Shown: positions 1-53,375 of the stretch, piece by piece
Numbering within the stretch: the stretch's first letter is position 1
Layout of the letters: each line of letters starts with the position of its first letter
Virus record (IMG/VR): IMGVR_UViG_3300048592_001369
Span: 1-53,375 of that record
Strand: one strand, 5' to 3'
Source: a virus
Lineage: Duplodnaviria > Caudoviricetes
DNA length: 53,375 nt
Position numbers and translations under genes: made by a program
Notes under the pieces: model-generated
Told to the model about the DNA's origin: nothing
The model's input: only the letters and a program-made list of their open reading frames with translations
The model's database searches: none

Positions 1-1284
1 CTACGCGGACTTACGCCGCCCCGTGACGGGGCTCAGTGTAGGGTTGCTGGCGCCCTGCTGGCGTGTTGCTGGCGTGGACGAGAGACGTGCCAGCAGGTCC
101 GCCGGAACCTCTCCCGGTAGCAGCGGAACGGGCGGCAGGTACTCACTCCCGCCGCACCACCGCGCGTAGTGCTCGGCTGTGACTGCGACGTCGGCGTGCC
201 CGAGCTGTTGGCTCAGATAGCCGAGCTGGACTCCTGCGGTCAGGAGCTGCGAGGCGAACGTGTCGCGAAGGTCCTTCGGGTTGCGCCGGCCGATGCCGGC
301 CCGCTCCCAGATCCTCCGCCACGCGCGCCGCCTCCAATTGTGCGGATCCACCCCCACGATTACCGTTCGGCTCGGCCTCGGCCGCAGCCGGCTCTCCTGC
401 AGATCGAGCAGCGCCGTGCGCAGCCTCCGCGAGAGGTGCACGTCTCTCGTCCGGCCCGACTTGGGGGCGCTGGGAGCGCCCCCGCGAGGGCGGTTGCTCT
501 CGCCGTCCAGGTGGAGGTGCCTCCCGCGATCGTTCGCGTCCGTGCCGAAAGCCACGCACTCCCACCGCAGGCCGAGCGCCTCGCCGAGCCGCAACCCGGA
601 GTCGAGGCAGAGCAGTACCAGCACGAGGTCTTGCAGGCTCTCCGCGCGCGCGGCCCAGACGAGCGCCGCGCATGCCTCGAGCGAGAGCGGGCGCACGTGC
701 CTCGCGCTCTCTGCCGCGCACCGGCCCTGCTTTGTGCGCGCGTGTCGCCGGAGGATCTGGCGAAACGCGGGCACGGGGCTGCTCTCGACGAGGCCGAGGT
801 CGATCGCGTACCCGTAGACGGCCTGCAGGACGTTGAGGTAGTGGCGGCCGGTCTGCAGGCTTCTGCGCGGCCTGGTCGTGACCTCGCTGCCGCGCGTGAC
901 CTCGACGGTCGCCTCCACCTCCTCGCCCCACCACGCGCGAAGCATCGCAGGCGTGATCTCATCCATCCGGTGAGATCCGAAGGCGCGGAGGATCGGTCCC
1001 GACTCCCGCAGATAGCCCGGGCGATCCCCGCGCGTCGTGGGCGCCAGGCGCGCGAGGTCCTCGCGCAGGTAGCGGCCGGCCATGTCGGCGAGCATCGGCG
1101 GTCGCCCATCGAGTCCGAGGGCGCCGTCCCGGGCCTGCTGGCGCCTGATCTCCGCGGCGATCTCCTCGGCCTCGGCCATGCCCTCGGGTGTGGCCTTGGC
1201 AACCTTGCGGCGATGCCTGCGCTGGCCCGGCCGCGTGACGACCACGTAGACCGTGTCTCGGATCCGCTCCGTCCATGCCGCCAT
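1..1284 (-). CDS. int: Tyrosine recombinase / phage integrase
   Basis: SGLRLGEALGLRW (R), PKSG (K), KDLRDTFAS, QLGH, EHY motifs. GAGGAG RBS before ATG 1284. Confidence 0.93.
   Translation of the reverse strand: MAAWTERIRDTVYVVVTRPGQRRHRRKVAKATPEGMAEAEEIAAEIRRQQARDGALGLDGRPPMLADMAGRYLREDLARLAPTTRGDRPGYLRESGPILRAFGSHRMDEITPAMLRAWWGEEVEATVEVTRGSEVTTRPRRSLQTGRHYLNVLQAVYGYAIDLGLVESSPVPAFRQILRRHARTKQGRCAAESARHVRPLSLEACAALVWAARAESLQDLVLVLLCLDSGLRLGEALGLRWECVAFGTDANDRGRHLHLDGESNRPRGGAPSAPKSGRTRDVHLSRRLRTALLDLQESRLRPRPSRTVIVGVDPHNWRRRAWRRIWERAGIGRRNPKDLRDTFASQLLTAGVQLGYLSQQLGHADVAVTAEHYARWCGGSEYLPPVPLLPGEVPADLLARLSSTPATRQQGASNPTLSPVTGRRKSA
45..74. repeat. Three TGCTGGCG direct repeats with 11-bp period; candidate integrase arm-type sites
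   Basis: Exact copies at 45-52, 56-63, 67-74 in the 3' end of int. Confidence 0.6.
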
Positions 1285-1309
1285 GGTGTTCGCTCCTCGG
1301 GACCTCATC

Positions 1310-1552
1310 CTACGCCAGGCTCTCGAGGATTCGGCGAGCCTTGTGCTCCACGGGCGAGAGGGGCTGCACGCTCGCAGCGGGCCGGGGCGGCAGGATGGTC
1401 TCCTGTGGGATCCTCCAATCTCGGCCATCCTTCCGCGCACCCGGGTAGTGCCCCTCCGCGCATCGCCGACGGATCGTGTAGACGCTCCGGCGCAGGATGG
1501 TCGCGACCTCGGAGGTGGTCAGGAACGGCGAGGTCCCGATCGGCACGCTCAT
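1310..1552 (-). CDS. xis: Excisionase-like HTH_17/MerR-type DNA-binding protein
   Basis: FLTTSEVATILRRSVYTIRRRCAEGHYPGARKDGRDWRIP; directly upstream of int. Confidence 0.8.
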   Translation of the reverse strand: MSVPIGTSPFLTTSEVATILRRSVYTIRRRCAEGHYPGARKDGRDWRIPQETILPPRPAASVQPLSPVEHKARRILESLA

Positions 1553-1722
1553 TCGCCTTCCCACTCGTCGAGGCACTGGTCCTCTGGCGCGGCATGCACC
1601 CACCGCCCGTCGTCCGTGAGCGCGATCTGCGTGCCCACGTCGATCGTCTCCCCGCACGCCGGGCAGCGGCCCTCCATGCTCGCCAGGACGGCGTTGCGCG
1701 CGGCCGGCCCCGGCTTCTTCAT
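1549..1722 (-). CDS. Small Zn-ribbon protein (57 aa)
   Basis: CPACG...WVH...C; ATGA-coupled on both sides. Confidence 0.6.
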   Translation of the reverse strand: MKKPGPAARNAVLASMEGRCPACGETIDVGTQIALTDDGRWVHAAPEDQCLDEWEGE

Positions 1723-3398
1723 GCCTTGCCCAACAGCATCGCGCTCGCGCGGAGCTCCGAGCCGCGCTCCTCGAGGAGCCCATTCGTGCGGAGCCGCGAG
1801 AGGTACGCGGAGAACGTCCCGCCGGTGTGTGCGAGGTCGCAGGCCGCGGCGAGCTCGGCGCGTGGGACCCAGGCCGGGTACTGCGCGAGGAGGGCGTCGA
1901 GCACGCGGCCCGCCGCGCTCGGGCCAACCGCGCGGCGCCACATGGCCTGCACCTCCTCGGGCGAGCTCGGCGTCGGCGGCACCTCGCCGGCGGCATCGAG
2001 GCCCGCGGGGTTGCAGCCCAGGAGATCTCCGTCCTCCTCGAGCAGGCCGTGAGAGCGGAGCCGCGAGAGGTAGGTGCTGAACGTCCCGCCTGTGTACGCG
2101 AGGCCTGCCAGCGTCCCGAGCTGCGCGCGGGTGAAGCGCGCCGGGTGGCGCGACGCGAGGACCGCGAGCAGCCGGCGCTCGGCGCCGAGGTGGAGATCGA
2201 CGGAGCTCACACCGCGGACGGGCTGCATCGGGGGAGCTGCCGGTCGTGCTCGCGCGGGGCGTGTCGACAGGTCGATCTCGAGGGGCTCGCGCACGGCATC
2301 GGCGGCCTTCTGCACTGCGACCAGCGCGGCATCGAGCGCGTGCGCAGTCCGTCCGTCGCGTGCCTGCACGTGTGCGGCGAACCGAGAGAGCCGCGCCTCC
2401 GCCTCGCGCGCCCCCTCGGCCCGTCCGGCGTCGCGGGCCCGAGAGAGGGCCTTCGGGTCGCTCTCGCGGGTGCTCCGCTTGGCCGCGGCGAGCTCGCGCT
2501 GGAGATCGACGATCTGGCGCTGAGCCTCGTCGATCGTGCGGGCTTCGCGTTCGGCCTCATGGGGTAGGTCGGCCATCTGTGCGAGAACGCGCTGCACGGT
2601 CTCCCTCGGCGGCGCCGGTCGCGCACGCTGGCCGCGTCGCACCCCGTGGACCGTCTCCGTCTCGCCGACCTGCACGCGCACGACGAGATCCGAGAGCGCC
2701 GGCCCGAAGACGAAGAACTCCCCACGCGGGAGCTCGGCGAGCCGCCGGGCTTCTTCTCGGCCCGCGAACCCGAGCTCGTAGGCCGCGCGCTTCACGTCCG
2801 CGTCGAGCGTGGTGCGTCCGATCAGGCGGTTGCCGCACTGCGCAACCACGCTCTTGGCGAGATCCGAGATCCGCTGTGTGACGGCACAGAGCGCGAAGCC
2901 GCGCTTGCGTCCGCGGGTCGCGAGGTCGATCACGGCGGCCGCCGACTCGGCCTCGCGTCCCGATTGCGGCGCGAAGAGGTGGGACTCCTCGAGGACGACG
3001 AGCACGGGATGCCAGAGCGAGCGAGGCGCGGCCAGGAGCGACTCGAGCAGCGCCCGCACGAACCGGGTGCGATCGTGGGGGCGCAGCTCGGAGACGTTCA
3101 GGATTGCCGACGCGCCGAGCTCGAGCAGTCGGCGGGCGAGCAGGCTGGCGCTTCGCGGCTCGGCGGCGCAGTCGCCGTCGGCGCCGGCGAGGACGTAGTC
3201 GTACCGCTCGCGGAGCGAGACATACTCCCCTTCGACGTCGACGACCAGGTGCTGCACCCGGCCGTGGGTCTGCTCGAGGAGCCGCCGCACGGCGTAGCTC
3301 TTGCCGCTGCCGCTCGTGCCCTGGACGAGCAGCCGCGACTCCACCAAGCGCTCGAGGTCGATCGCGAGGGGCTGCGTGCCGGCGGCTCCGAGGATCAT
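1719..3398 (-). CDS. HerA/FtsK-like (DUF87) ATPase with coiled coil and two C-terminal winged-helix repeats
   Basis: Walker A GTSGSGKS, DVEGEY, Walker B VLVVLEESHLFAP, RGRKRG arginine finger, VTQR; duplicated GGTFSxYLSRLRxxGLLEE. Confidence 0.85.
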   Translation of the reverse strand: MILGAAGTQPLAIDLERLVESRLLVQGTSGSGKSYAVRRLLEQTHGRVQHLVVDVEGEYVSLRERYDYVLAGADGDCAAEPRSASLLARRLLELGASAILNVSELRPHDRTRFVRALLESLLAAPRSLWHPVLVVLEESHLFAPQSGREAESAAAVIDLATRGRKRGFALCAVTQRISDLAKSVVAQCGNRLIGRTTLDADVKRAAYELGFAGREEARRLAELPRGEFFVFGPALSDLVVRVQVGETETVHGVRRGQRARPAPPRETVQRVLAQMADLPHEAEREARTIDEAQRQIVDLQRELAAAKRSTRESDPKALSRARDAGRAEGAREAEARLSRFAAHVQARDGRTAHALDAALVAVQKAADAVREPLEIDLSTRPARARPAAPPMQPVRGVSSVDLHLGAERRLLAVLASRHPARFTRAQLGTLAGLAYTGGTFSTYLSRLRSHGLLEEDGDLLGCNPAGLDAAGEVPPTPSSPEEVQAMWRRAVGPSAAGRVLDALLAQYPAWVPRAELAAACDLAHTGGTFSAYLSRLRTNGLLEERGSELRASAMLLGKA

Positions 3399-3862
3399 GC
3401 GCGGGGCCATGCGCGGTCCCATCTCGAGCGCTTCGCGCCGCGCCGCATCGCGTCGACGAGCTCCGCCAGATCGGTCACGACACGATCCGCGCAGCCGTAC
3501 ATGAGCTCGGGCTCTTGAGCCTCGGTCGCCAGGATCACGGTGTACTTGCCGAACCCGATCCCCATACCGAGTTCGAGGTGGGCGCTGCGACCGCACGGCG
3601 TCACGAGCACCACGGCGTCGGCCTCGTGTAGCGCCACCTCATCCTGCACACGTCCCGAGATCGCGATCGGATTCGTGAGCGCATCGATGAACTGGCGCGT
3701 AGACCATTCGGTCCACGCCGGATCGATCGCGCTCCACTGGAACCCGGCGTCGCCTGGCTTCGGGTTCCGAAAGTCGTAGACGTCGTGCCCGGCGGCACGG
3801 AGCATGCGCACGACGTCGGGCTGCTGCTCGTTGCGCCACGACGAGGCGACGTACACCTTCAC
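3395..3862 (-). CDS. Nucleoside 2-deoxyribosyltransferase-like protein
   Basis: KVYVASSWRN, GHDVYDF, ADAVVLVTPCGRSAHLELG with conserved Glu; GTG start coupled to the upstream stop. Confidence 0.7.
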   Translation of the reverse strand: MKVYVASSWRNEQQPDVVRMLRAAGHDVYDFRNPKPGDAGFQWSAIDPAWTEWSTRQFIDALTNPIAISGRVQDEVALHEADAVVLVTPCGRSAHLELGMGIGFGKYTVILATEAQEPELMYGCADRVVTDLAELVDAMRRGAKRSRWDRAWPRA

Positions 3863-4731
3863 AGCGCCTCCCGTGTGAGGGCCGCCACCTCCACGGTCTT
3901 GAGAGCGCCGATCCCCACGAGGAAGTCCTTGTCGAGGAGACTCTCCAGGAACGCGACGGCGTCGCGCCGGGCCGCGTGGAGCGGGAGCTCGAGCCCCGGA
4001 CAGTCGAGCGTGAAGACGACGCCCTTGCCCGCGCCCGGATCCATGTTCACGAAGACCTCGAGCACGTAGGTCAGCTCGCTCCGTTCGTCCGCGCTGCCCA
4101 CGGCCTCGACGCCGGCGATGATGGGCGTGACCACGAGGAATTTCGGCGGCAGGCTCACGTTGATCGTGGTCTTGTCGGTACTGCCGAAGAGCCGCGGCGA
4201 GCCCGTCGCGTCGATCTCGCTGCGGAAGTCGCCACTGGTCACGACGGAAACCTGCTGCAGCTTCGCGAGCAGCGTCTCGGCCTGCTCGCCGAGGCTCTTT
4301 GCCTGACCGCGCACCAGGCGCAGCAGATCCCGCTGGGACAGAGGCCTGCCGATCGCGTCCATCCACGCCGCGAACGTCGGATGCCGCAGGAGCCGGCAGG
4401 TGATCTCGTCACTCGTGGGGCTGGCCGGAAAGAACCGGGCGCGGATCTCCGAGTGGTCGACGAGGATGTCGGTCGTCGCCGGGTAGGCGACGTGCGCGAC
4501 GAAGGCCGCGAACGTGCGCAGATCCTCGAAGACGTGTCGACGCACCACGCGCCGCGGCCCCGCGAGCCGCTCCAGGCGGTAGCCCTCGCGTACCACGGCG
4601 ACCTGGCCGTCGCCGTTCGGGCTCGGCGCGAGCCGGAGCTCCGGTGTCGGCTCTTGCGCCTCGATCAACGTGGCGTGTTGCGCCTGTACGGTACTCCCCT
4701 CGACCAGCAGATCGTCTCTCTCGTTCGTCAT
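3859..4731 (-). CDS. DUF2303/YfdQ-like phage protein
   Basis: 290 aa; FAAFV...ILVD...FAAWMDAIGRPLSQ pattern; paired with a small upstream gene. Confidence 0.55.
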   Translation of the reverse strand: MTNERDDLLVEGSTVQAQHATLIEAQEPTPELRLAPSPNGDGQVAVVREGYRLERLAGPRRVVRRHVFEDLRTFAAFVAHVAYPATTDILVDHSEIRARFFPASPTSDEITCRLLRHPTFAAWMDAIGRPLSQRDLLRLVRGQAKSLGEQAETLLAKLQQVSVVTSGDFRSEIDATGSPRLFGSTDKTTINVSLPPKFLVVTPIIAGVEAVGSADERSELTYVLEVFVNMDPGAGKGVVFTLDCPGLELPLHAARRDAVAFLESLLDKDFLVGIGALKTVEVAALTREAL

Positions 4732-4735
4732 GGTC

Positions 4736-5095
4736 CTATTCCCCCCTCTGTGCGCCCGGGACGGGCAACGGGAAAAGCTTCTGCTGCTCGACCTCGGGCT
4801 GGACGAGCAGCACGCCGTCGCGCACGAAGACCGCTTCGCTCACCGTGCGCCGCCGCGGCCTCTTGAGCTCGCAGCCCACCTCGACGATCCGTGTGCGCGA
4901 CTCCAGGTCGTACGTCATCTCGACCGTGGCGGTGATCTTGGTCTTGATGCGGCCCTTCGATTCCTCGAACGCGTGTGCTTCGTCGAAGATCGCGAGCGTC
5001 TCCGTGAGGCACTCCTGGAAGCGTTCCTGCAGGGCGCCTTGCCCCGCGTTCATGAGCGTCATCTCTTCGAACTTGAACTCGGCCCCGTTCGCCAT
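4736..5095 (-). CDS. YfdP-like phage protein (partner of DUF2303)
   Basis: MNAGQGALQERF...KITATVEMTYD; GAGG/GGAG RBS; position upstream of the DUF2303-like gene. Confidence 0.5.
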   Translation of the reverse strand: MANGAEFKFEEMTLMNAGQGALQERFQECLTETLAIFDEAHAFEESKGRIKTKITATVEMTYDLESRTRIVEVGCELKRPRRRTVSEAVFVRDGVLLVQPEVEQQKLFPLPVPGAQRGE

Positions 5096-5109
5096 GCTCC
5101 CCCTCCTCG

Positions 5110-5406
5110 TTACCCCACCACCTCCCAGCGCACTTGCTGGGAGCCGTGCTCGATCCGCCGGACGAGCCCGCGCTGTGCGAGCTCGGGCAAGCGTCTCGCG
5201 ACCAGGTGCCGGTCGACGCCGTGGCGGGCCGCGAGCTCGCCGCTCGTGAGCCCCGGCGTTGCTCGGACGAGCTCGAGGACGCGCGCGGCCTGGCGGGCGC
5301 CGCGACCGCTGCGCTCGAGATCGTCGGCCGCTCGGTGACTCGCGAGCGGATCTCGTGTCGCCGCGCGAGGCAGCCGATCGAAGAGTCCGGGCTGGCCCGC
5401 CCTCAC
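5110..5406 (-). CDS. Winged-helix DNA-binding protein
   Basis: RDPLASHRAA...VLELVRATPGLTSGELAARHGVDRHLVARRLPELAQRGLV. Confidence 0.7.
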   Translation of the reverse strand: MRAGQPGLFDRLPRAATRDPLASHRAADDLERSGRGARQAARVLELVRATPGLTSGELAARHGVDRHLVARRLPELAQRGLVRRIEHGSQQVRWEVVG

Positions 5407-5585
5407 CACGCGTGCCAGAGCGCGAGGGCGCCGTACGCGGCGAGCCCGTAGAGGGTGAGCAGGTAGAGGGCGGCCGCGGGGTAGGTGGCGCGCCGGGCGC
5501 AGCGCCGGACGAACCCCTCGGCCCGCGACGGTCGCGGCGAGATGCGTTGGCCACTCAGGCACCGAAGTCGAGCTCGATCGTTCAT
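5403..5585 (-). CDS. Small membrane protein
   Basis: C-terminal hydrophobic helix AALYLLTLYGLAAYGALALW; GAGGAGG upstream. Confidence 0.45.
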   Translation of the reverse strand: MNDRARLRCLSGQRISPRPSRAEGFVRRCARRATYPAAALYLLTLYGLAAYGALALWHAW

Positions 5586-5604
5586 CGTCACCCCCCTCCT
5601 CGGG

Positions 5605-5814
5605 TCAGCTCGCGTCGTCCTCGCGACCGAGGGCGTCGAGCGCCGCCCGCTCGCGGCGAAAGCAGTCGGGACACAGGCCATGGCTCGTGACGACCGCCGC
5701 GCCGCTCCACTCCCACCTCTCGCGCGCGTACTCGCGGCCGCACCCAGGGAGGAAGGCACCGCTGCACACGCGGATCGCGAGCGTGGTCGGGACGCACGTG
5801 GCGGCGGCCATCAC
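5605..5814 (-). CDS. Small Cys/His (Zn-binding) hypothetical protein
   Basis: RVCSG...GCG...TSHGLCPDCF; ATGA coupling. Confidence 0.5.
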   Translation of the reverse strand: MMAAATCVPTTLAIRVCSGAFLPGCGREYARERWEWSGAAVVTSHGLCPDCFRRERAALDALGREDDAS

Positions 5815-6080
5815 GCGCCGGCTCCCGCGGCCGACATCTCGCGGTCGCGCTCCGCCCTCGCCTCGAGCACCCGCTCCAACCGACGCCGGAGCCGGAACGT
5901 CTCGGCCTCCACGTCGGCGAGACGGAGTCGTGTCTCGGTCGACGGCCGTGCGCCACGCCCGGCCTCCGTGCGCACGAAGACGTCGATCTGCTTCATGCGG
6001 CTCTCGGCCTGCGCGAGCGTGCGGCGCACGTGGCGCTCCTCGATCTCGAGATCCGCGTACGCGCTCCAGTGCTTTGCCAC
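5811..6080 (-). CDS. Coiled-coil hypothetical protein
   Basis: Fills the operon gap in frame; helical charged sequence. Confidence 0.5.
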   Translation of the reverse strand: MAKHWSAYADLEIEERHVRRTLAQAESRMKQIDVFVRTEAGRGARPSTETRLRLADVEAETFRLRRRLERVLEARAERDREMSAAGAGA

Positions 6081-6083
6081 CGC

Positions 6084-7424
6084 TCAGAAGTCCTCCGCGG
6101 AGACGCTCGGCGTGGCCGAGACGCCGAGCTCGAGGCAGGCCTGGCCGTACTCGTCGAGCGTGAGGTCGGGGACGTCGGTGACGTTGCGCTTGGCGAGGCG
6201 CCGGAGAAACGTCGTGCGCTTCGCCGGCGTCGCGAGGCCCGCCTGCGCCATCGCCTGCGAGAGGTGTCGCGCGTGGTCTGCGGTCAATCGCTCGCGTGCC
6301 GCGTCGGCCTCGATCTCGCGCGGTGCCGCCGCGAAGGGGTCCTCGGGCTCGGCCGAGGCCTCCGGAGCCGGTGCGTCATCTCCGGCTCCGGAGGCGACAG
6401 GCGCAACGTGCTTTGCGCCATGGTCCCGCGTCTCGGTGCGATCGATCACCGGCTCCTCGTCGAGGACCTCGCCCGTCGACGGATCGAACCGGATCTGCGA
6501 GAGGTCGTCCTCGGGGGTCGCCTGGTAGAACTCGGCATCGATCGCAGCCTCCGCAGCGGGGCCCGGCTCCGCGGTGGCATGGGCGATCGTCGCTTCGAGC
6601 CGCCGGATCTCGGCCCGCTGCGGGGCCACGACGGCGAGCGCACCGCGGGCCTCGCTCACGAGCTGGCGGTACGAGCCGGGGTAGTAGAGCCGAGCGATCT
6701 GCGCCTTGCCGGCCGGGGCTCCGTTTGCGGGCTGGACGCGCTGCGTGACGAGCTCGAAGACGAGCGGGACGAAGCGGATGGTTCCGGCCACGGCCTGGAC
6801 CTGCTGCAGGCCTCCCTCGATCGCGTGGATCGACGCCCAGCTCGAGGTCCGGAATTGGTAGAAGCCTCCTACGACGTGCTGGCCGTCGAGGACGAAGTTG
6901 AGGTGCGCGCTCGGCTTGCACTTGCGCTCGGCGAACTCGAGGCATGTCGCCCCGCACGGTGCGTGTTCGCGCTGCGGACCCACCGCGACCTTGTCGCCGG
7001 CGACCGTCACCTCGGTCCGGAGGGCCGTCTTGCCGTCGCCGTAGCACACGCGCCGGCGGCCCCGATACCACGCGAGGCTCGTCGGGAAGACCGTGTCGAG
7101 GTCGTCGCTCGGCAGATAGATGCCGAGACGCCGCGGCAGACCGCGAGGAAGCCGCACCTTCCAGCGCCGCTCGATCTCCTCGCACCGATCGCAACCTCCG
7201 CACGTGAGCATCGCGTCGCCCGCGCGCTCCATGAGCGCCAGCATGAGCGGGAGGTCGAGCTCGAGTACGTCCCCGGCGTCGCGCGAGGGACGCCGGATCT
7301 CCAGGTGGTCGAACTTGCGCGGGTGCTTCTCGCCGGGTTCGCCGATCACGACGTAGCCGAGCACCTGCGGGCGCGGATCGATCATCGCGAGGCGACCGGG
7401 GCGGCGAGGGGCGGTGGCGGTCAT
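6084..7424 (-). CDS. Gp3-like ('recombination directionality factor-like') phage recombination/replication protein
   Basis: IGEPGEKHPRKFDH, CYGDGKTA, C-x3-C...CKPSAHLNF, GGFYQFRTSS; acidic linker DPSTGEV. Confidence 0.7.
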   Translation of the reverse strand: MTATAPRRPGRLAMIDPRPQVLGYVVIGEPGEKHPRKFDHLEIRRPSRDAGDVLELDLPLMLALMERAGDAMLTCGGCDRCEEIERRWKVRLPRGLPRRLGIYLPSDDLDTVFPTSLAWYRGRRRVCYGDGKTALRTEVTVAGDKVAVGPQREHAPCGATCLEFAERKCKPSAHLNFVLDGQHVVGGFYQFRTSSWASIHAIEGGLQQVQAVAGTIRFVPLVFELVTQRVQPANGAPAGKAQIARLYYPGSYRQLVSEARGALAVVAPQRAEIRRLEATIAHATAEPGPAAEAAIDAEFYQATPEDDLSQIRFDPSTGEVLDEEPVIDRTETRDHGAKHVAPVASGAGDDAPAPEASAEPEDPFAAAPREIEADAARERLTADHARHLSQAMAQAGLATPAKRTTFLRRLAKRNVTDVPDLTLDEYGQACLELGVSATPSVSAEDF

Positions 7425-7666
7425 CGGGTCTCCCTGATCGTGGTGGTGGGGCGAGCGCCGCGGATCCGCGCGAGTCGCTCTCTCCACTGCGCGCGCTGCT
7501 CTTCTCGCTCCCGGCGGGTGCGCTCGATGCGCCGCACGAGGTCGGCGCGGTCCGCGGGAGGGCGGGACGGCGACGGCGCCTTCGGGCCTTCCCGGTCGAG
7601 GTGCGGCCGATCGCCCCCGGGGCCACGCTGCGCGAGCGCCAGGCGGTGGTACGCTCTTGCTTCGAC
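7421..7666 (-). pseudogene. 3' fragment of an early gene split by the TA insertion
   Basis: Stop overlaps the Gp3-like ATG (ATGA); joins in frame to 8746-8847 across a GAGAG repeat. Confidence 0.55.
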
Positions 7667-7684
7667 GAGAGGGAGCCCGTGGCG

Positions 7685-8347
7685 ATGCGTGACGACGGCC
7701 TCATCGGGCGCGGTGTCTATGGCATCGGGGACGCCGCCCGGCTCGCGCAGATCCCACGGCAGCGCGTGGCGCGGTGGGCGACGGGTCTGGTGCGAGCGCG
7801 CCGGGTCGAGGCGCACGCCCTGGCACTCAATTTTCTCGACCTCATGGAGCTGCGCGCGGTGGAGCAGTTCCGGCGGGCCGGCGTGAGCCTGCAGGCCATT
7901 CGCCGAGCGCACGAGCGAGCGAGCGAGGTCGTGGGTCACGAGCATCCGTTTTCCACGCGCACGTTCAAGACCGACGGCCGCACGATTCTGATGGAGCTCG
8001 CGAAGGAGCAGGCGCGGCGGGAGGCGGCGTTACTCGACCTGCTGCGCCAGCAGCTCGTCTTCGGTCGCATCCTCGAGCCGTACCTGCGCGGCGTTGAGTT
8101 CGGCCGCGAGAAGCTGCCAGTCCGCTGGTGGCCGCTCGATCGCGCGGGCGGCATCGTGCTGGACCCCGAGCGCTGCTTCGGACAGCCGATCGTTGCGCGC
8201 GAGGGGATCCCTGCGGCCGTGCTGGCGGCCACAGCTCGCGCCGAAGGCGGCGATGCCGCCTCGATTCGCCGCGCTGCGCACTGGTACGGTGTGCCGCCGG
8301 CCGCAGTGCGATCCGCTCTTCGCTTCGAGGAATCGCTCGCCGCTTGA
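7685..8347 (+). CDS. DUF433-containing antitoxin (VapB45-like, N-terminal HTH)
   Basis: GVYGIGDAARL, LNFLDLMELR, HPFST, IVLDPERCFGQPIV, VRSALRFE. Confidence 0.85.
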   Translation: MRDDGLIGRGVYGIGDAARLAQIPRQRVARWATGLVRARRVEAHALALNFLDLMELRAVEQFRRAGVSLQAIRRAHERASEVVGHEHPFSTRTFKTDGRTILMELAKEQARREAALLDLLRQQLVFGRILEPYLRGVEFGREKLPVRWWPLDRAGGIVLDPERCFGQPIVAREGIPAAVLAATARAEGGDAASIRRAAHWYGVPPAAVRSALRFEESLAA

Positions 8348-8742
8348 AGTTCTTCGTCGACGCATGCATCTCGCCAAAGCTCGCCCGTGCGATTAAGGCG
8401 CTCGACGACTCCGACGAAATCGTGCATCTGCACGATCGATTCCCGCAGGGCACGACGGACGCGCGCTGGCTCGGCGAGCTCGGGCGCGAGCGCGATTGGG
8501 TGGTCGTGTCGGCGGACCCGCGGATCTCGCGAGGGAGCGCCGAGCGCGCCGCATGGAAGGACGCTGGGCTCACGGCCTTCTTCTTCGCGAGCGGGTTCAC
8601 AAACATGAAGATCTGGAAGCAGGCGGAGACCCTGGTGAGATGCTGGCCGCTGATGAGAGCCCAGGCCCGCCTCGCAGCGCCGGGCTCCGGCTTCCTCGTG
8701 CCGATCCAGGGCAACAAGCTGAAGCCGATCATCGGCCCGTAG
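8344..8742 (+). CDS. PIN-domain toxin (VapC45/DUF5615-like)
   Basis: KFFVDACISPKLA, GTTDARWL, VVVSADPRI, ERAAW; TTG overlaps the antitoxin stop. Confidence 0.85.
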   Translation: MKFFVDACISPKLARAIKALDDSDEIVHLHDRFPQGTTDARWLGELGRERDWVVVSADPRISRGSAERAAWKDAGLTAFFFASGFTNMKIWKQAETLVRCWPLMRAQARLAAPGSGFLVPIQGNKLKPIIGP

Positions 8743-8745
8743 GAT

Positions 8746-8847
8746 GAGAGCGCCCCTCGCATGGAAGTGCTCGCCGCCGGCGCCGATCTGGATATCCATG
8801 ATCAGCGCCGTCAACAGGGCCTCGTCGAGACGGGTGTCGCCGGTCAT
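8746..8847 (-). pseudogene. 5' fragment of the early gene split by the TA insertion
   Basis: ATG 8847 overlaps the upstream stop (ATGA); reads MTGDTRLDEALL...HARGAL up to the junction. Confidence 0.5.
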
Positions 8848-9206
8848 CGCACGATCCACGCGATCACGTGCGCTGCGAAGTAGACCCAGGCGGCGGCCAA
8901 GAAGGCGCGCGTGCCCCAGTGCGCGCGCGGGGCCCGGTAGGGCCCCTCGAGCTGCGCGATCCGCAGCACGCGGCGGGGCGCGAGGAGCACGGCCGCCGGC
9001 GTCGAGGCCGGGTCGGAGGTGGTGCCCGCGCCGAGACTCGACGGGGTGCAGAAGGGCGCCTCGAGGCCCTCGCCGTCGGAGGTGAGCGTCGGAGCGGCCT
9101 CGGCCGCGGGCGAGCGTCGTTCGTCCGGTACGTCGAACTCGATCGTGAGCGGGTGCTCGGCCTCGATCCTCGCGATCTCGTCGGCGGTGAGCTCCGGGAG
9201 CGTCAT
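8844..9206 (-). CDS. Hypothetical protein with C-terminal TM helix
   Basis: GGAGG RBS; AFLAAAWVYFAAHVIAWIV. Confidence 0.55.
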   Translation of the reverse strand: MTLPELTADEIARIEAEHPLTIEFDVPDERRSPAAEAAPTLTSDGEGLEAPFCTPSSLGAGTTSDPASTPAAVLLAPRRVLRIAQLEGPYRAPRAHWGTRAFLAAAWVYFAAHVIAWIVR

Positions 9207-9514
9207 GGCATCCTCCGCATGAGCACCGTGCAATGCGACGGCAGCACCGTCCGCGCGTACGCGGCGCCGCGCACGGCGACGGAAACGAGGACGGCAGGCT
9301 CGCCGTGGCGGACGCCTGCCTTGATCGCGGTCACCTCGCCGCAGAAGCTCTCCTGCCTCCCGGGCAGGAGCGCATGGCTGCGGTCGACGCGCACGCGTGC
9401 ACCGACATGGAGGCGGCACCCCGCGCGGTCGTAGACCTCGGGGTACGTCCGGGCGCAGGGCGGTTCGGCCGGCCCGCGCTTCGCCGGACGGGTGATGCGC
9501 CCGCCCGGCGTCAC
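9203..9514 (-). CDS. Hypothetical protein, SH3/KOW-like beta pattern
   Basis: YDRAGCRLHVGARVRV...GEVTAI; coupled to the downstream gene. Confidence 0.5.
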   Translation of the reverse strand: MTPGGRITRPAKRGPAEPPCARTYPEVYDRAGCRLHVGARVRVDRSHALLPGRQESFCGEVTAIKAGVRHGEPAVLVSVAVRGAAYARTVLPSHCTVLMRRMP

Positions 9515-9634
9515 CGGAGAGCCTCGACGATCGCGCGGTGGTGTAGACTGGCCGCGACGAGAAGTGGCGACAGCCCGCAGGCACGGGCTGCCGCCTTGTC
9601 CCCCTGCCCGTCCAAGGCAGACAGGAGGAGCACA

Positions 9635-9781
9635 TTGGAGACGACATGGCGTGCAGGTTCGAAGGAGCCGAAGCCGGCGGCACCGCCGCCGAAACCGAAG
9701 CCGGAGCCGGAGACGCGGGAGGAACCCCCGCTGCCGCAGGCTCCGCCCCCGCCGAGGCCGAAGCCGCCCAGCGGCAGGTAG
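9635..9781 (+). CDS. Possible 48-aa Pro-rich peptide overlapping the SLATT-like gene
   Basis: AGGAGG RBS before TTG 9635; PKPAAPPPKPKPEPETREEPPLPQAPPPPRPKPP. Confidence 0.35.
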   Translation: METTWRAGSKEPKPAAPPPKPKPEPETREEPPLPQAPPPPRPKPPSGR

Positions 9782-10275
9782 ACGACTGCTGCACGGACGC
9801 CGAGCGGAGCGCGATCTACCACAAAGCGCGCGAGGGCTTCCTCGACGCGTGCCACCGCGCGACGATGTTCCTCGTGATCCTCTCGAGCAGCGCGGCCGTC
9901 GCGACCGCAGCGCCGGAGGGAGGCACCGCGGCGCGAGCCTTGCTCCTTGCGCCGGCGATCCTCGGTGCGCTCGACATGACCCTCGCCTTCGGCGTCCGCG
10001 CGCGCGAGCACGCGATCCTCGCGCGGCGCTTCCTCGAGCTCGCGGCCGAGTGCACGGCGCCCGATGCCGATGGCACCGCCCTGCGGGCCGCCTTCTACCG
10101 GCTCTGCTCCGAGGAGCCGCCGACGTACCGCGCTCTCGATGCGCTCGCCCACAACCAGGTCTGCGACGCCCTTCGCCAGCCCGGCGAAAAGCTCCGAGTC
10201 GGCGCCTGCGCGCGGTGCCTCCGCCACCTCGTCCGCTTCTCGTCGCGCGAGTTCAGAGCCACCGCAGGCGGCTGA
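9646..10275 (+). CDS. Two-TM SLATT-like membrane protein (candidate defence/exclusion cargo)
   Basis: RSAIYH...TM1...TM2...AREHAILARRFLEL...EEPPTYRALDALAHNQ; antisense to the early operon. Confidence 0.6.
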   Translation: MACRFEGAEAGGTAAETEAGAGDAGGTPAAAGSAPAEAEAAQRQVDDCCTDAERSAIYHKAREGFLDACHRATMFLVILSSSAAVATAAPEGGTAARALLLAPAILGALDMTLAFGVRAREHAILARRFLELAAECTAPDADGTALRAAFYRLCSEEPPTYRALDALAHNQVCDALRQPGEKLRVGACARCLRHLVRFSSREFRATAGG

Positions 10276-10439
10276 GGGCGACTGGGCCGCGGGCGGATGG
10301 CCAGAGAGTTCGACCTCCCCGTCCGGGCGGCGCACCTCGAGCCCCGCAGCCGGCGAGCACGGGTCGACGACCGAGTGCACGGCCACTGCCAGGGCTGTCG
10401 CGAAGCTGGAGGGGCGAGCGGGCACTGGGCCTCCGGCCG

Positions 10440-10491
10440 TAAACGTTACGTTTATAGCCGGAGTAATGGGTTGGTGTCAACGTGTCGTTGA
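10440..10491 (-). promoter_or_regulatory. PL-like sigma70 promoter overlapped by two palindromic operators
   Basis: Minus strand TTGACA (10480-10475)-N18-TATAAA (10456-10451); operators TAAACGTTACGTTTA (10440-10454) and TCAACGTGTCGTTGA (10477-10491). Confidence 0.85.
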
Positions 10492-10493
10492 TA

Positions 10494-11330
10494 TCACCTG
10501 GGCGCGCGGCGCTTCGCTCGGTCCGGAAGGGCTAGGGTCCACCACTCCTCGGAGACGATGCTGATAGGGGCTCCTTGGTTTCTCAGAGCCACACCGGCCT
10601 CGATCTTCCTGCCGAAGACCCCATGCACCCAGGACTCGCTCGCGATGGCGCCAACCACCAAGACGCTCGTCTTGCGCGAGACCGACGACGCAACCCGCGC
10701 TCCGGCCGCCCTCGTCGCGGCTTCGCAAGCCGATCGATCGCCGAAGATGAACTCGCCAGTCAGGACATAGACCCGCTCGGGAAATACGAGGGGAGGAGGC
10801 GGGTCGCAAAGGGGCAATGCGATGGACCTGGCCCGGCCGCCAGGAGTCGGGGGGTGACCTCCTGTGAGGCCGCCGAGGAGATCCAGCAGGCTCCGCCGTT
10901 CGCCGGCGTCGATTGTGCCGTCCTGAAAGATGGCCTCAAGCCTCTCCGCGAGCGTGCTTGCCGGCCAATGATCGGCGATATCCGGGTTGCCTCGCAGCCA
11001 CGCGCGCAAGGCTTGGGCTTCGAGATCGTGCAGGATGCCGTCCGCAACGAGGCCGCGGCATATTCCCAGCAGCTCGTGCAGGCAGCGGTCCATTCGGCGA
11101 CGAGAGAGCCATACCTCGGCTCCTGGATCGATCGCCGGCTTGGTGGACTGATGGGGCAGCGGCGCGACGCCTTCGCGTGCGAGCGCCTCGCTTGCTGCCT
11201 GCCATGCCGGCATCCCGTCGGTCCACACGTAACAGTCGCCCAGGGAAAGCACTCGCTCGAGCTGCGCATCGGAGACGGGCCCGTGGATCTGATTGAGCGG
11301 GTCGAGGTAGTGCCAAGCTCTCGCCTTCAT
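10494..11330 (-). CDS. GYF_2 (DUF4339) + helical + BRCT domain protein
   Basis: WHY...GPVS...VWTDGMPAWQ; LLGICRGLVADG; VLTGEF...SVSRKTSVLVVG...GRKIE...IVSEEWW. Confidence 0.8.
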   Translation of the reverse strand: MKARAWHYLDPLNQIHGPVSDAQLERVLSLGDCYVWTDGMPAWQAASEALAREGVAPLPHQSTKPAIDPGAEVWLSRRRMDRCLHELLGICRGLVADGILHDLEAQALRAWLRGNPDIADHWPASTLAERLEAIFQDGTIDAGERRSLLDLLGGLTGGHPPTPGGRARSIALPLCDPPPPLVFPERVYVLTGEFIFGDRSACEAATRAAGARVASSVSRKTSVLVVGAIASESWVHGVFGRKIEAGVALRNQGAPISIVSEEWWTLALPDRAKRRAPR

Positions 11331-11335
11331 TGCAG

Positions 11336-11797
11336 TTACACCCCTCTGATCACGGTCTCTGGGGCGCCTTTTCGGCGCCGCGCGATCTCCGGGCGGCTCG
11401 CTCTAGCCTCCACCCCAGCGGCCAACGCGGCAAGGAAGGGGAGGAGCGCGTTCACAACCGAGGCGAGGAGGTCGTATCCCGGCGTCCCTGGTTCGTACCA
11501 TGTGCCGGAGATCATGATCGCGAGGCGGTGGGGAGCCTCAATAACGGTGAAGGAGCGGCCTACCGCGCTCTCGAGCCTGCGAGCAATCTTGGCGTCGGGA
11601 TCTTTTCCCCCCGAGACATAGTTCCAGACGGATTGCGGGGTGATACCGAGTGCGGCGGCCATCGCGTCCCGGCTGCCGCCGAAGTGTCGCTCCAGGGCGA
11701 TCTTCATCGCCTGCTGGTTCAGCGTTAGACGCGGTCGGTCCTTCGCCGTGTGCTTACGGCGCTTTGCGACGCCAGGCTCAACGTGACGTGCGGGCAT
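11336..11797 (-). CDS. CI-like XRE HTH repressor without S24 peptidase domain (start uncertain: 11797 or 11707)
   Basis: SRDAMAAALGITPQSVWNYVSGGKDP; divergent from a cro-like gene; TACGAT -10 ends 7 nt before ATG 11797. Confidence 0.75.
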   Translation of the reverse strand: MPARHVEPGVAKRRKHTAKDRPRLTLNQQAMKIALERHFGGSRDAMAAALGITPQSVWNYVSGGKDPDAKIARRLESAVGRSFTVIEAPHRLAIMISGTWYEPGTPGYDLLASVVNALLPFLAALAAGVEARASRPEIARRRKGAPETVIRGV

Positions 11798-11892
11798 CTC
11801 CCCAATCGTAGGGGTGGGAGGTTGGTCGGGCGTCAACGGATCGTGTATTTCTGCTTGTGGCGTCGCGCGCGCGGTGGTAAACGTTTCGTGGA
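11778..11892. promoter_or_regulatory. OR-like region with three degenerate operators
   Basis: TCAACGTGACGTGCG (11778), TCAACGGATCGTGTA (11833), TAAACGTTTCGTGGA (11878), resembling TMAACG-N3-CGTTKA. Confidence 0.7.
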
Positions 11893-12293
11893 TGACCGGC
11901 CGAGATCTACTCGAAATGTGGGTGTCAGGTCACCCGTCCCAGCGGGCTGCCGCACGTGCGCTTTCGGTAAGCCCTCAATGGCTCAGCCAATGGCTTGCCG
12001 ACCCACTGCGCGGGATCGAAAAGTTCGCAGCACGGCGGATCTCACGCAGGACGGGGATCCCTCTTGCAGCTCTCCTCTTCAAGAACGAGTCCGCGGCGAA
12101 GCTGGAGCGAGAGGCGCGCACCGCGAAGCGTTCGGCAGCCCCCCTCGCACGAGGGGGAGAAGCGGCAGCGTGTCGGCAATTGAGCCCCAAGGCTGTGCCC
12201 TCGATTTGCGGGGTGGGCCTCACAGCTCCGAGTACTTCGCCACGCACGACTCCTCCGCGCGTGGGCTGCCGTCCTTCGGCATCTCGCAGATGA
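11892..12293 (+). CDS. Cro-like HTH protein
   Basis: SQRAAARALSVSPQWLSQWL...AARRISRRTGIPLAALL; divergent from the repressor. Confidence 0.75.
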   Translation: MTGRDLLEMWVSGHPSQRAAARALSVSPQWLSQWLADPLRGIEKFAARRISRRTGIPLAALLFKNESAAKLEREARTAKRSAAPLARGGEAAACRQLSPKAVPSICGVGLTAPSTSPRTTPPRVGCRPSASRR

Positions 12294-12576
12294 CGACGAT
12301 GGTCCAGCCGATCGAAATCGGGGCGACGATGCCCCCCGAGGCGAGATGCCAGGTCTCGCTGGATCCGCGGTTCCAGGTGCAGACCTGCTTGTCTTCCCCC
12401 GCAGGAACGCAAGAGGTCGGTCCGGTTTGGAGCAAGGCGCTGATCTCCATGATCGTCTTCGCGGATCGCAGCTTCGCGGCCAGCCTCAGATTGGTGTCGT
12501 CGATCCTGCGCTGCTGGACAGCGCAGCCACTGAGAAGGGCGAGGAGGGCGATCGAGGCGGTTTTCGTAGCCTTCAT
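12220..12576 (-). CDS. Small lipoprotein (moron; possible superinfection exclusion)
   Basis: MKATKTASIALLALLSGC lipobox; AGGAG RBS; four further Cys. Confidence 0.7.
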   Translation of the reverse strand: MKATKTASIALLALLSGCAVQQRRIDDTNLRLAAKLRSAKTIMEISALLQTGPTSCVPAGEDKQVCTWNRGSSETWHLASGGIVAPISIGWTIVVICEMPKDGSPRAEESCVAKYSEL

Positions 12577-12787
12577 CAAGTTTCTCCTTCGGTTGGTGCC
12601 CGTCGACAAAGAGGCGCTTCATGTGGCTGCGTGAGCTCGCAAAGCGCGTGCTGCGCGGCCTCCTCGCTCCGCTGATTCGTGAGATCGCGAGGGAGGAGAT
12701 CGGGCAACACTCGCGGAGGGAAGCGGCGGCGATCGCGCGGACAATCCGAGAGATCCCGGAAAAGCCATTGCCGAGGGAGCGACCGTG

Positions 12788-13009
12788 CTAGCGCGGCGTG
12801 CGACCAATGGCTGCAACGATCGCGCGGGGAATCTCCTTTTCGGGATGGCCCTCGAGGCTCATCATCATCCGCACGAGGCGGTCGTTCACCCCTCGGATCA
12901 CGATCGGGTCCTCGATGCTGTCGAGGATGATGTTGATGACCGCGATCAGCGTCACGGTTGCCTGACCGACGGCGCCGCCGAGTGCGGTGACGATCTCTTC
13001 CGACCTCAT
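12788..13009 (-). CDS. Hypothetical protein (73 aa)
   Basis: GGAGGA RBS; helical amphipathic sequence. Confidence 0.4.
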   Translation of the reverse strand: MRSEEIVTALGGAVGQATVTLIAVINIILDSIEDPIVIRGVNDRLVRMMMSLEGHPEKEIPRAIVAAIGRTPR

Positions 13010-13112
13010 GGTCTTCCTCCCGGAGCCTCTCGGCTCCGCGCTGGTGGTGGTTGCACCCTCCAGTGTACGCCGGCGGGCTCCGGGGGATCACTTCGTCTCC
13101 TAGAGGGTGGTT

Positions 13113-13403
13113 ATGGAAGCTGACGCGAAGGTCACGATCAGCGCCGACGCCTCGCAGCTCGCGCCCGTGCTCGCCGAGTTGCGCGAGCTGGTCGAGCGGT
13201 CAACGGCGCGGGGTGAGCTTGCGCCGGCCGAACTCGACCTTCTCGATGAGCCGTCGCAGCTCGTCTGCTTTGACGTCGATGGAAGCGCCTCACCGGCAGG
13301 TGAGCTTCGAGTTCTGCTTCAGCCGACGGATCGGCTCCTCGAGCTCGTGGCCGCACTTCGGGCATGGGATCGGGATCGCTGCGGTGTCGAACATGACGTG
13401 TGA
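13113..13403 (+). CDS. Hypothetical protein antiparallel to a Zn-ribbon gene
   Basis: GAGGGTGG RBS; open 96 aa in the early rightward direction. Confidence 0.5.
   Translation: MEADAKVTISADASQLAPVLAELRELVERSTARGELAPAELDLLDEPSQLVCFDVDGSASPAGELRVLLQPTDRLLELVAALRAWDRDRCGVEHDV
13200..13394 (-). pseudogene. Zn-ribbon protein with in-frame TGA at a Cys position
   Basis: MFDTAAIPIPCPKCG...LTCR*GASIDVKADELRRLIEKVE; GAGGAG RBS; TGA at 13292-13290. Confidence 0.55.
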
Positions 13404-13579
13404 TCTCCTCGGGGTGCGGGGCTTCGGTGCTGTTCGCGACACCCGGCATGGTACGCCCTCCGCCCCGGGGAGATCCCGAGGATTTGCGCCGGCCCCGCGA
13501 GCCGTGGGGGGTGGTGAGCCTCCGTGCTGCTCGGAGGCCGATCTCGCGAGGCCGGCGCACCCTCTTTGTGCCGCGAGAG

Positions 13580-13625
13580 CACCGTCAACAACGGTCAACA
13601 GTTCGCCGACCACCGTCAACAACGG
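13580..13625. repeat. CACCGTCAACAACGG x2 and GTCAACA x3 upstream of the cII-position gene
   Basis: 15-mers at 13580 and 13611; GTCAACA at 13584, 13594, 13615. Confidence 0.65.
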
Positions 13626-13632
13626 GGGGTCG

Positions 13633-14016
13633 ATGGGGGGTGAGCCGCGGAGGCTCACGATGCAGCAGGAGATTCGAGAGGAGATCAGGATCGCGCTCTG
13701 GCGGATGCTCGATGAGGTCGACGGCTACGAGGCCTTCGCCTCCGCCATCGCAGCGGTGAAGGCGTGGGACTCGAGCCCTCGGACCTGGCTCTCCATCGTC
13801 TCGCGATGGACGAGCTCGTCGGATCCGCGCGACGTCCCGGGCTGGGCGCTCGCCGTCGCGCAGCGCACGCTCGTCCCTATGGGGGCGCGCGATCGGATCG
13901 CACCGATCCAGGCGCGCGTCGCCTACGAGGTGCAGCAGGCGGCCGAGGACTCGCCGCGTCGCGCTCCCATGGCGCGCGTACGACGGGGCGCGAGCTCGGC
14001 GAGGAGGCCGGCATGA
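13633..14016 (+). CDS. Putative regulatory protein in the cII position
   Basis: Helical protein (SIVSRWTS) between cro and replication genes; function from position only. Confidence 0.45.
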   Translation: MGGEPRRLTMQQEIREEIRIALWRMLDEVDGYEAFASAIAAVKAWDSSPRTWLSIVSRWTSSSDPRDVPGWALAVAQRTLVPMGARDRIAPIQARVAYEVQQAAEDSPRRAPMARVRRGASSARRPA

Positions 14017-14101
14017 TGCTCGGGCACCGGCGCACAGGTCGCGCGAGCGCGCGCGGGGCGGGAAGTGGCGGCAGTCAGAGAGACTGCTGGAGGAAGAGAC
14101 G

Positions 14102-14326
14102 GTGATCCGGGACCCGCGGCTCACGGACGTCGGCACCGAGCCTCGCCATGGTGATCGGTGCAACTGCGTGGTCTGCGACCTGCGTCGCGACCTCGATGGC
14201 CACGTGCGCTGCCGCGCGTGCGGGACATGGTTCCCGCGCTCGCCGGTCTCGGGTGAGGTCGCCGCGACGCACTGCCCGGAGTGCAGCGCGCCCGCCGAAA
14301 CCCGGCACCGGGGAGCGGACCGGTGA
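14102..14326 (+). CDS. Small Cys-rich Zn-finger protein
   Basis: CNCVVC, CRAC, CPEC; GGAGGA RBS. Confidence 0.55.
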   Translation: MIRDPRLTDVGTEPRHGDRCNCVVCDLRRDLDGHVRCRACGTWFPRSPVSGEVAATHCPECSAPAETRHRGADR

Positions 14327-14649
14327 GCGCCGGGGCCGCCCGCCAGGTGAGAATCGAGGGGATCGTCTCGGACGAGGTGACCCGCGCCCTCGAACGGCTC
14401 ACCGCGGAGAGCCCACGCGCGCAGGTGGAAATTCGCCTCGAGGACGGCTCGCGGCTGCTGAGAGCCGTGGCATCGCACGTCGCGGTTCTCGGCAGCGAAC
14501 GGACGAAGGCCGGGGTCATGATCGAGGTCATTTTGATCCTCTCGCCGCCGGCGCCATGCCCTGCGCGGAGTCCGGAGAGGGGGATGGCCGCGTTCGAGGA
14601 AGGGCTGCCGGAGATCGCGAAGCGGCAGCGTGTCGGGAGACGCCGGTGA
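14323..14649 (+). CDS. Hypothetical protein
   Basis: GTGA-coupled at both ends. Confidence 0.45.
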   Translation: MSAGAARQVRIEGIVSDEVTRALERLTAESPRAQVEIRLEDGSRLLRAVASHVAVLGSERTKAGVMIEVILILSPPAPCPARSPERGMAAFEEGLPEIAKRQRVGRRR

Positions 14650-15338
14650 CGAGGCGGCTCTCGCGAGTAGCGACCACCGATATCGACGTGATCGAGCTGT
14701 CCGTCGACGAGGCGGTGGCACTGCGCTGGGAGCGCGTGGAGGAGGCGTTCGAAGGTGAGTCGCTGCGCGAGCTTTACGCCTCGCTCATCGACGCGATCTG
14801 CTGCCTGCGGGAGACGCAGCGCCAGGGACACAGGCTGCGTCCGCTGCTGATCGAGACGCCGGCGGCAGTCCGGTTCGTGAGTGCGGAGCCGCTACTCGGG
14901 CCGGTGGACCTACTGATCGCAGCGTTGAATGGGACCGACTCATTCGCGGATATGGCCGGGATCCGCTGGGTGATCGTCGGCGGAGAATCGGGCCATCACG
15001 CGCGGCAGTGCGACGTCGCGTGGATCCGCCGAGTCGTCAATGACTGCCGACGCGCAAAGGTGCCGTGTTTCGTTAAGCAGCTCGGCGCTCGGCCATACGA
15101 GGAAGTACGCGACGACGAGGGGCCGCGCGAAGTCGCTGCGTGGTGGAACCTTGACGGATGGCCTGAGGATCGCGTCTTGTGGGATGACGCCGGGGAGTGC
15201 TGGCTGCCGCGCCTGCGCGACCTCAAAGGCGCGGACCCGTCCGAGTGGCCGGATGACCTTCGCGTCCGGGAGTCTCCTACGGGCAGGACGGAGGACGATC
15301 GCGGCGGTGTCCACGCGAGCGAAGAGGGCCTGATCTGA
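14646..15338 (+). CDS. Chimeric/truncated DUF5131 (Gp37/Gp68) protein, C-terminal half only
   Basis: VRFVSAEPLLGPVDL, WVIVGGESG, PCFVKQLG, KGADPSEWP present; N-terminal three-Cys motif absent. Confidence 0.75.
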   Translation: MTRRLSRVATTDIDVIELSVDEAVALRWERVEEAFEGESLRELYASLIDAICCLRETQRQGHRLRPLLIETPAAVRFVSAEPLLGPVDLLIAALNGTDSFADMAGIRWVIVGGESGHHARQCDVAWIRRVVNDCRRAKVPCFVKQLGARPYEEVRDDEGPREVAAWWNLDGWPEDRVLWDDAGECWLPRLRDLKGADPSEWPDDLRVRESPTGRTEDDRGGVHASEEGLI

Positions 15339-15368
15339 CGCGCGCGAGCGCTTGAAAGGGGGGGTGGG

Positions 15369-16352
15369 GTGCCGGCGAGAGTCATCCGCGGGGAGATCAA
15401 CGCGAGTCGCTCGCTTGCGCGTGTGAGCATGGAGGCGGAGTTGACTTTCCGCGCGCTCGTGACGGCCGTCGACGACTACGGACGCTACGACGCAGACCCC
15501 CTTATGTTGAAGGCGGCGCTGTTTCCGCGTAGGACGAACGTGACCCCGGAGCACGTCGCCACCTGGCTCGCAGAGCTCGGCGATGAAGGCTGCGTGCAGA
15601 TCTACACCGTGGACGGAGTCGCCTACCTCTGGCTCACGGGGTGGGAAAAACACCGGGGAAACGCGCGTCGGTCCGCCGTATCGCGTTTCCCCGCACCTCC
15701 AGCGGATTCAGCGGTATCCCCGGGAAATCCGAGAGACTACGATCCGCAGCTGGAGGACACTCCGGAGCTTCTGGGAGATTCTGGGAGCTTCCCGGAGGTC
15801 TCCGGAGCTTCCGGGATATTCCCGGAAATCCGGGAGATTCCCGGAGATCCGTCCGAGAATCGGGAATCGGGAATCGGGAATCGGGAATCGAGAGTGTCCG
15901 GGAAGGAGCGCGCTGCCGCGCGCTCGCCGGCTGGCCGCTCCGCGGCTGCGCCGGCCGAGTGGGCTCTGGAGGCAGCCGGAAGCCTGAGGCAGAGCGTCGA
16001 GCGGCGTTGTCGCGGCGCACCGTTGCCGGAGTCCCTCGTCTCGTGGGCGCGGGAGCTGGAGCGCATCCGTGCGCCGACCGAGGCCGTGCAGGAGGCCCTG
16101 CGCTGGTACGTGGCGGAGGCTCGCGACGGGGACCGCTACTTGCCCGAGTGCCGCAGCGGTCGCGCGTTTCGAGCGAAGTACGACCAGGTGCTGGCCGCAC
16201 GTCGACGCGAGCGGCTGCCGGAGGGACCGACGAAACCCGGGCCGAAGGGCGCAGCGTACCAGCCGTTCAAGGCCGCGCCGCGGGAGGGGGGCATTGCGAA
16301 CGTGGGGGGGGCCATCAAGAACCTGCTGCGCGATGCAGCAGAAGGCCGATGA
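15369..16352 (+). CDS. Phage replication initiator (lambda O-like organisation)
   Basis: RVIRGEINAS...VDDYGR...LKAALFP...WEKH N-domain; repeat-rich linker; FRAKYDQV C-domain. Confidence 0.8.
   Translation: MPARVIRGEINASRSLARVSMEAELTFRALVTAVDDYGRYDADPLMLKAALFPRRTNVTPEHVATWLAELGDEGCVQIYTVDGVAYLWLTGWEKHRGNARRSAVSRFPAPPADSAVSPGNPRDYDPQLEDTPELLGDSGSFPEVSGASGIFPEIREIPGDPSENRESGIGNRESRVSGKERAAARSPAGRSAAAPAEWALEAAGSLRQSVERRCRGAPLPESLVSWARELERIRAPTEAVQEALRWYVAEARDGDRYLPECRSGRAFRAKYDQVLAARRRERLPEGPTKPGPKGAAYQPFKAAPREGGIANVGGAIKNLLRDAAEGR
15719..15891. repeat. Iteron-like repeats; putative replication origin
   Basis: Run of degenerate ~10-bp units (CCGGAGCTTC/CGGGAGATTC-like), then five GAATCGR heptamers at 15857-15891. 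Confidence 0.75.
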
Positions 16353-16448
16353 GAAGCGGGAGACCCGCGAGGGGGGTCGCGGGATGGACGTGGCGCGCGG
16401 CATCGTGCGTGGACTCGGATCGAGGCTGACGGGGGAGGGAGGCGCGGC

Positions 16449-16964
16449 GTGAGGTTCACCGACGCGAACCGTGCTGCGCAGGCCTATCTGCGCCTCTGGG
16501 GGCGTGTCGCGTCGCCTGCGGCGCAGCGATTGACGGTGACAGCTGGCGAGAGGCCGGCTGACGAGTGCCCTCGATGCCATGGAGTGGATTCCTTCCTCTC
16601 GCGAGATCGGCGGACCGCAATGCCTCTCTTGCGCTGTCACCGATGCGGAACCCCGTGGCCTATCGAACTCGCCGAGGTGCCGCGGCAACGCATCGCGGGA
16701 GGCCGCGCGATCAGCTACGAAGCGGCGCTGCTCAACCTCGCGACCCTCGGCGCGATCTTTGGACGGCTCGGGATCTGGGAGAGGCGTGTTCTGCTGCTCG
16801 CGGCGGTGGGGGACCTCTCGCTCGCGGCGATCGTCGAGGAGTGCGCGCGCCGCTGGCCGTGGCGCACGCAGGCTTGGACGCTCTACCGCGTGCGCTCGGA
16901 CTTGCGCGATGCGCGGTCTCGGCTCGAAGATCTCCTGCGCAGGCGCGGCATGCTCGAGACGTGA
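16449..16964 (+). CDS. Late-gene regulator: Zn finger + sigma70 region-4-like HTH
   Basis: CPRC...CHRC; LGIWERRVLLL...LSLAAIV...VRSDLRDARSRL; Q-like position. Confidence 0.6.
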   Translation: MRFTDANRAAQAYLRLWGRVASPAAQRLTVTAGERPADECPRCHGVDSFLSRDRRTAMPLLRCHRCGTPWPIELAEVPRQRIAGGRAISYEAALLNLATLGAIFGRLGIWERRVLLLAAVGDLSLAAIVEECARRWPWRTQAWTLYRVRSDLRDARSRLEDLLRRRGMLET

Positions 16965-16977
16965 GTGGGGGGGGGCG

Positions 16978-17304
16978 ATGCGGGTTCGCTGGGAGGATCC
17001 GAAGGCGAGAGACGAGATCAGCCGCCGGGTCGCGACGGTAATCGGTGAGAGGCGCGACCTCGCGGGTTGGGCTCCAACCGAGAACGTCGCGCAGGCAGTG
17101 TCGGCGGCGCAGCAGATTGCACTTCGATGGGGAGCCTCCTTCCTGCTCGAACTCGGACGGGATAACTGGTGGCGCGCCGTCTTCGCGGTGGAGGAGGCAG
17201 GTGTCAGGGTTGCTGCTGGCGGCGCCACCCCGTGCCATGAGATCTGCGAGGCGATCCTGCGTCTGCACGAGACGCCGCTCGTGCCCAAGGAGCCCGAGGA
17301 GTGA
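16978..17304 (+). CDS. Hypothetical protein
   Basis: ATG after a G-rich RBS; fills the operon gap. Confidence 0.5.
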   Translation: MRVRWEDPKARDEISRRVATVIGERRDLAGWAPTENVAQAVSAAQQIALRWGASFLLELGRDNWWRAVFAVEEAGVRVAAGGATPCHEICEAILRLHETPLVPKEPEE

Positions 17305-17306
17305 CA

Positions 17307-17555
17307 ATGAGCGAGGCGCATGCGCCCCATGCGCGGAAGCGAGACATCCGCAGGCGGAAGGTGGAGGCGGTCATCATCGAGGGGCGAGACCTGTCCCCGA
17401 TCGAGGCCTCGGCCTTGCTCGGCGTGTCGGTTAAGACCGTGTACCGACTCCTCGACGCGGGGAAGCTCGAGTCGTACGCCATCGGTAGGCGGCTCATCCG
17501 CATCCGGCGCGAGAGCCTCGACGACTACCGGCGCGGTGGAAGACCGAGCAAGTAG
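17307..17555 (+). CDS. Excisionase-family HTH_17 DNA-binding protein
   Basis: LSPIEASALLGVSVKTVYRLLDAGKLESYAIGRRLIRIRRESL. Confidence 0.85.
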   Translation: MSEAHAPHARKRDIRRRKVEAVIIEGRDLSPIEASALLGVSVKTVYRLLDAGKLESYAIGRRLIRIRRESLDDYRRGGRPSK

Positions 17556-17560
17556 GAAAT

Positions 17561-17649
17561 GTCCACTCGTGGGGGCGCGAGTCCACTCCTGGGTGTTCCC
17601 GCGCGGCGTTGCTGTCCACTCCTGTCCACTCCTGGGTATTCCCGCGCGG
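17561..17649. repeat. GTCCACTCSTG x4, including a 26-bp near-perfect duplication, upstream of the late operon
   Basis: Copies at 17561, 17581, 17614, 17624; GTCCACTCCTGGGTRTTCCCGCGCGG at 17581 and 17624; TTGACG at 17660. Confidence 0.7.
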
Positions 17650-17710
17650 GCGCTACCAGTTGACGGCTCGAAGCGACTTCAGGTAGGACTCCCCACGATG
17701 GGGGACGCTC

Positions 17711-18277
17711 ATGCGAGTGTCGGTCGCCATCGAGGCGCAGCGGGTCCGGCGGGCGCTGGCGGGTCTTTCGCAAGCCACGTCGAACCGGGCGATCGTCCGC
17801 GCGCTCAACCGCGCGGTCAGGTCGACGCGGACGGAAGGGGCGCGCATCGCCGGTGGGAGCAAGGGCGAGCTGATGCTCCCGTACAAACGCGCGCTCCAAG
17901 CGTTCCAGGTGAAGAAGGTGACACCTGGCGGGCATCTCGCGCAAGCCGAGATCATCGTAGAACCGCGGCCACAGGAGATCTTCTTCTTCCAGGCACGGGC
18001 GACCCCTCGATACGGCGGGGTGACGTTCAAGATCAAGCGCGGTGGCCGGCGGAGCCTCGTGAAGGGCGCGTTCATCGCGACACTCGGCCCGAAGACGACC
18101 GTCTTCCGACGCGTTGGGTCGGCGCGGTTGCCGGTCCAAATGCTCTTCACCTCGAGCGTCTTGCAGCTCTTCAAGCGCGAGCAGCTGAGAGAGCGACTCA
18201 AGGCGGCGGCGGTGAAGGGGTTCACCCGCGAGGCCCAGCATCAGGTGCGCCGCGCACTCCAAGGCCAAGCGCCGTGA
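17711..18277 (+). CDS. Minor tail protein Z-like (tail completion)
   Basis: AIVRALNRA...GVTFKIKRGGRRSLVKGAFIA...VFRRVGSARLPV; very basic. Confidence 0.75.
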   Translation: MRVSVAIEAQRVRRALAGLSQATSNRAIVRALNRAVRSTRTEGARIAGGSKGELMLPYKRALQAFQVKKVTPGGHLAQAEIIVEPRPQEIFFFQARATPRYGGVTFKIKRGGRRSLVKGAFIATLGPKTTVFRRVGSARLPVQMLFTSSVLQLFKREQLRERLKAAAVKGFTREAQHQVRRALQGQAP

Positions 18278-18352
18278 CGGCACGGCGACGCATGCACGCG
18301 CTCAGAAAATCCGTGGTACGGCGGACAGTTAGCCTTAGGCCGCGGTGTGTCT

Positions 18353-18400
18353 GGGTCCTACCCACCACAATTCCCCGCGGGTGCCCATGGAGCGCAAGAA
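18353..18400 (+). other. Putative cos site (cosQ-like GGGTCCT followed by cosN-like segment)
   Basis: GGGTCCT at 18353-18359 equals lambda cosQ; CGCG-GGTGCCCATGGAG-CGC 16 nt later; just upstream of terS. Confidence 0.55.
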
Positions 18401-18447
18401 ACGCCTAGTTTCAGAGGGGCGTAGGGCTTCCGAAAGTCGGGGGCGGA

Positions 18448-19074
18448 ATGCCCACACACAAGGCCGACCTCTCCCGACTCTCCATCACGCAGATCGCGGA
18501 ACTGACGGGTCGCGCGAAAGAGACCGTCTCCCGGTTGCTGCGCGCGGCGGGAGTCTCGCCAGCAGACCAAGACGGCCGGACCCTCTACTTCGACCCCCGG
18601 GTCGCGTTGCCCGTGGTGTTCGAGGTCGGCCAAGGCCTGAGTCTCGACGCCGAGCGCGCGCGGCTCGCCAAGGAGCAGGCAGACGCGAAGGCGATGGAGA
18701 ACGCCGTCACGCGCGGCGAACTCCTCTCGCGGACCGAGCAGGAGGGGCTTCTCGTCGCGGTCGCAACCACGATTCGCGGCGCACTGCTCGCGTTTGAAGC
18801 GCGCCTCGCCCCGGCACTCGACGGCGCCGCGACGATCGCGCAGCGAGCTGTCGTGATCCGAGAGCACGTCCATGAAGCGCTTTCCGCACTGGCCGGACTG
18901 GGCGGCGTCGCTCACGGCGTTGGCGGCGCCGCAGAATCTCTCGACGGCATTGACGGCGTTGGCGGCGATGCGCCCGCCGCCGAAGAGGACAGCGAGCGAG
19001 TGGGCCGACGCCGAGCGCGTGCTCAGCCCCGAGGCCAGCGCCGAACGCGGCCCGTGGAGAACGAGCCGGGCTGA
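18448..19074 (+). CDS. terS: Terminase small subunit (Nu1-like)
   Basis: wHTH SITQIAELTG...TVSRLL; ERARLAKEQADAKAMENAVTRGELL. Confidence 0.85.
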   Translation: MPTHKADLSRLSITQIAELTGRAKETVSRLLRAAGVSPADQDGRTLYFDPRVALPVVFEVGQGLSLDAERARLAKEQADAKAMENAVTRGELLSRTEQEGLLVAVATTIRGALLAFEARLAPALDGAATIAQRAVVIREHVHEALSALAGLGGVAHGVGGAAESLDGIDGVGGDAPAAEEDSERVGRRRARAQPRGQRRTRPVENEPG

Positions 19075-20881
19075 GTATCTGCGCGAGTTCATGGATGCCA
19101 TCTCCGACCCAGAGATTCCCGAGGTGATTGGGATCTTCGCGTCGCAGATGGGCAAGACCGAGGCAGTGAACTGCTGCATCGGCCACAACATCACGGACGA
19201 TCCGGCTCCCACGCTGGTCGTTCACCCGACCGTGGACGCGGCGGAGACATGGTCGAAGGACCGGCTCGCCCCAATGCTGCGCGACACGCCATGCCTGCGC
19301 GGAAAGGTCCGCGATCCGAAGTCACGCGACAGCGGGAACACGATCCTTCACAAGGTCTTCGATGGCGGTCACCTGACGGCGGTGGGAGCGAACGCGCCAA
19401 TCGGGCTTTCGGCGCGGCCGATCCGCAGGGTCTACGGAGATGAGCTCGATCGCTTCCCGCAAAGTGCGGGTCCAGAAGGGGACCCTGCCGCGCTCGCGCG
19501 CCGGCGAACGGCGAAGTTCTGGAACCGGAAGATCGTCTGGACGACGTCGCCTGGAATCAAGGCGACGTCGAGGTCATGGAGGCTCTGGGAGAAGTCCGAC
19601 CAGCGGTACTACTTCGTCCCGTGCCCTGATTGCGGCCAAGAACAGACGCTCCGTTGGGAACGGGTGATCTGGGAGAAGAGCCCGGGCGGCGAGCACAGGC
19701 CGGAGACGGCGGTCTACGCCTGCGAGCAGTGCGGCTCCGCGTGGTCCGACGTCAAGCGCCGCGCGTCGGTGCGTTGGGGCAGATGGCGCGCGACGAAGCC
19801 CTTTCGTGGGATCGCAGGCTTTCGGATCAACTGCCTCTACGACCCGTTCGAGAGTCGCTCCCTCGCGGACTTCGTCCAGGAATGGCTCGACTGCCAGGGG
19901 GATCCACAGCTCCTCAAGGTCTTCGTCACCACTATGCTCGCCGAATGGTGGGAGGGCGACGATGGCGAGATCGCCGAGGAAGAAGCCCTCCTCGCTCGAA
20001 GGGAGGCATATCCGCACGACAGCGAGGGGCCCATGGTGCCGGCGGGGGCGGCGATCCTCACCGCGAGCGCCGACGTTCAGGACGATCGGATTGAAGTCAA
20101 GTGTGTGGGGTGGGGCCGCGGCCAGGAGTGCTGGGTCCTCGAGCGCCAGGTTCTATACGGCGACCCGTCGACGGACGCGGTCTGGGACGCGGTGGACGAG
20201 TTCTTTCTCCGGGAGCGGCGCAGTGCGGCGGGCTTCCCGCTCTTCGTTCGGGCATGGTGTCTCGATACCGGAGGACACCACACGCTCCAAGCGTATGCGT
20301 TCGTCCGCAAGCGCGGTCGTGCGCTCCGAACGATGCCCGATGGCACTCGGCAGATGGGCTTCGCGGTGCGCGGCGCCGGGGGGCCCGGCAAGGTGTGGCC
20401 CGACTCGGCAAGCACGAAGAACAAGGGCAAGGTCCCGCTCTACACGCTGCGGGTCGATGCCGCAAAGGACACGCTGGCCAAGCGCCTCGGCATCGAGGAG
20501 CCGAGCGCGGGTTTCATCCACTTCGGGCTCGATTTCGATCCGGAGTATTTCAAGGGGCTCACGGCCGAGCGGCCGATCACGAAGTACCGGCGCGGCTTCC
20601 CGTTTCGCGAGTGGATCAAGGTGCACGCGCGAAACGAGCCGTGGGACTTGCTCGTCTACGCCTACGCAGCGCTACTCGGTCTCATCGCGAAGGGCCTGCG
20701 GTTCGAGCACGAGGTCGAATCACACGCGGCACGGCTGGCGGCATCGAGCGCCCCAGGCGCAGCTCCGGTGAGGTCGAGGGTCCCCGCCGGTGCCGAGCCT
20801 CCGCCGGCAGCCGCGGCGCCTCCGTCTTCACCGGGAGCCTCATGGATGGGCCGACGCACACAGGGCTGGTGGCGGAGGTGA
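18872..20881 (+). CDS. terL: Terminase large subunit (GpA family); start uncertain
   Basis: SEWAD, SQMGKTE, YGDELDRFP, TSP, CPDCG, ADVQDDRIE, LDTGG, RNEPWDLLVYA. Confidence 0.95.
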   Translation: MKRFPHWPDWAASLTALAAPQNLSTALTALAAMRPPPKRTASEWADAERVLSPEASAERGPWRTSRAEYLREFMDAISDPEIPEVIGIFASQMGKTEAVNCCIGHNITDDPAPTLVVHPTVDAAETWSKDRLAPMLRDTPCLRGKVRDPKSRDSGNTILHKVFDGGHLTAVGANAPIGLSARPIRRVYGDELDRFPQSAGPEGDPAALARRRTAKFWNRKIVWTTSPGIKATSRSWRLWEKSDQRYYFVPCPDCGQEQTLRWERVIWEKSPGGEHRPETAVYACEQCGSAWSDVKRRASVRWGRWRATKPFRGIAGFRINCLYDPFESRSLADFVQEWLDCQGDPQLLKVFVTTMLAEWWEGDDGEIAEEEALLARREAYPHDSEGPMVPAGAAILTASADVQDDRIEVKCVGWGRGQECWVLERQVLYGDPSTDAVWDAVDEFFLRERRSAAGFPLFVRAWCLDTGGHHTLQAYAFVRKRGRALRTMPDGTRQMGFAVRGAGGPGKVWPDSASTKNKGKVPLYTLRVDAAKDTLAKRLGIEEPSAGFIHFGLDFDPEYFKGLTAERPITKYRRGFPFREWIKVHARNEPWDLLVYAYAALLGLIAKGLRFEHEVESHAARLAASSAPGAAPVRSRVPAGAEPPPAAAAPPSSPGASWMGRRTQGWWRR

Positions 20882-20884
20882 TCG

Positions 20885-21097
20885 ATGGCGGATGCCTCAA
20901 CTGTTCAGGGTGAGATCGAGGCACTGCGCGCAGCCTACGCGAAGGGGATCCGCCGCGTCTCATACCAGGGGAATACGGTCGAGTACACCGATGGCGCGGA
21001 CATGCTGCAGAGGATCCGCTACCTCGAGCGCCTCCTCGCCGAGCTCTTGTCGGCGCCGAAACCCCGGGTTGGCTATCTCCAGCACGGTCGCGGCTAG
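20885..21097 (+). CDS. Head-to-tail joining protein (gpW-like)
   Basis: ALRAAYAKGIRRVSYQGNTVEY; between terL and portal. Confidence 0.85.
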   Translation: MADASTVQGEIEALRAAYAKGIRRVSYQGNTVEYTDGADMLQRIRYLERLLAELLSAPKPRVGYLQHGRG

Positions 21098-21100
21098 GCC

Positions 21101-22615
21101 ATGAACTTCGTCGATCGCGTGATCGGATTCGTTGATCCGGCGCGCGGAGCGAGGCGTGCAGCCGCTCGCCTAACGATGGAACGGATGCGGCGCCTCCACA
21201 CTCACCTCGCGTACGAGGGCGCGAAGACGGGGCGGCGCACTGCGGGCTGGCGGGCGGTGGGAACCTCTGCGGATGCAGAGCTCCTCTCCGCACGCGATCT
21301 TCTCATCCATCGCTCACGCGAACAGGTCCAGAACAACCCGTACGCAGCGAAGGCACTCCGGGGGATCACGGCCGCGACGATCGGTACGGGGATCATCGGT
21401 CAGCCTCAGGACCGCTCAGTAAAGAAAGTCTTCGATCGCTGGGTCGAATATGCGGATGCGGACGGACATCTCGACTTCTACGGCCTCCAGAGTCTGTGCG
21501 CGCGGACGATCGTCGAGAGTGGAGCGATTCTCGTCCGGTTTCGGTGGCGGCGCGCCGACGATGGCCTCGAGGTGCCGCTTCAAATCCAGGCCCTCGAGCC
21601 GGATCACCTCGATTTCCAGAAGTCGGGGCGCACCGCCGCCGGGTACATCCGTGCCGGGATCGAATACGACCTGATCGGCCGTGTCGTCGCCTATTGGCTT
21701 TTTCCTGAACACCCTGGCGATTCCGGGCTCCCATCGGTACGCGACCGCTCGTTCGCGAGCAAGCGCGTACCGGCGTCCGAGGTTGTCTACGCCTTCGACA
21801 AGTGGCGCCCGGGGCAGACGCACGGGGTCCCTTGGTTTTCGCCGTCCCTGCTCAAGATGCGCGACCTTGACGACTACGACGACGCGGACATGGTCCGGAA
21901 GAAGGCCGAGGCATGCTTTGCTGCCTTCGTGCAGGCGCCGGAGGGAGCGGAGACCGCACCCGTCGCGCAGCTGATCACGGGTGCGAATGGCCAGCGGATC
22001 GAGGCCGTTGAACCCGGGATGGTGGCCTACCTCGCCCCTGGCGAAGAAGTGACGTTCTCCGACCCCAAGCCATCGCAGGGGTATGCGGAGTACGTGCGCG
22101 AAAAGCTCCACGCGATCGCGGCGGGCGTCGGCGTCCCGTACTCGCTCATGACCGGGGACCACTCTTCGGCGACCTACATGAATAAGCGCGCGGAGCGCCT
22201 CGAGTTCCGTTCCCTGGTCGAGGAGTACCGCTGGAAGACCCTCATCCCGATGGTCTTTACGCGCGTGTACCGCGAGTTCCTCGTCGGGGCCTTCGGTGCC
22301 GGGTTGATCCGGCGGATGGACGTACCGATCTCCTGGACGCCGCCGCGGTGGGAGTACGTCGATCCGTACAAGGATGCGCTCGCCGACCAGCTCGACGTGA
22401 GAAATGGCTTCGAGCTTTGGGAGGAGATCGTCCGGCGCCGCGGCAACGATCCCGAATCCCAGATCGAGGCGATCGCTCTGCACAACACGAGCCTCGATGA
22501 GAGGGACATCGTACTCGATACCGATCCGCGCCGGGTCACGAAGTCCGGCGCGGGGCAGTCGAGCGATCCATTGCAGACGCCGGCGGGCGAGCCGGCGAAG
22601 CCTGCTGGAGGGTAG
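21101..22615 (+). CDS. Portal protein, lambda family
   Basis: YEGAKTGRR, RSREQVQNNPYA, RPGQTHGVPWF, VDPYKD. Confidence 0.95.
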   Translation: MNFVDRVIGFVDPARGARRAAARLTMERMRRLHTHLAYEGAKTGRRTAGWRAVGTSADAELLSARDLLIHRSREQVQNNPYAAKALRGITAATIGTGIIGQPQDRSVKKVFDRWVEYADADGHLDFYGLQSLCARTIVESGAILVRFRWRRADDGLEVPLQIQALEPDHLDFQKSGRTAAGYIRAGIEYDLIGRVVAYWLFPEHPGDSGLPSVRDRSFASKRVPASEVVYAFDKWRPGQTHGVPWFSPSLLKMRDLDDYDDADMVRKKAEACFAAFVQAPEGAETAPVAQLITGANGQRIEAVEPGMVAYLAPGEEVTFSDPKPSQGYAEYVREKLHAIAAGVGVPYSLMTGDHSSATYMNKRAERLEFRSLVEEYRWKTLIPMVFTRVYREFLVGAFGAGLIRRMDVPISWTPPRWEYVDPYKDALADQLDVRNGFELWEEIVRRRGNDPESQIEAIALHNTSLDERDIVLDTDPRRVTKSGAGQSSDPLQTPAGEPAKPAGG

Positions 22616-24694
22616 ATGAAGGACCAGGGCTACGTGGAGATTCCGTCGACGATCCACCTGAGTGGTCAATTCGCGCCGGAGACGGCAGACCCCGAGGCTC
22701 GCACCATAGAGGTGATCTGGAGCACGGGGCAGCGGGTCGAGCGGTACGACTACTGGAACGACGAGCGCTGGTATCTCCAGCTCTCGCTCGACCCGGCGCA
22801 CGTCGACCTGCATCGACTCAACCACGGCGCCCCGGTCCTCGACAGCCATGCCCGGTACAGCATCAAGAACCAGATCGGTGTGAGTCTCAAGGCGAGTGTC
22901 GACGGACGGCTCGGTCGCGCGACGCTGATGTTCAGCAAGCGCCCCGACGTGGAACCGTACTGGCAGGACATTCTCGCTGGTGTGATTCGCAACATCTCGC
23001 CCGGCGTCGCCATCCGGAAGCTCGAGGACATCTCGGAGAGCGACGACAAGATCCCGACGCGGCTCGCGGTGCAGTACGAGGTCGTCGAGCTCTCGTTCCT
23101 ACCGGTGCAAGCGGATGCGGGCGCGCAGGTGCTCGCATCCGCAGATCGGCAGGTGCAGCGCGTGCGCTGCGAGATCGTGAAACCGAACGGCGCGGAACAC
23201 GCGCACAAGGAGAACGCCATGCAGAAGGGCGAAGAGACCGTTCGCGGCGGCAGTGGTGCGCCGGAGGACGCGACGCATCAGGCAGGAGGCGCGGAAGCTC
23301 TGGGACTCGAGGCGGGAGACGTCACCGCGGCGGGAGTGGCGGGTCGTGCAGCGGTCGTGCCGACGGGCACGGAGCTCGGGGACGACGAGCGGCGCGTGCT
23401 CCGCGTGGAGGGCGAGCGGACCGAGCGCAAGCGGCAGCGCGAGATCCGGGCGGCCGGCGCCGCGCTCGGGATCGACGCGCGGGTCGTGGATCACGCGATC
23501 GAGCAGGGGCTCGCGATCGAGCAGGTGCGCGAGCAGTTCATCAACCTCAAGGCGCAGCAGGGCAACCAGGTGAGCATCACGTCGCACGTGACGATGGGCG
23601 GGATGAACGAGGTCGACACCTTCCGATCGGCCGTGGAGCTCGCGGTGCTGAACCGGGCCGACCACGCCCGCTACCCGCTCACGGAGCCGGCCCGGCGGTT
23701 CATGGGGCTCTCGCTGCTCGAGATCGCGCGAGAGTGCCTCGAGATGCGCGGCATTCCGCATCGGGGCGTGTCGCGCGTGCGGGTGGCGGAGCTCGCGTTT
23801 CACACGTCGAGCGATTTCCCGGCCATCCTCGCGAACGTGGTGAACCGGTCCCTGCGGGCGGCCTACGAGGCGCAGGCCTCGGAATGGAAGAAGTTCTGCC
23901 GACAGCAGAACGCGACCGACTTCAAGGACCAGATGCGGGTGCAGCTGGGCGATGCGCCGGCCCTCAAGAAGGTGAACGAGCACGGAGAGTTCACGAGGGG
24001 CACGGTGAGCGAGGGGAAGGAGACCTATCGCATCGCGACCTACGGTCGCGTGCTCGGCCTCTCGCGGCAGTCCGTGATCAACGACGACCTCGGGGCGTTC
24101 ACGCGGATTCCGGGCCTGTTCGGAATCTCCGCCGCGAATCTCGAGGCGGACACCGTGTACGGGATCCTGATCGCGAACCCGGTGATGGCCGACGGAAGCG
24201 CAATCTTCCACGCGACGCACGGCAACCTCGCCGGTTCGGGCGCTGCGATCAGCGACATGACGCTCGGCGCGGCCCTCGCGGCGATGCGAAAGCAGAAGAG
24301 CCTCGACGGGCAGTACATCAACGTCGTTCCGAAGTGGCTGATCGTGCAGCCGGACCACGAGGGCGTCGCGAAGAAGTACACCACGCAGCTCGGTCCGACG
24401 GTCGTCGTCGCGGGGAAGGCGAGCGACGTGAACGCCTTCAACGTGCCGGGCATGGTCCCGGGCCTCGAGGTGATCGTGGAGCCGCGGCTCGTGGCGACAA
24501 CGACGGCCTGGTATCTCTCGGCCGACGCCGCGCAGATCGACACGGTCGAGTACGCCTACCTGGAGGGCCAGGAGGGCGTGTACACCGAGACGCGCATGGG
24601 CTTCGACGTCGACGGCATGGAGATCAAGGCCCGCCTCGATTTCGGCGCCAAGGCGCTCGACTTCCGGGGCCTCTACAAGAACCCCGGCGCCTAG
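22616..24694 (+). CDS. Prohead protease / major capsid protein fusion
   Basis: GAPVLDSH, IRNISPG, ELSFLPVQADAGAQ protease part; HTSSDFPAIL, TYGR, INDDLGAF, RLDFGAKALDFRGLYKNPGA capsid part. Confidence 0.93.
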   Translation: MKDQGYVEIPSTIHLSGQFAPETADPEARTIEVIWSTGQRVERYDYWNDERWYLQLSLDPAHVDLHRLNHGAPVLDSHARYSIKNQIGVSLKASVDGRLGRATLMFSKRPDVEPYWQDILAGVIRNISPGVAIRKLEDISESDDKIPTRLAVQYEVVELSFLPVQADAGAQVLASADRQVQRVRCEIVKPNGAEHAHKENAMQKGEETVRGGSGAPEDATHQAGGAEALGLEAGDVTAAGVAGRAAVVPTGTELGDDERRVLRVEGERTERKRQREIRAAGAALGIDARVVDHAIEQGLAIEQVREQFINLKAQQGNQVSITSHVTMGGMNEVDTFRSAVELAVLNRADHARYPLTEPARRFMGLSLLEIARECLEMRGIPHRGVSRVRVAELAFHTSSDFPAILANVVNRSLRAAYEAQASEWKKFCRQQNATDFKDQMRVQLGDAPALKKVNEHGEFTRGTVSEGKETYRIATYGRVLGLSRQSVINDDLGAFTRIPGLFGISAANLEADTVYGILIANPVMADGSAIFHATHGNLAGSGAAISDMTLGAALAAMRKQKSLDGQYINVVPKWLIVQPDHEGVAKKYTTQLGPTVVVAGKASDVNAFNVPGMVPGLEVIVEPRLVATTTAWYLSADAAQIDTVEYAYLEGQEGVYTETRMGFDVDGMEIKARLDFGAKALDFRGLYKNPGA

Positions 24695-24726
24695 TCCCTG
24701 ACGGCGGCGCGGGGCTCACCAACACC

Positions 24727-24758
24727 CAGAAGCGGCGCCGACGAGGGCGCCGCTTCTG
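24727..24758 (+). terminator. Perfect 13-bp hairpin after the capsid gene (attenuator/stabiliser)
   Basis: CAGAAGCGGCGCC-GACGAG-GGCGCCGCTTCTG; no clear U-tract. Confidence 0.55.
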
Positions 24759-24786
24759 ACTCGCCAGCACGCGAAGGAGAGAGACG

Positions 24787-25125
24787 ATGAAGACGTACGT
24801 TCAGCCCGGCAAGACGATCACTCACACCGTGGGCGCGGACATCACGGCCGGCACCGGGCTCCTGATCGGTGCCGCACTCTTCGGCGTCGCGACGGCCGAC
24901 GCGAAGAATGGAGAGGAGTGCGAGTTCCTGACCGAGGGGGTCGTCGAGATCGGGAAGACCTCTGCGCTCGCGATCACGAAGGGTGACGTCCTCTACTGGG
25001 ACGCCACGAACAAGGTCGTGAACAAGACCGCCGCGTCCCAGGCCCTCGTCGGAGTCGCGGTCGAAGCCGCCGCGAACCCGAGTGCGACGGTCAAGATGAA
25101 GCTTCGGCCCGTGACACCGGCCTAG
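24787..25125 (+). CDS. DUF2190 capsid cement/decoration protein
   Basis: MKTYVQPGKTI...FGVA...EGV...GDVLYWD. Confidence 0.88.
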   Translation: MKTYVQPGKTITHTVGADITAGTGLLIGAALFGVATADAKNGEECEFLTEGVVEIGKTSALAITKGDVLYWDATNKVVNKTAASQALVGVAVEAAANPSATVKMKLRPVTPA

Positions 25126-25175
25126 TCGCCAGACCGACCACGGCCGCGAGCACGACCAGGGGAACGGGGGGGACC

Positions 25176-25490
25176 GTGAGCATGCCGCCGTTCTCCTGGG
25201 TCTTCGCCGATGCCGCAGCGCCCTTTCTCGAGGACGCGCAGTACGCGGAGGCGGGCGCCGCACCCGTGGCGCTGCGCGGCGTCTTTCTCGAGACGCCCCA
25301 GATCGTCGCCGTGGGCGATGTCGAGGCCTTCGGTGTGCTCCCCGTGTTCGACGTGGCGGCGCAGGACCTGCCAGATCCCGCGCAGGGTGCCGTCGTCACA
25401 GTCCGAGGTCTTGCCTACCAGGTGCGACGGTGGGAGCCTACGGGGGGGAGCGGACTTCGCCTCACGCTCGAGCGGAAGGCGGGACCGTGA
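25176..25490 (+). CDS. Head-tail joining protein (FII-like)
   Basis: Position; GAVVTVRGLAYQVRRWEPTGG...LTL. Confidence 0.7.
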   Translation: MSMPPFSWVFADAAAPFLEDAQYAEAGAAPVALRGVFLETPQIVAVGDVEAFGVLPVFDVAAQDLPDPAQGAVVTVRGLAYQVRRWEPTGGSGLRLTLERKAGP

Positions 25491-25894
25491 CACCGCCGGC
25501 GGCGCGCGTGCTCTATCGGGCGATCGTCGAGTCGCTCGAGCGCCTTGGCTACCAGAGACTCAAGACGACGTGGTCATTTCGGGACGTGCCGGAGGGGGCC
25601 GCGGACCGCCTCTTTCAGGTGCTTCCCGGGGACGTCGAGGAGCAGAGCCGCTCGGCTCGAGGGATCTGTGTCTCGACGACCCGTCGGTTGCACGTCGCGG
25701 TGCTCTTCGGCGTCCTCCAGCACCCGAACATCATCGAGGAGCGGGTACTGCCGGAGGAGGAGCGCATCACGGACGCGCTGCTCGATCTTCGGGACGTGGA
25801 CGGAGTGCGTGTGACCTACGCGGACACCGACGAGCTTGGCGGCCGGATCGTGGCCGTGTTCGTGGTGACGAGTTCCTACGAGCGGCCGGCGTAG
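25487..25894 (+). CDS. Putative tail terminator
   Basis: Size and position before the tail tube gene. Confidence 0.5.
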   Translation: MTPPAARVLYRAIVESLERLGYQRLKTTWSFRDVPEGAADRLFQVLPGDVEEQSRSARGICVSTTRRLHVAVLFGVLQHPNIIEERVLPEEERITDALLDLRDVDGVRVTYADTDELGGRIVAVFVVTSSYERPA

Positions 25895-25963
25895 ACGGCC
25901 TCCTTCCCACCATCCGCAAGCCCCGATCGTGCGCTGGCGCGAACGATCGAAAGAGGGGTGCAC

Positions 25964-27277
25964 ATGGCTCTCGATCGCAAGGTAAAGGGCGACGCGATCG
26001 CCGTCTCGGGGCTTCGGCAGAGTGCCCTCGGGATCGCTGCGACGCTCGACAAGGTGATCTACTTCTCGGAGGACTCGCAGCTCAACGTCGTGGAGGAGCG
26101 CGAGGGGAACGCCGGCGAGAAGACCGGTCACGTCGAGGCGACGGACGTAGACGTGCGCGATCGCTCGGCGGAGGGCACGCTCACGATCGAGAAGGCCACC
26201 CCCGACTCGATCCTCTGGATGGCGGCCTTCGCGTTCGGCAACCACGCCGTGACGACGCCGGCCGGCGGGGTCTACCGGCACACTTCGAAGGTGGCGAGCT
26301 ATCCCGATCACCCGGACTACTTCACGGCGGCGCATCGCAAGGGTGGGGCCTCGGGTGCGGCCGCGATCGACTTCCGGCGTCACGTGAACCTCGCCCTCTC
26401 GACGCTCGAGCTCTCCGTGCAGAAGGGGGAGTTCCTGCGCGCGTCGTCGGGGATCCTCGGCACGGGCAAGAGCGACGATGGCATCCGCACCGAGGCGATC
26501 TCCGCGGCAAATGACGCCACGTCGATCGCTCTCGGCGAGGACCCCCTCGGCGACGATCCCGCCAACGTCACGGTCTGGGCCGATCTCGATGGGGACGGGA
26601 TCTACGAGACCGAGGTGTTTGCAAGCGCGTACAGCGCCGGGACGAATGCCCTCACGATCACGAGCCTCGGCGGCGACGGATCGACCATCTCCTACCGCGC
26701 GAGCTATGCGCCGAAGTCCAGCGTATCGGGATACGGCTGGACGGACCTCTCCGCGCTTGCCCCGGCGGAGGAGTTCAAGATCAAGGTCGGGAACATCCAG
26801 TTCCGGATTGGGGGCAAGTACACCGAGCCCGCCGGGGTGCCGACCTTCACCGGAGGCCAGCTCGCAGGGTGCGAGATCGAGTCGTTCCAGTACCGCCTCG
26901 AGCGGGGTGCCGAGGTCGGCCGGTGTTGGCGGCAGGGGGACACGGAGACTGCTGAAGCGACGAGCGTCGATCTCGGCGACGTCGTGCAGACAATCACCCT
27001 CACGCGCGAGGTGCGCGACTACCTCCTCCGACAGAAGTTCGACGCGAACGAGGCGCTCGCCCTCTACTTCGACGCGCTCGGCCCGGTCATCACGGGCGCC
27101 GAGAAGTTCTTCGTGAAGGGCTACTTCCCGCGCTGCAAGCTCCTGACGAAGCCCTTCCAGGCGAACGACGGGAAGTGGGTGGAGGAGGGCAACCTGCTCG
27201 TCCTGAAGGATGCGGTCAACAACTGGCCGACGGCCGTGATCGTCGGCCAGAACGAGGTGGCGACCTACCTCGCGTAG
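25964..27277 (+). CDS. Major tail tube protein with inserted accessory domain
   Basis: Position before the chaperones/TMP; beta-rich; internal ADLDGDG module. Confidence 0.75.
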   Translation: MALDRKVKGDAIAVSGLRQSALGIAATLDKVIYFSEDSQLNVVEEREGNAGEKTGHVEATDVDVRDRSAEGTLTIEKATPDSILWMAAFAFGNHAVTTPAGGVYRHTSKVASYPDHPDYFTAAHRKGGASGAAAIDFRRHVNLALSTLELSVQKGEFLRASSGILGTGKSDDGIRTEAISAANDATSIALGEDPLGDDPANVTVWADLDGDGIYETEVFASAYSAGTNALTITSLGGDGSTISYRASYAPKSSVSGYGWTDLSALAPAEEFKIKVGNIQFRIGGKYTEPAGVPTFTGGQLAGCEIESFQYRLERGAEVGRCWRQGDTETAEATSVDLGDVVQTITLTREVRDYLLRQKFDANEALALYFDALGPVITGAEKFFVKGYFPRCKLLTKPFQANDGKWVEEGNLLVLKDAVNNWPTAVIVGQNEVATYLA

Positions 27278-27290
27278 CGGAGGCGGACCC

Positions 27291-27698
27291 ATGGTGAAGC
27301 TCGGCCGCTCACACCGGCTGGTGGCGGCGCTGATCGACGGCGAGACGGAGCACGAGGTCGTGCTCTTGTACCGCGACCCGAAGACGTCGGAGATCGAGGA
27401 GCTCGAGAGGAATCTCATCCTTCTCCGGGCGGAGATTCCTGGCGCGCAGGAGCGCGCGAGCCAGCCCGGCGAGCTCGACCCGACCCTGGTCGTGCAGATC
27501 ACGAAGCTGCATCGGGAGTTTGGTGCCAAGCTCCTCGAGGGGGCGGAGAACGTCGAGCCCCGCGAGGGGATGGACATCGTCGAATCCATCCGCGAGTTCG
27601 AGCCGGATCTGCTCCTCATCCTCGGGACGCACGTCGCGACGACCCGCCGGAGGGCGTCGCTTCCGGGAAAATCCGAGAGCAGATCCGCCTCTGCCTGA
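27291..27698 (+). CDS. Tail assembly chaperone (G-like)
   Basis: Position; slippery G GGA AAA near the 3' end. Confidence 0.75.
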   Translation: MVKLGRSHRLVAALIDGETEHEVVLLYRDPKTSEIEELERNLILLRAEIPGAQERASQPGELDPTLVVQITKLHREFGAKLLEGAENVEPREGMDIVESIREFEPDLLLILGTHVATTRRRASLPGKSESRSASA

Positions 27699-28018
27699 CC
27701 GGGGCGATCTGCTCGAGGGAGCGGGCAGCGTGCCCACATCTCGTGGGGGTGAAGGCCTCGCTCTGGCACCTCCAATGCGAGACGGCATGTCCGGCGAAGC
27801 GGGTCAGGTCGGAGTCCGTGCAGATCCATCCCCTGGTCGAGGCGTCCCTCTTCGCGGAGGCGCTCCTGCGGGGCGGCTACCGCTACGAGCGGGACGACCT
27901 TTCGCTCGATGAGTGGATCGTGATCGGAATGATCGCGGACGAGCGGGAGGCGCTGCGGTGGCAGAAGAGCGACTCCGGATCATCCTCTCCGCCCAGGACC
28001 TCGCGTCGAGAACCCTGA
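27665..28018 (+). CDS. Tail assembly chaperone GT-like extension reached by -1 frameshift
   Basis: GGGAAAA at 27665-27671 in X XXY YYZ phase; -1 frame is open to 28018. Confidence 0.75.
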   Translation, partial: GKIREQIRLCLTGAICSRERAACPHLVGVKASLWHLQCETACPAKRVRSESVQIHPLVEASLFAEALLRGGYRYERDDLSLDEWIVIGMIADEREALRWQKSDSGSSSPPRTSRREP

Positions 28019-30498
28019 GGTCGGCGCAGACGACTCTGTCACGCCTCGAGACATCTGCGGTGCGTGTTGGCGCGGCGGTTGCCGGGGCGCTCGGGGTGGG
28101 TGGCTTCGCCGTCGTGCTCCGTGCCGCGGAGGAATCCGACAAGACGATCGCGCAGTTCAACCAGGCGCTCGTCCAGTCCGGACGGTTCTCTGAAGAGACG
28201 TCGAAGGGCTACCAGGATCTCGCCACGAGCCTGCAGCTCGCCACCGCCGAGTCGGACGAGGCCATCCTCGACGTCATGCGGCGACTCGTCTCGTTCGGCA
28301 ACGTGGCGGAGGATCAGATTCCTCGTGCCACGCGGGTGGCACTCGACCTTGCCGCGGCACTTGGAACGGACGGGGCGCAGGCGGCCCAGCAGCTCGCGCG
28401 AGCCTTGGCGGATCCGGCGCAGGGGCTGACGGCGCTCCGCCGGGCTGGCATCACCTTCAGCGCAGGCCAGAAGGAGGTGATCCGGCAGCTCGTCGAGTCC
28501 GGCAACCGCGCCCAGGCCCTGGACGTCATCCTGGGCGCGCTCGAGAGCCGCGTGGGTGGGCAGGCTGCGATCCGGACCCTCGGCGACCGGTTCCGTCTCC
28601 TCCAGCAGGTCGTCGGCGACGTCCTCGAGGTGTACGGCAAGCTCCTCACGCAGAGCCCGCTCGTGAACGCGGCCTTCGAAGCCGGAGCGGGGCGCCTCGC
28701 AGAGTTCGCCGCCTCGGGCGCCGGGGTCGCGGAGCAACAGGCCGCACTCGAAGGCACCCTTCGCGATGCGGCCCTGGCCGCGTCCGACCTCGTGGATCGG
28801 GTGCGCCCTGCCTACGACATCGTCGTTCGGTTCCTCGGGACCGTGGTCGCGGGCTACGAGACGCTCCCCTCTCCGCTCCGAGAGCTCGGTCTCATCGGGA
28901 TCCTGGCGCTCGGCACGCGGGGGCGCGTTGCCGTCGTCGCGGGGCTCTCGCTCGTCGACACCCTTTCGGACAGCTACCGAGGCCTGCAGGAAACGCTCCG
29001 TGGACGTCTCGACTTCGGCGACTTCGCCACCTCGAACAAGGAGGAGCTCCAGTCCCTCCTCGAAGACCTCGACCGGCTCGACGGACGAGCGAAGTCCCTC
29101 GGAACGTCGATCATCACCACCGCCGAGAACTTCCGATCGACGGGCGATGCGTTTCGTGATCTGCAGCGCGAAGGCAAGGCGATCGAGGACACGTTCAAGC
29201 TCCTGCCTGGCGAGTTCGCCGGGCTGTCGGAGGAGGACCGAGAAGATCTCCGAGCGGAGTACATCGAGATCGCACGGCAGGCCACGAGCGATGCCGCCGA
29301 GGGAGCCCGAGGAGCCGCGCGTACTGCGGTCGAGACGTTCCTCTCGGAGGTGGCCTCCCTCCAGAAGAGGATTCAGATCGGTGGCGCGCCCGGTGCTGCC
29401 ATCGGTCCCGGTGGCGACCCGCAGACTCGAGAGAACACCCGCCTGGCTACGAAGGACGCCGGGGAGTACCGGCGCGTGATCGAGAGTATCGGAGAGAGCG
29501 CGCAGCGTGCAGCCGAGAGAACGGCGCTTCTTCGCATCCCGGAGACCGATCGTTCGCGCGCACAGGCCGCCATCGACTTGGCAGGCTCGATCCGCGAGAT
29601 CGAAGAGGCAGAGCTCCGTGCGGTCGAAGCGGCGAGAGGGCATCAGGACAAGCTCGTCGAGGCGCACCGACTGGCCGGCGAGGCCATCAAACAGATCACG
29701 CTCGAATACCAAGCGAAGCTCGTCGGGATCGATCGCGATGCAACGGACGAGCGCGCGCGGATCGAAAGGGATCGAGGCGACGCACTCCGTCAGCTCCAGC
29801 TCGATCTTCTGCCGGCGCAGGCACGGACCCAGGCCGAAGCGATTCTGGCGGCCCAGGATCTGTTCGCAGAGCGCCAGAAGCTCTTTCGTGACAACCCGGC
29901 AGCGCTGGCCCTGAGCCAAGATGCGCTGAACCTCGCGACCGAGAGGATCGTCAAAGCCAAGGATGCGACCGTCGACTGGGCGAAGGTGATGGAATCGGCG
30001 ACCGGAACGATCATCGCCGACTTCGCCGGCGGGATCAGCGACGCATTCATGAGCTTCATCGACGGCACGCAGAGCGCGGGCGAGGCCTTCGAGAGCTTCG
30101 CGGCCGACGTGCTTCGCAGCGTGGAGCAGATCGTCGTCAAGATGCTCGTGCTGGCGGGCCTCAAGGCCGCGGCCGGGTTCTTCGGCTTCACGCTGCCGAC
30201 GATGGCAGAGGGTGGGGTCGTGACGCGGCCGACGCTTCTGCTCGCGGGCGAGGGCGGAGAGCCCGAGGCCATCGTCCCGCTCTCGAAGTCGAAGCAGTAC
30301 GGATTTGGCGAGGGGGGGGGCCTGAACGTCACCACGATCGTGAATGTCACTGGTGCTGGCGTGGCGACTACCGCGCGACAGGATCGCCCGGAGGGCAGCG
30401 GTGCCGAGCTCGGACGGGTCATCACGGCCAAGGTGATCGAGGTCATCCGCCAGGAGCAGCGACCGGGAGGGATCCTCGCCGGCAGCGGCCGGGGGTAG
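27958..30498 (+). CDS. Tape measure protein (~846 aa)
   Basis: IILSAQD start, Ala-rich helices, ALADPAQGLTALRRAGI, AEGGVVTRPT...GEGGEPEAIVPL, QRPGGIL. Confidence 0.92.
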   Translation: MAEERLRIILSAQDLASRTLRSAQTTLSRLETSAVRVGAAVAGALGVGGFAVVLRAAEESDKTIAQFNQALVQSGRFSEETSKGYQDLATSLQLATAESDEAILDVMRRLVSFGNVAEDQIPRATRVALDLAAALGTDGAQAAQQLARALADPAQGLTALRRAGITFSAGQKEVIRQLVESGNRAQALDVILGALESRVGGQAAIRTLGDRFRLLQQVVGDVLEVYGKLLTQSPLVNAAFEAGAGRLAEFAASGAGVAEQQAALEGTLRDAALAASDLVDRVRPAYDIVVRFLGTVVAGYETLPSPLRELGLIGILALGTRGRVAVVAGLSLVDTLSDSYRGLQETLRGRLDFGDFATSNKEELQSLLEDLDRLDGRAKSLGTSIITTAENFRSTGDAFRDLQREGKAIEDTFKLLPGEFAGLSEEDREDLRAEYIEIARQATSDAAEGARGAARTAVETFLSEVASLQKRIQIGGAPGAAIGPGGDPQTRENTRLATKDAGEYRRVIESIGESAQRAAERTALLRIPETDRSRAQAAIDLAGSIREIEEAELRAVEAARGHQDKLVEAHRLAGEAIKQITLEYQAKLVGIDRDATDERARIERDRGDALRQLQLDLLPAQARTQAEAILAAQDLFAERQKLFRDNPAALALSQDALNLATERIVKAKDATVDWAKVMESATGTIIADFAGGISDAFMSFIDGTQSAGEAFESFAADVLRSVEQIVVKMLVLAGLKAAAGFFGFTLPTMAEGGVVTRPTLLLAGEGGEPEAIVPLSKSKQYGFGEGGGLNVTTIVNVTGAGVATTARQDRPEGSGAELGRVITAKVIEVIRQEQRPGGILAGSGRG

Positions 30499-30501
30499 TC
30501 C

Positions 30502-30852
30502 ATGGCGGACGGCAGTGTGTGGCGATGGCCCGTCACGCTCGGCTCCTCCCAGACCGTGGACCTCTCACCGCTCGAGGTTCGCTTCGGGGAGGGCTACGCG
30601 CAGCGCGTGAAGCAGCCGAACGCGGCGCGGAAGCGGACCTTCGAGGTGCGGTGCGAGCGACGGCCGGTTTCGGAGATCCAGGCCATGAAGGCGTTCCTCG
30701 ATTCTCATGGGGGCGCCGACTCGTTCGACTTCGTCGAACGAGACTCGGGCCAGCCGTACCGCGTGGTCTGCAAGGGGTACACGATTGCCTACAGCGGCCA
30801 CGTGTACGGAGATCTGTCGGCGACGTTCGAGGTGGTGAGGGAGTACCCGTAG
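30502..30852 (+). CDS. Distal tail protein (lambda M-like)
   Basis: VRFGEGYAQR, FLDSHGG, SATFEVV. Confidence 0.88.
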   Translation: MADGSVWRWPVTLGSSQTVDLSPLEVRFGEGYAQRVKQPNAARKRTFEVRCERRPVSEIQAMKAFLDSHGGADSFDFVERDSGQPYRVVCKGYTIAYSGHVYGDLSATFEVVREYP

Positions 30853-30855
30853 CCC

Positions 30856-31560
30856 ATGCCGAGCATCGAGCGACAGATCCAGCGCCTCAATCCTGGAGCC
30901 CTCGTCGAGCTCTTCGTTCTCGACGCCACCCGTATCGCGCCGTCCGTTGCGCCCGTACGTCTTCACAACTTCGTCTCGCGCCGGGATCGGCCGATCGTCT
31001 TCCAGGGAGAGACGTATACACCGTTCCCGATCGAGGCGAGCGGCTTCGAGGTGGCGTCGAACGGCCGCCTTCCCCGGCCCCACATCCGCGTGGCCAATCT
31101 GGACGGTGCGCTCCAGGCTGCGCTCGAGCAGCTCGACGACCTGGTCGGTGCGCTCGTGATCCGCAAGCGCACCTTCGAGCACTACCTCGACGGAGAGCCC
31201 AAGGCCGATCCTCTCGCAGAGTTTCCCGAGGACGTCTACGTGGTCGAGCGCAAGGTGCAGGAGAATCGGCTCCTGATCGAATGGGAGCTTGCGACCCGAG
31301 CCGACGTCGAGACGGCGAAGATTCCTCGGCGGCAGATCGTCGCGGGCGTGTGTGGTTGGAGTTACGGCGGCGAGGCCTGCGAATGGGTCGCGAGCGAGCA
31401 CGCCTCGCTCTGGTTCGACGAGGACGATCTCCCGGTCTCGCTCATCTCCGAGGATCGGTGCGGGAAGCGACTCGCGAGCTGCCGCGCCCGCTGGGGGCAG
31501 GTGGCCGACAAGTCCCTCCGTTTCGGCGGGTTCCCGGGCTCGGCGCGGGTGCTGCGGTGA
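30856..31560 (+). CDS. Minor tail protein L (Fe-S Cys motif)
   Basis: VELFVLD, PIEASGFE, C...C...DRCGKRLASCRARW, FGGFPG. Confidence 0.92.
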   Translation: MPSIERQIQRLNPGALVELFVLDATRIAPSVAPVRLHNFVSRRDRPIVFQGETYTPFPIEASGFEVASNGRLPRPHIRVANLDGALQAALEQLDDLVGALVIRKRTFEHYLDGEPKADPLAEFPEDVYVVERKVQENRLLIEWELATRADVETAKIPRRQIVAGVCGWSYGGEACEWVASEHASLWFDEDDLPVSLISEDRCGKRLASCRARWGQVADKSLRFGGFPGSARVLR

Positions 31561-32288
31561 ACGGAGCTCATGTGCGGGAGATGGTGGCGATCGCGCGAGC
31601 GAGAGCGCCGCTCGAAGCGTGTGGCTTTCTCGTGGACGTAGAGGGGGAGGAGCGGCTCATCGTCGCCGAGAACGCGAGCGACGAGCCGGAGGACTCCTTC
31701 GTGATCCACCCTCGGGACTACGCTCGCGCCGAGGACACGGGTCGGATCCTCGCGGTCTGGCACTCCCATGCCGAGCGGCCGGATCCGAGTGAGGCCGACC
31801 GGGCCTTCTGCGAACGCTACGCGCTGCCGTATGTGATCGTCTCGGCGGCCTACGGGAACTGGATACGGATCGAGCCCACGGGGTGGCAGGCGCCGCTCGA
31901 AGGCCGAGAGTGGGTGGCTGGCGCGCAGGACTGTGTCGATCTGGCGCGCGACTACTACGCACGCATCCTCGGCATCGAGGTGCTCCTCCCCGAGCGCGGC
32001 CCGTACTCGTGGCGCGACGGTGGAGACCCGATCGCAGCGCACTGCGGCTCGCTCGGGTTCGTCTGGGTTCCGCCGCGCGCGTTGCGCGAACACGACGTGC
32101 TCGTCTTCCGGCGCGAGGGCCCGATCGCTCACCACGTTGGCATCTACCTCGGGGGAAACGAGATGCTGCATCATCCGCGCGGACAGCTCTCGAGGAGAGC
32201 GACGTACCACGACGAGTGGAGGCGCTACACGGTGGGCGTCCTGCGCCATCGCTCGTTGCTCCGGCCGGAGGACGGCTTTCGTGAGTAG
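31557..32288 (+). CDS. Tail assembly protein K (JAB + NlpC/P60)
   Basis: EACGF...HSH...PSEAD; DCVDLARDYY...HVGIYLGGNEMLHH. Confidence 0.92.
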   Translation: MNGAHVREMVAIARARAPLEACGFLVDVEGEERLIVAENASDEPEDSFVIHPRDYARAEDTGRILAVWHSHAERPDPSEADRAFCERYALPYVIVSAAYGNWIRIEPTGWQAPLEGREWVAGAQDCVDLARDYYARILGIEVLLPERGPYSWRDGGDPIAAHCGSLGFVWVPPRALREHDVLVFRREGPIAHHVGIYLGGNEMLHHPRGQLSRRATYHDEWRRYTVGVLRHRSLLRPEDGFRE

Positions 32289-32922
32289 CGGCTACCTCCG
32301 TTGCGTCCGGCTGCGGGGCGAGCTCGGCGAGCGGTTCGGGCGCGAGCACTGGATCGCGGTCGAGACGCCGGGCGAGGCGGTGCGCGCCATCGAGGCGCGC
32401 CGCCCGGGATTCTTCGACTACCTCCGCTCCGTGAACGGCCTCGTGGACTTCGCTGTGATCGCGGGCGGAGAATCGCTCGGGGAGACCGACGGGGACCACC
32501 CGCTCGGCCGCCGCGATCTCGAGTTCGTGCCGGTCGTCCGGGGGGCGGGGGACAACACGAACACGCTCACCCTCGTGATCGGGGCCGTGCTGCTCGTTGC
32601 GGCGGTCGTGCTCACGTGGGGCGCCGCCACCCCAGCGATCGCAGGGTTTCTCGGCGTCGCGGAAGCGACCGTCGGAAGCGCCCTCTTCTCGATCGGGGCT
32701 ATTGGCTTCGCGATGGTGGCGAGTGGTGTCGCGGGGCTCATCGCCGGTACGCCGAAGACCGGCGACCTCGACGTCGCTCGGTCGCAGGACGCCGAGAAGC
32801 TCGCCTCGTACCAGTTCTCGGGCCCGGTCAACACGGCGGGCCAGGGACTCCCGGTGCCGATTGTCTACGGCGAGCTCATCGTCGGCTCGCACGTCGTCAG
32901 CATGGGCATCTACTCCGCATGA
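32281..32922 (+). CDS. Tail assembly protein I
   Basis: VRLRGELGERFG, VPVVRGAG, SYQFSGPVNTAGQGLPVPIVYGE. Confidence 0.92.
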   Translation: MSSGYLRCVRLRGELGERFGREHWIAVETPGEAVRAIEARRPGFFDYLRSVNGLVDFAVIAGGESLGETDGDHPLGRRDLEFVPVVRGAGDNTNTLTLVIGAVLLVAAVVLTWGAATPAIAGFLGVAEATVGSALFSIGAIGFAMVASGVAGLIAGTPKTGDLDVARSQDAEKLASYQFSGPVNTAGQGLPVPIVYGELIVGSHVVSMGIYSA

Positions 32923-35900
32923 GGCTCGCGGGCCCGCGTCCGGCGCTCGCGGGCCGCGGCGGCAAGAAGCAGAAGAAGCAAAGCGTCCGAACGCCGGTCG
33001 AGTACCCCGACAGCATCTCCTCGATTCAGTACGGAACGATCGTCGACGTGCTCAGTGAGGGGCCGATCGTCGGGCTCCTTCATGGTGCGCAGTCGATCTA
33101 TCTCGACGAGACACCGGTCCAGAATCCCGACGGCTCCTACAACTTCCAGGAGGTCTCCTACGAGCAGGCGACGGGGTCCGCCGAGCAGGCTCCGATCGGC
33201 TTTGGCGAGGGCGTGCTTTCGGAGGTGCCGGTCAACGTCCGGATCAAGGCCGGCGCGTGGCCCACGCGGCTCGTGAGCACCCCGGACGTGGATCGCGTTC
33301 GGGTAACGATTGGATTTGCGGGACTCCTCGAGCAGGACCCGGCCACGCACGACATCACCGGATCGGCGATCGCACTCGACGTCCAGGTGGCGACATCGAC
33401 CGGCTCCTGGATCACGGCGTACGAGATTCGATTCACGGCGAAGTCACGCAATCGGTTCACGCAAAGCTACACCGTGCACCGGCCGTCCTCGTCGTCCGAG
33501 GCCTGGCGAGTGCGCATCGTGCGGCACACCCCGGACGCGACCGATTCGAGCAAGCAGAACGACACCTACTGGGACAGCTACACCGAGATCACGTCGAGTC
33601 GGCTCTCCATGCCTCTTTCGTCCGCGGTGGCAATCCGGCTGCGCGCGGACGAGTTCTCGCAGATTCCATCGCGTGCCTATCACGTGCGCGGGCGGTTGCT
33701 CAAGGTGCCTTCCAACTATCACCCGGAGGACGCGGACTCTCTCGGGACCGGGGCCTACTCGGGCGACTGGGACGGGACGTTCCAGATCGCGTACGCGAAC
33801 AATCCGGCCTGGGTCTTCTTCGACCTGCTCTCGAACAGCCGCTATGGCCTCGGCCAGTACGTGCCGGAGTCGTCCGTCGACAAGTGGTCGCTCTACGCGA
33901 TCGCTCGCTACTGCGACGAGCTCGTGCCCTCGGGGCAGCAGGACATTTACGGAAACGATCTTCACGAGCGGCGCTTCACCTTCAACAGCGTGATCCAGAC
34001 CCGCGAACAGGCCTACAAGGTGATGGCCGACCTCGCGTCCGTGTTTCGGGGCATGGTCTACTGGTCGACGGGCCTCATCACGTTTTCGCAGGATTCTCCG
34101 AAGTCGGCCATCCACCAGTTCACGCCATCGAACGTGCGAGATGGGATCTTCTCCTACGGGAGCTCCTCGCGGACGGCACGGCATACGGTCGCGCTCGTAC
34201 GGTGGAACAACCCCGAGAACTACTTCCTCCCCGAAGTCGAGTACGTCGAGGATGAGGACGGGATCAAGCGCTTCGGCGTGAACGAGACCGAGGTGACGGC
34301 CTTCGGCTGTACGTCACGCGGGCAGGCGATCCGAGCCGGACGTTGGTTGCTCGTCACCGAGCGTCTCGAGAAGGAGATGGTCACGTTCCAGACGGGGCTC
34401 GAGGCGGCGGCGCTCCGCCCCGGGGACGTGGTGAACGTGGTCGATCCGATGCGCGGCGGCAAGCGGCGCGGAGGGAGAATCGTCTCCGCGGGCCCTTCTC
34501 ACGTCGAGATCGACGAGCCCGTGGCTCTCGAACCCGGCATCACCTACGACGTCACGGTGATGCAGGGATCGCGCACCGAGTACGTGGACGGCACGACGAC
34601 CGACGCGACGCTAACGCTCGGTGCCCCGCTCGCGGGCGAGGATCTCACGCGGGTCTTCGTGTCGGCAGACCTCGATGGCGACGGCGGGTTCGAGACCAAG
34701 GTCGAGGTGCGAGGGTACACGGCCGACCTCCGGGAGGTCCGGATCGGGCCGCTCGAAGAGGGCGGCGGTGGCACGGCGGTCCGATTCCGCGTGGACTACC
34801 TGCTCGGGCTCGTGACCCGCATGGTGACGTCGGACCCCGGCGAAGGGGCGCTGCTCACGGTCGCTCCGCCCTTCGATGTGGTTCCAGACCCTGGACAGGT
34901 GTTCATCCTCCGCGAACCCAACTATGAACCGCGACCGTATCGGGTCATCTCGATCGTCGAGAACGAGAAGCACCTCCATGAGGTCCAGGCGCTCGAGTAT
35001 CACGCGAGCAAGTACGAAGAGATCGAGAGCGGGATCCGGATCGAGGAGCCGCCCGACGACCTCGTGCCGCCGTCGGATCTGCTGGTCTCCCCGCCCACGA
35101 ACCTGCGGATCACGCCCGAGGTTCGGACCGGCGCAACCGGGATTCGCGCGTTTCTCTCTGTCGAATGGAGCCCTCCGGCGGGCGCCCGCGTCCGTGCCTA
35201 CGAGGTGCGCTACCGGCTGAACCTCGGCAACTGGCACACCTTGCCCGAGATCTTTGGCCTCGAGGCATCGATCCCAGATGCGCGGCCGGGCTCGTACGAT
35301 GTCGCCGTCTACGCCCTCGGGATCTCCGGGCAGCGAAGCACCGCGGCTTCGGCCTCCTATGCCTACGACGAGGCGGCCACGGTTGCCCTTGCTCGCGTGA
35401 CCGGGCTCGAGATCGAGGGGCAGGGCAACGACGCGATGTTCACGGGGCGCTCGGTTCGGTTGGCATGGCGCTGGAACCACCCCGATCGTGAGGTTCCGTA
35501 CGGATCCGAGGTGGGAGGGGCCGGCTCGCTGGCGATCCCCGCCTGGTTCGATGGCTTCGTCGTGCGGGTCTACGACCCGGCGACGAACGCTCTCGTGCGC
35601 GAGGAACAATCAGTTCCAGACCCGCGGTACACCTACGACCTCGACAAGAACCTGGCGGACGGTGGGCCGCGCCGGAGGCTTCGGTTCGAGGTGGCGGTCC
35701 GCGACCTCTTCGGGAGAGCGTCTCCGTATTCGCAGATCACCGTCGAAAACCCGCCTCCGCCGGCGCTCGAGCTCGTGCGGGTGAGCGGGGGCTTTCGTGA
35801 GGTCTGGCTGGAGTTCCGGGCGCCGGGGGATGCAGATTTCGCCGGCGTGCTCGTGTGGGCATCGACCTCGGAGTCGTTCACTCTCAGTGACACGAATCTC

Positions 35901-36938
35901 GTGTCGGACACCGTCGGCTCGCCGGTCGTCTTCAGTGCAGAGCCCGGCACGCGCTACTATTTGCAGGCGGCCGCCTACGATGCCTTCGGTCGAGACCCGG
36001 AGCTGCTGAACGTCTCGCCCCTCGTATCGGTCGACACGGTGCGCGTGGGGCAGACCGACCTCGATGGTCTGGTCGCGGTGCGTGCGGTGATCGACGATGC
36101 GTCGATCACGACGGCCAAGATCCGGGATCTCGCGGTCGAGACGATCAAGATTGCGGGAAACGCGGTCACGCTCTTCGAAACGTCTCAGATCACCACGCGC
36201 CGCACGATCATTGCGGGCAATGGCACGGGCGAGGTCGGTCAAGGGGCGTGGGCGCCGGTGCTCACCGTGCGATTGGCGACGACGGGAGGGCCCGTCTCGA
36301 TCACGGGCCTCCTCTTCGCGCAGGCGGTCGAGGTCGGCCCGAACGCACTCGTGTCGTTTCCCACCCCGGTCGTGTATGGACAGCTGAGCCCGCTCGTCCG
36401 ATACCGGGTGGTGCGAACGAGCGTCACGCCGCCGGGCGCTCCGGTCGAGATCTTCGGCTCTGCGAGGCAGTCCATCTCGGCGCCGGGCTACGCGCTCGCC
36501 GGCGTCGTCTCGCGCATGGACTCGCCGCCGCCTGGACTCTGGGACTTCCAGCTTCAGTTGCGGTGGGAGCCCGACGTCTACGACACGGGCCTCGTCTATT
36601 TCGAGGGTTCGGTCGTGGAATCGGCGGGCACGTACTACCGGCGGGTGTTCTCCACGGGGGGCACCCGGTGGGTGGCTCACTCGGGAGTCAGCACCTCGCG
36701 AGGCCCTGCGGTGCTCTTCGTCCTGCCGGAGGGCTACGGCAGCTGGCAGGAATGCGGTCAGGTAGGGAGCTACTGGGGCCAATACATCACGGACACGGTC
36801 GTCAACATCTTCAAGGCGGGGGCTCATCCTCCCTATTTCGCGGGTACGATGCCCTACGAGCTCCGGTATTCGGCCTCTCAGCTGGTGCTCGATCTCGAGC
36901 CCGGAGGGTTTCTGACGGCGGCGGAGTTTCGGCGGTGA
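32919..36938 (+). CDS. Tail tip / host-specificity protein J (~1339 aa)
   Basis: LSEGPIVG, YSGDWDGTF, NNPAW, YCDELVP, FGCTSRGQA, FN3-like repeats, ITTAKIRDLAVETIKIAGNAVT. Confidence 0.95.
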   Translation: MRLAGPRPALAGRGGKKQKKQSVRTPVEYPDSISSIQYGTIVDVLSEGPIVGLLHGAQSIYLDETPVQNPDGSYNFQEVSYEQATGSAEQAPIGFGEGVLSEVPVNVRIKAGAWPTRLVSTPDVDRVRVTIGFAGLLEQDPATHDITGSAIALDVQVATSTGSWITAYEIRFTAKSRNRFTQSYTVHRPSSSSEAWRVRIVRHTPDATDSSKQNDTYWDSYTEITSSRLSMPLSSAVAIRLRADEFSQIPSRAYHVRGRLLKVPSNYHPEDADSLGTGAYSGDWDGTFQIAYANNPAWVFFDLLSNSRYGLGQYVPESSVDKWSLYAIARYCDELVPSGQQDIYGNDLHERRFTFNSVIQTREQAYKVMADLASVFRGMVYWSTGLITFSQDSPKSAIHQFTPSNVRDGIFSYGSSSRTARHTVALVRWNNPENYFLPEVEYVEDEDGIKRFGVNETEVTAFGCTSRGQAIRAGRWLLVTERLEKEMVTFQTGLEAAALRPGDVVNVVDPMRGGKRRGGRIVSAGPSHVEIDEPVALEPGITYDVTVMQGSRTEYVDGTTTDATLTLGAPLAGEDLTRVFVSADLDGDGGFETKVEVRGYTADLREVRIGPLEEGGGGTAVRFRVDYLLGLVTRMVTSDPGEGALLTVAPPFDVVPDPGQVFILREPNYEPRPYRVISIVENEKHLHEVQALEYHASKYEEIESGIRIEEPPDDLVPPSDLLVSPPTNLRITPEVRTGATGIRAFLSVEWSPPAGARVRAYEVRYRLNLGNWHTLPEIFGLEASIPDARPGSYDVAVYALGISGQRSTAASASYAYDEAATVALARVTGLEIEGQGNDAMFTGRSVRLAWRWNHPDREVPYGSEVGGAGSLAIPAWFDGFVVRVYDPATNALVREEQSVPDPRYTYDLDKNLADGGPRRRLRFEVAVRDLFGRASPYSQITVENPPPPALELVRVSGGFREVWLEFRAPGDADFAGVLVWASTSESFTLSDTNLVSDTVGSPVVFSAEPGTRYYLQAAAYDAFGRDPELLNVSPLVSVDTVRVGQTDLDGLVAVRAVIDDASITTAKIRDLAVETIKIAGNAVTLFETSQITTRRTIIAGNGTGEVGQGAWAPVLTVRLATTGGPVSITGLLFAQAVEVGPNALVSFPTPVVYGQLSPLVRYRVVRTSVTPPGAPVEIFGSARQSISAPGYALAGVVSRMDSPPPGLWDFQLQLRWEPDVYDTGLVYFEGSVVESAGTYYRRVFSTGGTRWVAHSGVSTSRGPAVLFVLPEGYGSWQECGQVGSYWGQYITDTVVNIFKAGAHPPYFAGTMPYELRYSASQLVLDLEPGGFLTAAEFRR

Positions 36939-37408
36939 CGGCCGCCGTGAACCAGCTGCGATGCTTCTATCGCTGTGGCGAGAACGGCTCGATCCTAGAC
37001 GTGGTGCAAACGCATCTCCTGCGCGGAGAGGGTTGGTTCGAGGCAACGGACGACGAGACGCTCGGCCGCGTGCTTCGCGAGACAGAGAGGTGGCGCGCGG
37101 ACCCGGAGACGGGAGAGCTGTCGCGCAAGCCTCACATCAGGCTTCGTGTGAACGACCCGGTATTCAAGGCCGACGGCATTGACGAGGCGGTCTGGATCGT
37201 GACGGCGCTCGATGCTGTACCCGAGGGGGCCGCGGTCCGCGTGACCGTCAACGGAGACGCTCAGGAGTGGCGCTTTGGCGAGCTCCACGCGATCGCGTCC
37301 TCGGTGCCCGGCACGTGGATCGTGGCGCTTGCCGACGGGCGCTACTGGGCGGAACACCGGGTCGCGGTTGCGACCGCGCACCCGACGGAGGCATTCGGCG
37401 ATGTCTGA
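36935..37408 (+). CDS. Tail-associated hypothetical protein (Ig-like C-terminus)
   Basis: GTGA-coupled to J; FKADGIDEA, beta-rich. Confidence 0.6.
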   Translation: MTAAVNQLRCFYRCGENGSILDVVQTHLLRGEGWFEATDDETLGRVLRETERWRADPETGELSRKPHIRLRVNDPVFKADGIDEAVWIVTALDAVPEGAAVRVTVNGDAQEWRFGELHAIASSVPGTWIVALADGRYWAEHRVAVATAHPTEAFGDV

Positions 37409-37775
37409 CCCGGTCCGGATCTCGGTGCCGCCGCTCGGCGCGCAGACGGCCCTCGGCGCGGACTCGGCGTTTTCGCCGGCGCTCGTGGCGAAGATGCTCT
37501 GCTCGGTGCAGGCGGACTTGCAGGGCGTTCGCGCGGAGAGCGCGAAGGCGGCCGGGGCAACGGGAGATCTCGTGGCGCGGCTCGACACCGTGCTCACCAC
37601 CCTCGAGCGGATTGCGTCGGGGATCGAGGCCAGCGCCGAGCGCATGGCGCAGGCGACGGAGACGCTCAACCTGCGCGGCTGGGCGATCGAGCACCGGCTC
37701 GAAACGATGCGGCCGGTCGTCGAGGCGGCGAAGGCGGCGGTCGAGGCCGACACGGCGGCCCGCTCGTCTGGATAG
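37401..37775 (+). CDS. Coiled-coil hypothetical protein
   Basis: GGAGG RBS; heptad Ala/Leu/Glu pattern. Confidence 0.6.
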   Translation: MSDPVRISVPPLGAQTALGADSAFSPALVAKMLCSVQADLQGVRAESAKAAGATGDLVARLDTVLTTLERIASGIEASAERMAQATETLNLRGWAIEHRLETMRPVVEAAKAAVEADTAARSSG

Positions 37776-37797
37776 GCCCCTTCTGCGGGCCGCCGAT

Positions 37798-38724
37798 GTG
37801 CGGCTGCTCGCAACGATCCTCTCACCCGGCTACGTCCGGGAGGCGGCACGGGAGTACGGGCTCGGCGATCTGGTCCTGGGGGCGGAGGCGGCTTACCACG
37901 AGGCCCGCGGCGCGATCCGGGCCTACTTGAGGCACGTGATCTCGCGCGAGCGGCGCGCAATCGTGCGCGAGGTGCCGGAGGGTCCCCGCCGCGAGGCGGC
38001 GATCTTGGCGGCAAAGCGCGAGGCACGACGCGCGCTCGCGGCACTCGGCTACCGCTTCCACTTCCAGCGGCTGTCGCGTCAGATCTGGACGCCCTGGCGC
38101 AAACTCGCGTTCTCATGCTTCGATCCGGCGGGTGCCGGGATCGACGGCTTCTGCCGTCTCGTCTTCGACCGCGACGTTTCCGAGAACCCGGCGCTCATCG
38201 TGCGCTCCGTGCTCCGAGCCCTCGCCGATCTGCTTCGCGACGAGCCCGCGCTCAATCGGGCCATACTCGACGGCCGTGTCTGGGAGCGCACGAGTCCCGA
38301 GGTGATGGTCCACGCCGAGCTGGCGCCGGACCAGATCGAGCCCGTCGTGGTCAGCGTCGCGGGGTGCTCGGACGAGGAGGTGGGCCGGGCGCTTCGCGCA
38401 CAGCTCCGGGCGGCACTCGAATCGGCTCGCCACGAGCTCGCGCCGATCGGCCACGCGCTCATGGGGGCATGGGTTGAGGCCGGATTCCTCGCCTCGCCGG
38501 CGGGCGCGATGATGAGTGACGCCACGCGGAGCGGAATCACGCACCCGAGGCCGGCTCTGGTGCCCGGCAACGGTGTCCCGCTCGCGGTTGCCGTGGGCAC
38601 TCCGATCGGCCGCGAAGTCTGGGTCGGGATCGTTGCGGATCACCGGGCTGGCGACGCGAGCCTTTGGGGGAGGGTCCACAAGGAGCTGCGCTGTCGCGTG
38701 CCGGCACTCGTCATGCGCAGGTGA
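37798..38724 (+). CDS. Stand-alone 2-oxoacid dehydrogenase E2/CAT-fold acyltransferase (no lipoyl domain); start uncertain
   Basis: TPWRKLA, VLRALADLLRDEPALNRAI, LAVAVG, catalytic DHRAGDA (38638-38658) resembling DHRxxDG. Confidence 0.7.
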   Translation: MRLLATILSPGYVREAAREYGLGDLVLGAEAAYHEARGAIRAYLRHVISRERRAIVREVPEGPRREAAILAAKREARRALAALGYRFHFQRLSRQIWTPWRKLAFSCFDPAGAGIDGFCRLVFDRDVSENPALIVRSVLRALADLLRDEPALNRAILDGRVWERTSPEVMVHAELAPDQIEPVVVSVAGCSDEEVGRALRAQLRAALESARHELAPIGHALMGAWVEAGFLASPAGAMMSDATRSGITHPRPALVPGNGVPLAVAVGTPIGREVWVGIVADHRAGDASLWGRVHKELRCRVPALVMRR

Positions 38725-38734
38725 GGGGGGAGCT

Positions 38735-39448
38735 GTGCGGAGCGTTCTCGTGGTTGGAGGCAGCAGCGGGATCGGCGCCGCGATCGCGGACGAGTGCCGC
38801 GCGCGCGGACACGCCGTCCTGACGGCGCAGCGGCGAGAGCCGCAGGCCCCTGGCGAGTGGGTGCCGCTCGATCTTCGCTGGTCCATCGATACGATCCGAG
38901 GAGCGATCGACGAGTGCCACCGTCGGCTTGGGCGGATCGATTGGCTCGTGATTGCCGGCGGCACCGGCGCTTATATGCGCCCGCTGTTTGGAAAGAAGGA
39001 CCTGGAGGTCCACGCGTCGCAGGCCTCCGAGCAGATCGCCACGAACCTCCTTGGCCCGGCGTTCGTATTCGAGGCCGCTGCTCAGCACCTCATGCGCACG
39101 GATGGCGAGCCCACGTCTCGCGTGCTCTATATCGGCTCGACGATCGTGCGACAGCCCCCGAAGGCGCTCGCGTACTACGCGGCGAGCAAGGCCGGCGCCG
39201 AGGCGTTCTTCCGCAGCGAGGCGCGACGGTGGGCCTCGCACGGTGTGCGGGTGAACGTGCTCGCGACGGGCTGGATTCACTCGCCGATGACGCGCGAGAT
39301 CGACCAGCGGATCGTGGACAAGATCCTGCGGGCCACGGCAACCGGTCGAATGGGGAGCGCCCAGGAGGCCGCCGAGATGGCGCTCTCCATCCTCGATGGC
39401 CCGGACTTCATCTGCGGCGATGTCATCCCCATGAGCGGCGGGATCTGA
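38735..39448 (+). CDS. Short-chain dehydrogenase/reductase, FabG-like
   Basis: VGGSSGIG, IGST, YAASK, GVRVNVLATGWIHSPMT, GRMGSAQEAA. Confidence 0.92.
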   Translation: MRSVLVVGGSSGIGAAIADECRARGHAVLTAQRREPQAPGEWVPLDLRWSIDTIRGAIDECHRRLGRIDWLVIAGGTGAYMRPLFGKKDLEVHASQASEQIATNLLGPAFVFEAAAQHLMRTDGEPTSRVLYIGSTIVRQPPKALAYYAASKAGAEAFFRSEARRWASHGVRVNVLATGWIHSPMTREIDQRIVDKILRATATGRMGSAQEAAEMALSILDGPDFICGDVIPMSGGI

Positions 39449-39518
39449 TGGCCCCGACGTTGGACGCGCGCAAGCGGACCAGGACTGCGGAGCAGTTGCT
39501 GCGGTCAAGGGGGCGGTG

Positions 39519-40610
39519 ATGCAGGTCCGAAGTGGCCGGGTTTCTCTCACGAACGGATCGAACACCGTCTTTGGCGTGTACGACCTTCTCCTCGTGGGGG
39601 TCTCCGGGAGCTTTGTCGCTGGCGAGAGCCTGGGCTTCTCGCCGACCGGCGCGGCCGGCGTAGTGACGAGCTGGGATCCCGGAGCAGGGCGCCTCTCGTG
39701 CCGGATCACGTCCACCGCACAGCCCGCGGCGGAGGACGCGGTGTCCCAGACGCCAACCCTCGGCGAGGGCACGGTTTCGGATGTCGCATTCGCCCCCGCG
39801 CTCTCGACCTCGGGCATCGCCCCCGGGGCCGTGTTCACGCGGCGCAGAAGTGGCGTGACCTACGAGGTCCAATCGGTGGAGGGCGCGGGGAGGCTCACGC
39901 TCGCCGGGCCCTACGCCGGAGCGACAGAAGCCGAGGCGGAGTACTCGATCACGACCTCGTTCACACCGAATGCGGGGATTCCGTACGTCGAGGATGGAGA
40001 CGTCGACGTCGGCGCAATTACACGGCGGGCCGCCTTGCGGCTCGACGCGCTGCTACAGGATGTCCTCGGGATCGGCCTCGGCGGGACGTTCTCGGGCAAT
40101 GCGCGCAAGAGCGTTCGTGTGCGCGCGGACGAGAACGGGCTCGAGCTCTTCTCGGCGGCGGACCGCAATGCCCCGTCGGAGCAGTTCACGGGCAATCTGG
40201 CCGTGGGACTGCAGCTCGCGGTGATTGGGCTCATCACCCCGTACGGCGGCATCTACGCCGAGCCGGTTCGCGTGGTTGGGGCCCCGACGCAGCCCGCTTT
40301 CGAGAACGGGTGGACCAACCACGACGATGCGGCTGCCTTGCGCTACGCGGCAGGCTTCTGGAAGCAGGCCGACGGCATGACGCACCTTCGCGGGTGCGTG
40401 ACCAAGGCGAACCTCCCCGACGGCGAGACGATCTTCACGTTGCCAGCCGGCTACCGACCGGCGCGTCTGATGGTCTTTGCGGCCAGTGAGGGTGCGGGGA
40501 ACCTGATCTTGGTCGGCGTCGCCGCGGACGGGGCCGTCCGGAAGATCTCCGGCCCCACGACTGCGGGCGCGGTCCTGCTCGACGGCATCTCGCTTCGCGC
40601 GGAGACCTGA
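39519..40610 (+). CDS. Tail fibre-like protein
   Basis: GRVSLTNGSNTVFG, LTLAGPYAGAT, PAFENGWTN...HLRGCV...IFTLPAGYRP...LDGISL C-terminal domain. Confidence 0.75.
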   Translation: MQVRSGRVSLTNGSNTVFGVYDLLLVGVSGSFVAGESLGFSPTGAAGVVTSWDPGAGRLSCRITSTAQPAAEDAVSQTPTLGEGTVSDVAFAPALSTSGIAPGAVFTRRRSGVTYEVQSVEGAGRLTLAGPYAGATEAEAEYSITTSFTPNAGIPYVEDGDVDVGAITRRAALRLDALLQDVLGIGLGGTFSGNARKSVRVRADENGLELFSAADRNAPSEQFTGNLAVGLQLAVIGLITPYGGIYAEPVRVVGAPTQPAFENGWTNHDDAAALRYAAGFWKQADGMTHLRGCVTKANLPDGETIFTLPAGYRPARLMVFAASEGAGNLILVGVAADGAVRKISGPTTAGAVLLDGISLRAET

Positions 40611-40670
40611 TCGAGCCACGCGAATCGAGTCGGTCCACAACGCGCTCGCCGAACGCGGAAGGGGGGAGTC

Positions 40671-41225
40671 TTGTCCGAGCTCGCCGTACAGGACATGGCC
40701 GGTGCTGCGCTGGCCATCGGTTACGTGAATCACAACCCCTTGCGCAAGGCCCGGTTCTCGTCCTCGTCGGGCACCTGGCTCCCTGGCGACGTCGCCCTCT
40801 TTTCGCCCTCCGGTGCGAGCGGCCAGGTCGTGGCCCTCGATACCGGCAGTCACGAGCTCACCTACTACCTGCTCGAGGGACTTCCTGCGCTCGGTGATGG
40901 GGCGACAACCTCCTCGGGGACGGCGACGGCATGCAGTCTGCTCGAGGCGGAGGGCGACACGTTCGTCAACGATGGCCGCACCTTCCTCTTCGTCGACAAC
41001 CAGGGTGCTCAGGCCATCACGCTGCGCTTCCTCGCGCAGGCCGAGTGCTCGGATGGCTACCTGCATGACCTCGCGATCACGATCGGTCCGGGTGTCTCGG
41101 GGCCAATTGGCCCGTTCAATCGGCGGCGCTTCAACGATGGCGGTCGAGTCCGCGTGGTTTACGCCGGGACCGTGACCCCCGTCGAGTGCGGTGTTGCGGC
41201 GGTCCGCATGTTCCCGAACCAGTAG
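40671..41225 (+). CDS. Putative virion structural protein
   Basis: GDTFVNDGRTFLFVDN...IGPF...FND pattern with an inserted beta module; TTG start with G-rich RBS. Confidence 0.55.
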   Translation: MSELAVQDMAGAALAIGYVNHNPLRKARFSSSSGTWLPGDVALFSPSGASGQVVALDTGSHELTYYLLEGLPALGDGATTSSGTATACSLLEAEGDTFVNDGRTFLFVDNQGAQAITLRFLAQAECSDGYLHDLAITIGPGVSGPIGPFNRRRFNDGGRVRVVYAGTVTPVECGVAAVRMFPNQ

Positions 41226-41236
41226 GAGAGCCTCGC

Positions 41237-44200
41237 ATGAAGCTTGCGCGTGTCGCCTCAATCCTCGCACTCTTGACGCGCGGATGTTCGCCTGAACCTG
41301 CGACGGCCGCCGACTCCACGGGCGGCGCCTTCACGCTGAGCGGTCTCGCCTCCTCGATCTGCCGCATCGGCTCGGCAGAAGGGGCCGCCAAGCGTCTCGC
41401 CGGGGTGGGGGCGCCGGCAGGTCGGTGCGGGAGTGCCACGAATGGCGCGCTCGCTCCTGTGATCGATGCGATCTCGAAGTCCGACTGCTCGGTCGGAGGC
41501 GGATCCACCGTGGCGGTCTGCCAGTACGACGCTGCACAGCCCGGTGCCAACAAGTGGGTGCCGGCGATCGGGAGCGGATCGGGCGACCAGATCCGCGTGA
41601 ACGGCGCGGAACAGACCGACCCGACGCTGAACGACTCGGCGCAGATCGCATTTTCGGCGTCCTCGAACACGATCACCGCGGCGATCGCCGCAGACTCGGT
41701 TGCGCTCGGCACGCACACCTCCGGAGCCTTCGTCGGCGGCGCCACTTCGGGAGGGGGCCTCGCGCTTACGGGCAGCGAGCCGGGCACGCTCGGGCTTCTC
41801 GCGTGCAGTTCCGGGCAGGTGCTCAAGCACAACGGCTCGGCCTGGGCCTGCTCCGCGGACTCCGGCGGCGATTCGTTCAGCACTTTCGCAGCGTCCTCGG
41901 GCACGAATCCGGTGGCCGACGGTTCCGCGGATACGCTTCAGATCCTCGCGGGCACGGGCGTCACGGTGACGGGCGACGCTGCTGCGGACTCGCTCACGAT
42001 CGCCTCGACGCTCGGTACGACGGTCGGACCGACCGAGATGGCGGCGAGCGATTTTGGACCCTTCTCGTGCAACGGGACGACCTGCTCGATCGACGCCGCG
42101 GCCGTCGGCGACTCGGCGGTGGCCTCGGGCGTCGACGCCGCGAAGCTTGCGAACGGCACGGTCTCGAACGCCGAGTTCCAGCGCCTGGACGGCGTCTCGT
42201 CGGCGATCCAGTCGCAGCTCGACGCGAAGGTGCCGCTTGCCGGCGGGACGATGAGCGGCCAGCTCAACATGGGCTCGCAGAAGATCACAGGTCTCGCGCC
42301 AGGGAGCGCGGCCACCGACGCCGTGCGCTACGACCAGATGATCGACGGCGCGTCGGTGGTGATGCGCGACGGAAGTCAAGCGTTCACGGCCGCGCAGAGC
42401 ATGGGCGGCAACCGAATCACGTCGCTCGGCTCGGGCACGGCGCTCACCGACGCGGCGTCCATGCGCGAGGCCGCGTCGTGCGTCGGCAACGCGGCCTGCG
42501 TGCGCGTGGCCGACGACAACGGCAACGCCGATCTCACCGCCGAGCTTCAGGCGGCGTTGAACGCCCTGCTCTGGCCGAGCGGAACGCTCACGACGGCCAC
42601 GGAGGTCGTGCTCGTGGCGCCGCCGGCCCGGACCTACACGATCAGCTCGCGGATCGTTATCTGCGGCGATACGAGTCCCCCGTCGGGGTCGACGGCGCCC
42701 GATTGCACCGGCACGCAACAGCTCCCGCGGATTCGATTCGCGGGAGCGTGGTCGTCGGCCGTCTTGAAGTGCGAGCTCGCGGCCCTCTCGAACGTCGTGC
42801 AGAACATGACGCCGTGCATTCAGATCGGCGACGCCTGGGCCGATACGTCCTTCGCGAACAAGGTGCCTCTCGCATTCGACACGCCGCTCGCCATCGAGAT
42901 GGCGACGACCTCGGACTTCGCGAACACGCTCATGGGGATCTGGTGCAACGGCTGCACGGAGGATCTCAAGGTCCGCGTTCCGGACACGAAGGCATCCTCC
43001 TTCCCTGGCCCCGCCGCCGTAGTGGCCGGAGGGGGCCTGCGCACGACGCTCGTCGTGGAAAAGAACAGCGGGAGCCTCGCCACCGTCATCTTCGACGGCG
43101 AGCAACAGGGCTCGTCGGCCTCCGTGCGCGGCTCGATCTACGGGCTCTTCATCGGATCGACGGTATCCACGGCGCTTGCGACTTGGGGCCCCGCCGACGG
43201 ATGCGACTACAACGGGCTCACGCTCTCGTGCGCGGACTTCCACCTCTTGCCGGAGACCAACGTCGCGCTCACCTCGTTTTCCGTGGAGGTCGCGGACACG
43301 GAGGGCGCCGTGATCGAGGGGGTCATGAAGGGCGGGACGGGCACCTCGAAACCGACGATCGACGTGCGGACGGGGCTCGGTGCCAACTCGATCCGCAGCC
43401 TCGCGATCCGCGCGACGTGCATTTTGAACGCGGGATCGTCCAACTCGTGCGTGCGCCTGGGGGGCGATACGGCGCCCGGCTGGACGCCGCGCGTCGCGTT
43501 TGACGGCCACGTCGAGTCGTACATCTCCGTGAACGAGCCCGACAAGGGCGGAATCGGCTGCAACTACAACAGCGCCAACTACGCGGAGATCGTGCTCGGA
43601 CCGAGCGCCTCGATGCGGAACACCGCCGGCGGGTACTCGTATCTGCTGAACAGCGTGAACCTCTATGCGCCGCATCAGGAGCCGTGCAACTACTCCGCGC
43701 CGGACACGGATACGGTGCGCGTCCGCGTCGCGGCGCAGACCCTCGGCGCGAGCCCGCCCTACTGCGCGGACCTCGTCGACGGGACGTGGCGCGCCTGCTC
43801 GGACGAGCGCACGCGGCTTCGGCGGCGGGACTGGGCCGCGTCCTGGATGCAGCGCGCGGAGGTGACACTCCACGGCGCGGCGGGAAGCGGGACGGCTTGC
43901 AACGTGCGGGTCATGAAGAATGGCACCGACCCGGCCGGCAACGAGAACAACTACTTCCCGCAGGGCTTCTCCTATCTCGTAGGCTCGGACGAGCTCGACG
44001 CCGACGGCGAAGCGGTCGCCCACAACGTGGCCGACGGCGCAGTGGCGAGCGACTACTGGCAGATTCAGGTCGACGATGACTACGCGACGTCCGGAGGCGA
44101 GGAGGCGTGCCTCACGACCCACGCTTCGGGGTACGCGACCGCAAGCGGCACGACGACATCGCTCGTCGACGGGACGAAGGCGTGGACGACGAACGAGCAC

Positions 44201-44437
44201 GTCGGGCGGCGCATCGTGTTCGATGGCGGTCGCGGCGCCTACAACATCCGTACCATCACGGCGAATACGGCGACCTCCGTCACTTGGAGCGGTGCGCTCG
44301 CGCAGGCGCCTTACTACGTCGACAACTCGCAGCGGACGAGGTATCGGATCGTCCCGAGCAGCGGGGCCTGCGCATGCGCGAGCGAGTCGCTGCCGGAGAT
44401 GACGGCCGAGCTCCGCGCGTTCCGGGTGTCGCAGTGA
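41237..44437 (+). CDS. Large Cys-rich tail-fibre/adhesin-like protein with N-terminal signal peptide (~1066 aa)
   Basis: MKLARVASILALLTRGC...ATA; GQVLKHNGSAWAC; EFQRLDGVSSAIQSQLDAK; KITGLAPGSAATDAV; ADLTAELQAALNA. Confidence 0.75.
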   Translation: MKLARVASILALLTRGCSPEPATAADSTGGAFTLSGLASSICRIGSAEGAAKRLAGVGAPAGRCGSATNGALAPVIDAISKSDCSVGGGSTVAVCQYDAAQPGANKWVPAIGSGSGDQIRVNGAEQTDPTLNDSAQIAFSASSNTITAAIAADSVALGTHTSGAFVGGATSGGGLALTGSEPGTLGLLACSSGQVLKHNGSAWACSADSGGDSFSTFAASSGTNPVADGSADTLQILAGTGVTVTGDAAADSLTIASTLGTTVGPTEMAASDFGPFSCNGTTCSIDAAAVGDSAVASGVDAAKLANGTVSNAEFQRLDGVSSAIQSQLDAKVPLAGGTMSGQLNMGSQKITGLAPGSAATDAVRYDQMIDGASVVMRDGSQAFTAAQSMGGNRITSLGSGTALTDAASMREAASCVGNAACVRVADDNGNADLTAELQAALNALLWPSGTLTTATEVVLVAPPARTYTISSRIVICGDTSPPSGSTAPDCTGTQQLPRIRFAGAWSSAVLKCELAALSNVVQNMTPCIQIGDAWADTSFANKVPLAFDTPLAIEMATTSDFANTLMGIWCNGCTEDLKVRVPDTKASSFPGPAAVVAGGGLRTTLVVEKNSGSLATVIFDGEQQGSSASVRGSIYGLFIGSTVSTALATWGPADGCDYNGLTLSCADFHLLPETNVALTSFSVEVADTEGAVIEGVMKGGTGTSKPTIDVRTGLGANSIRSLAIRATCILNAGSSNSCVRLGGDTAPGWTPRVAFDGHVESYISVNEPDKGGIGCNYNSANYAEIVLGPSASMRNTAGGYSYLLNSVNLYAPHQEPCNYSAPDTDTVRVRVAAQTLGASPPYCADLVDGTWRACSDERTRLRRRDWAASWMQRAEVTLHGAAGSGTACNVRVMKNGTDPAGNENNYFPQGFSYLVGSDELDADGEAVAHNVADGAVASDYWQIQVDDDYATSGGEEACLTTHASGYATASGTTTSLVDGTKAWTTNEHVGRRIVFDGGRGAYNIRTITANTATSVTWSGALAQAPYYVDNSQRTRYRIVPSSGACACASESLPEMTAELRAFRVSQ

Positions 44438-47130
44438 CGAGACACGTGGTGGCCCTGCTCGTTGTCGCGGCATCGGTGGCGACGGCTCAAGAGTCGAGCA
44501 CGCCCGGCGCCGCCTTCTCGGTGAGTGGGGTCGCGGCACCGATCTGCCGAATCGGAGCCGCAGAGGGAGTCGCGAGACAACTCCGCGGTGTCGGTGCGCC
44601 ACCGGGGATTTGCGGCGAAGCGCGAGACGGCGCGATGGTCTCGGTGATCGACGCCGCGTCGAAGGGAGACTGTGAGATCGGCGGAGGGTCGGTCGTCACA
44701 TCCTGCCAGTACGATGCGGATCTCCCGGGGCCGAATCGCTGGACGCCGCTCGTGGGGCCGACCGCCGGAGCGACGGGATTCGACACGCTCGTGGACGGCA
44801 CGGTCGTAAACCGAACGGGACTCCGCGTGGGCTCGGGAAGCCAGCTCCGACCGATCGCCACGGGGGTAATCGAGGCGACCGAGCAGAAGTACACGCCGGC
44901 CACTGCGGCCGACTGGCCCGGCGCGACGTGGCTGCCCACGGGCCAGGTGGCGCAGGCGCTCGACGAGCTCGCGAGCTGGGGCCGGTACTACCTCGGCCTC
45001 TACGACCAGGTCGTGGACGTGACGGGGGACGCCGATGCTTGTGCCACGATTCAGCGGCTCGCCATCCACCCGGTGCTCTCGGGTCCGGCGAAGACCTACC
45101 GCGTGTGGGTGCGAGGCACGCAGCGAAACGTGGCCTCGCTCAAGGAGTACGCGAACCATCGCGCGTGCATCGTCTTCGCCGCCTCCTCGGCCTACGACGC
45201 GAACGGGTATCCCGACGAGGCCGCCTTCCAGATCCTCAGTGACCGGAAGGTTTACCTCGACACCTACGGCCTCGATATCGGCGTCACTCAGTCGGGGCAG
45301 ACGAAGACGACGGTGGTCTTCCAGGCCGGCGGAACGCCCTCGTCGTGGTTCTCCGAGTTCCTCGGGGTCGTCTCGACCGTGCTCCACATGCGGGGGCACC
45401 CCACCTTCTCGTGCGACGGGACGGCCCCCGCTGGGTGGGAGGACAGTCGCCTCAACTCGATGAGCGGCTCGGGGCGGCTTTTTTCCGGGGGGCAGTGGGC
45501 TTCGACCTCGTGTATCGGGCTGCTCGAGAGCAACCACAAGCGGGCCGATTGGACCGACTTCCATCCGCACTTGACGAGCTCGAAGGCGAACAAGGCGAAC
45601 GTCGGCTGGGTCGCCGTGAACTCGTGGATCGTCGACCGCGGGCGGTTCTCGGTCACGGGCTTCCATACCGCCGCGCAGGTCTTTGGCAACGTGATCGGCT
45701 CGGTCACGATCCGAGCCGAGGGAGTCGGGTTTGGTCTGGTCTGCGGGGATCGACACGGCAACCGGTGCTGGGGGTTGCACGTGCGGGGGGCGCAGCTCGA
45801 AGGGGCACGGTTCTCGGAGCTCGTCGCGACCAATCCGACCGACGTGACGATCGACGGCGTGCACATCGAGTCCGAGGGGGTCTTCAGCTCGAGCGATCCC
45901 CACCACAAGGCCGCGCACGTGCTGATCGGAGCCGGGTTCGGCGAGGCCGCCGATGGCTATCGCCCGTGCTACCGGGACGAGGACCTCCCGAGCGGCGGGT
46001 CGTGCAGCTGCGCGGTGCCCGAGGCCGACCGGCGGATCGAGATCCGCTTCGTCGGGTCGACGCTACCCGGCGATCGCGGCTTTAAGAGCTTCGAGCTCGG
46101 GAACTACAGCAACCGGTCGAGCTTCGCGACGTGCGCGAGCCAGGGGAACAACACCGTCGCCTTCTCGGGCGGCGAATCGGCCACGTCGAAGAAGTTCGAC
46201 GATGCGTACTACGGCACGGATCGCATGCTGGTGGAGATGACGGGGAATCTCCTGGATCAGCCGGACGTGGGCGACACGGTGACCTGTGCCACGGCGACGG
46301 CAGAGGTCGTCGGCTATGGCGCGCTCCCGGCGGGCGTCGCCCTCGGCCCGTGCACGGTGATGAGCGACACGTACAAGAACAACCGGCTTTCCTCGAGCGT
46401 GTCGTTCACGGCGTCGGACCCGGGCTACACGTCGATGGCCGACGCCGAGGACCGGGACGCCCGCACGACGAGCGTGCTCTTCGTCTCGCACCCGGACGCC
46501 GCGATCCCGGTGGTCTTCGAATCGACGGCGATCCCCGCGTCCCAGGGCCCTCCGGTGCGATACCCGAGGAGCCTCGTCTCGGGATCAATGCTCCCGGCCT
46601 GGGAGACGCTGCGGGTCCCGATCGGCGCCTGCGACGGCACCGCGGTCGTGGGCAGCAACTTCTCCTCGGCAACCGGCATCGGTCCGACGCGCACGTGTTC
46701 GAGCGGGGCGTACAACTCGGTCCCCATGCTCTCGTTTCCGGACGGAGCGACACGCTACGCGAAGGTCGTCGTCCCCTGGCCGAACGAGATCGCGGCCTAC
46801 AACACGGAGACCGTCGACGCGGTCCTCTACTGGAAGTCGGAGGAGTCCTCGGGCGAGGCGCGGCTCGGCGTATTCCTCGACTGCGTGGGGCCGGGCGACG
46901 CACTCGATCGGGCGAACGGGAACCTGTACGCGCAGAACGTCGCGCCGAGCGCGACGCCGGGCCGTCTCGTTCGCACGGTGCTCACGCAGGCTGGCGTCGG
47001 AAACGGATGCAGCGATGGCGAGCTCTTCTATCTCGGCGTCGTCCGCTACGGGGGCGATGGCGCGGACACGCTCGCGGGGAGCGCCGAGGTGGTGGCCGTC
47101 GAGATCGCCTACCCGAGGTGGGCGCGGTGA
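44434..47130 (+). CDS. Second Cys-rich secreted fibre/tailspike-like protein (~898 aa), N-domain paralogous to the previous gene
   Basis: MTRHVVALLVVAASVATA-QE signal; shared ICRIG..C..DC..CQYDA domain; QVAQALDELA; beta-helix-like DVTIDGVHIE. Confidence 0.72.
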   Translation: MTRHVVALLVVAASVATAQESSTPGAAFSVSGVAAPICRIGAAEGVARQLRGVGAPPGICGEARDGAMVSVIDAASKGDCEIGGGSVVTSCQYDADLPGPNRWTPLVGPTAGATGFDTLVDGTVVNRTGLRVGSGSQLRPIATGVIEATEQKYTPATAADWPGATWLPTGQVAQALDELASWGRYYLGLYDQVVDVTGDADACATIQRLAIHPVLSGPAKTYRVWVRGTQRNVASLKEYANHRACIVFAASSAYDANGYPDEAAFQILSDRKVYLDTYGLDIGVTQSGQTKTTVVFQAGGTPSSWFSEFLGVVSTVLHMRGHPTFSCDGTAPAGWEDSRLNSMSGSGRLFSGGQWASTSCIGLLESNHKRADWTDFHPHLTSSKANKANVGWVAVNSWIVDRGRFSVTGFHTAAQVFGNVIGSVTIRAEGVGFGLVCGDRHGNRCWGLHVRGAQLEGARFSELVATNPTDVTIDGVHIESEGVFSSSDPHHKAAHVLIGAGFGEAADGYRPCYRDEDLPSGGSCSCAVPEADRRIEIRFVGSTLPGDRGFKSFELGNYSNRSSFATCASQGNNTVAFSGGESATSKKFDDAYYGTDRMLVEMTGNLLDQPDVGDTVTCATATAEVVGYGALPAGVALGPCTVMSDTYKNNRLSSSVSFTASDPGYTSMADAEDRDARTTSVLFVSHPDAAIPVVFESTAIPASQGPPVRYPRSLVSGSMLPAWETLRVPIGACDGTAVVGSNFSSATGIGPTRTCSSGAYNSVPMLSFPDGATRYAKVVVPWPNEIAAYNTETVDAVLYWKSEESSGEARLGVFLDCVGPGDALDRANGNLYAQNVAPSATPGRLVRTVLTQAGVGNGCSDGELFYLGVVRYGGDGADTLAGSAEVVAVEIAYPRWAR

Positions 47131-48380
47131 GATGGCGAGCGGTGGTCTTGGTCCTTCTCGTTGCGATGCGCGCCGAGGCCGAGTCGTTTTGCTCATGCGC
47201 GACGGACTCCGGGACCTCGGTCGGTGCCTTCAAGAACTCCGAATGCGCATCGCTCGGGGTGCCAAGGTTCTCCGGCGAGCTCGACTGCGACGACGCCGAG
47301 GCGGCGGAATACGGGGCGCTAAGCGGCGCGGGCTCGCTCACCGATGTGAACGGCTTCGGGTGTCGAGGCGCCGGGTCGCTCCTCGCGCAGCGCTACGGGG
47401 CCACGGCCGCCGGCTGCGGATGGGCGGCCGGAGAGCCTGCGTCTCCGACCTACGGCGCCGCGTGTCCAAATCCGGCAGGAGTCTGCGGCGGCGAGTGCGA
47501 GCCCGCGGTCTGGCTCGCCGGGAACCCGCTCCAAGCCCCGGGAAACTTTTGCCTCGCGATGCTCTCCGGGGCAGGCGATGCGGCGGCCATCTTCGGCGGT
47601 GCGAGCGAGCCAAGTGCAGCGCTCGCCGGGAGCCGGAGCCTCGTGCTCGTCGTGCAGGCGGGGCAGACGAACGGCCTCTGGGCGAGTGGATCCGCGCCGC
47701 TCGCCTTCGAGACGCACACGTTCGCGATCTCGAAGCTCGTGGCTTTCCCCGCGAACATCGAGAGCTCCGGCGTGCTCGCGCATCCGTGGAAAGGCGATCA
47801 GTGCGGAGACTCGAACCACTGCACCGATACCTGGCTCGGGCTCGACTCCGGGGCCTCGCTCAGCCACTTCCCGTTCGTTGGCACGTCGATCTACACGCTC
47901 GACAACTGCGAGGCCGCGCGCACGGGCGCGACCTACGTCGTTGGCTCGGCCGCCTCGCTCGCGTGCAACGGATCACAGATCCGCCTGGTGGCGCCGTCCA
48001 ACTACACGCGATCGACCGATTGGCCGTTCGGGGCAGAGGGCCTCGTGCAGGTCGCGTACAAGGGATTCGGTACGGCGTCGATGGAGTGGATCGTGCTCTT
48101 CACGCCGGCCGGCGGAGCGCGCAAGACGCTTTTCCACGCCACGGGATTCGATGCACGCGGGGCGAGTCCACCGAGCCCCTACAACCCGAACGCCTACGCG
48201 AACGCGAATCAGGGCGGCGGAGAAACGCCGACAACAGTCGATACGGGGCGCGTCGTCGACAACCTGCTCATCCAATCGTGGACCGCGGGGCAAGAGCCGG
48301 CCGACGTGGTGGCGGCGATGCCGACGGCGAGTCAGATGGAGCTCGGCGCCGCGTCGGTGCCGACGCTCTGTTGCCGATGA
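47127..48380 (+). CDS. Secreted Cys-rich protein (~417 aa)
   Basis: MRWRAVVLVLLVAMRAEA-ES signal; many Cys; GTGA coupling. Confidence 0.7.
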   Translation: MRWRAVVLVLLVAMRAEAESFCSCATDSGTSVGAFKNSECASLGVPRFSGELDCDDAEAAEYGALSGAGSLTDVNGFGCRGAGSLLAQRYGATAAGCGWAAGEPASPTYGAACPNPAGVCGGECEPAVWLAGNPLQAPGNFCLAMLSGAGDAAAIFGGASEPSAALAGSRSLVLVVQAGQTNGLWASGSAPLAFETHTFAISKLVAFPANIESSGVLAHPWKGDQCGDSNHCTDTWLGLDSGASLSHFPFVGTSIYTLDNCEAARTGATYVVGSAASLACNGSQIRLVAPSNYTRSTDWPFGAEGLVQVAYKGFGTASMEWIVLFTPAGGARKTLFHATGFDARGASPPSPYNPNAYANANQGGGETPTTVDTGRVVDNLLIQSWTAGQEPADVVAAMPTASQMELGAASVPTLCCR

Positions 48381-48393
48381 GGGGGAGGGCGAC

Positions 48394-48753
48394 GTGTCGG
48401 CATTCGCGCAGTGGCTCCTCGACCACCTCGAGGGGGCCGTGGCGCTAGCCGGTGGCGCCGCAGGGGTGCTCGCTCTGGTGGGCCGGAGGATCCGCGCCGC
48501 ACTCCGCGCGCGACGCGACGGCGAACGCGCCAAGCTCCTCACGGCGATCGAGTCCGTGACGCGGCAGATCGACGAGGCCGAGACGCGCCACGACGAGCGG
48601 CACCGCCGCGTGACGGCACGGCTCGAGGACCTCGGGCGCGACGTGAAGCGGGTCGATGCACGCACCCACCGCCTGGTGGCGAGCGTCTCCCACATCAAGG
48701 GGCGACTCGGCCTGCCCAATGGCGATCACCTCGCCGAGCACCCGAGTGAATGA
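48394..48753 (+). CDS. Single-TM coiled-coil protein (holin/antiholin candidate)
   Basis: GAVALAGGAAGVLALVG, then coiled coil ending VSHIKGRL; just before the endolysin. Confidence 0.55.
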   Translation: MSAFAQWLLDHLEGAVALAGGAAGVLALVGRRIRAALRARRDGERAKLLTAIESVTRQIDEAETRHDERHRRVTARLEDLGRDVKRVDARTHRLVASVSHIKGRLGLPNGDHLAEHPSE

Positions 48754-48763
48754 GGAGGGCTCC

Positions 48764-49138
48764 ATGTCCCCGGCGTCACCGCTCGAGCCGCAGCTCCGGC
48801 TCCTCGAGCGTCAATTCCTCTTCGCACGGCTCCTGGCTCGGCTCCTCGACCGTGCTCACGAGCTCGGCTTCGACGTGACGCTCGGGGAGGCATGGCGCTC
48901 GCTCGAGACAGCGCGCGTTCTCGCGGCTCAGGGCAAGGGTTCGGCGAACACACTGCACGCGGTCCGGCTCGCCGTCGACCTGAACCTCTTCCGCGGTGGC
49001 CACTACTGCCGCGAGACCGAGGATCACCGCCCGCTCGGCGAGTGGTGGGAGAGCCAACACGAGCTCTGCGCCTGGGGAGGGCGCTTCTCGCGGCCCGACG
49101 GCAATCACTACTCCCTGCGCTGGGACGGTCGGGCGTAG
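48764..49138 (+). CDS. Endolysin, peptidase M15 family
   Basis: TLGEAWRS, LHAVRLAVDLNLF, WGGRF, DGNHYSL (His/Asp/His Zn ligands). Confidence 0.92.
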   Translation: MSPASPLEPQLRLLERQFLFARLLARLLDRAHELGFDVTLGEAWRSLETARVLAAQGKGSANTLHAVRLAVDLNLFRGGHYCRETEDHRPLGEWWESQHELCAWGGRFSRPDGNHYSLRWDGRA

Positions 49139-49190
49139 CCTCAAGGCCCAGCATCCACCCGCGCGCTGCGGCGCGCAGAAGGAGCACTGC

Positions 49191-49787
49191 ATGAGCAGCT
49201 CGCAAGCCGGGGGGACTCCCCCGGACGGGACGGGACCGTCCGAAATCACGGGCGCGATGGCGTGGGTCTGGGTCCGGCGCCTCGTGGCCGTCGCGATCGC
49301 CTACGGAGCTGGGTGGCTCACCACTCACACGGGGTTCACGGTCGACCTCGAAACGCAGGCCGCGGTCTCGGGCCTCGTGCTCCTCGGGATCTGGATCGGC
49401 TACGCGCGTGCGAAGCGTGCCGGGTGGCTCGGCGCGCTGGCGATCCTGGCGACGGTGCACCTCGCGTGCGCGGGATCGTGGACGGGCAGCGAAGCCGGGT
49501 CGTCGCCGAGCCTCTCGCAGCGCCAGTCCTACCAGGTGGCATGGTTCACGTACGCGATCCTGCGCTCGGGAGCACTCGCGTACTGCGGGCTTCCAGGCAA
49601 CGCCGAGACGTCGACGTGTGTCGAGGTCGAGGCCGCGATTCGTGTCGCGGACGCTGCGATCGAGGCCACGCGCCTTCTCGCCGCGGACGGGACCGCCGTC
49701 TCGCCGACGGTCGCCTACGCGGAGGGCCAGCGAGTGCTCGAGGGGGCGGTGCCCGTCCTCGAGCGCGCGCAGGCCGCCGCGCCGTGA
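49191..49787 (+). CDS. Holin-like 2-TM domain fused to a lipoprotein-like helical domain
   Basis: Two TMs, then KRAGWLGALAILATVHLAC and a YCGLP...C domain; AAGGAG RBS. Confidence 0.55.
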   Translation: MSSSQAGGTPPDGTGPSEITGAMAWVWVRRLVAVAIAYGAGWLTTHTGFTVDLETQAAVSGLVLLGIWIGYARAKRAGWLGALAILATVHLACAGSWTGSEAGSSPSLSQRQSYQVAWFTYAILRSGALAYCGLPGNAETSTCVEVEAAIRVADAAIEATRLLAADGTAVSPTVAYAEGQRVLEGAVPVLERAQAAAP

Positions 49788-50074
49788 AGGCGATCACGGT
49801 GGCCGCCGAGGCCGAGTCCGACGGCATGCCTCCGGGAGCGCTGCAGCCCATCGAGCGCGAGGGGCGGATCGCGATGCTCGCCGTCGCGTGCCCCGGCTGT
49901 GGGTCGATCTCGGCCATCGACATTCGGCCCCACGGAGTGCCGGGGCGGGCGGCGTGGGATCTTCTCGGATGGCCGGGTTCGCCGAGCCTTCAGCCGAGTC
50001 TCCACCACGCGCGCGATCTCGGAGGCTGCGGCTGGCACGGCTGGCTCGAGCAGGGCGAATGGCGCGCCGTGTAG
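49784..50074 (+). CDS. DUF6527-like Cys/His protein
   Basis: CPGCG...W...PSLQPSL...CGWHGWLEQGEW. Confidence 0.65.
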   Translation: MKAITVAAEAESDGMPPGALQPIEREGRIAMLAVACPGCGSISAIDIRPHGVPGRAAWDLLGWPGSPSLQPSLHHARDLGGCGWHGWLEQGEWRAV

Positions 50075-50331
50075 TCCCGGGTGCCGTGCTGGCGATCGTG
50101 CTCGGATCGGGCGCCGGGTGCGCGGGGCTCGTGACCGACCACGAAGGGCGCGGTGCCGCTTTCGCGGTGGGCGACGCGCGCGTCGAATGGTGCCCACGGA
50201 CCGAGTACGCGTGCGAGCCCAATCCCCCGTGTTCGCTCGTCAAGGGCGGGACCCTGTCGTCGAACTTCGGCGACGTGCTCGCGGCGGCCGCCGCTGCGTT
50301 CGCGGCATGGTTCGGTGGTGGGATCCTATGA
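50059..50331 (+). CDS. Lipoprotein with C-terminal hydrophobic helix (unimolecular spanin candidate)
   Basis: MARRVVPGAVLAIVLGSGAGC lipobox-like; C-terminal VLAAAAAAFAAWFGGGIL. Confidence 0.5.
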   Translation: MARRVVPGAVLAIVLGSGAGCAGLVTDHEGRGAAFAVGDARVEWCPRTEYACEPNPPCSLVKGGTLSSNFGDVLAAAAAAFAAWFGGGIL

Positions 50332-50618
50332 GGATCACGCTCACTGACCTCCTCGTGAGGCGCGGGCAATCCGACTCCGTCCTCCGCGAGCTCGTCGAGC
50401 GCGAGCTCCGCCGCAAGCGCTGGTCTCGGGTCTACTGGGCGCGCCCCGAGAACGCAGCACGCGCACGCGCGGGCCGAACCACGCCCGAGGCGAAGGCGCG
50501 AGCACGGGAGTACGCCAAGCGTCCCGAGGTCGTCGCCGCGCGCCGCGAGTACGAGAGCGCGCCCGAGACGCGCGAGAAGCGACGCCTCCGGGCGCAGGAG
50601 AGGAGGGCCGCACGATGA
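50328..50618 (+). CDS. Basic helical hypothetical protein
   Basis: ATGA-coupled both sides; Arg/Glu-rich repeats PE...REY. Confidence 0.5.
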   Translation: MRITLTDLLVRRGQSDSVLRELVERELRRKRWSRVYWARPENAARARAGRTTPEAKARAREYAKRPEVVAARREYESAPETREKRRLRAQERRAAR

Positions 50619-51250
50619 GACAGGCTCGAGTGATTCTCGCGATCCTGCTGGGGGCGCTCGCGGCAAGTGGTGCCCACGCCGAGGAGTGCCACGCGAAGAC
50701 GGCCATTTGGCCGGAGGCCTCGGGGCCCGTGGCGGGCTACGAGGTCGAGGTCTCGCGCGACGGCGGTGCGTTTGCGCCGGCCGGCGATGCGGCGGCCACG
50801 ACGGCGACGATCGAGGCCTCGGTCGGCCAGGTCGTGCGGGTGAGGGTGCGAGCCTTCGCGACGGATGCGACGCCCCGGCGCACGGGGCCGTGGTCCCCCG
50901 AGAGCGAGGCCGTCGTCTTCTGCCCTCCGCTCGGCGCGCCCGGTGCTCCGACGTGGAGTGCCGGCGAATCGGCCGTCTTACTGACCGAGCCCTCGCAGGA
51001 TTCCGCTGGGACGCCGCTCTCCGCCGCGAACCCACTCTGGGCGTGTGTCGCGTGGTCGCCCGGCGAGCCCGCGGACTGGAGGCGGCCGACGTCGAGTGCA
51101 GGCGGGGGGACGCACGTGGTGGCCTATCCCACGCTCGTCGCCGATCTCCCGCGGCGCTACGTCGCGCGCTGCATCTTCGCTGCCGGATGGGGGCCCGAGG
51201 CGACGGCCGTGGCTTCCGTCGCGTTCGCGCCAGACGCGGCCGGGCCGTGA
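50615..51250 (+). CDS. Secreted protein with FN3-like beta domains
   Basis: Signal MRQARVILAILLGALAASGAHA; GPVAGYEVEVSRDGG...VRVRAF...GPWSPES. Confidence 0.7.
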   Translation: MRQARVILAILLGALAASGAHAEECHAKTAIWPEASGPVAGYEVEVSRDGGAFAPAGDAAATTATIEASVGQVVRVRVRAFATDATPRRTGPWSPESEAVVFCPPLGAPGAPTWSAGESAVLLTEPSQDSAGTPLSAANPLWACVAWSPGEPADWRRPTSSAGGGTHVVAYPTLVADLPRRYVARCIFAAGWGPEATAVASVAFAPDAAGP

Positions 51251-51342
51251 CCCCGCGCACCTTCGCGGCCGCTCTCCTCGCAGCCGCGTGTCTTCTGGCG
51301 CTCACCGCGCTCGTTGCTCTCGCCCTCGCGTCGCTCGGATAA
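51247..51342 (+). CDS. Tiny hydrophobic peptide
   Basis: GTGA-coupled; FAAALLAAACLLALTALVALALASLG. Confidence 0.35.
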   Translation: MTPRTFAAALLAAACLLALTALVALALASLG

Positions 51343-51373
51343 GGCGACCGCCAAAGCGCAGACAGGAGGTCAG

Positions 51374-51646
51374 GTGTCGACGTTCCAGCCGTTCGAGGCA
51401 GGGCAGGTTTGGCGCCCCTCGTACTACCGACCCGTGCGGCGCAACGCGCGCATCGCACCGGACGCCGACGTCTGGGACATCGCGCACGGATTCGAGCTCG
51501 ATCCGATGATCGCGATGGCGCTCAAGTACCTGCTGCGCGCGGGCAAGAAGCCCGGCGAGCCCCTCGAGAAGGACCTCACGAAGGCGCTCGAGTGCATTCA
51601 GCGTCGGCTCCTCCTCGCGCACGAGGCGAGCGAGGCCAACGAGTAG
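51374..51646 (+). CDS. DUF3310 family protein
   Basis: RPSYY...ALKYLLRAGKK...KDLTKA; AGGAGGT RBS. Confidence 0.75.
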   Translation: MSTFQPFEAGQVWRPSYYRPVRRNARIAPDADVWDIAHGFELDPMIAMALKYLLRAGKKPGEPLEKDLTKALECIQRRLLLAHEASEANE

Positions 51647-51672
51647 CCGCGCGGACGGCGAGAGGGGCGCGT

Positions 51673-52206
51673 ATGCCGGACTTCGTGGCGCCCCGAGCGG
51701 GTGACGTCCTGCTCACGGCCGACGACTCGCGCACGTCGCGCTTCATCCGCTGGTGGACCGCGTCCCGGTGGTCTCATGCCGCGCTCGTCCTCGGCGTCGT
51801 CCGAGACCCGACGCCCGGCTACCTGACGCTCGAGGTCTCCCCTCCCGCCCTGCGCCTCGTCGACGACGGCTTCTACGCCGGGCGCTGGCGGGCGCTTGTC
51901 CGCCCGCCGATCACGGAGGCGCAGGGGAGGGCCGCAGCGCGCGCCGCGACGTACCTCCTCGGCGACCCATATCCCTTGATCGCGCTCGCGGGCTACGCGC
52001 TCGTCCGTCCACTTCGCGGATGGCTTCGCCGCGCAAACGGATCGGTCTGCTCCGCGGCCATCGCCTCGCTCCTCTCCGCGCACGCTGGCATCGTCTGGCG
52101 CGACGCCGCGGGCGAGGCCCTCCATCCACGGTCCGACGTGTCCCCCGACACGATCTCCGACCAGGCCGAGCGCGAAGGATGGGCGTACGCCGAGATCGGT
52201 CCGTAG
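51673..52206 (+). CDS. Permuted papain-like NlpC/P60 amidase (YiiX/YaeF, C92-like)
   Basis: GDVLL...IRWWT.SRWSHAAL...GDPY...VCSAAI...VSPD (His before Cys). Confidence 0.8.
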   Translation: MPDFVAPRAGDVLLTADDSRTSRFIRWWTASRWSHAALVLGVVRDPTPGYLTLEVSPPALRLVDDGFYAGRWRALVRPPITEAQGRAAARAATYLLGDPYPLIALAGYALVRPLRGWLRRANGSVCSAAIASLLSAHAGIVWRDAAGEALHPRSDVSPDTISDQAEREGWAYAEIGP

Positions 52207-52329
52207 CAGCCGGGCCCCCTCGCCTGCGCGCCCGCTCTCCCCCGCCTGAAGCAGCTCGTTGAGCGTCGTCGTACTCGTTGTCGGGGATCCGAGTTTCGAC
52301 GTTGTCGATGTTCATCAAGGTCCTCAGCA

Positions 52330-52572
52330 GTGAGTCGGCATTGTGCCAACGGGCGGATTCTGTTGCCGGGACCGCCCCGGACCCCGCTTGCCCCAGGCAG
52401 CTGGGCGCTGAACCACTACGTGTGGATCGGCGTGCGGCGACCGTTGATCGTGCGGATCACGATCGGACGGCCGCAGCAGCAGCTCTTCGCGGTGCACACC
52501 ATGGCGTGGCCCTCCGCACCGGGCGGTGAGCCGCTCAACTCCGTACCCAGGCAACCCGATCTTCAGGTATGA
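52330..52572 (+). CDS. Possible hypothetical protein
   Basis: 80-aa ORF, no recognised motif, weak RBS. Confidence 0.25.
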   Translation: MSRHCANGRILLPGPPRTPLAPGSWALNHYVWIGVRRPLIVRITIGRPQQQLFAVHTMAWPSAPGGEPLNSVPRQPDLQV

Positions 52573-52643
52573 TCGAGCAGCCCGCTGCGAAGGGCAGGAG
52601 TCGTGACACCACGCCCCCGGTGGGCGTGACGTCGCGGCGCCGT

Positions 52644-52677
52644 CGGGGGGCTGGCAGCACCAACTGCTAGCCCCCCG
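52644..52677. terminator. 14-bp hairpin between convergent genes
   Basis: CGGGGGGCTGGCAG-CACCAA-CTGCTAGCCCCCCG (one G-U pair); second hairpin at 52610-52628. Confidence 0.6.
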
Positions 52678-52685
52678 GTTCTCAT

Positions 52686-53375
52686 CTAAGAACAGGTCAG
52701 AATCTGAGTCCTCCCAATCAATCTAGAGTTGCACATCCTCTTAATGTGTGACGCAGCCATCCGCTCGCTTACCTCGTAGCGATTCGCAATCTCCTCGAGG
52801 GAGGCGGTGCCCAAGTTGCGCATGGTGCGGATGGGCATCAGCACGCAGCCGGCGAACGTCCAGGCTTGCCATTCCGACTGCTCAAAGACCTGAATCTCGG
52901 ACTCAAATCTCCTCTGCAGCAAGTGGATCCTCCCGGGGTGCTCCAGTTGGCGACGAATTACCGGGACGTGGAGAAGGGCGTGACCAAGCTCGTGCGGCAG
53001 GGTTGCCCGATGGCGGAGCGCAGTTCGCCCGCCTTCAACCAGCTCGTCGAAGGCACTCTCGCGGATGCGTATCGTGATGCGGTCGCCTCGCTGCCCGTCT
53101 GGGTTGGTGACAGCCTCCGCGTCCGGTAACTCGTCGTCCGCGACTGGGTAGGTGTCGATGCCGAAGTTCTGAAGGATCTCCTCGAACACCTCAAGGACCG
53201 GAAACGGACGGGGCGAGAGGAGACACTCGGGAGAGACGTGTTCAAGGACCGCCTCTGCCAGTCGGCTGATCGCAGCAATCGAGAGCGGCGGCATTCGGAG
53301 GACGGGCTGATCCCCGGACCTACTCACGCGACGATCCTTCCAGAACGCGAAGGATCTTCTTGATCTCACGCGCAT
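52686..53375 (-). CDS. ImmA/IrrE family Zn metallopeptidase
   Basis: RHRATLPHELGHALLH (HExxH), EWQAWTFAGCVLMP, C-terminal HTH IANRYEVS. Confidence 0.9.
   Translation of the reverse strand: MRVRSRRSFAFWKDRRVSRSGDQPVLRMPPLSIAAISRLAEAVLEHVSPECLLSPRPFPVLEVFEEILQNFGIDTYPVADDELPDAEAVTNPDGQRGDRITIRIRESAFDELVEGGRTALRHRATLPHELGHALLHVPVIRRQLEHPGRIHLLQRRFESEIQVFEQSEWQAWTFAGCVLMPIRTMRNLGTASLEEIANRYEVSERMAASHIKRMCNSRLIGRTQILTCS

Follow-up and report, generated by a model that had tools for sequence, protein, structure and literature searches.

A recurrent phage cassette combines a predicted E2/CAT-fold acyltransferase and a FabG-like reductase with two small proteins among virion genes

The analyses presented here point to two undescribed phage-borne enzyme families, an E2/CAT-fold acyltransferase (B) and a classical SDR (C), each of which appears from its sequence to form a clade of its own. 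They travel with two small non-enzymatic proteins (X and A) in the virion gene clusters of very different phages. The window, that is, the whole 53,375-nucleotide stretch of viral DNA that was analysed, is a temperate, integrase-bearing element, a lambda-like provirus in which all four cassette genes lie 3′ of the tail gene J. A preliminary description of this DNA had proposed a late-expressed two-enzyme module that makes and transfers an acyl group, an interpretation that our results support in part: the pair is real and phage-borne, but the unit consists of four genes in the order X-A-B-C. Our leading reading, which we hold tentatively, is that the cassette may be a cytoplasmic reduce-and-acylate unit acting on a cassette or virion protein. 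The features concerned are as follows.

32922..36938 (start approximate), + strand: J-like tail tip/host specificity gene, upstream neighbour (Pfam)
36935..37408, + strand: X, 157 aa, first cassette gene, with homologues at the same place in relatives
37401..37775, + strand: A, helical protein of 124 aa with an ORF of its own, in a frame different from that of B
37798..38724, + strand: B, 308 aa, predicted E2/CAT-fold acyltransferase; start GTG 37798, possibly CTG 37783
38735..39448, + strand: C, 237-aa classical SDR by sequence, with a GTG start behind GAGGGGGGAG
39448..39519, + strand: 23-codon ORF that links the SDR stop to the F1 start
39519..40610, + strand: F1, fibre or minor-tail-like gene, downstream neighbour (PHROG)

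The cassette is tightly embedded between structural genes. J matched the Pfam families FNIII-A_GpJ (5.4e-29) and Phage-tail_3 (1.3e-26) and was 52-58% identical to the J genes of two lambda-like relatives, L002 and L012. Its TGA overlaps the GTG of X in the sequence GTGA, the ATG of A lies inside the end of X (8-nt overlap), and gaps of 22 nt and 10 nt separate A from B and B from C, respectively; overlaps of the same kind were found among the cassette genes of a third relative, L013. The 23-codon ORF, described earlier as coupling the SDR to the next tail-fibre gene, does exist, its ATG overlapping the SDR stop and its TGA overlapping the start of the next gene, but it is absent from both L002 and L012, where the stop of the SDR and the start of F1 overlap each other. 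F1 matched PHROGs of virion structural, minor tail and tail fibre proteins (1.4e-7 to 1e-4) and was syntenic in L002 and L012 with 55-59% identity. Consensus scans, in which the consensus may not be the host's, found no promoter-like sites at the cassette and no terminator-like sites above shuffled controls. The overlaps and the absence of such sites suggest that the cassette is co-expressed late with the virion genes; a look-up of RNA runs turned up none that contains the sequence. The four proteins are predicted to be soluble, without membrane or signal segments, no 19-residue window in X, A, B or C exceeding 1.41 on the Kyte-Doolittle scale. Assembly of four metagenome runs around the cassette yielded short contigs only. 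A cassette-less variant was considered and rejected, as the single joint linking 37751 to 39640, in one of the four runs, had a side of 20 nt and was too weak to be counted as one.

Motif strings listed in the preliminary description were all found in the ORFs of B and C. Those of B (WRKLA at residue 100, PALNRA at 150 and DHRAGDA at 281) lie in a single frame-1 ORF. Position 37401, previously given as the beginning of the enzyme pair, is the start of A, the second of the small genes; the acyltransferase itself begins at GTG 37798. CTG 37783 is a possible alternative start, given that homologues of the enzyme are about 7 residues longer and that the profile match runs from 37780. An AlphaFold2 model of B based on a 60-sequence alignment reached a pLDDT of 96.8, while a model from a 5-sequence alignment (pLDDT 55.4) was set aside. 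In the former, four helices occupy residues 2-82, in agreement with the N-terminal helical extension of about 90 aa noticed at the outset, and this domain is kept across the B family and specific to it. Residues 106-308 share the fold of the E2 inner core (PF00198; PDB 3mae, 9j1w, 4n72 and 1dpb), with Z values of 16-18, an rmsd of about 3 Å and 170-180 residues aligned at roughly 10-16% identity; the VIA-align match reached a Z of 18.1 (rmsd 3.0 Å, 174 residues aligned). At E<=1e-3, Foldseek gave 201 matches in the PDB, with the O-acetyltransferase 9xc8, E2 cores and CAT at the top. When the B-family profile was compared with the PDB, 25 of the 26 sequences at E<=1 were E2 catalytic domains (best 1.1e-5). 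Profile and fold taken together, the match between B and E2 is beyond chance, and the model places B in the CAT/E2 acyltransferase superfamily at the level of the fold, as had been proposed.

The active-site residues are conserved as well. His282 and Ser233 were invariant among 60 B-family sequences at 26-64% identity, and Asp281, Arg283 and Asp286 were conserved in at least 90% of them. Both the DHRxxDG His motif and the upstream Ser strand of E2 align with B: in the HMMER alignment to the E2o core, the family consensus "fiaSpAG" lies over "FTISNGG" and "DHRvfDG" over "DHRLIDG". Nevertheless, B is not a 2-oxoacid dehydrogenase E2 component. The window's B had no PF00198 match at E<=0.01 or E<=0.1 and matched no Pfam family at all, PF00198 being reached at E<=0.1 by 15 of the 60 family members (best 1.9e-6). 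Residues 1-100 contain no Pfam domain, hence no lipoyl or peripheral-subunit-binding domain, and in their place B has the helical domain; unlike E2, it occurs in phages next to an SDR, without E1 or E3 genes as neighbours. Chloramphenicol acetyltransferase (2i9d, 3u9f) and the Bacteroides uniformis O-acetyltransferase 9xc8, on which no paper was found, have the superfamily fold of B with Z values of 14.6 and 15.1, the 9xc8 match spanning residues 90-306. They are structurally further from B than the E2 cores and lack its extra N-terminal domain, and the motif of B is DHR, as in E2, whereas that of CAT is HH. Both CAT and 9xc8 are stand-alone soluble enzymes that O-acylate a free acceptor from acyl-CoA. 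The nearest Atlas clusters to B all belonged to PF00198, and the one BFVD match at E<=1e-3 was a giant-virus protein, with no phage protein at that threshold. A search without length limit gave 70 relatives, all of 76-417 aa. Fusions of B were considered and rejected, since Pfam recognised no further domain in the two longest members, of 417 and 370 aa; one of these two has an Arg-rich tail resembling read-through and the other an insertion in the N-domain.

C is, by its sequence, an intact classical SDR of the NADP(H) type, as the earlier reading had it. It starts at GTG 38735 and not at the first start codon of the long ORF (38516), and carries GGSSGIG at residue 8, YAASK at residue 148 and the complete catalytic set Asn104, Ser135, Tyr148 and Lys152. 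The Pfam cut-offs were clearly exceeded for adh_short (PF00106; 92.6 bits versus 26.6) and adh_short_C2 (PF13561; 93.5 versus 27). C and the FabG/PhaB-type SDRs, including the FabG-like phrog_3142 (8.5e-35), have in common the Gly-rich loop, the N-S-Y-K set and an Arg following strand 2; that Arg, Arg33 in C, was invariant in the alignment of its clade (A7). Among PDB entries, the best matches were FabG/MabA (5.4e-21), and E. coli FabG gave 1.6e-18. However, C lies far below the NCBIfam equivalog cut-offs, at best with 95.9 bits against the 297.75 of TIGR01830 (FabG), and when 208 NCBIfam families were matched the cut-off was reached by 0/25 among the matches listed. Its clade has signatures of its own, namely DLRW, GGxGAY, GW and a C-terminal SGG, with GGxGAY standing where SDRs usually have NNAG. 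Fourteen of the 15 clade members keep the full catalytic set, the remaining one having Arg at the Lys position. Among 50,697 deposited phages, none matched C at E<=1e-8, and PHROGs places the nearest phage SDRs in the category "moron, auxiliary metabolic gene".

The two small proteins are less easily assigned. X matched no PHROG or Pfam family above threshold and nothing among deposited phages, and a word-based search retrieved only 5 proteins among 5.8 billion. Its homologues in L002, L012 and the jumbo phage L013 are 55%, 63% and 27% identical, respectively, with a conserved ADGxDxA stretch. Weak matches to Big_1/Invasin_D3 (E 0.03-0.04), restricted to the L013 copy, hint at an Ig-like domain in X. 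A is preceded by GGAGG 9 nt upstream of its start, and its boundary with B is marked by a TAG at 37773-37775 and by a switch of frame in the GC3 frame plot at about 37700-37800. A had no Pfam family, just weak coiled-coil-type matches, and an A-like Atlas model is a long helical rod. In the alignment of the four loci (A5), Arg6, Ile7, Asp21, Ser25-Pro26, Cys34-Ser35, Thr88-Leu89-Asn90 and Glu115 were invariant. The window's A contains an "LGADS" that resembles the ACP attachment site. Acyl carrier protein was nonetheless rejected as an identity for A, since the Ser of this motif is not kept in L012 or L013 and the Atlas model is rod-like.

A neighbourhood search showed that the pair is not confined to this genome: the X-A-B-C block recurs in 3 further viral or metagenomic contigs (L002, L012 and L013). 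Neither of the outcomes that the preliminary description had named as refuting it was therefore observed, B modelling as an E2/CAT fold and the pair being recurrent in phages. The order J-X-A-B-C-F1-F2-F3 is syntenic in the lambda-like L002 and L012, with each gene 45-66% identical. L013 is a jumbo phage of 295,848 bp with direct terminal repeats, rated 100% complete, in which the cassette comes after the major head gene plus four small ORFs. The tail-operon location given in the preliminary description thus holds for the lambda-like loci and not for the jumbo phage. X and A were present in all 4 cassette copies read, these being the ones with genomic context read among about 70 B-family clusters. 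In the midpoint-rooted tree of the B family, the lambda-like and jumbo contexts fall across the deepest split (23 versus 37 rows, support 100/99), and an SDR adjoins B on both sides of it. For 6 of the 15 closest SDR relatives, the longest contig had the same size as that of a B-family member (56788, 4382, 9331, 5206, 53085 and 9165), and one more of the 15, P0090, is L012's own SDR. The cassette is carried by each of the 3 lambda-like loci seen, with divergence similar to that of the backbone. GC3 deviated at one of the four loci, L002, where A-B-C reached 0.80-0.85 versus 0.66-0.78 in the flanks. In this respect the L002 cassette resembles a mobile accessory cassette.

Outside these contigs the cassette was not encountered. 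A copy was found neither among 50,697 deposited phages nor among 72,556 plasmids, and scans resting on one or two motifs detected no relative in 185,579 species, each represented by one genome. Motif scans of viral contigs also returned no relative, and they overlooked L012 and L013, both of which are in IMG/VR; viral-contig scans with P0016, P0025 and P0023 were likewise negative. Alignment of F1 against viral contigs gave 9 loci sharing only the F1 C-terminal domain, and a B relative was absent from all 9 records. PADLOC matched none of the four window cassette proteins and gave two weak matches on the L013 copies (E 0.0011 and 0.0017). PF00550, as the sign of a phage-encoded ACP, was absent from the L012 and L013 records. 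The pair had been reported as unfamiliar from described lambdoid tail loci, and the literature searched, outside subscription journals and bioRxiv supplements, contained no acyltransferase + SDR pair in phages.

How the cassette might work can be outlined from these observations. X-A-B-C would be a self-contained phage cassette, transcribed and translated together with the virion morphogenesis genes. B would be a soluble acyltransferase, trimeric and thioester-dependent by analogy with the CAT/E2 superfamily, with acyl-CoA as its most likely donor and His282 as the general base; Ser233, His282 and Asp286 may take the roles of Ser558, His610 and Asn614 in the Azotobacter E2p. C, a FabG/PhaB-type SDR predicted to be soluble and to depend on NADP(H), would convert a keto group, located either in the acyl chain (3-oxoacyl to 3-hydroxyacyl) or in the acceptor, into the hydroxyl that B acylates. 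Both acyl donor and NADPH would be supplied by the host cytoplasm, as the search for a phage-encoded acyl carrier protein was negative. Since the non-enzymatic X and A accompany the enzymes in every copy, the enzymes probably work with or on them. The acceptor would be a cassette or virion protein, and the first candidate is A, with its invariant Ser25-Pro26 and Cys34-Ser35, which could stand in for the carrier or lipoyl domains of other superfamily members; X, through its Ig-like hints, might tie the product to the particle. We infer trimer formation, the CoA donor, the order of the steps and the protein nature of the acceptor. The earlier proposal had also included the host receptor as a target, but extracellular action on it is unlikely, given that B and C presumably both need cytoplasmic cofactors.

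Known members of the CAT/E2 superfamily transfer acyl groups to small molecules, to lipids or to groups bound to a carrier, and we know of no member that acylates a protein side chain directly, which counts against a protein acceptor, as does the GC3 contrast of A-B-C in L002. A more specific version, in which a (3-hydroxy)acyl group is placed on A at Cys34 or Ser25 and displayed by X on the virion, so that at least two unrelated phage architectures, lambda-like siphoviruses and a 296-kb jumbo phage, would carry a dedicated protein-lipidation system, is one that we regard as unlikely.

The main alternative, possible if rather doubtful, is an auxiliary metabolic or host-takeover module, in which B and C modify a host small molecule, lipid or envelope precursor. 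Reduction followed by O-acylation, or 3-hydroxyacyl transfer, would then remodel the cell or mask a receptor during infection or lysogeny, X and A being adaptors or unrelated structural genes that travel along. The known acceptors of the superfamily speak for it, as do the top Foldseek match to a stand-alone bacterial O-acetyltransferase (9xc8), the matches to CAT, the moron category of the nearest phage SDRs and the GC3 difference in L002. The window is moreover temperate, with an integrase, and sites adjoining the tail fibre genes of lambdoid phages are a known moron site. Agg4 and Mad17 are E2-like. In tetronate pathways, these stand-alone, lipoyl-less acyltransferases carry out one step in a brief series of tailoring reactions, the acetylation of a hydroxyl (PMC7489565), and they belong to actinomycete polyketide clusters beside an eliminating enzyme, whereas B lies beside an SDR in phages. 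Several results argue against such a module. The genes overlap structural genes, with no promoter- or terminator-like flanking sites; the 3 lambda-like loci keep the cassette at a divergence similar to that of the backbone; X and A are in every copy; and PADLOC gave no match of note. In addition, the complete jumbo phage holds the cassette in a structural block, which does not fit lysogenic conversion.

It is improbable that B and C are packaged or tail-associated, delivered with the DNA and active in the next host on its acyl-CoA and NADPH. Phages do package enzymes encoded among structural genes, for example T4 Alt and the P1 Dar proteins, and the cassette proteins are soluble by prediction and encoded within the structural operons of both phage types. 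However, neither a packaging signal nor a head or tail fusion was seen (the 70 relatives span 76-417 aa, the longest without an extra Pfam domain), and at about 100 kDa for the trimer, with an SDR oligomer in addition, the cargo would be bulky. More improbable still is that B is an idle structural trimer, with an E2-like core now serving in a fibre or as decoration, beside an unrelated passenger SDR. E2 and CAT folds form stable trimers, like fibres, and B has a long helical N-domain and lies among fibre genes, but its putative catalytic residues are invariant (His282, Ser233) or kept in at least 90% of the 60 sequences (Asp281, Arg283, Asp286), the SDR catalytic set is full in 14 of 15 members and the SDR adjoins B across the deepest tree split. 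Chance capture of host metabolic genes without phage function, the scenario that the preliminary description itself gave as refuting it, although both enzymes come from housekeeping superfamilies, is already contradicted and hardly credible, given a block kept in four phage contigs, the lack of relatives in the 185,579 species genomes (motif scans) and the 72,556 plasmids, and the separate clades of the two enzymes, with C below TIGR01830 (95.9 versus 297.75) and the window's B without a PF00198 match.

Phage structural operons rarely contain enzymes, and known cases such as virion glycosylation have reshaped the view of the particles. The structural operons of mycobacteriophages encode glycosyltransferases that glycosylate the virion. 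The concept tentatively favoured here, a cytoplasmic unit that reduces and acylates a cassette or virion protein, is alike in that enzymes encoded between head and tail genes would modify structural proteins of the phage itself inside the host cytoplasm; the chemistry differs, being sugar transfer in that case and acyl transfer plus reduction in this one, with other folds and hosts and a target that we infer. The cassette is small, soluble by prediction and directly testable in E. coli. Were it to act on a host lipid or metabolite, it would represent a new late-expressed host-remodelling pathway. With a virion protein as its target, the cassette would constitute a new type of virus self-modification, which may affect adsorption, stability or immune recognition. 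Should the lipidation reading hold, virions would carry covalently attached lipid. The E2/CAT fold would then serve protein acylation for the first time, and a pathway for acylating virions would be on record for the first time as well.

The provirus (IMG/VR, 53,375 bp, rated 94% complete, about 69% G+C) is a lambda-like siphovirus that encodes a gpA-type terminase, capsid, cement and head-tail attachment proteins, a tape measure, minor tail proteins M and L and a J-like protein, with an M15 peptidase gene further downstream. Among deposited phages, none has a terminase more than about 47% identical to the one encoded here; Roseobacter and Paracoccus phages come closest. No tRNA genes were found in the window. 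Using a GC3 frame plot and reading the junction sequences, we placed four genes between the tail tip gene J and the fibre or minor-tail-like genes F1 to F4. X and A encode small non-enzymatic proteins, B an E2/CAT-fold acyltransferase and C a short-chain dehydrogenase/reductase (SDR):

1-1440, minus strand: tyrosine integrase, left end of the provirus
1719-3596, minus strand: HerA/FtsK-like ATPase with an HTH domain, left end (1-7945)
6084-7487, minus strand: Gp3-like recombination directionality factor, left end (1-7945)
stop at 36938, plus strand: J-like gene, upstream neighbour of X
36935-37408, plus strand: X, 157 aa; start GTG overlapping the J stop TGA
37401-37775, plus strand: A, 124 aa; GGAGG 9 nt upstream, 8-nt overlap with X
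37798-38724, plus strand: B, 308 aa
38735-39448, plus strand: C, 237 aa; GTG start behind GAGGGGGGAG
39448-39519, plus strand: 23-codon ORF between C and F1
39519-40610, plus strand: F1, then F2, F3 and F4
41237-44437: F3, fibre-like
about 44434-47130: F4, fibre-like

The preliminary description had started the acyltransferase at 37401, which is the start of A. Since A lies in another frame than B and is closed by a TAG at 37773-37775, it is the second small gene and not part of the acyltransferase. Every motif quoted for the two enzymes was found in the window. Homologues of B start about 7 residues further upstream than GTG 37798 and the family profile matches from 37780, 5 nt past the stop of A, suggesting that B may start at CTG 37783. 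No ATG, GTG or TTG lies where the homologues start (37776-37798), which leaves either CTG 37783 or a start at GTG 37798 that is about 7 residues short.

None of the Pfam, NCBIfam and PHROG families matched B. Only 4 relatives came up when 5.8 billion proteins were searched by word matching, and searching 1.84 billion cluster representatives exhaustively with HMMER yielded 70 at E<=1e-3 (66 at E<=1e-10), spanning 76-417 aa and mostly full length (about 300 aa). In a 60-sequence alignment, Arg164, Trp225, Ser233, Gly259 and His282 were invariant, Asn153, Asp281, Arg283 and Asp286 were kept in at least 90% of rows, and DHRxFDG was the consensus around the catalytic-motif histidine. The family profile matched 26 PDB sequences at E<=1 (best 3mae, 1.1e-5); 25 were E2 acyltransferase cores and one was a mitochondrial ribosomal protein. 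In the profile alignment, the Ser strand of the family pairs with the strand TISNGG of an E2o, and the DHR motifs of the two coincide. At E<=0.1, PF00198 matched 15 of the 60 aligned proteins (best 1.9e-6) but not B from the window; all 30 ESM Atlas clusters nearest to B belong to PF00198.

Structure prediction agreed with these matches. AlphaFold2 modelled B with a pLDDT of 96.8 and a pTM of 0.93 from 60 sequences (pLDDT 55.4 from just 5), and Foldseek gave 201 matches in the PDB at E<=1e-3, with the Bacteroides O-acetyltransferase 9xc8, E2 cores and chloramphenicol acetyltransferase (CAT) at the top. With VIA-align, residues 106-308 superposed on E2 cores (Z 18.1, rmsd 3.0 A, 174 residues aligned), and the model gave Z 15.1 to 9xc8 and 14.6 to CAT. 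A BFVD fold search found one viral protein only at E<=1e-3, from a giant virus, and our literature search found no paper describing the 9xc8 enzyme. Residues 1-82 were modelled as four helices, a part conserved family-wide (e.g. Pro10, Gly28, Ala32 and Arg50), at the position where E2 proteins carry lipoyl and subunit-binding domains. These comparisons bear out the proposed lipoyl-less E2-type fold with a helical N-terminal extension, indicating that B is a CAT/E2 superfamily member with a predicted intact active site, yet no E2 component. Tetronate acyltransferases are likewise E2-like. In those pathways, Agg4 and Mad17 acetylate a hydroxyl (PMC7489565).

The intact SDR that had been proposed was also confirmed, as C scored well above the cut-offs of the Pfam SDR models and contains GGSSGIG, Asn104, Ser135, Tyr148 and Lys152. 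All members of its clade have an Arg after strand 2, a feature that in SDRs generally points to NADP(H). FabG and MabA were the best solved relatives (5.4e-21), and C stayed far below all equivalog cut-offs among the best 25 of 208 matching NCBIfam families (highest 95.9 versus 297.75 bits). Its 14 closest relatives constitute a clade marked by the signatures DLRW, GGxGAY, GW and a C-terminal SGG.

The enzyme pair recurs in other phages, and we read its context in three loci besides the window:

L002: metagenome contig, 9.3 kb, 62% G+C, J-X-A-B-C-F1-F2-F3; fibre-like gene at 6883-9330
L012: IMG/VR contig, 44 kb, 67% G+C, J-X-A-B-C-F1-F2-F3; fibre-like genes at 13352-16594 and 16596-18725
L013: IMG/VR record, 295,848 bp, direct terminal repeats, rated 100% complete, 47% G+C

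The order is identical in L002 and L012, where each gene is 45-66% identical to that of the window. In L013, a jumbo phage, the major head protein gene (phrog_2522, 7.7e-13) and four small ORFs precede X, A, B and C (27%, 18%, 33% and 34% identical to the window, respectively), whose starts and stops overlap as in the window. Even at 18% identity, A keeps Ser-Pro, Cys-Ser and Thr-Leu-Asn, which are invariant across the loci. As the cassette here follows the head gene, it is not confined to tail operons; within 10 kb of it there are no J-like or fibre genes. In both L002 and L012, F1 begins in a direct overlap with the stop of the SDR; the 23-codon ORF said to couple SDR and fibre genes, present in the window (21 of 23 third codon positions G or C, counted by eye), is thus lineage-specific at best. 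The fold, the intact SDR and the recurrence of the pair in phages were upheld, while the gene start, the coupling by the 23-codon ORF and the two-enzyme module were revised: the unit consists of four phage-borne genes.

Maximum-likelihood analysis of the 60 B proteins put the lambda-like copies and the jumbo-phage copy on either side of the deepest split (23 versus 37 rows, support 100/99, midpoint root), indicating that the association is old or moves as a block. Contig sizes, compared for 35 of about 70 B clusters, gave indirect support for B-C pairing beyond these loci: for 6 of the 15 closest SDR relatives the longest contig equalled that of a B-family member in size, and a seventh was the SDR of L012. 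At L002:3211-5245, GC3 was 0.80-0.85 in A, B and C versus 0.66-0.78 in J, X, F1, F2 and F3, suggesting a swap of A-B-C as one sub-block in the L002 lineage; GC3 of these genes matches the backbone in the window, L012 and L013.

Several further features were observed. In the window (F3/F4), L002 and L012, the fibre-like proteins (about 1000 aa) all start with Sec-type signal peptides, e.g. MRSFLAVALMLVSTSVFAQP in L012, followed by a conserved Cys-rich N-domain (PICxIG..GxCG..KxDC..CQYDA). For a virion part assembled in the cytoplasm, a cleavable signal peptide is unusual. In the jumbo phage, a DUF1360/phrog_781 membrane protein lies directly 3′ of the SDR (L013:11614-12009), with no counterpart in the lambda-like loci, and L013:40-1308 encodes a 422-aa protein matching chitin-binding Peritrophin-A (CBM_14; E 2.4e-15), a domain known mostly from animals. 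Short contigs 95-100% identical to window 35000-41000 turned up in metagenome runs of soil, activated sludge and bioreactors from several studies, with word shares of 0.73 in X1, 0.31 in X2 and lower values elsewhere; this phage or a close relative appears to be widespread in habitats of this kind.

Both enzymes have intact catalytic motifs, and X, A, B and C lack membrane or signal segments (maximum Kyte-Doolittle 19-residue mean 1.41). In both phage types the cassette genes overlap or abut one another and the flanking structural genes. The window cassette showed no promoter-like sites and terminator-like sites only at shuffled-control level, by a consensus that may not fit the host; no phage acyl carrier protein was found in the L012 or L013 records. 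Taken together, these features suggest that the four proteins would be made late, in the cytoplasm, alongside virion parts. B would use a host thioester as its acyl donor, and C would reduce a keto group with NADPH. Many CAT/E2 members act on carrier-tethered substrates (lipoyl domains, carrier proteins). As the non-enzymatic X and A occur in every copy, we tentatively favour an acceptor inside the cassette or virion, for which A would be the first candidate given its invariant Ser25-Pro26 and Cys34-Ser35. The main alternative, that the target of B and C is a small molecule, lipid or envelope precursor of the host, would suit the substrates known for the superfamily and the deviant GC3 in L002, but is somewhat less likely in view of the tight embedding in a structural operon, the jumbo-phage copy and the constant company of X and A. 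Less likely still are three other readings: the enzymes are delivered to the next host, B is purely structural, or host genes were captured by chance.

No relative of B, X or C was found in 50,697 deposited phages, nor was the B family in 72,556 plasmids. Motif scans of 185,579 species genomes also found none, a weak negative since the same type of scan missed L012 and L013 in IMG/VR. Literature searches found no description of such an acyltransferase and SDR pair in phages, in line with the initial remark that it was not recognised from described lambdoid tail loci. X-A-B-C is a conserved, so far undescribed phage cassette that has a novel branch of the E2/CAT fold and a novel SDR clade at its core.
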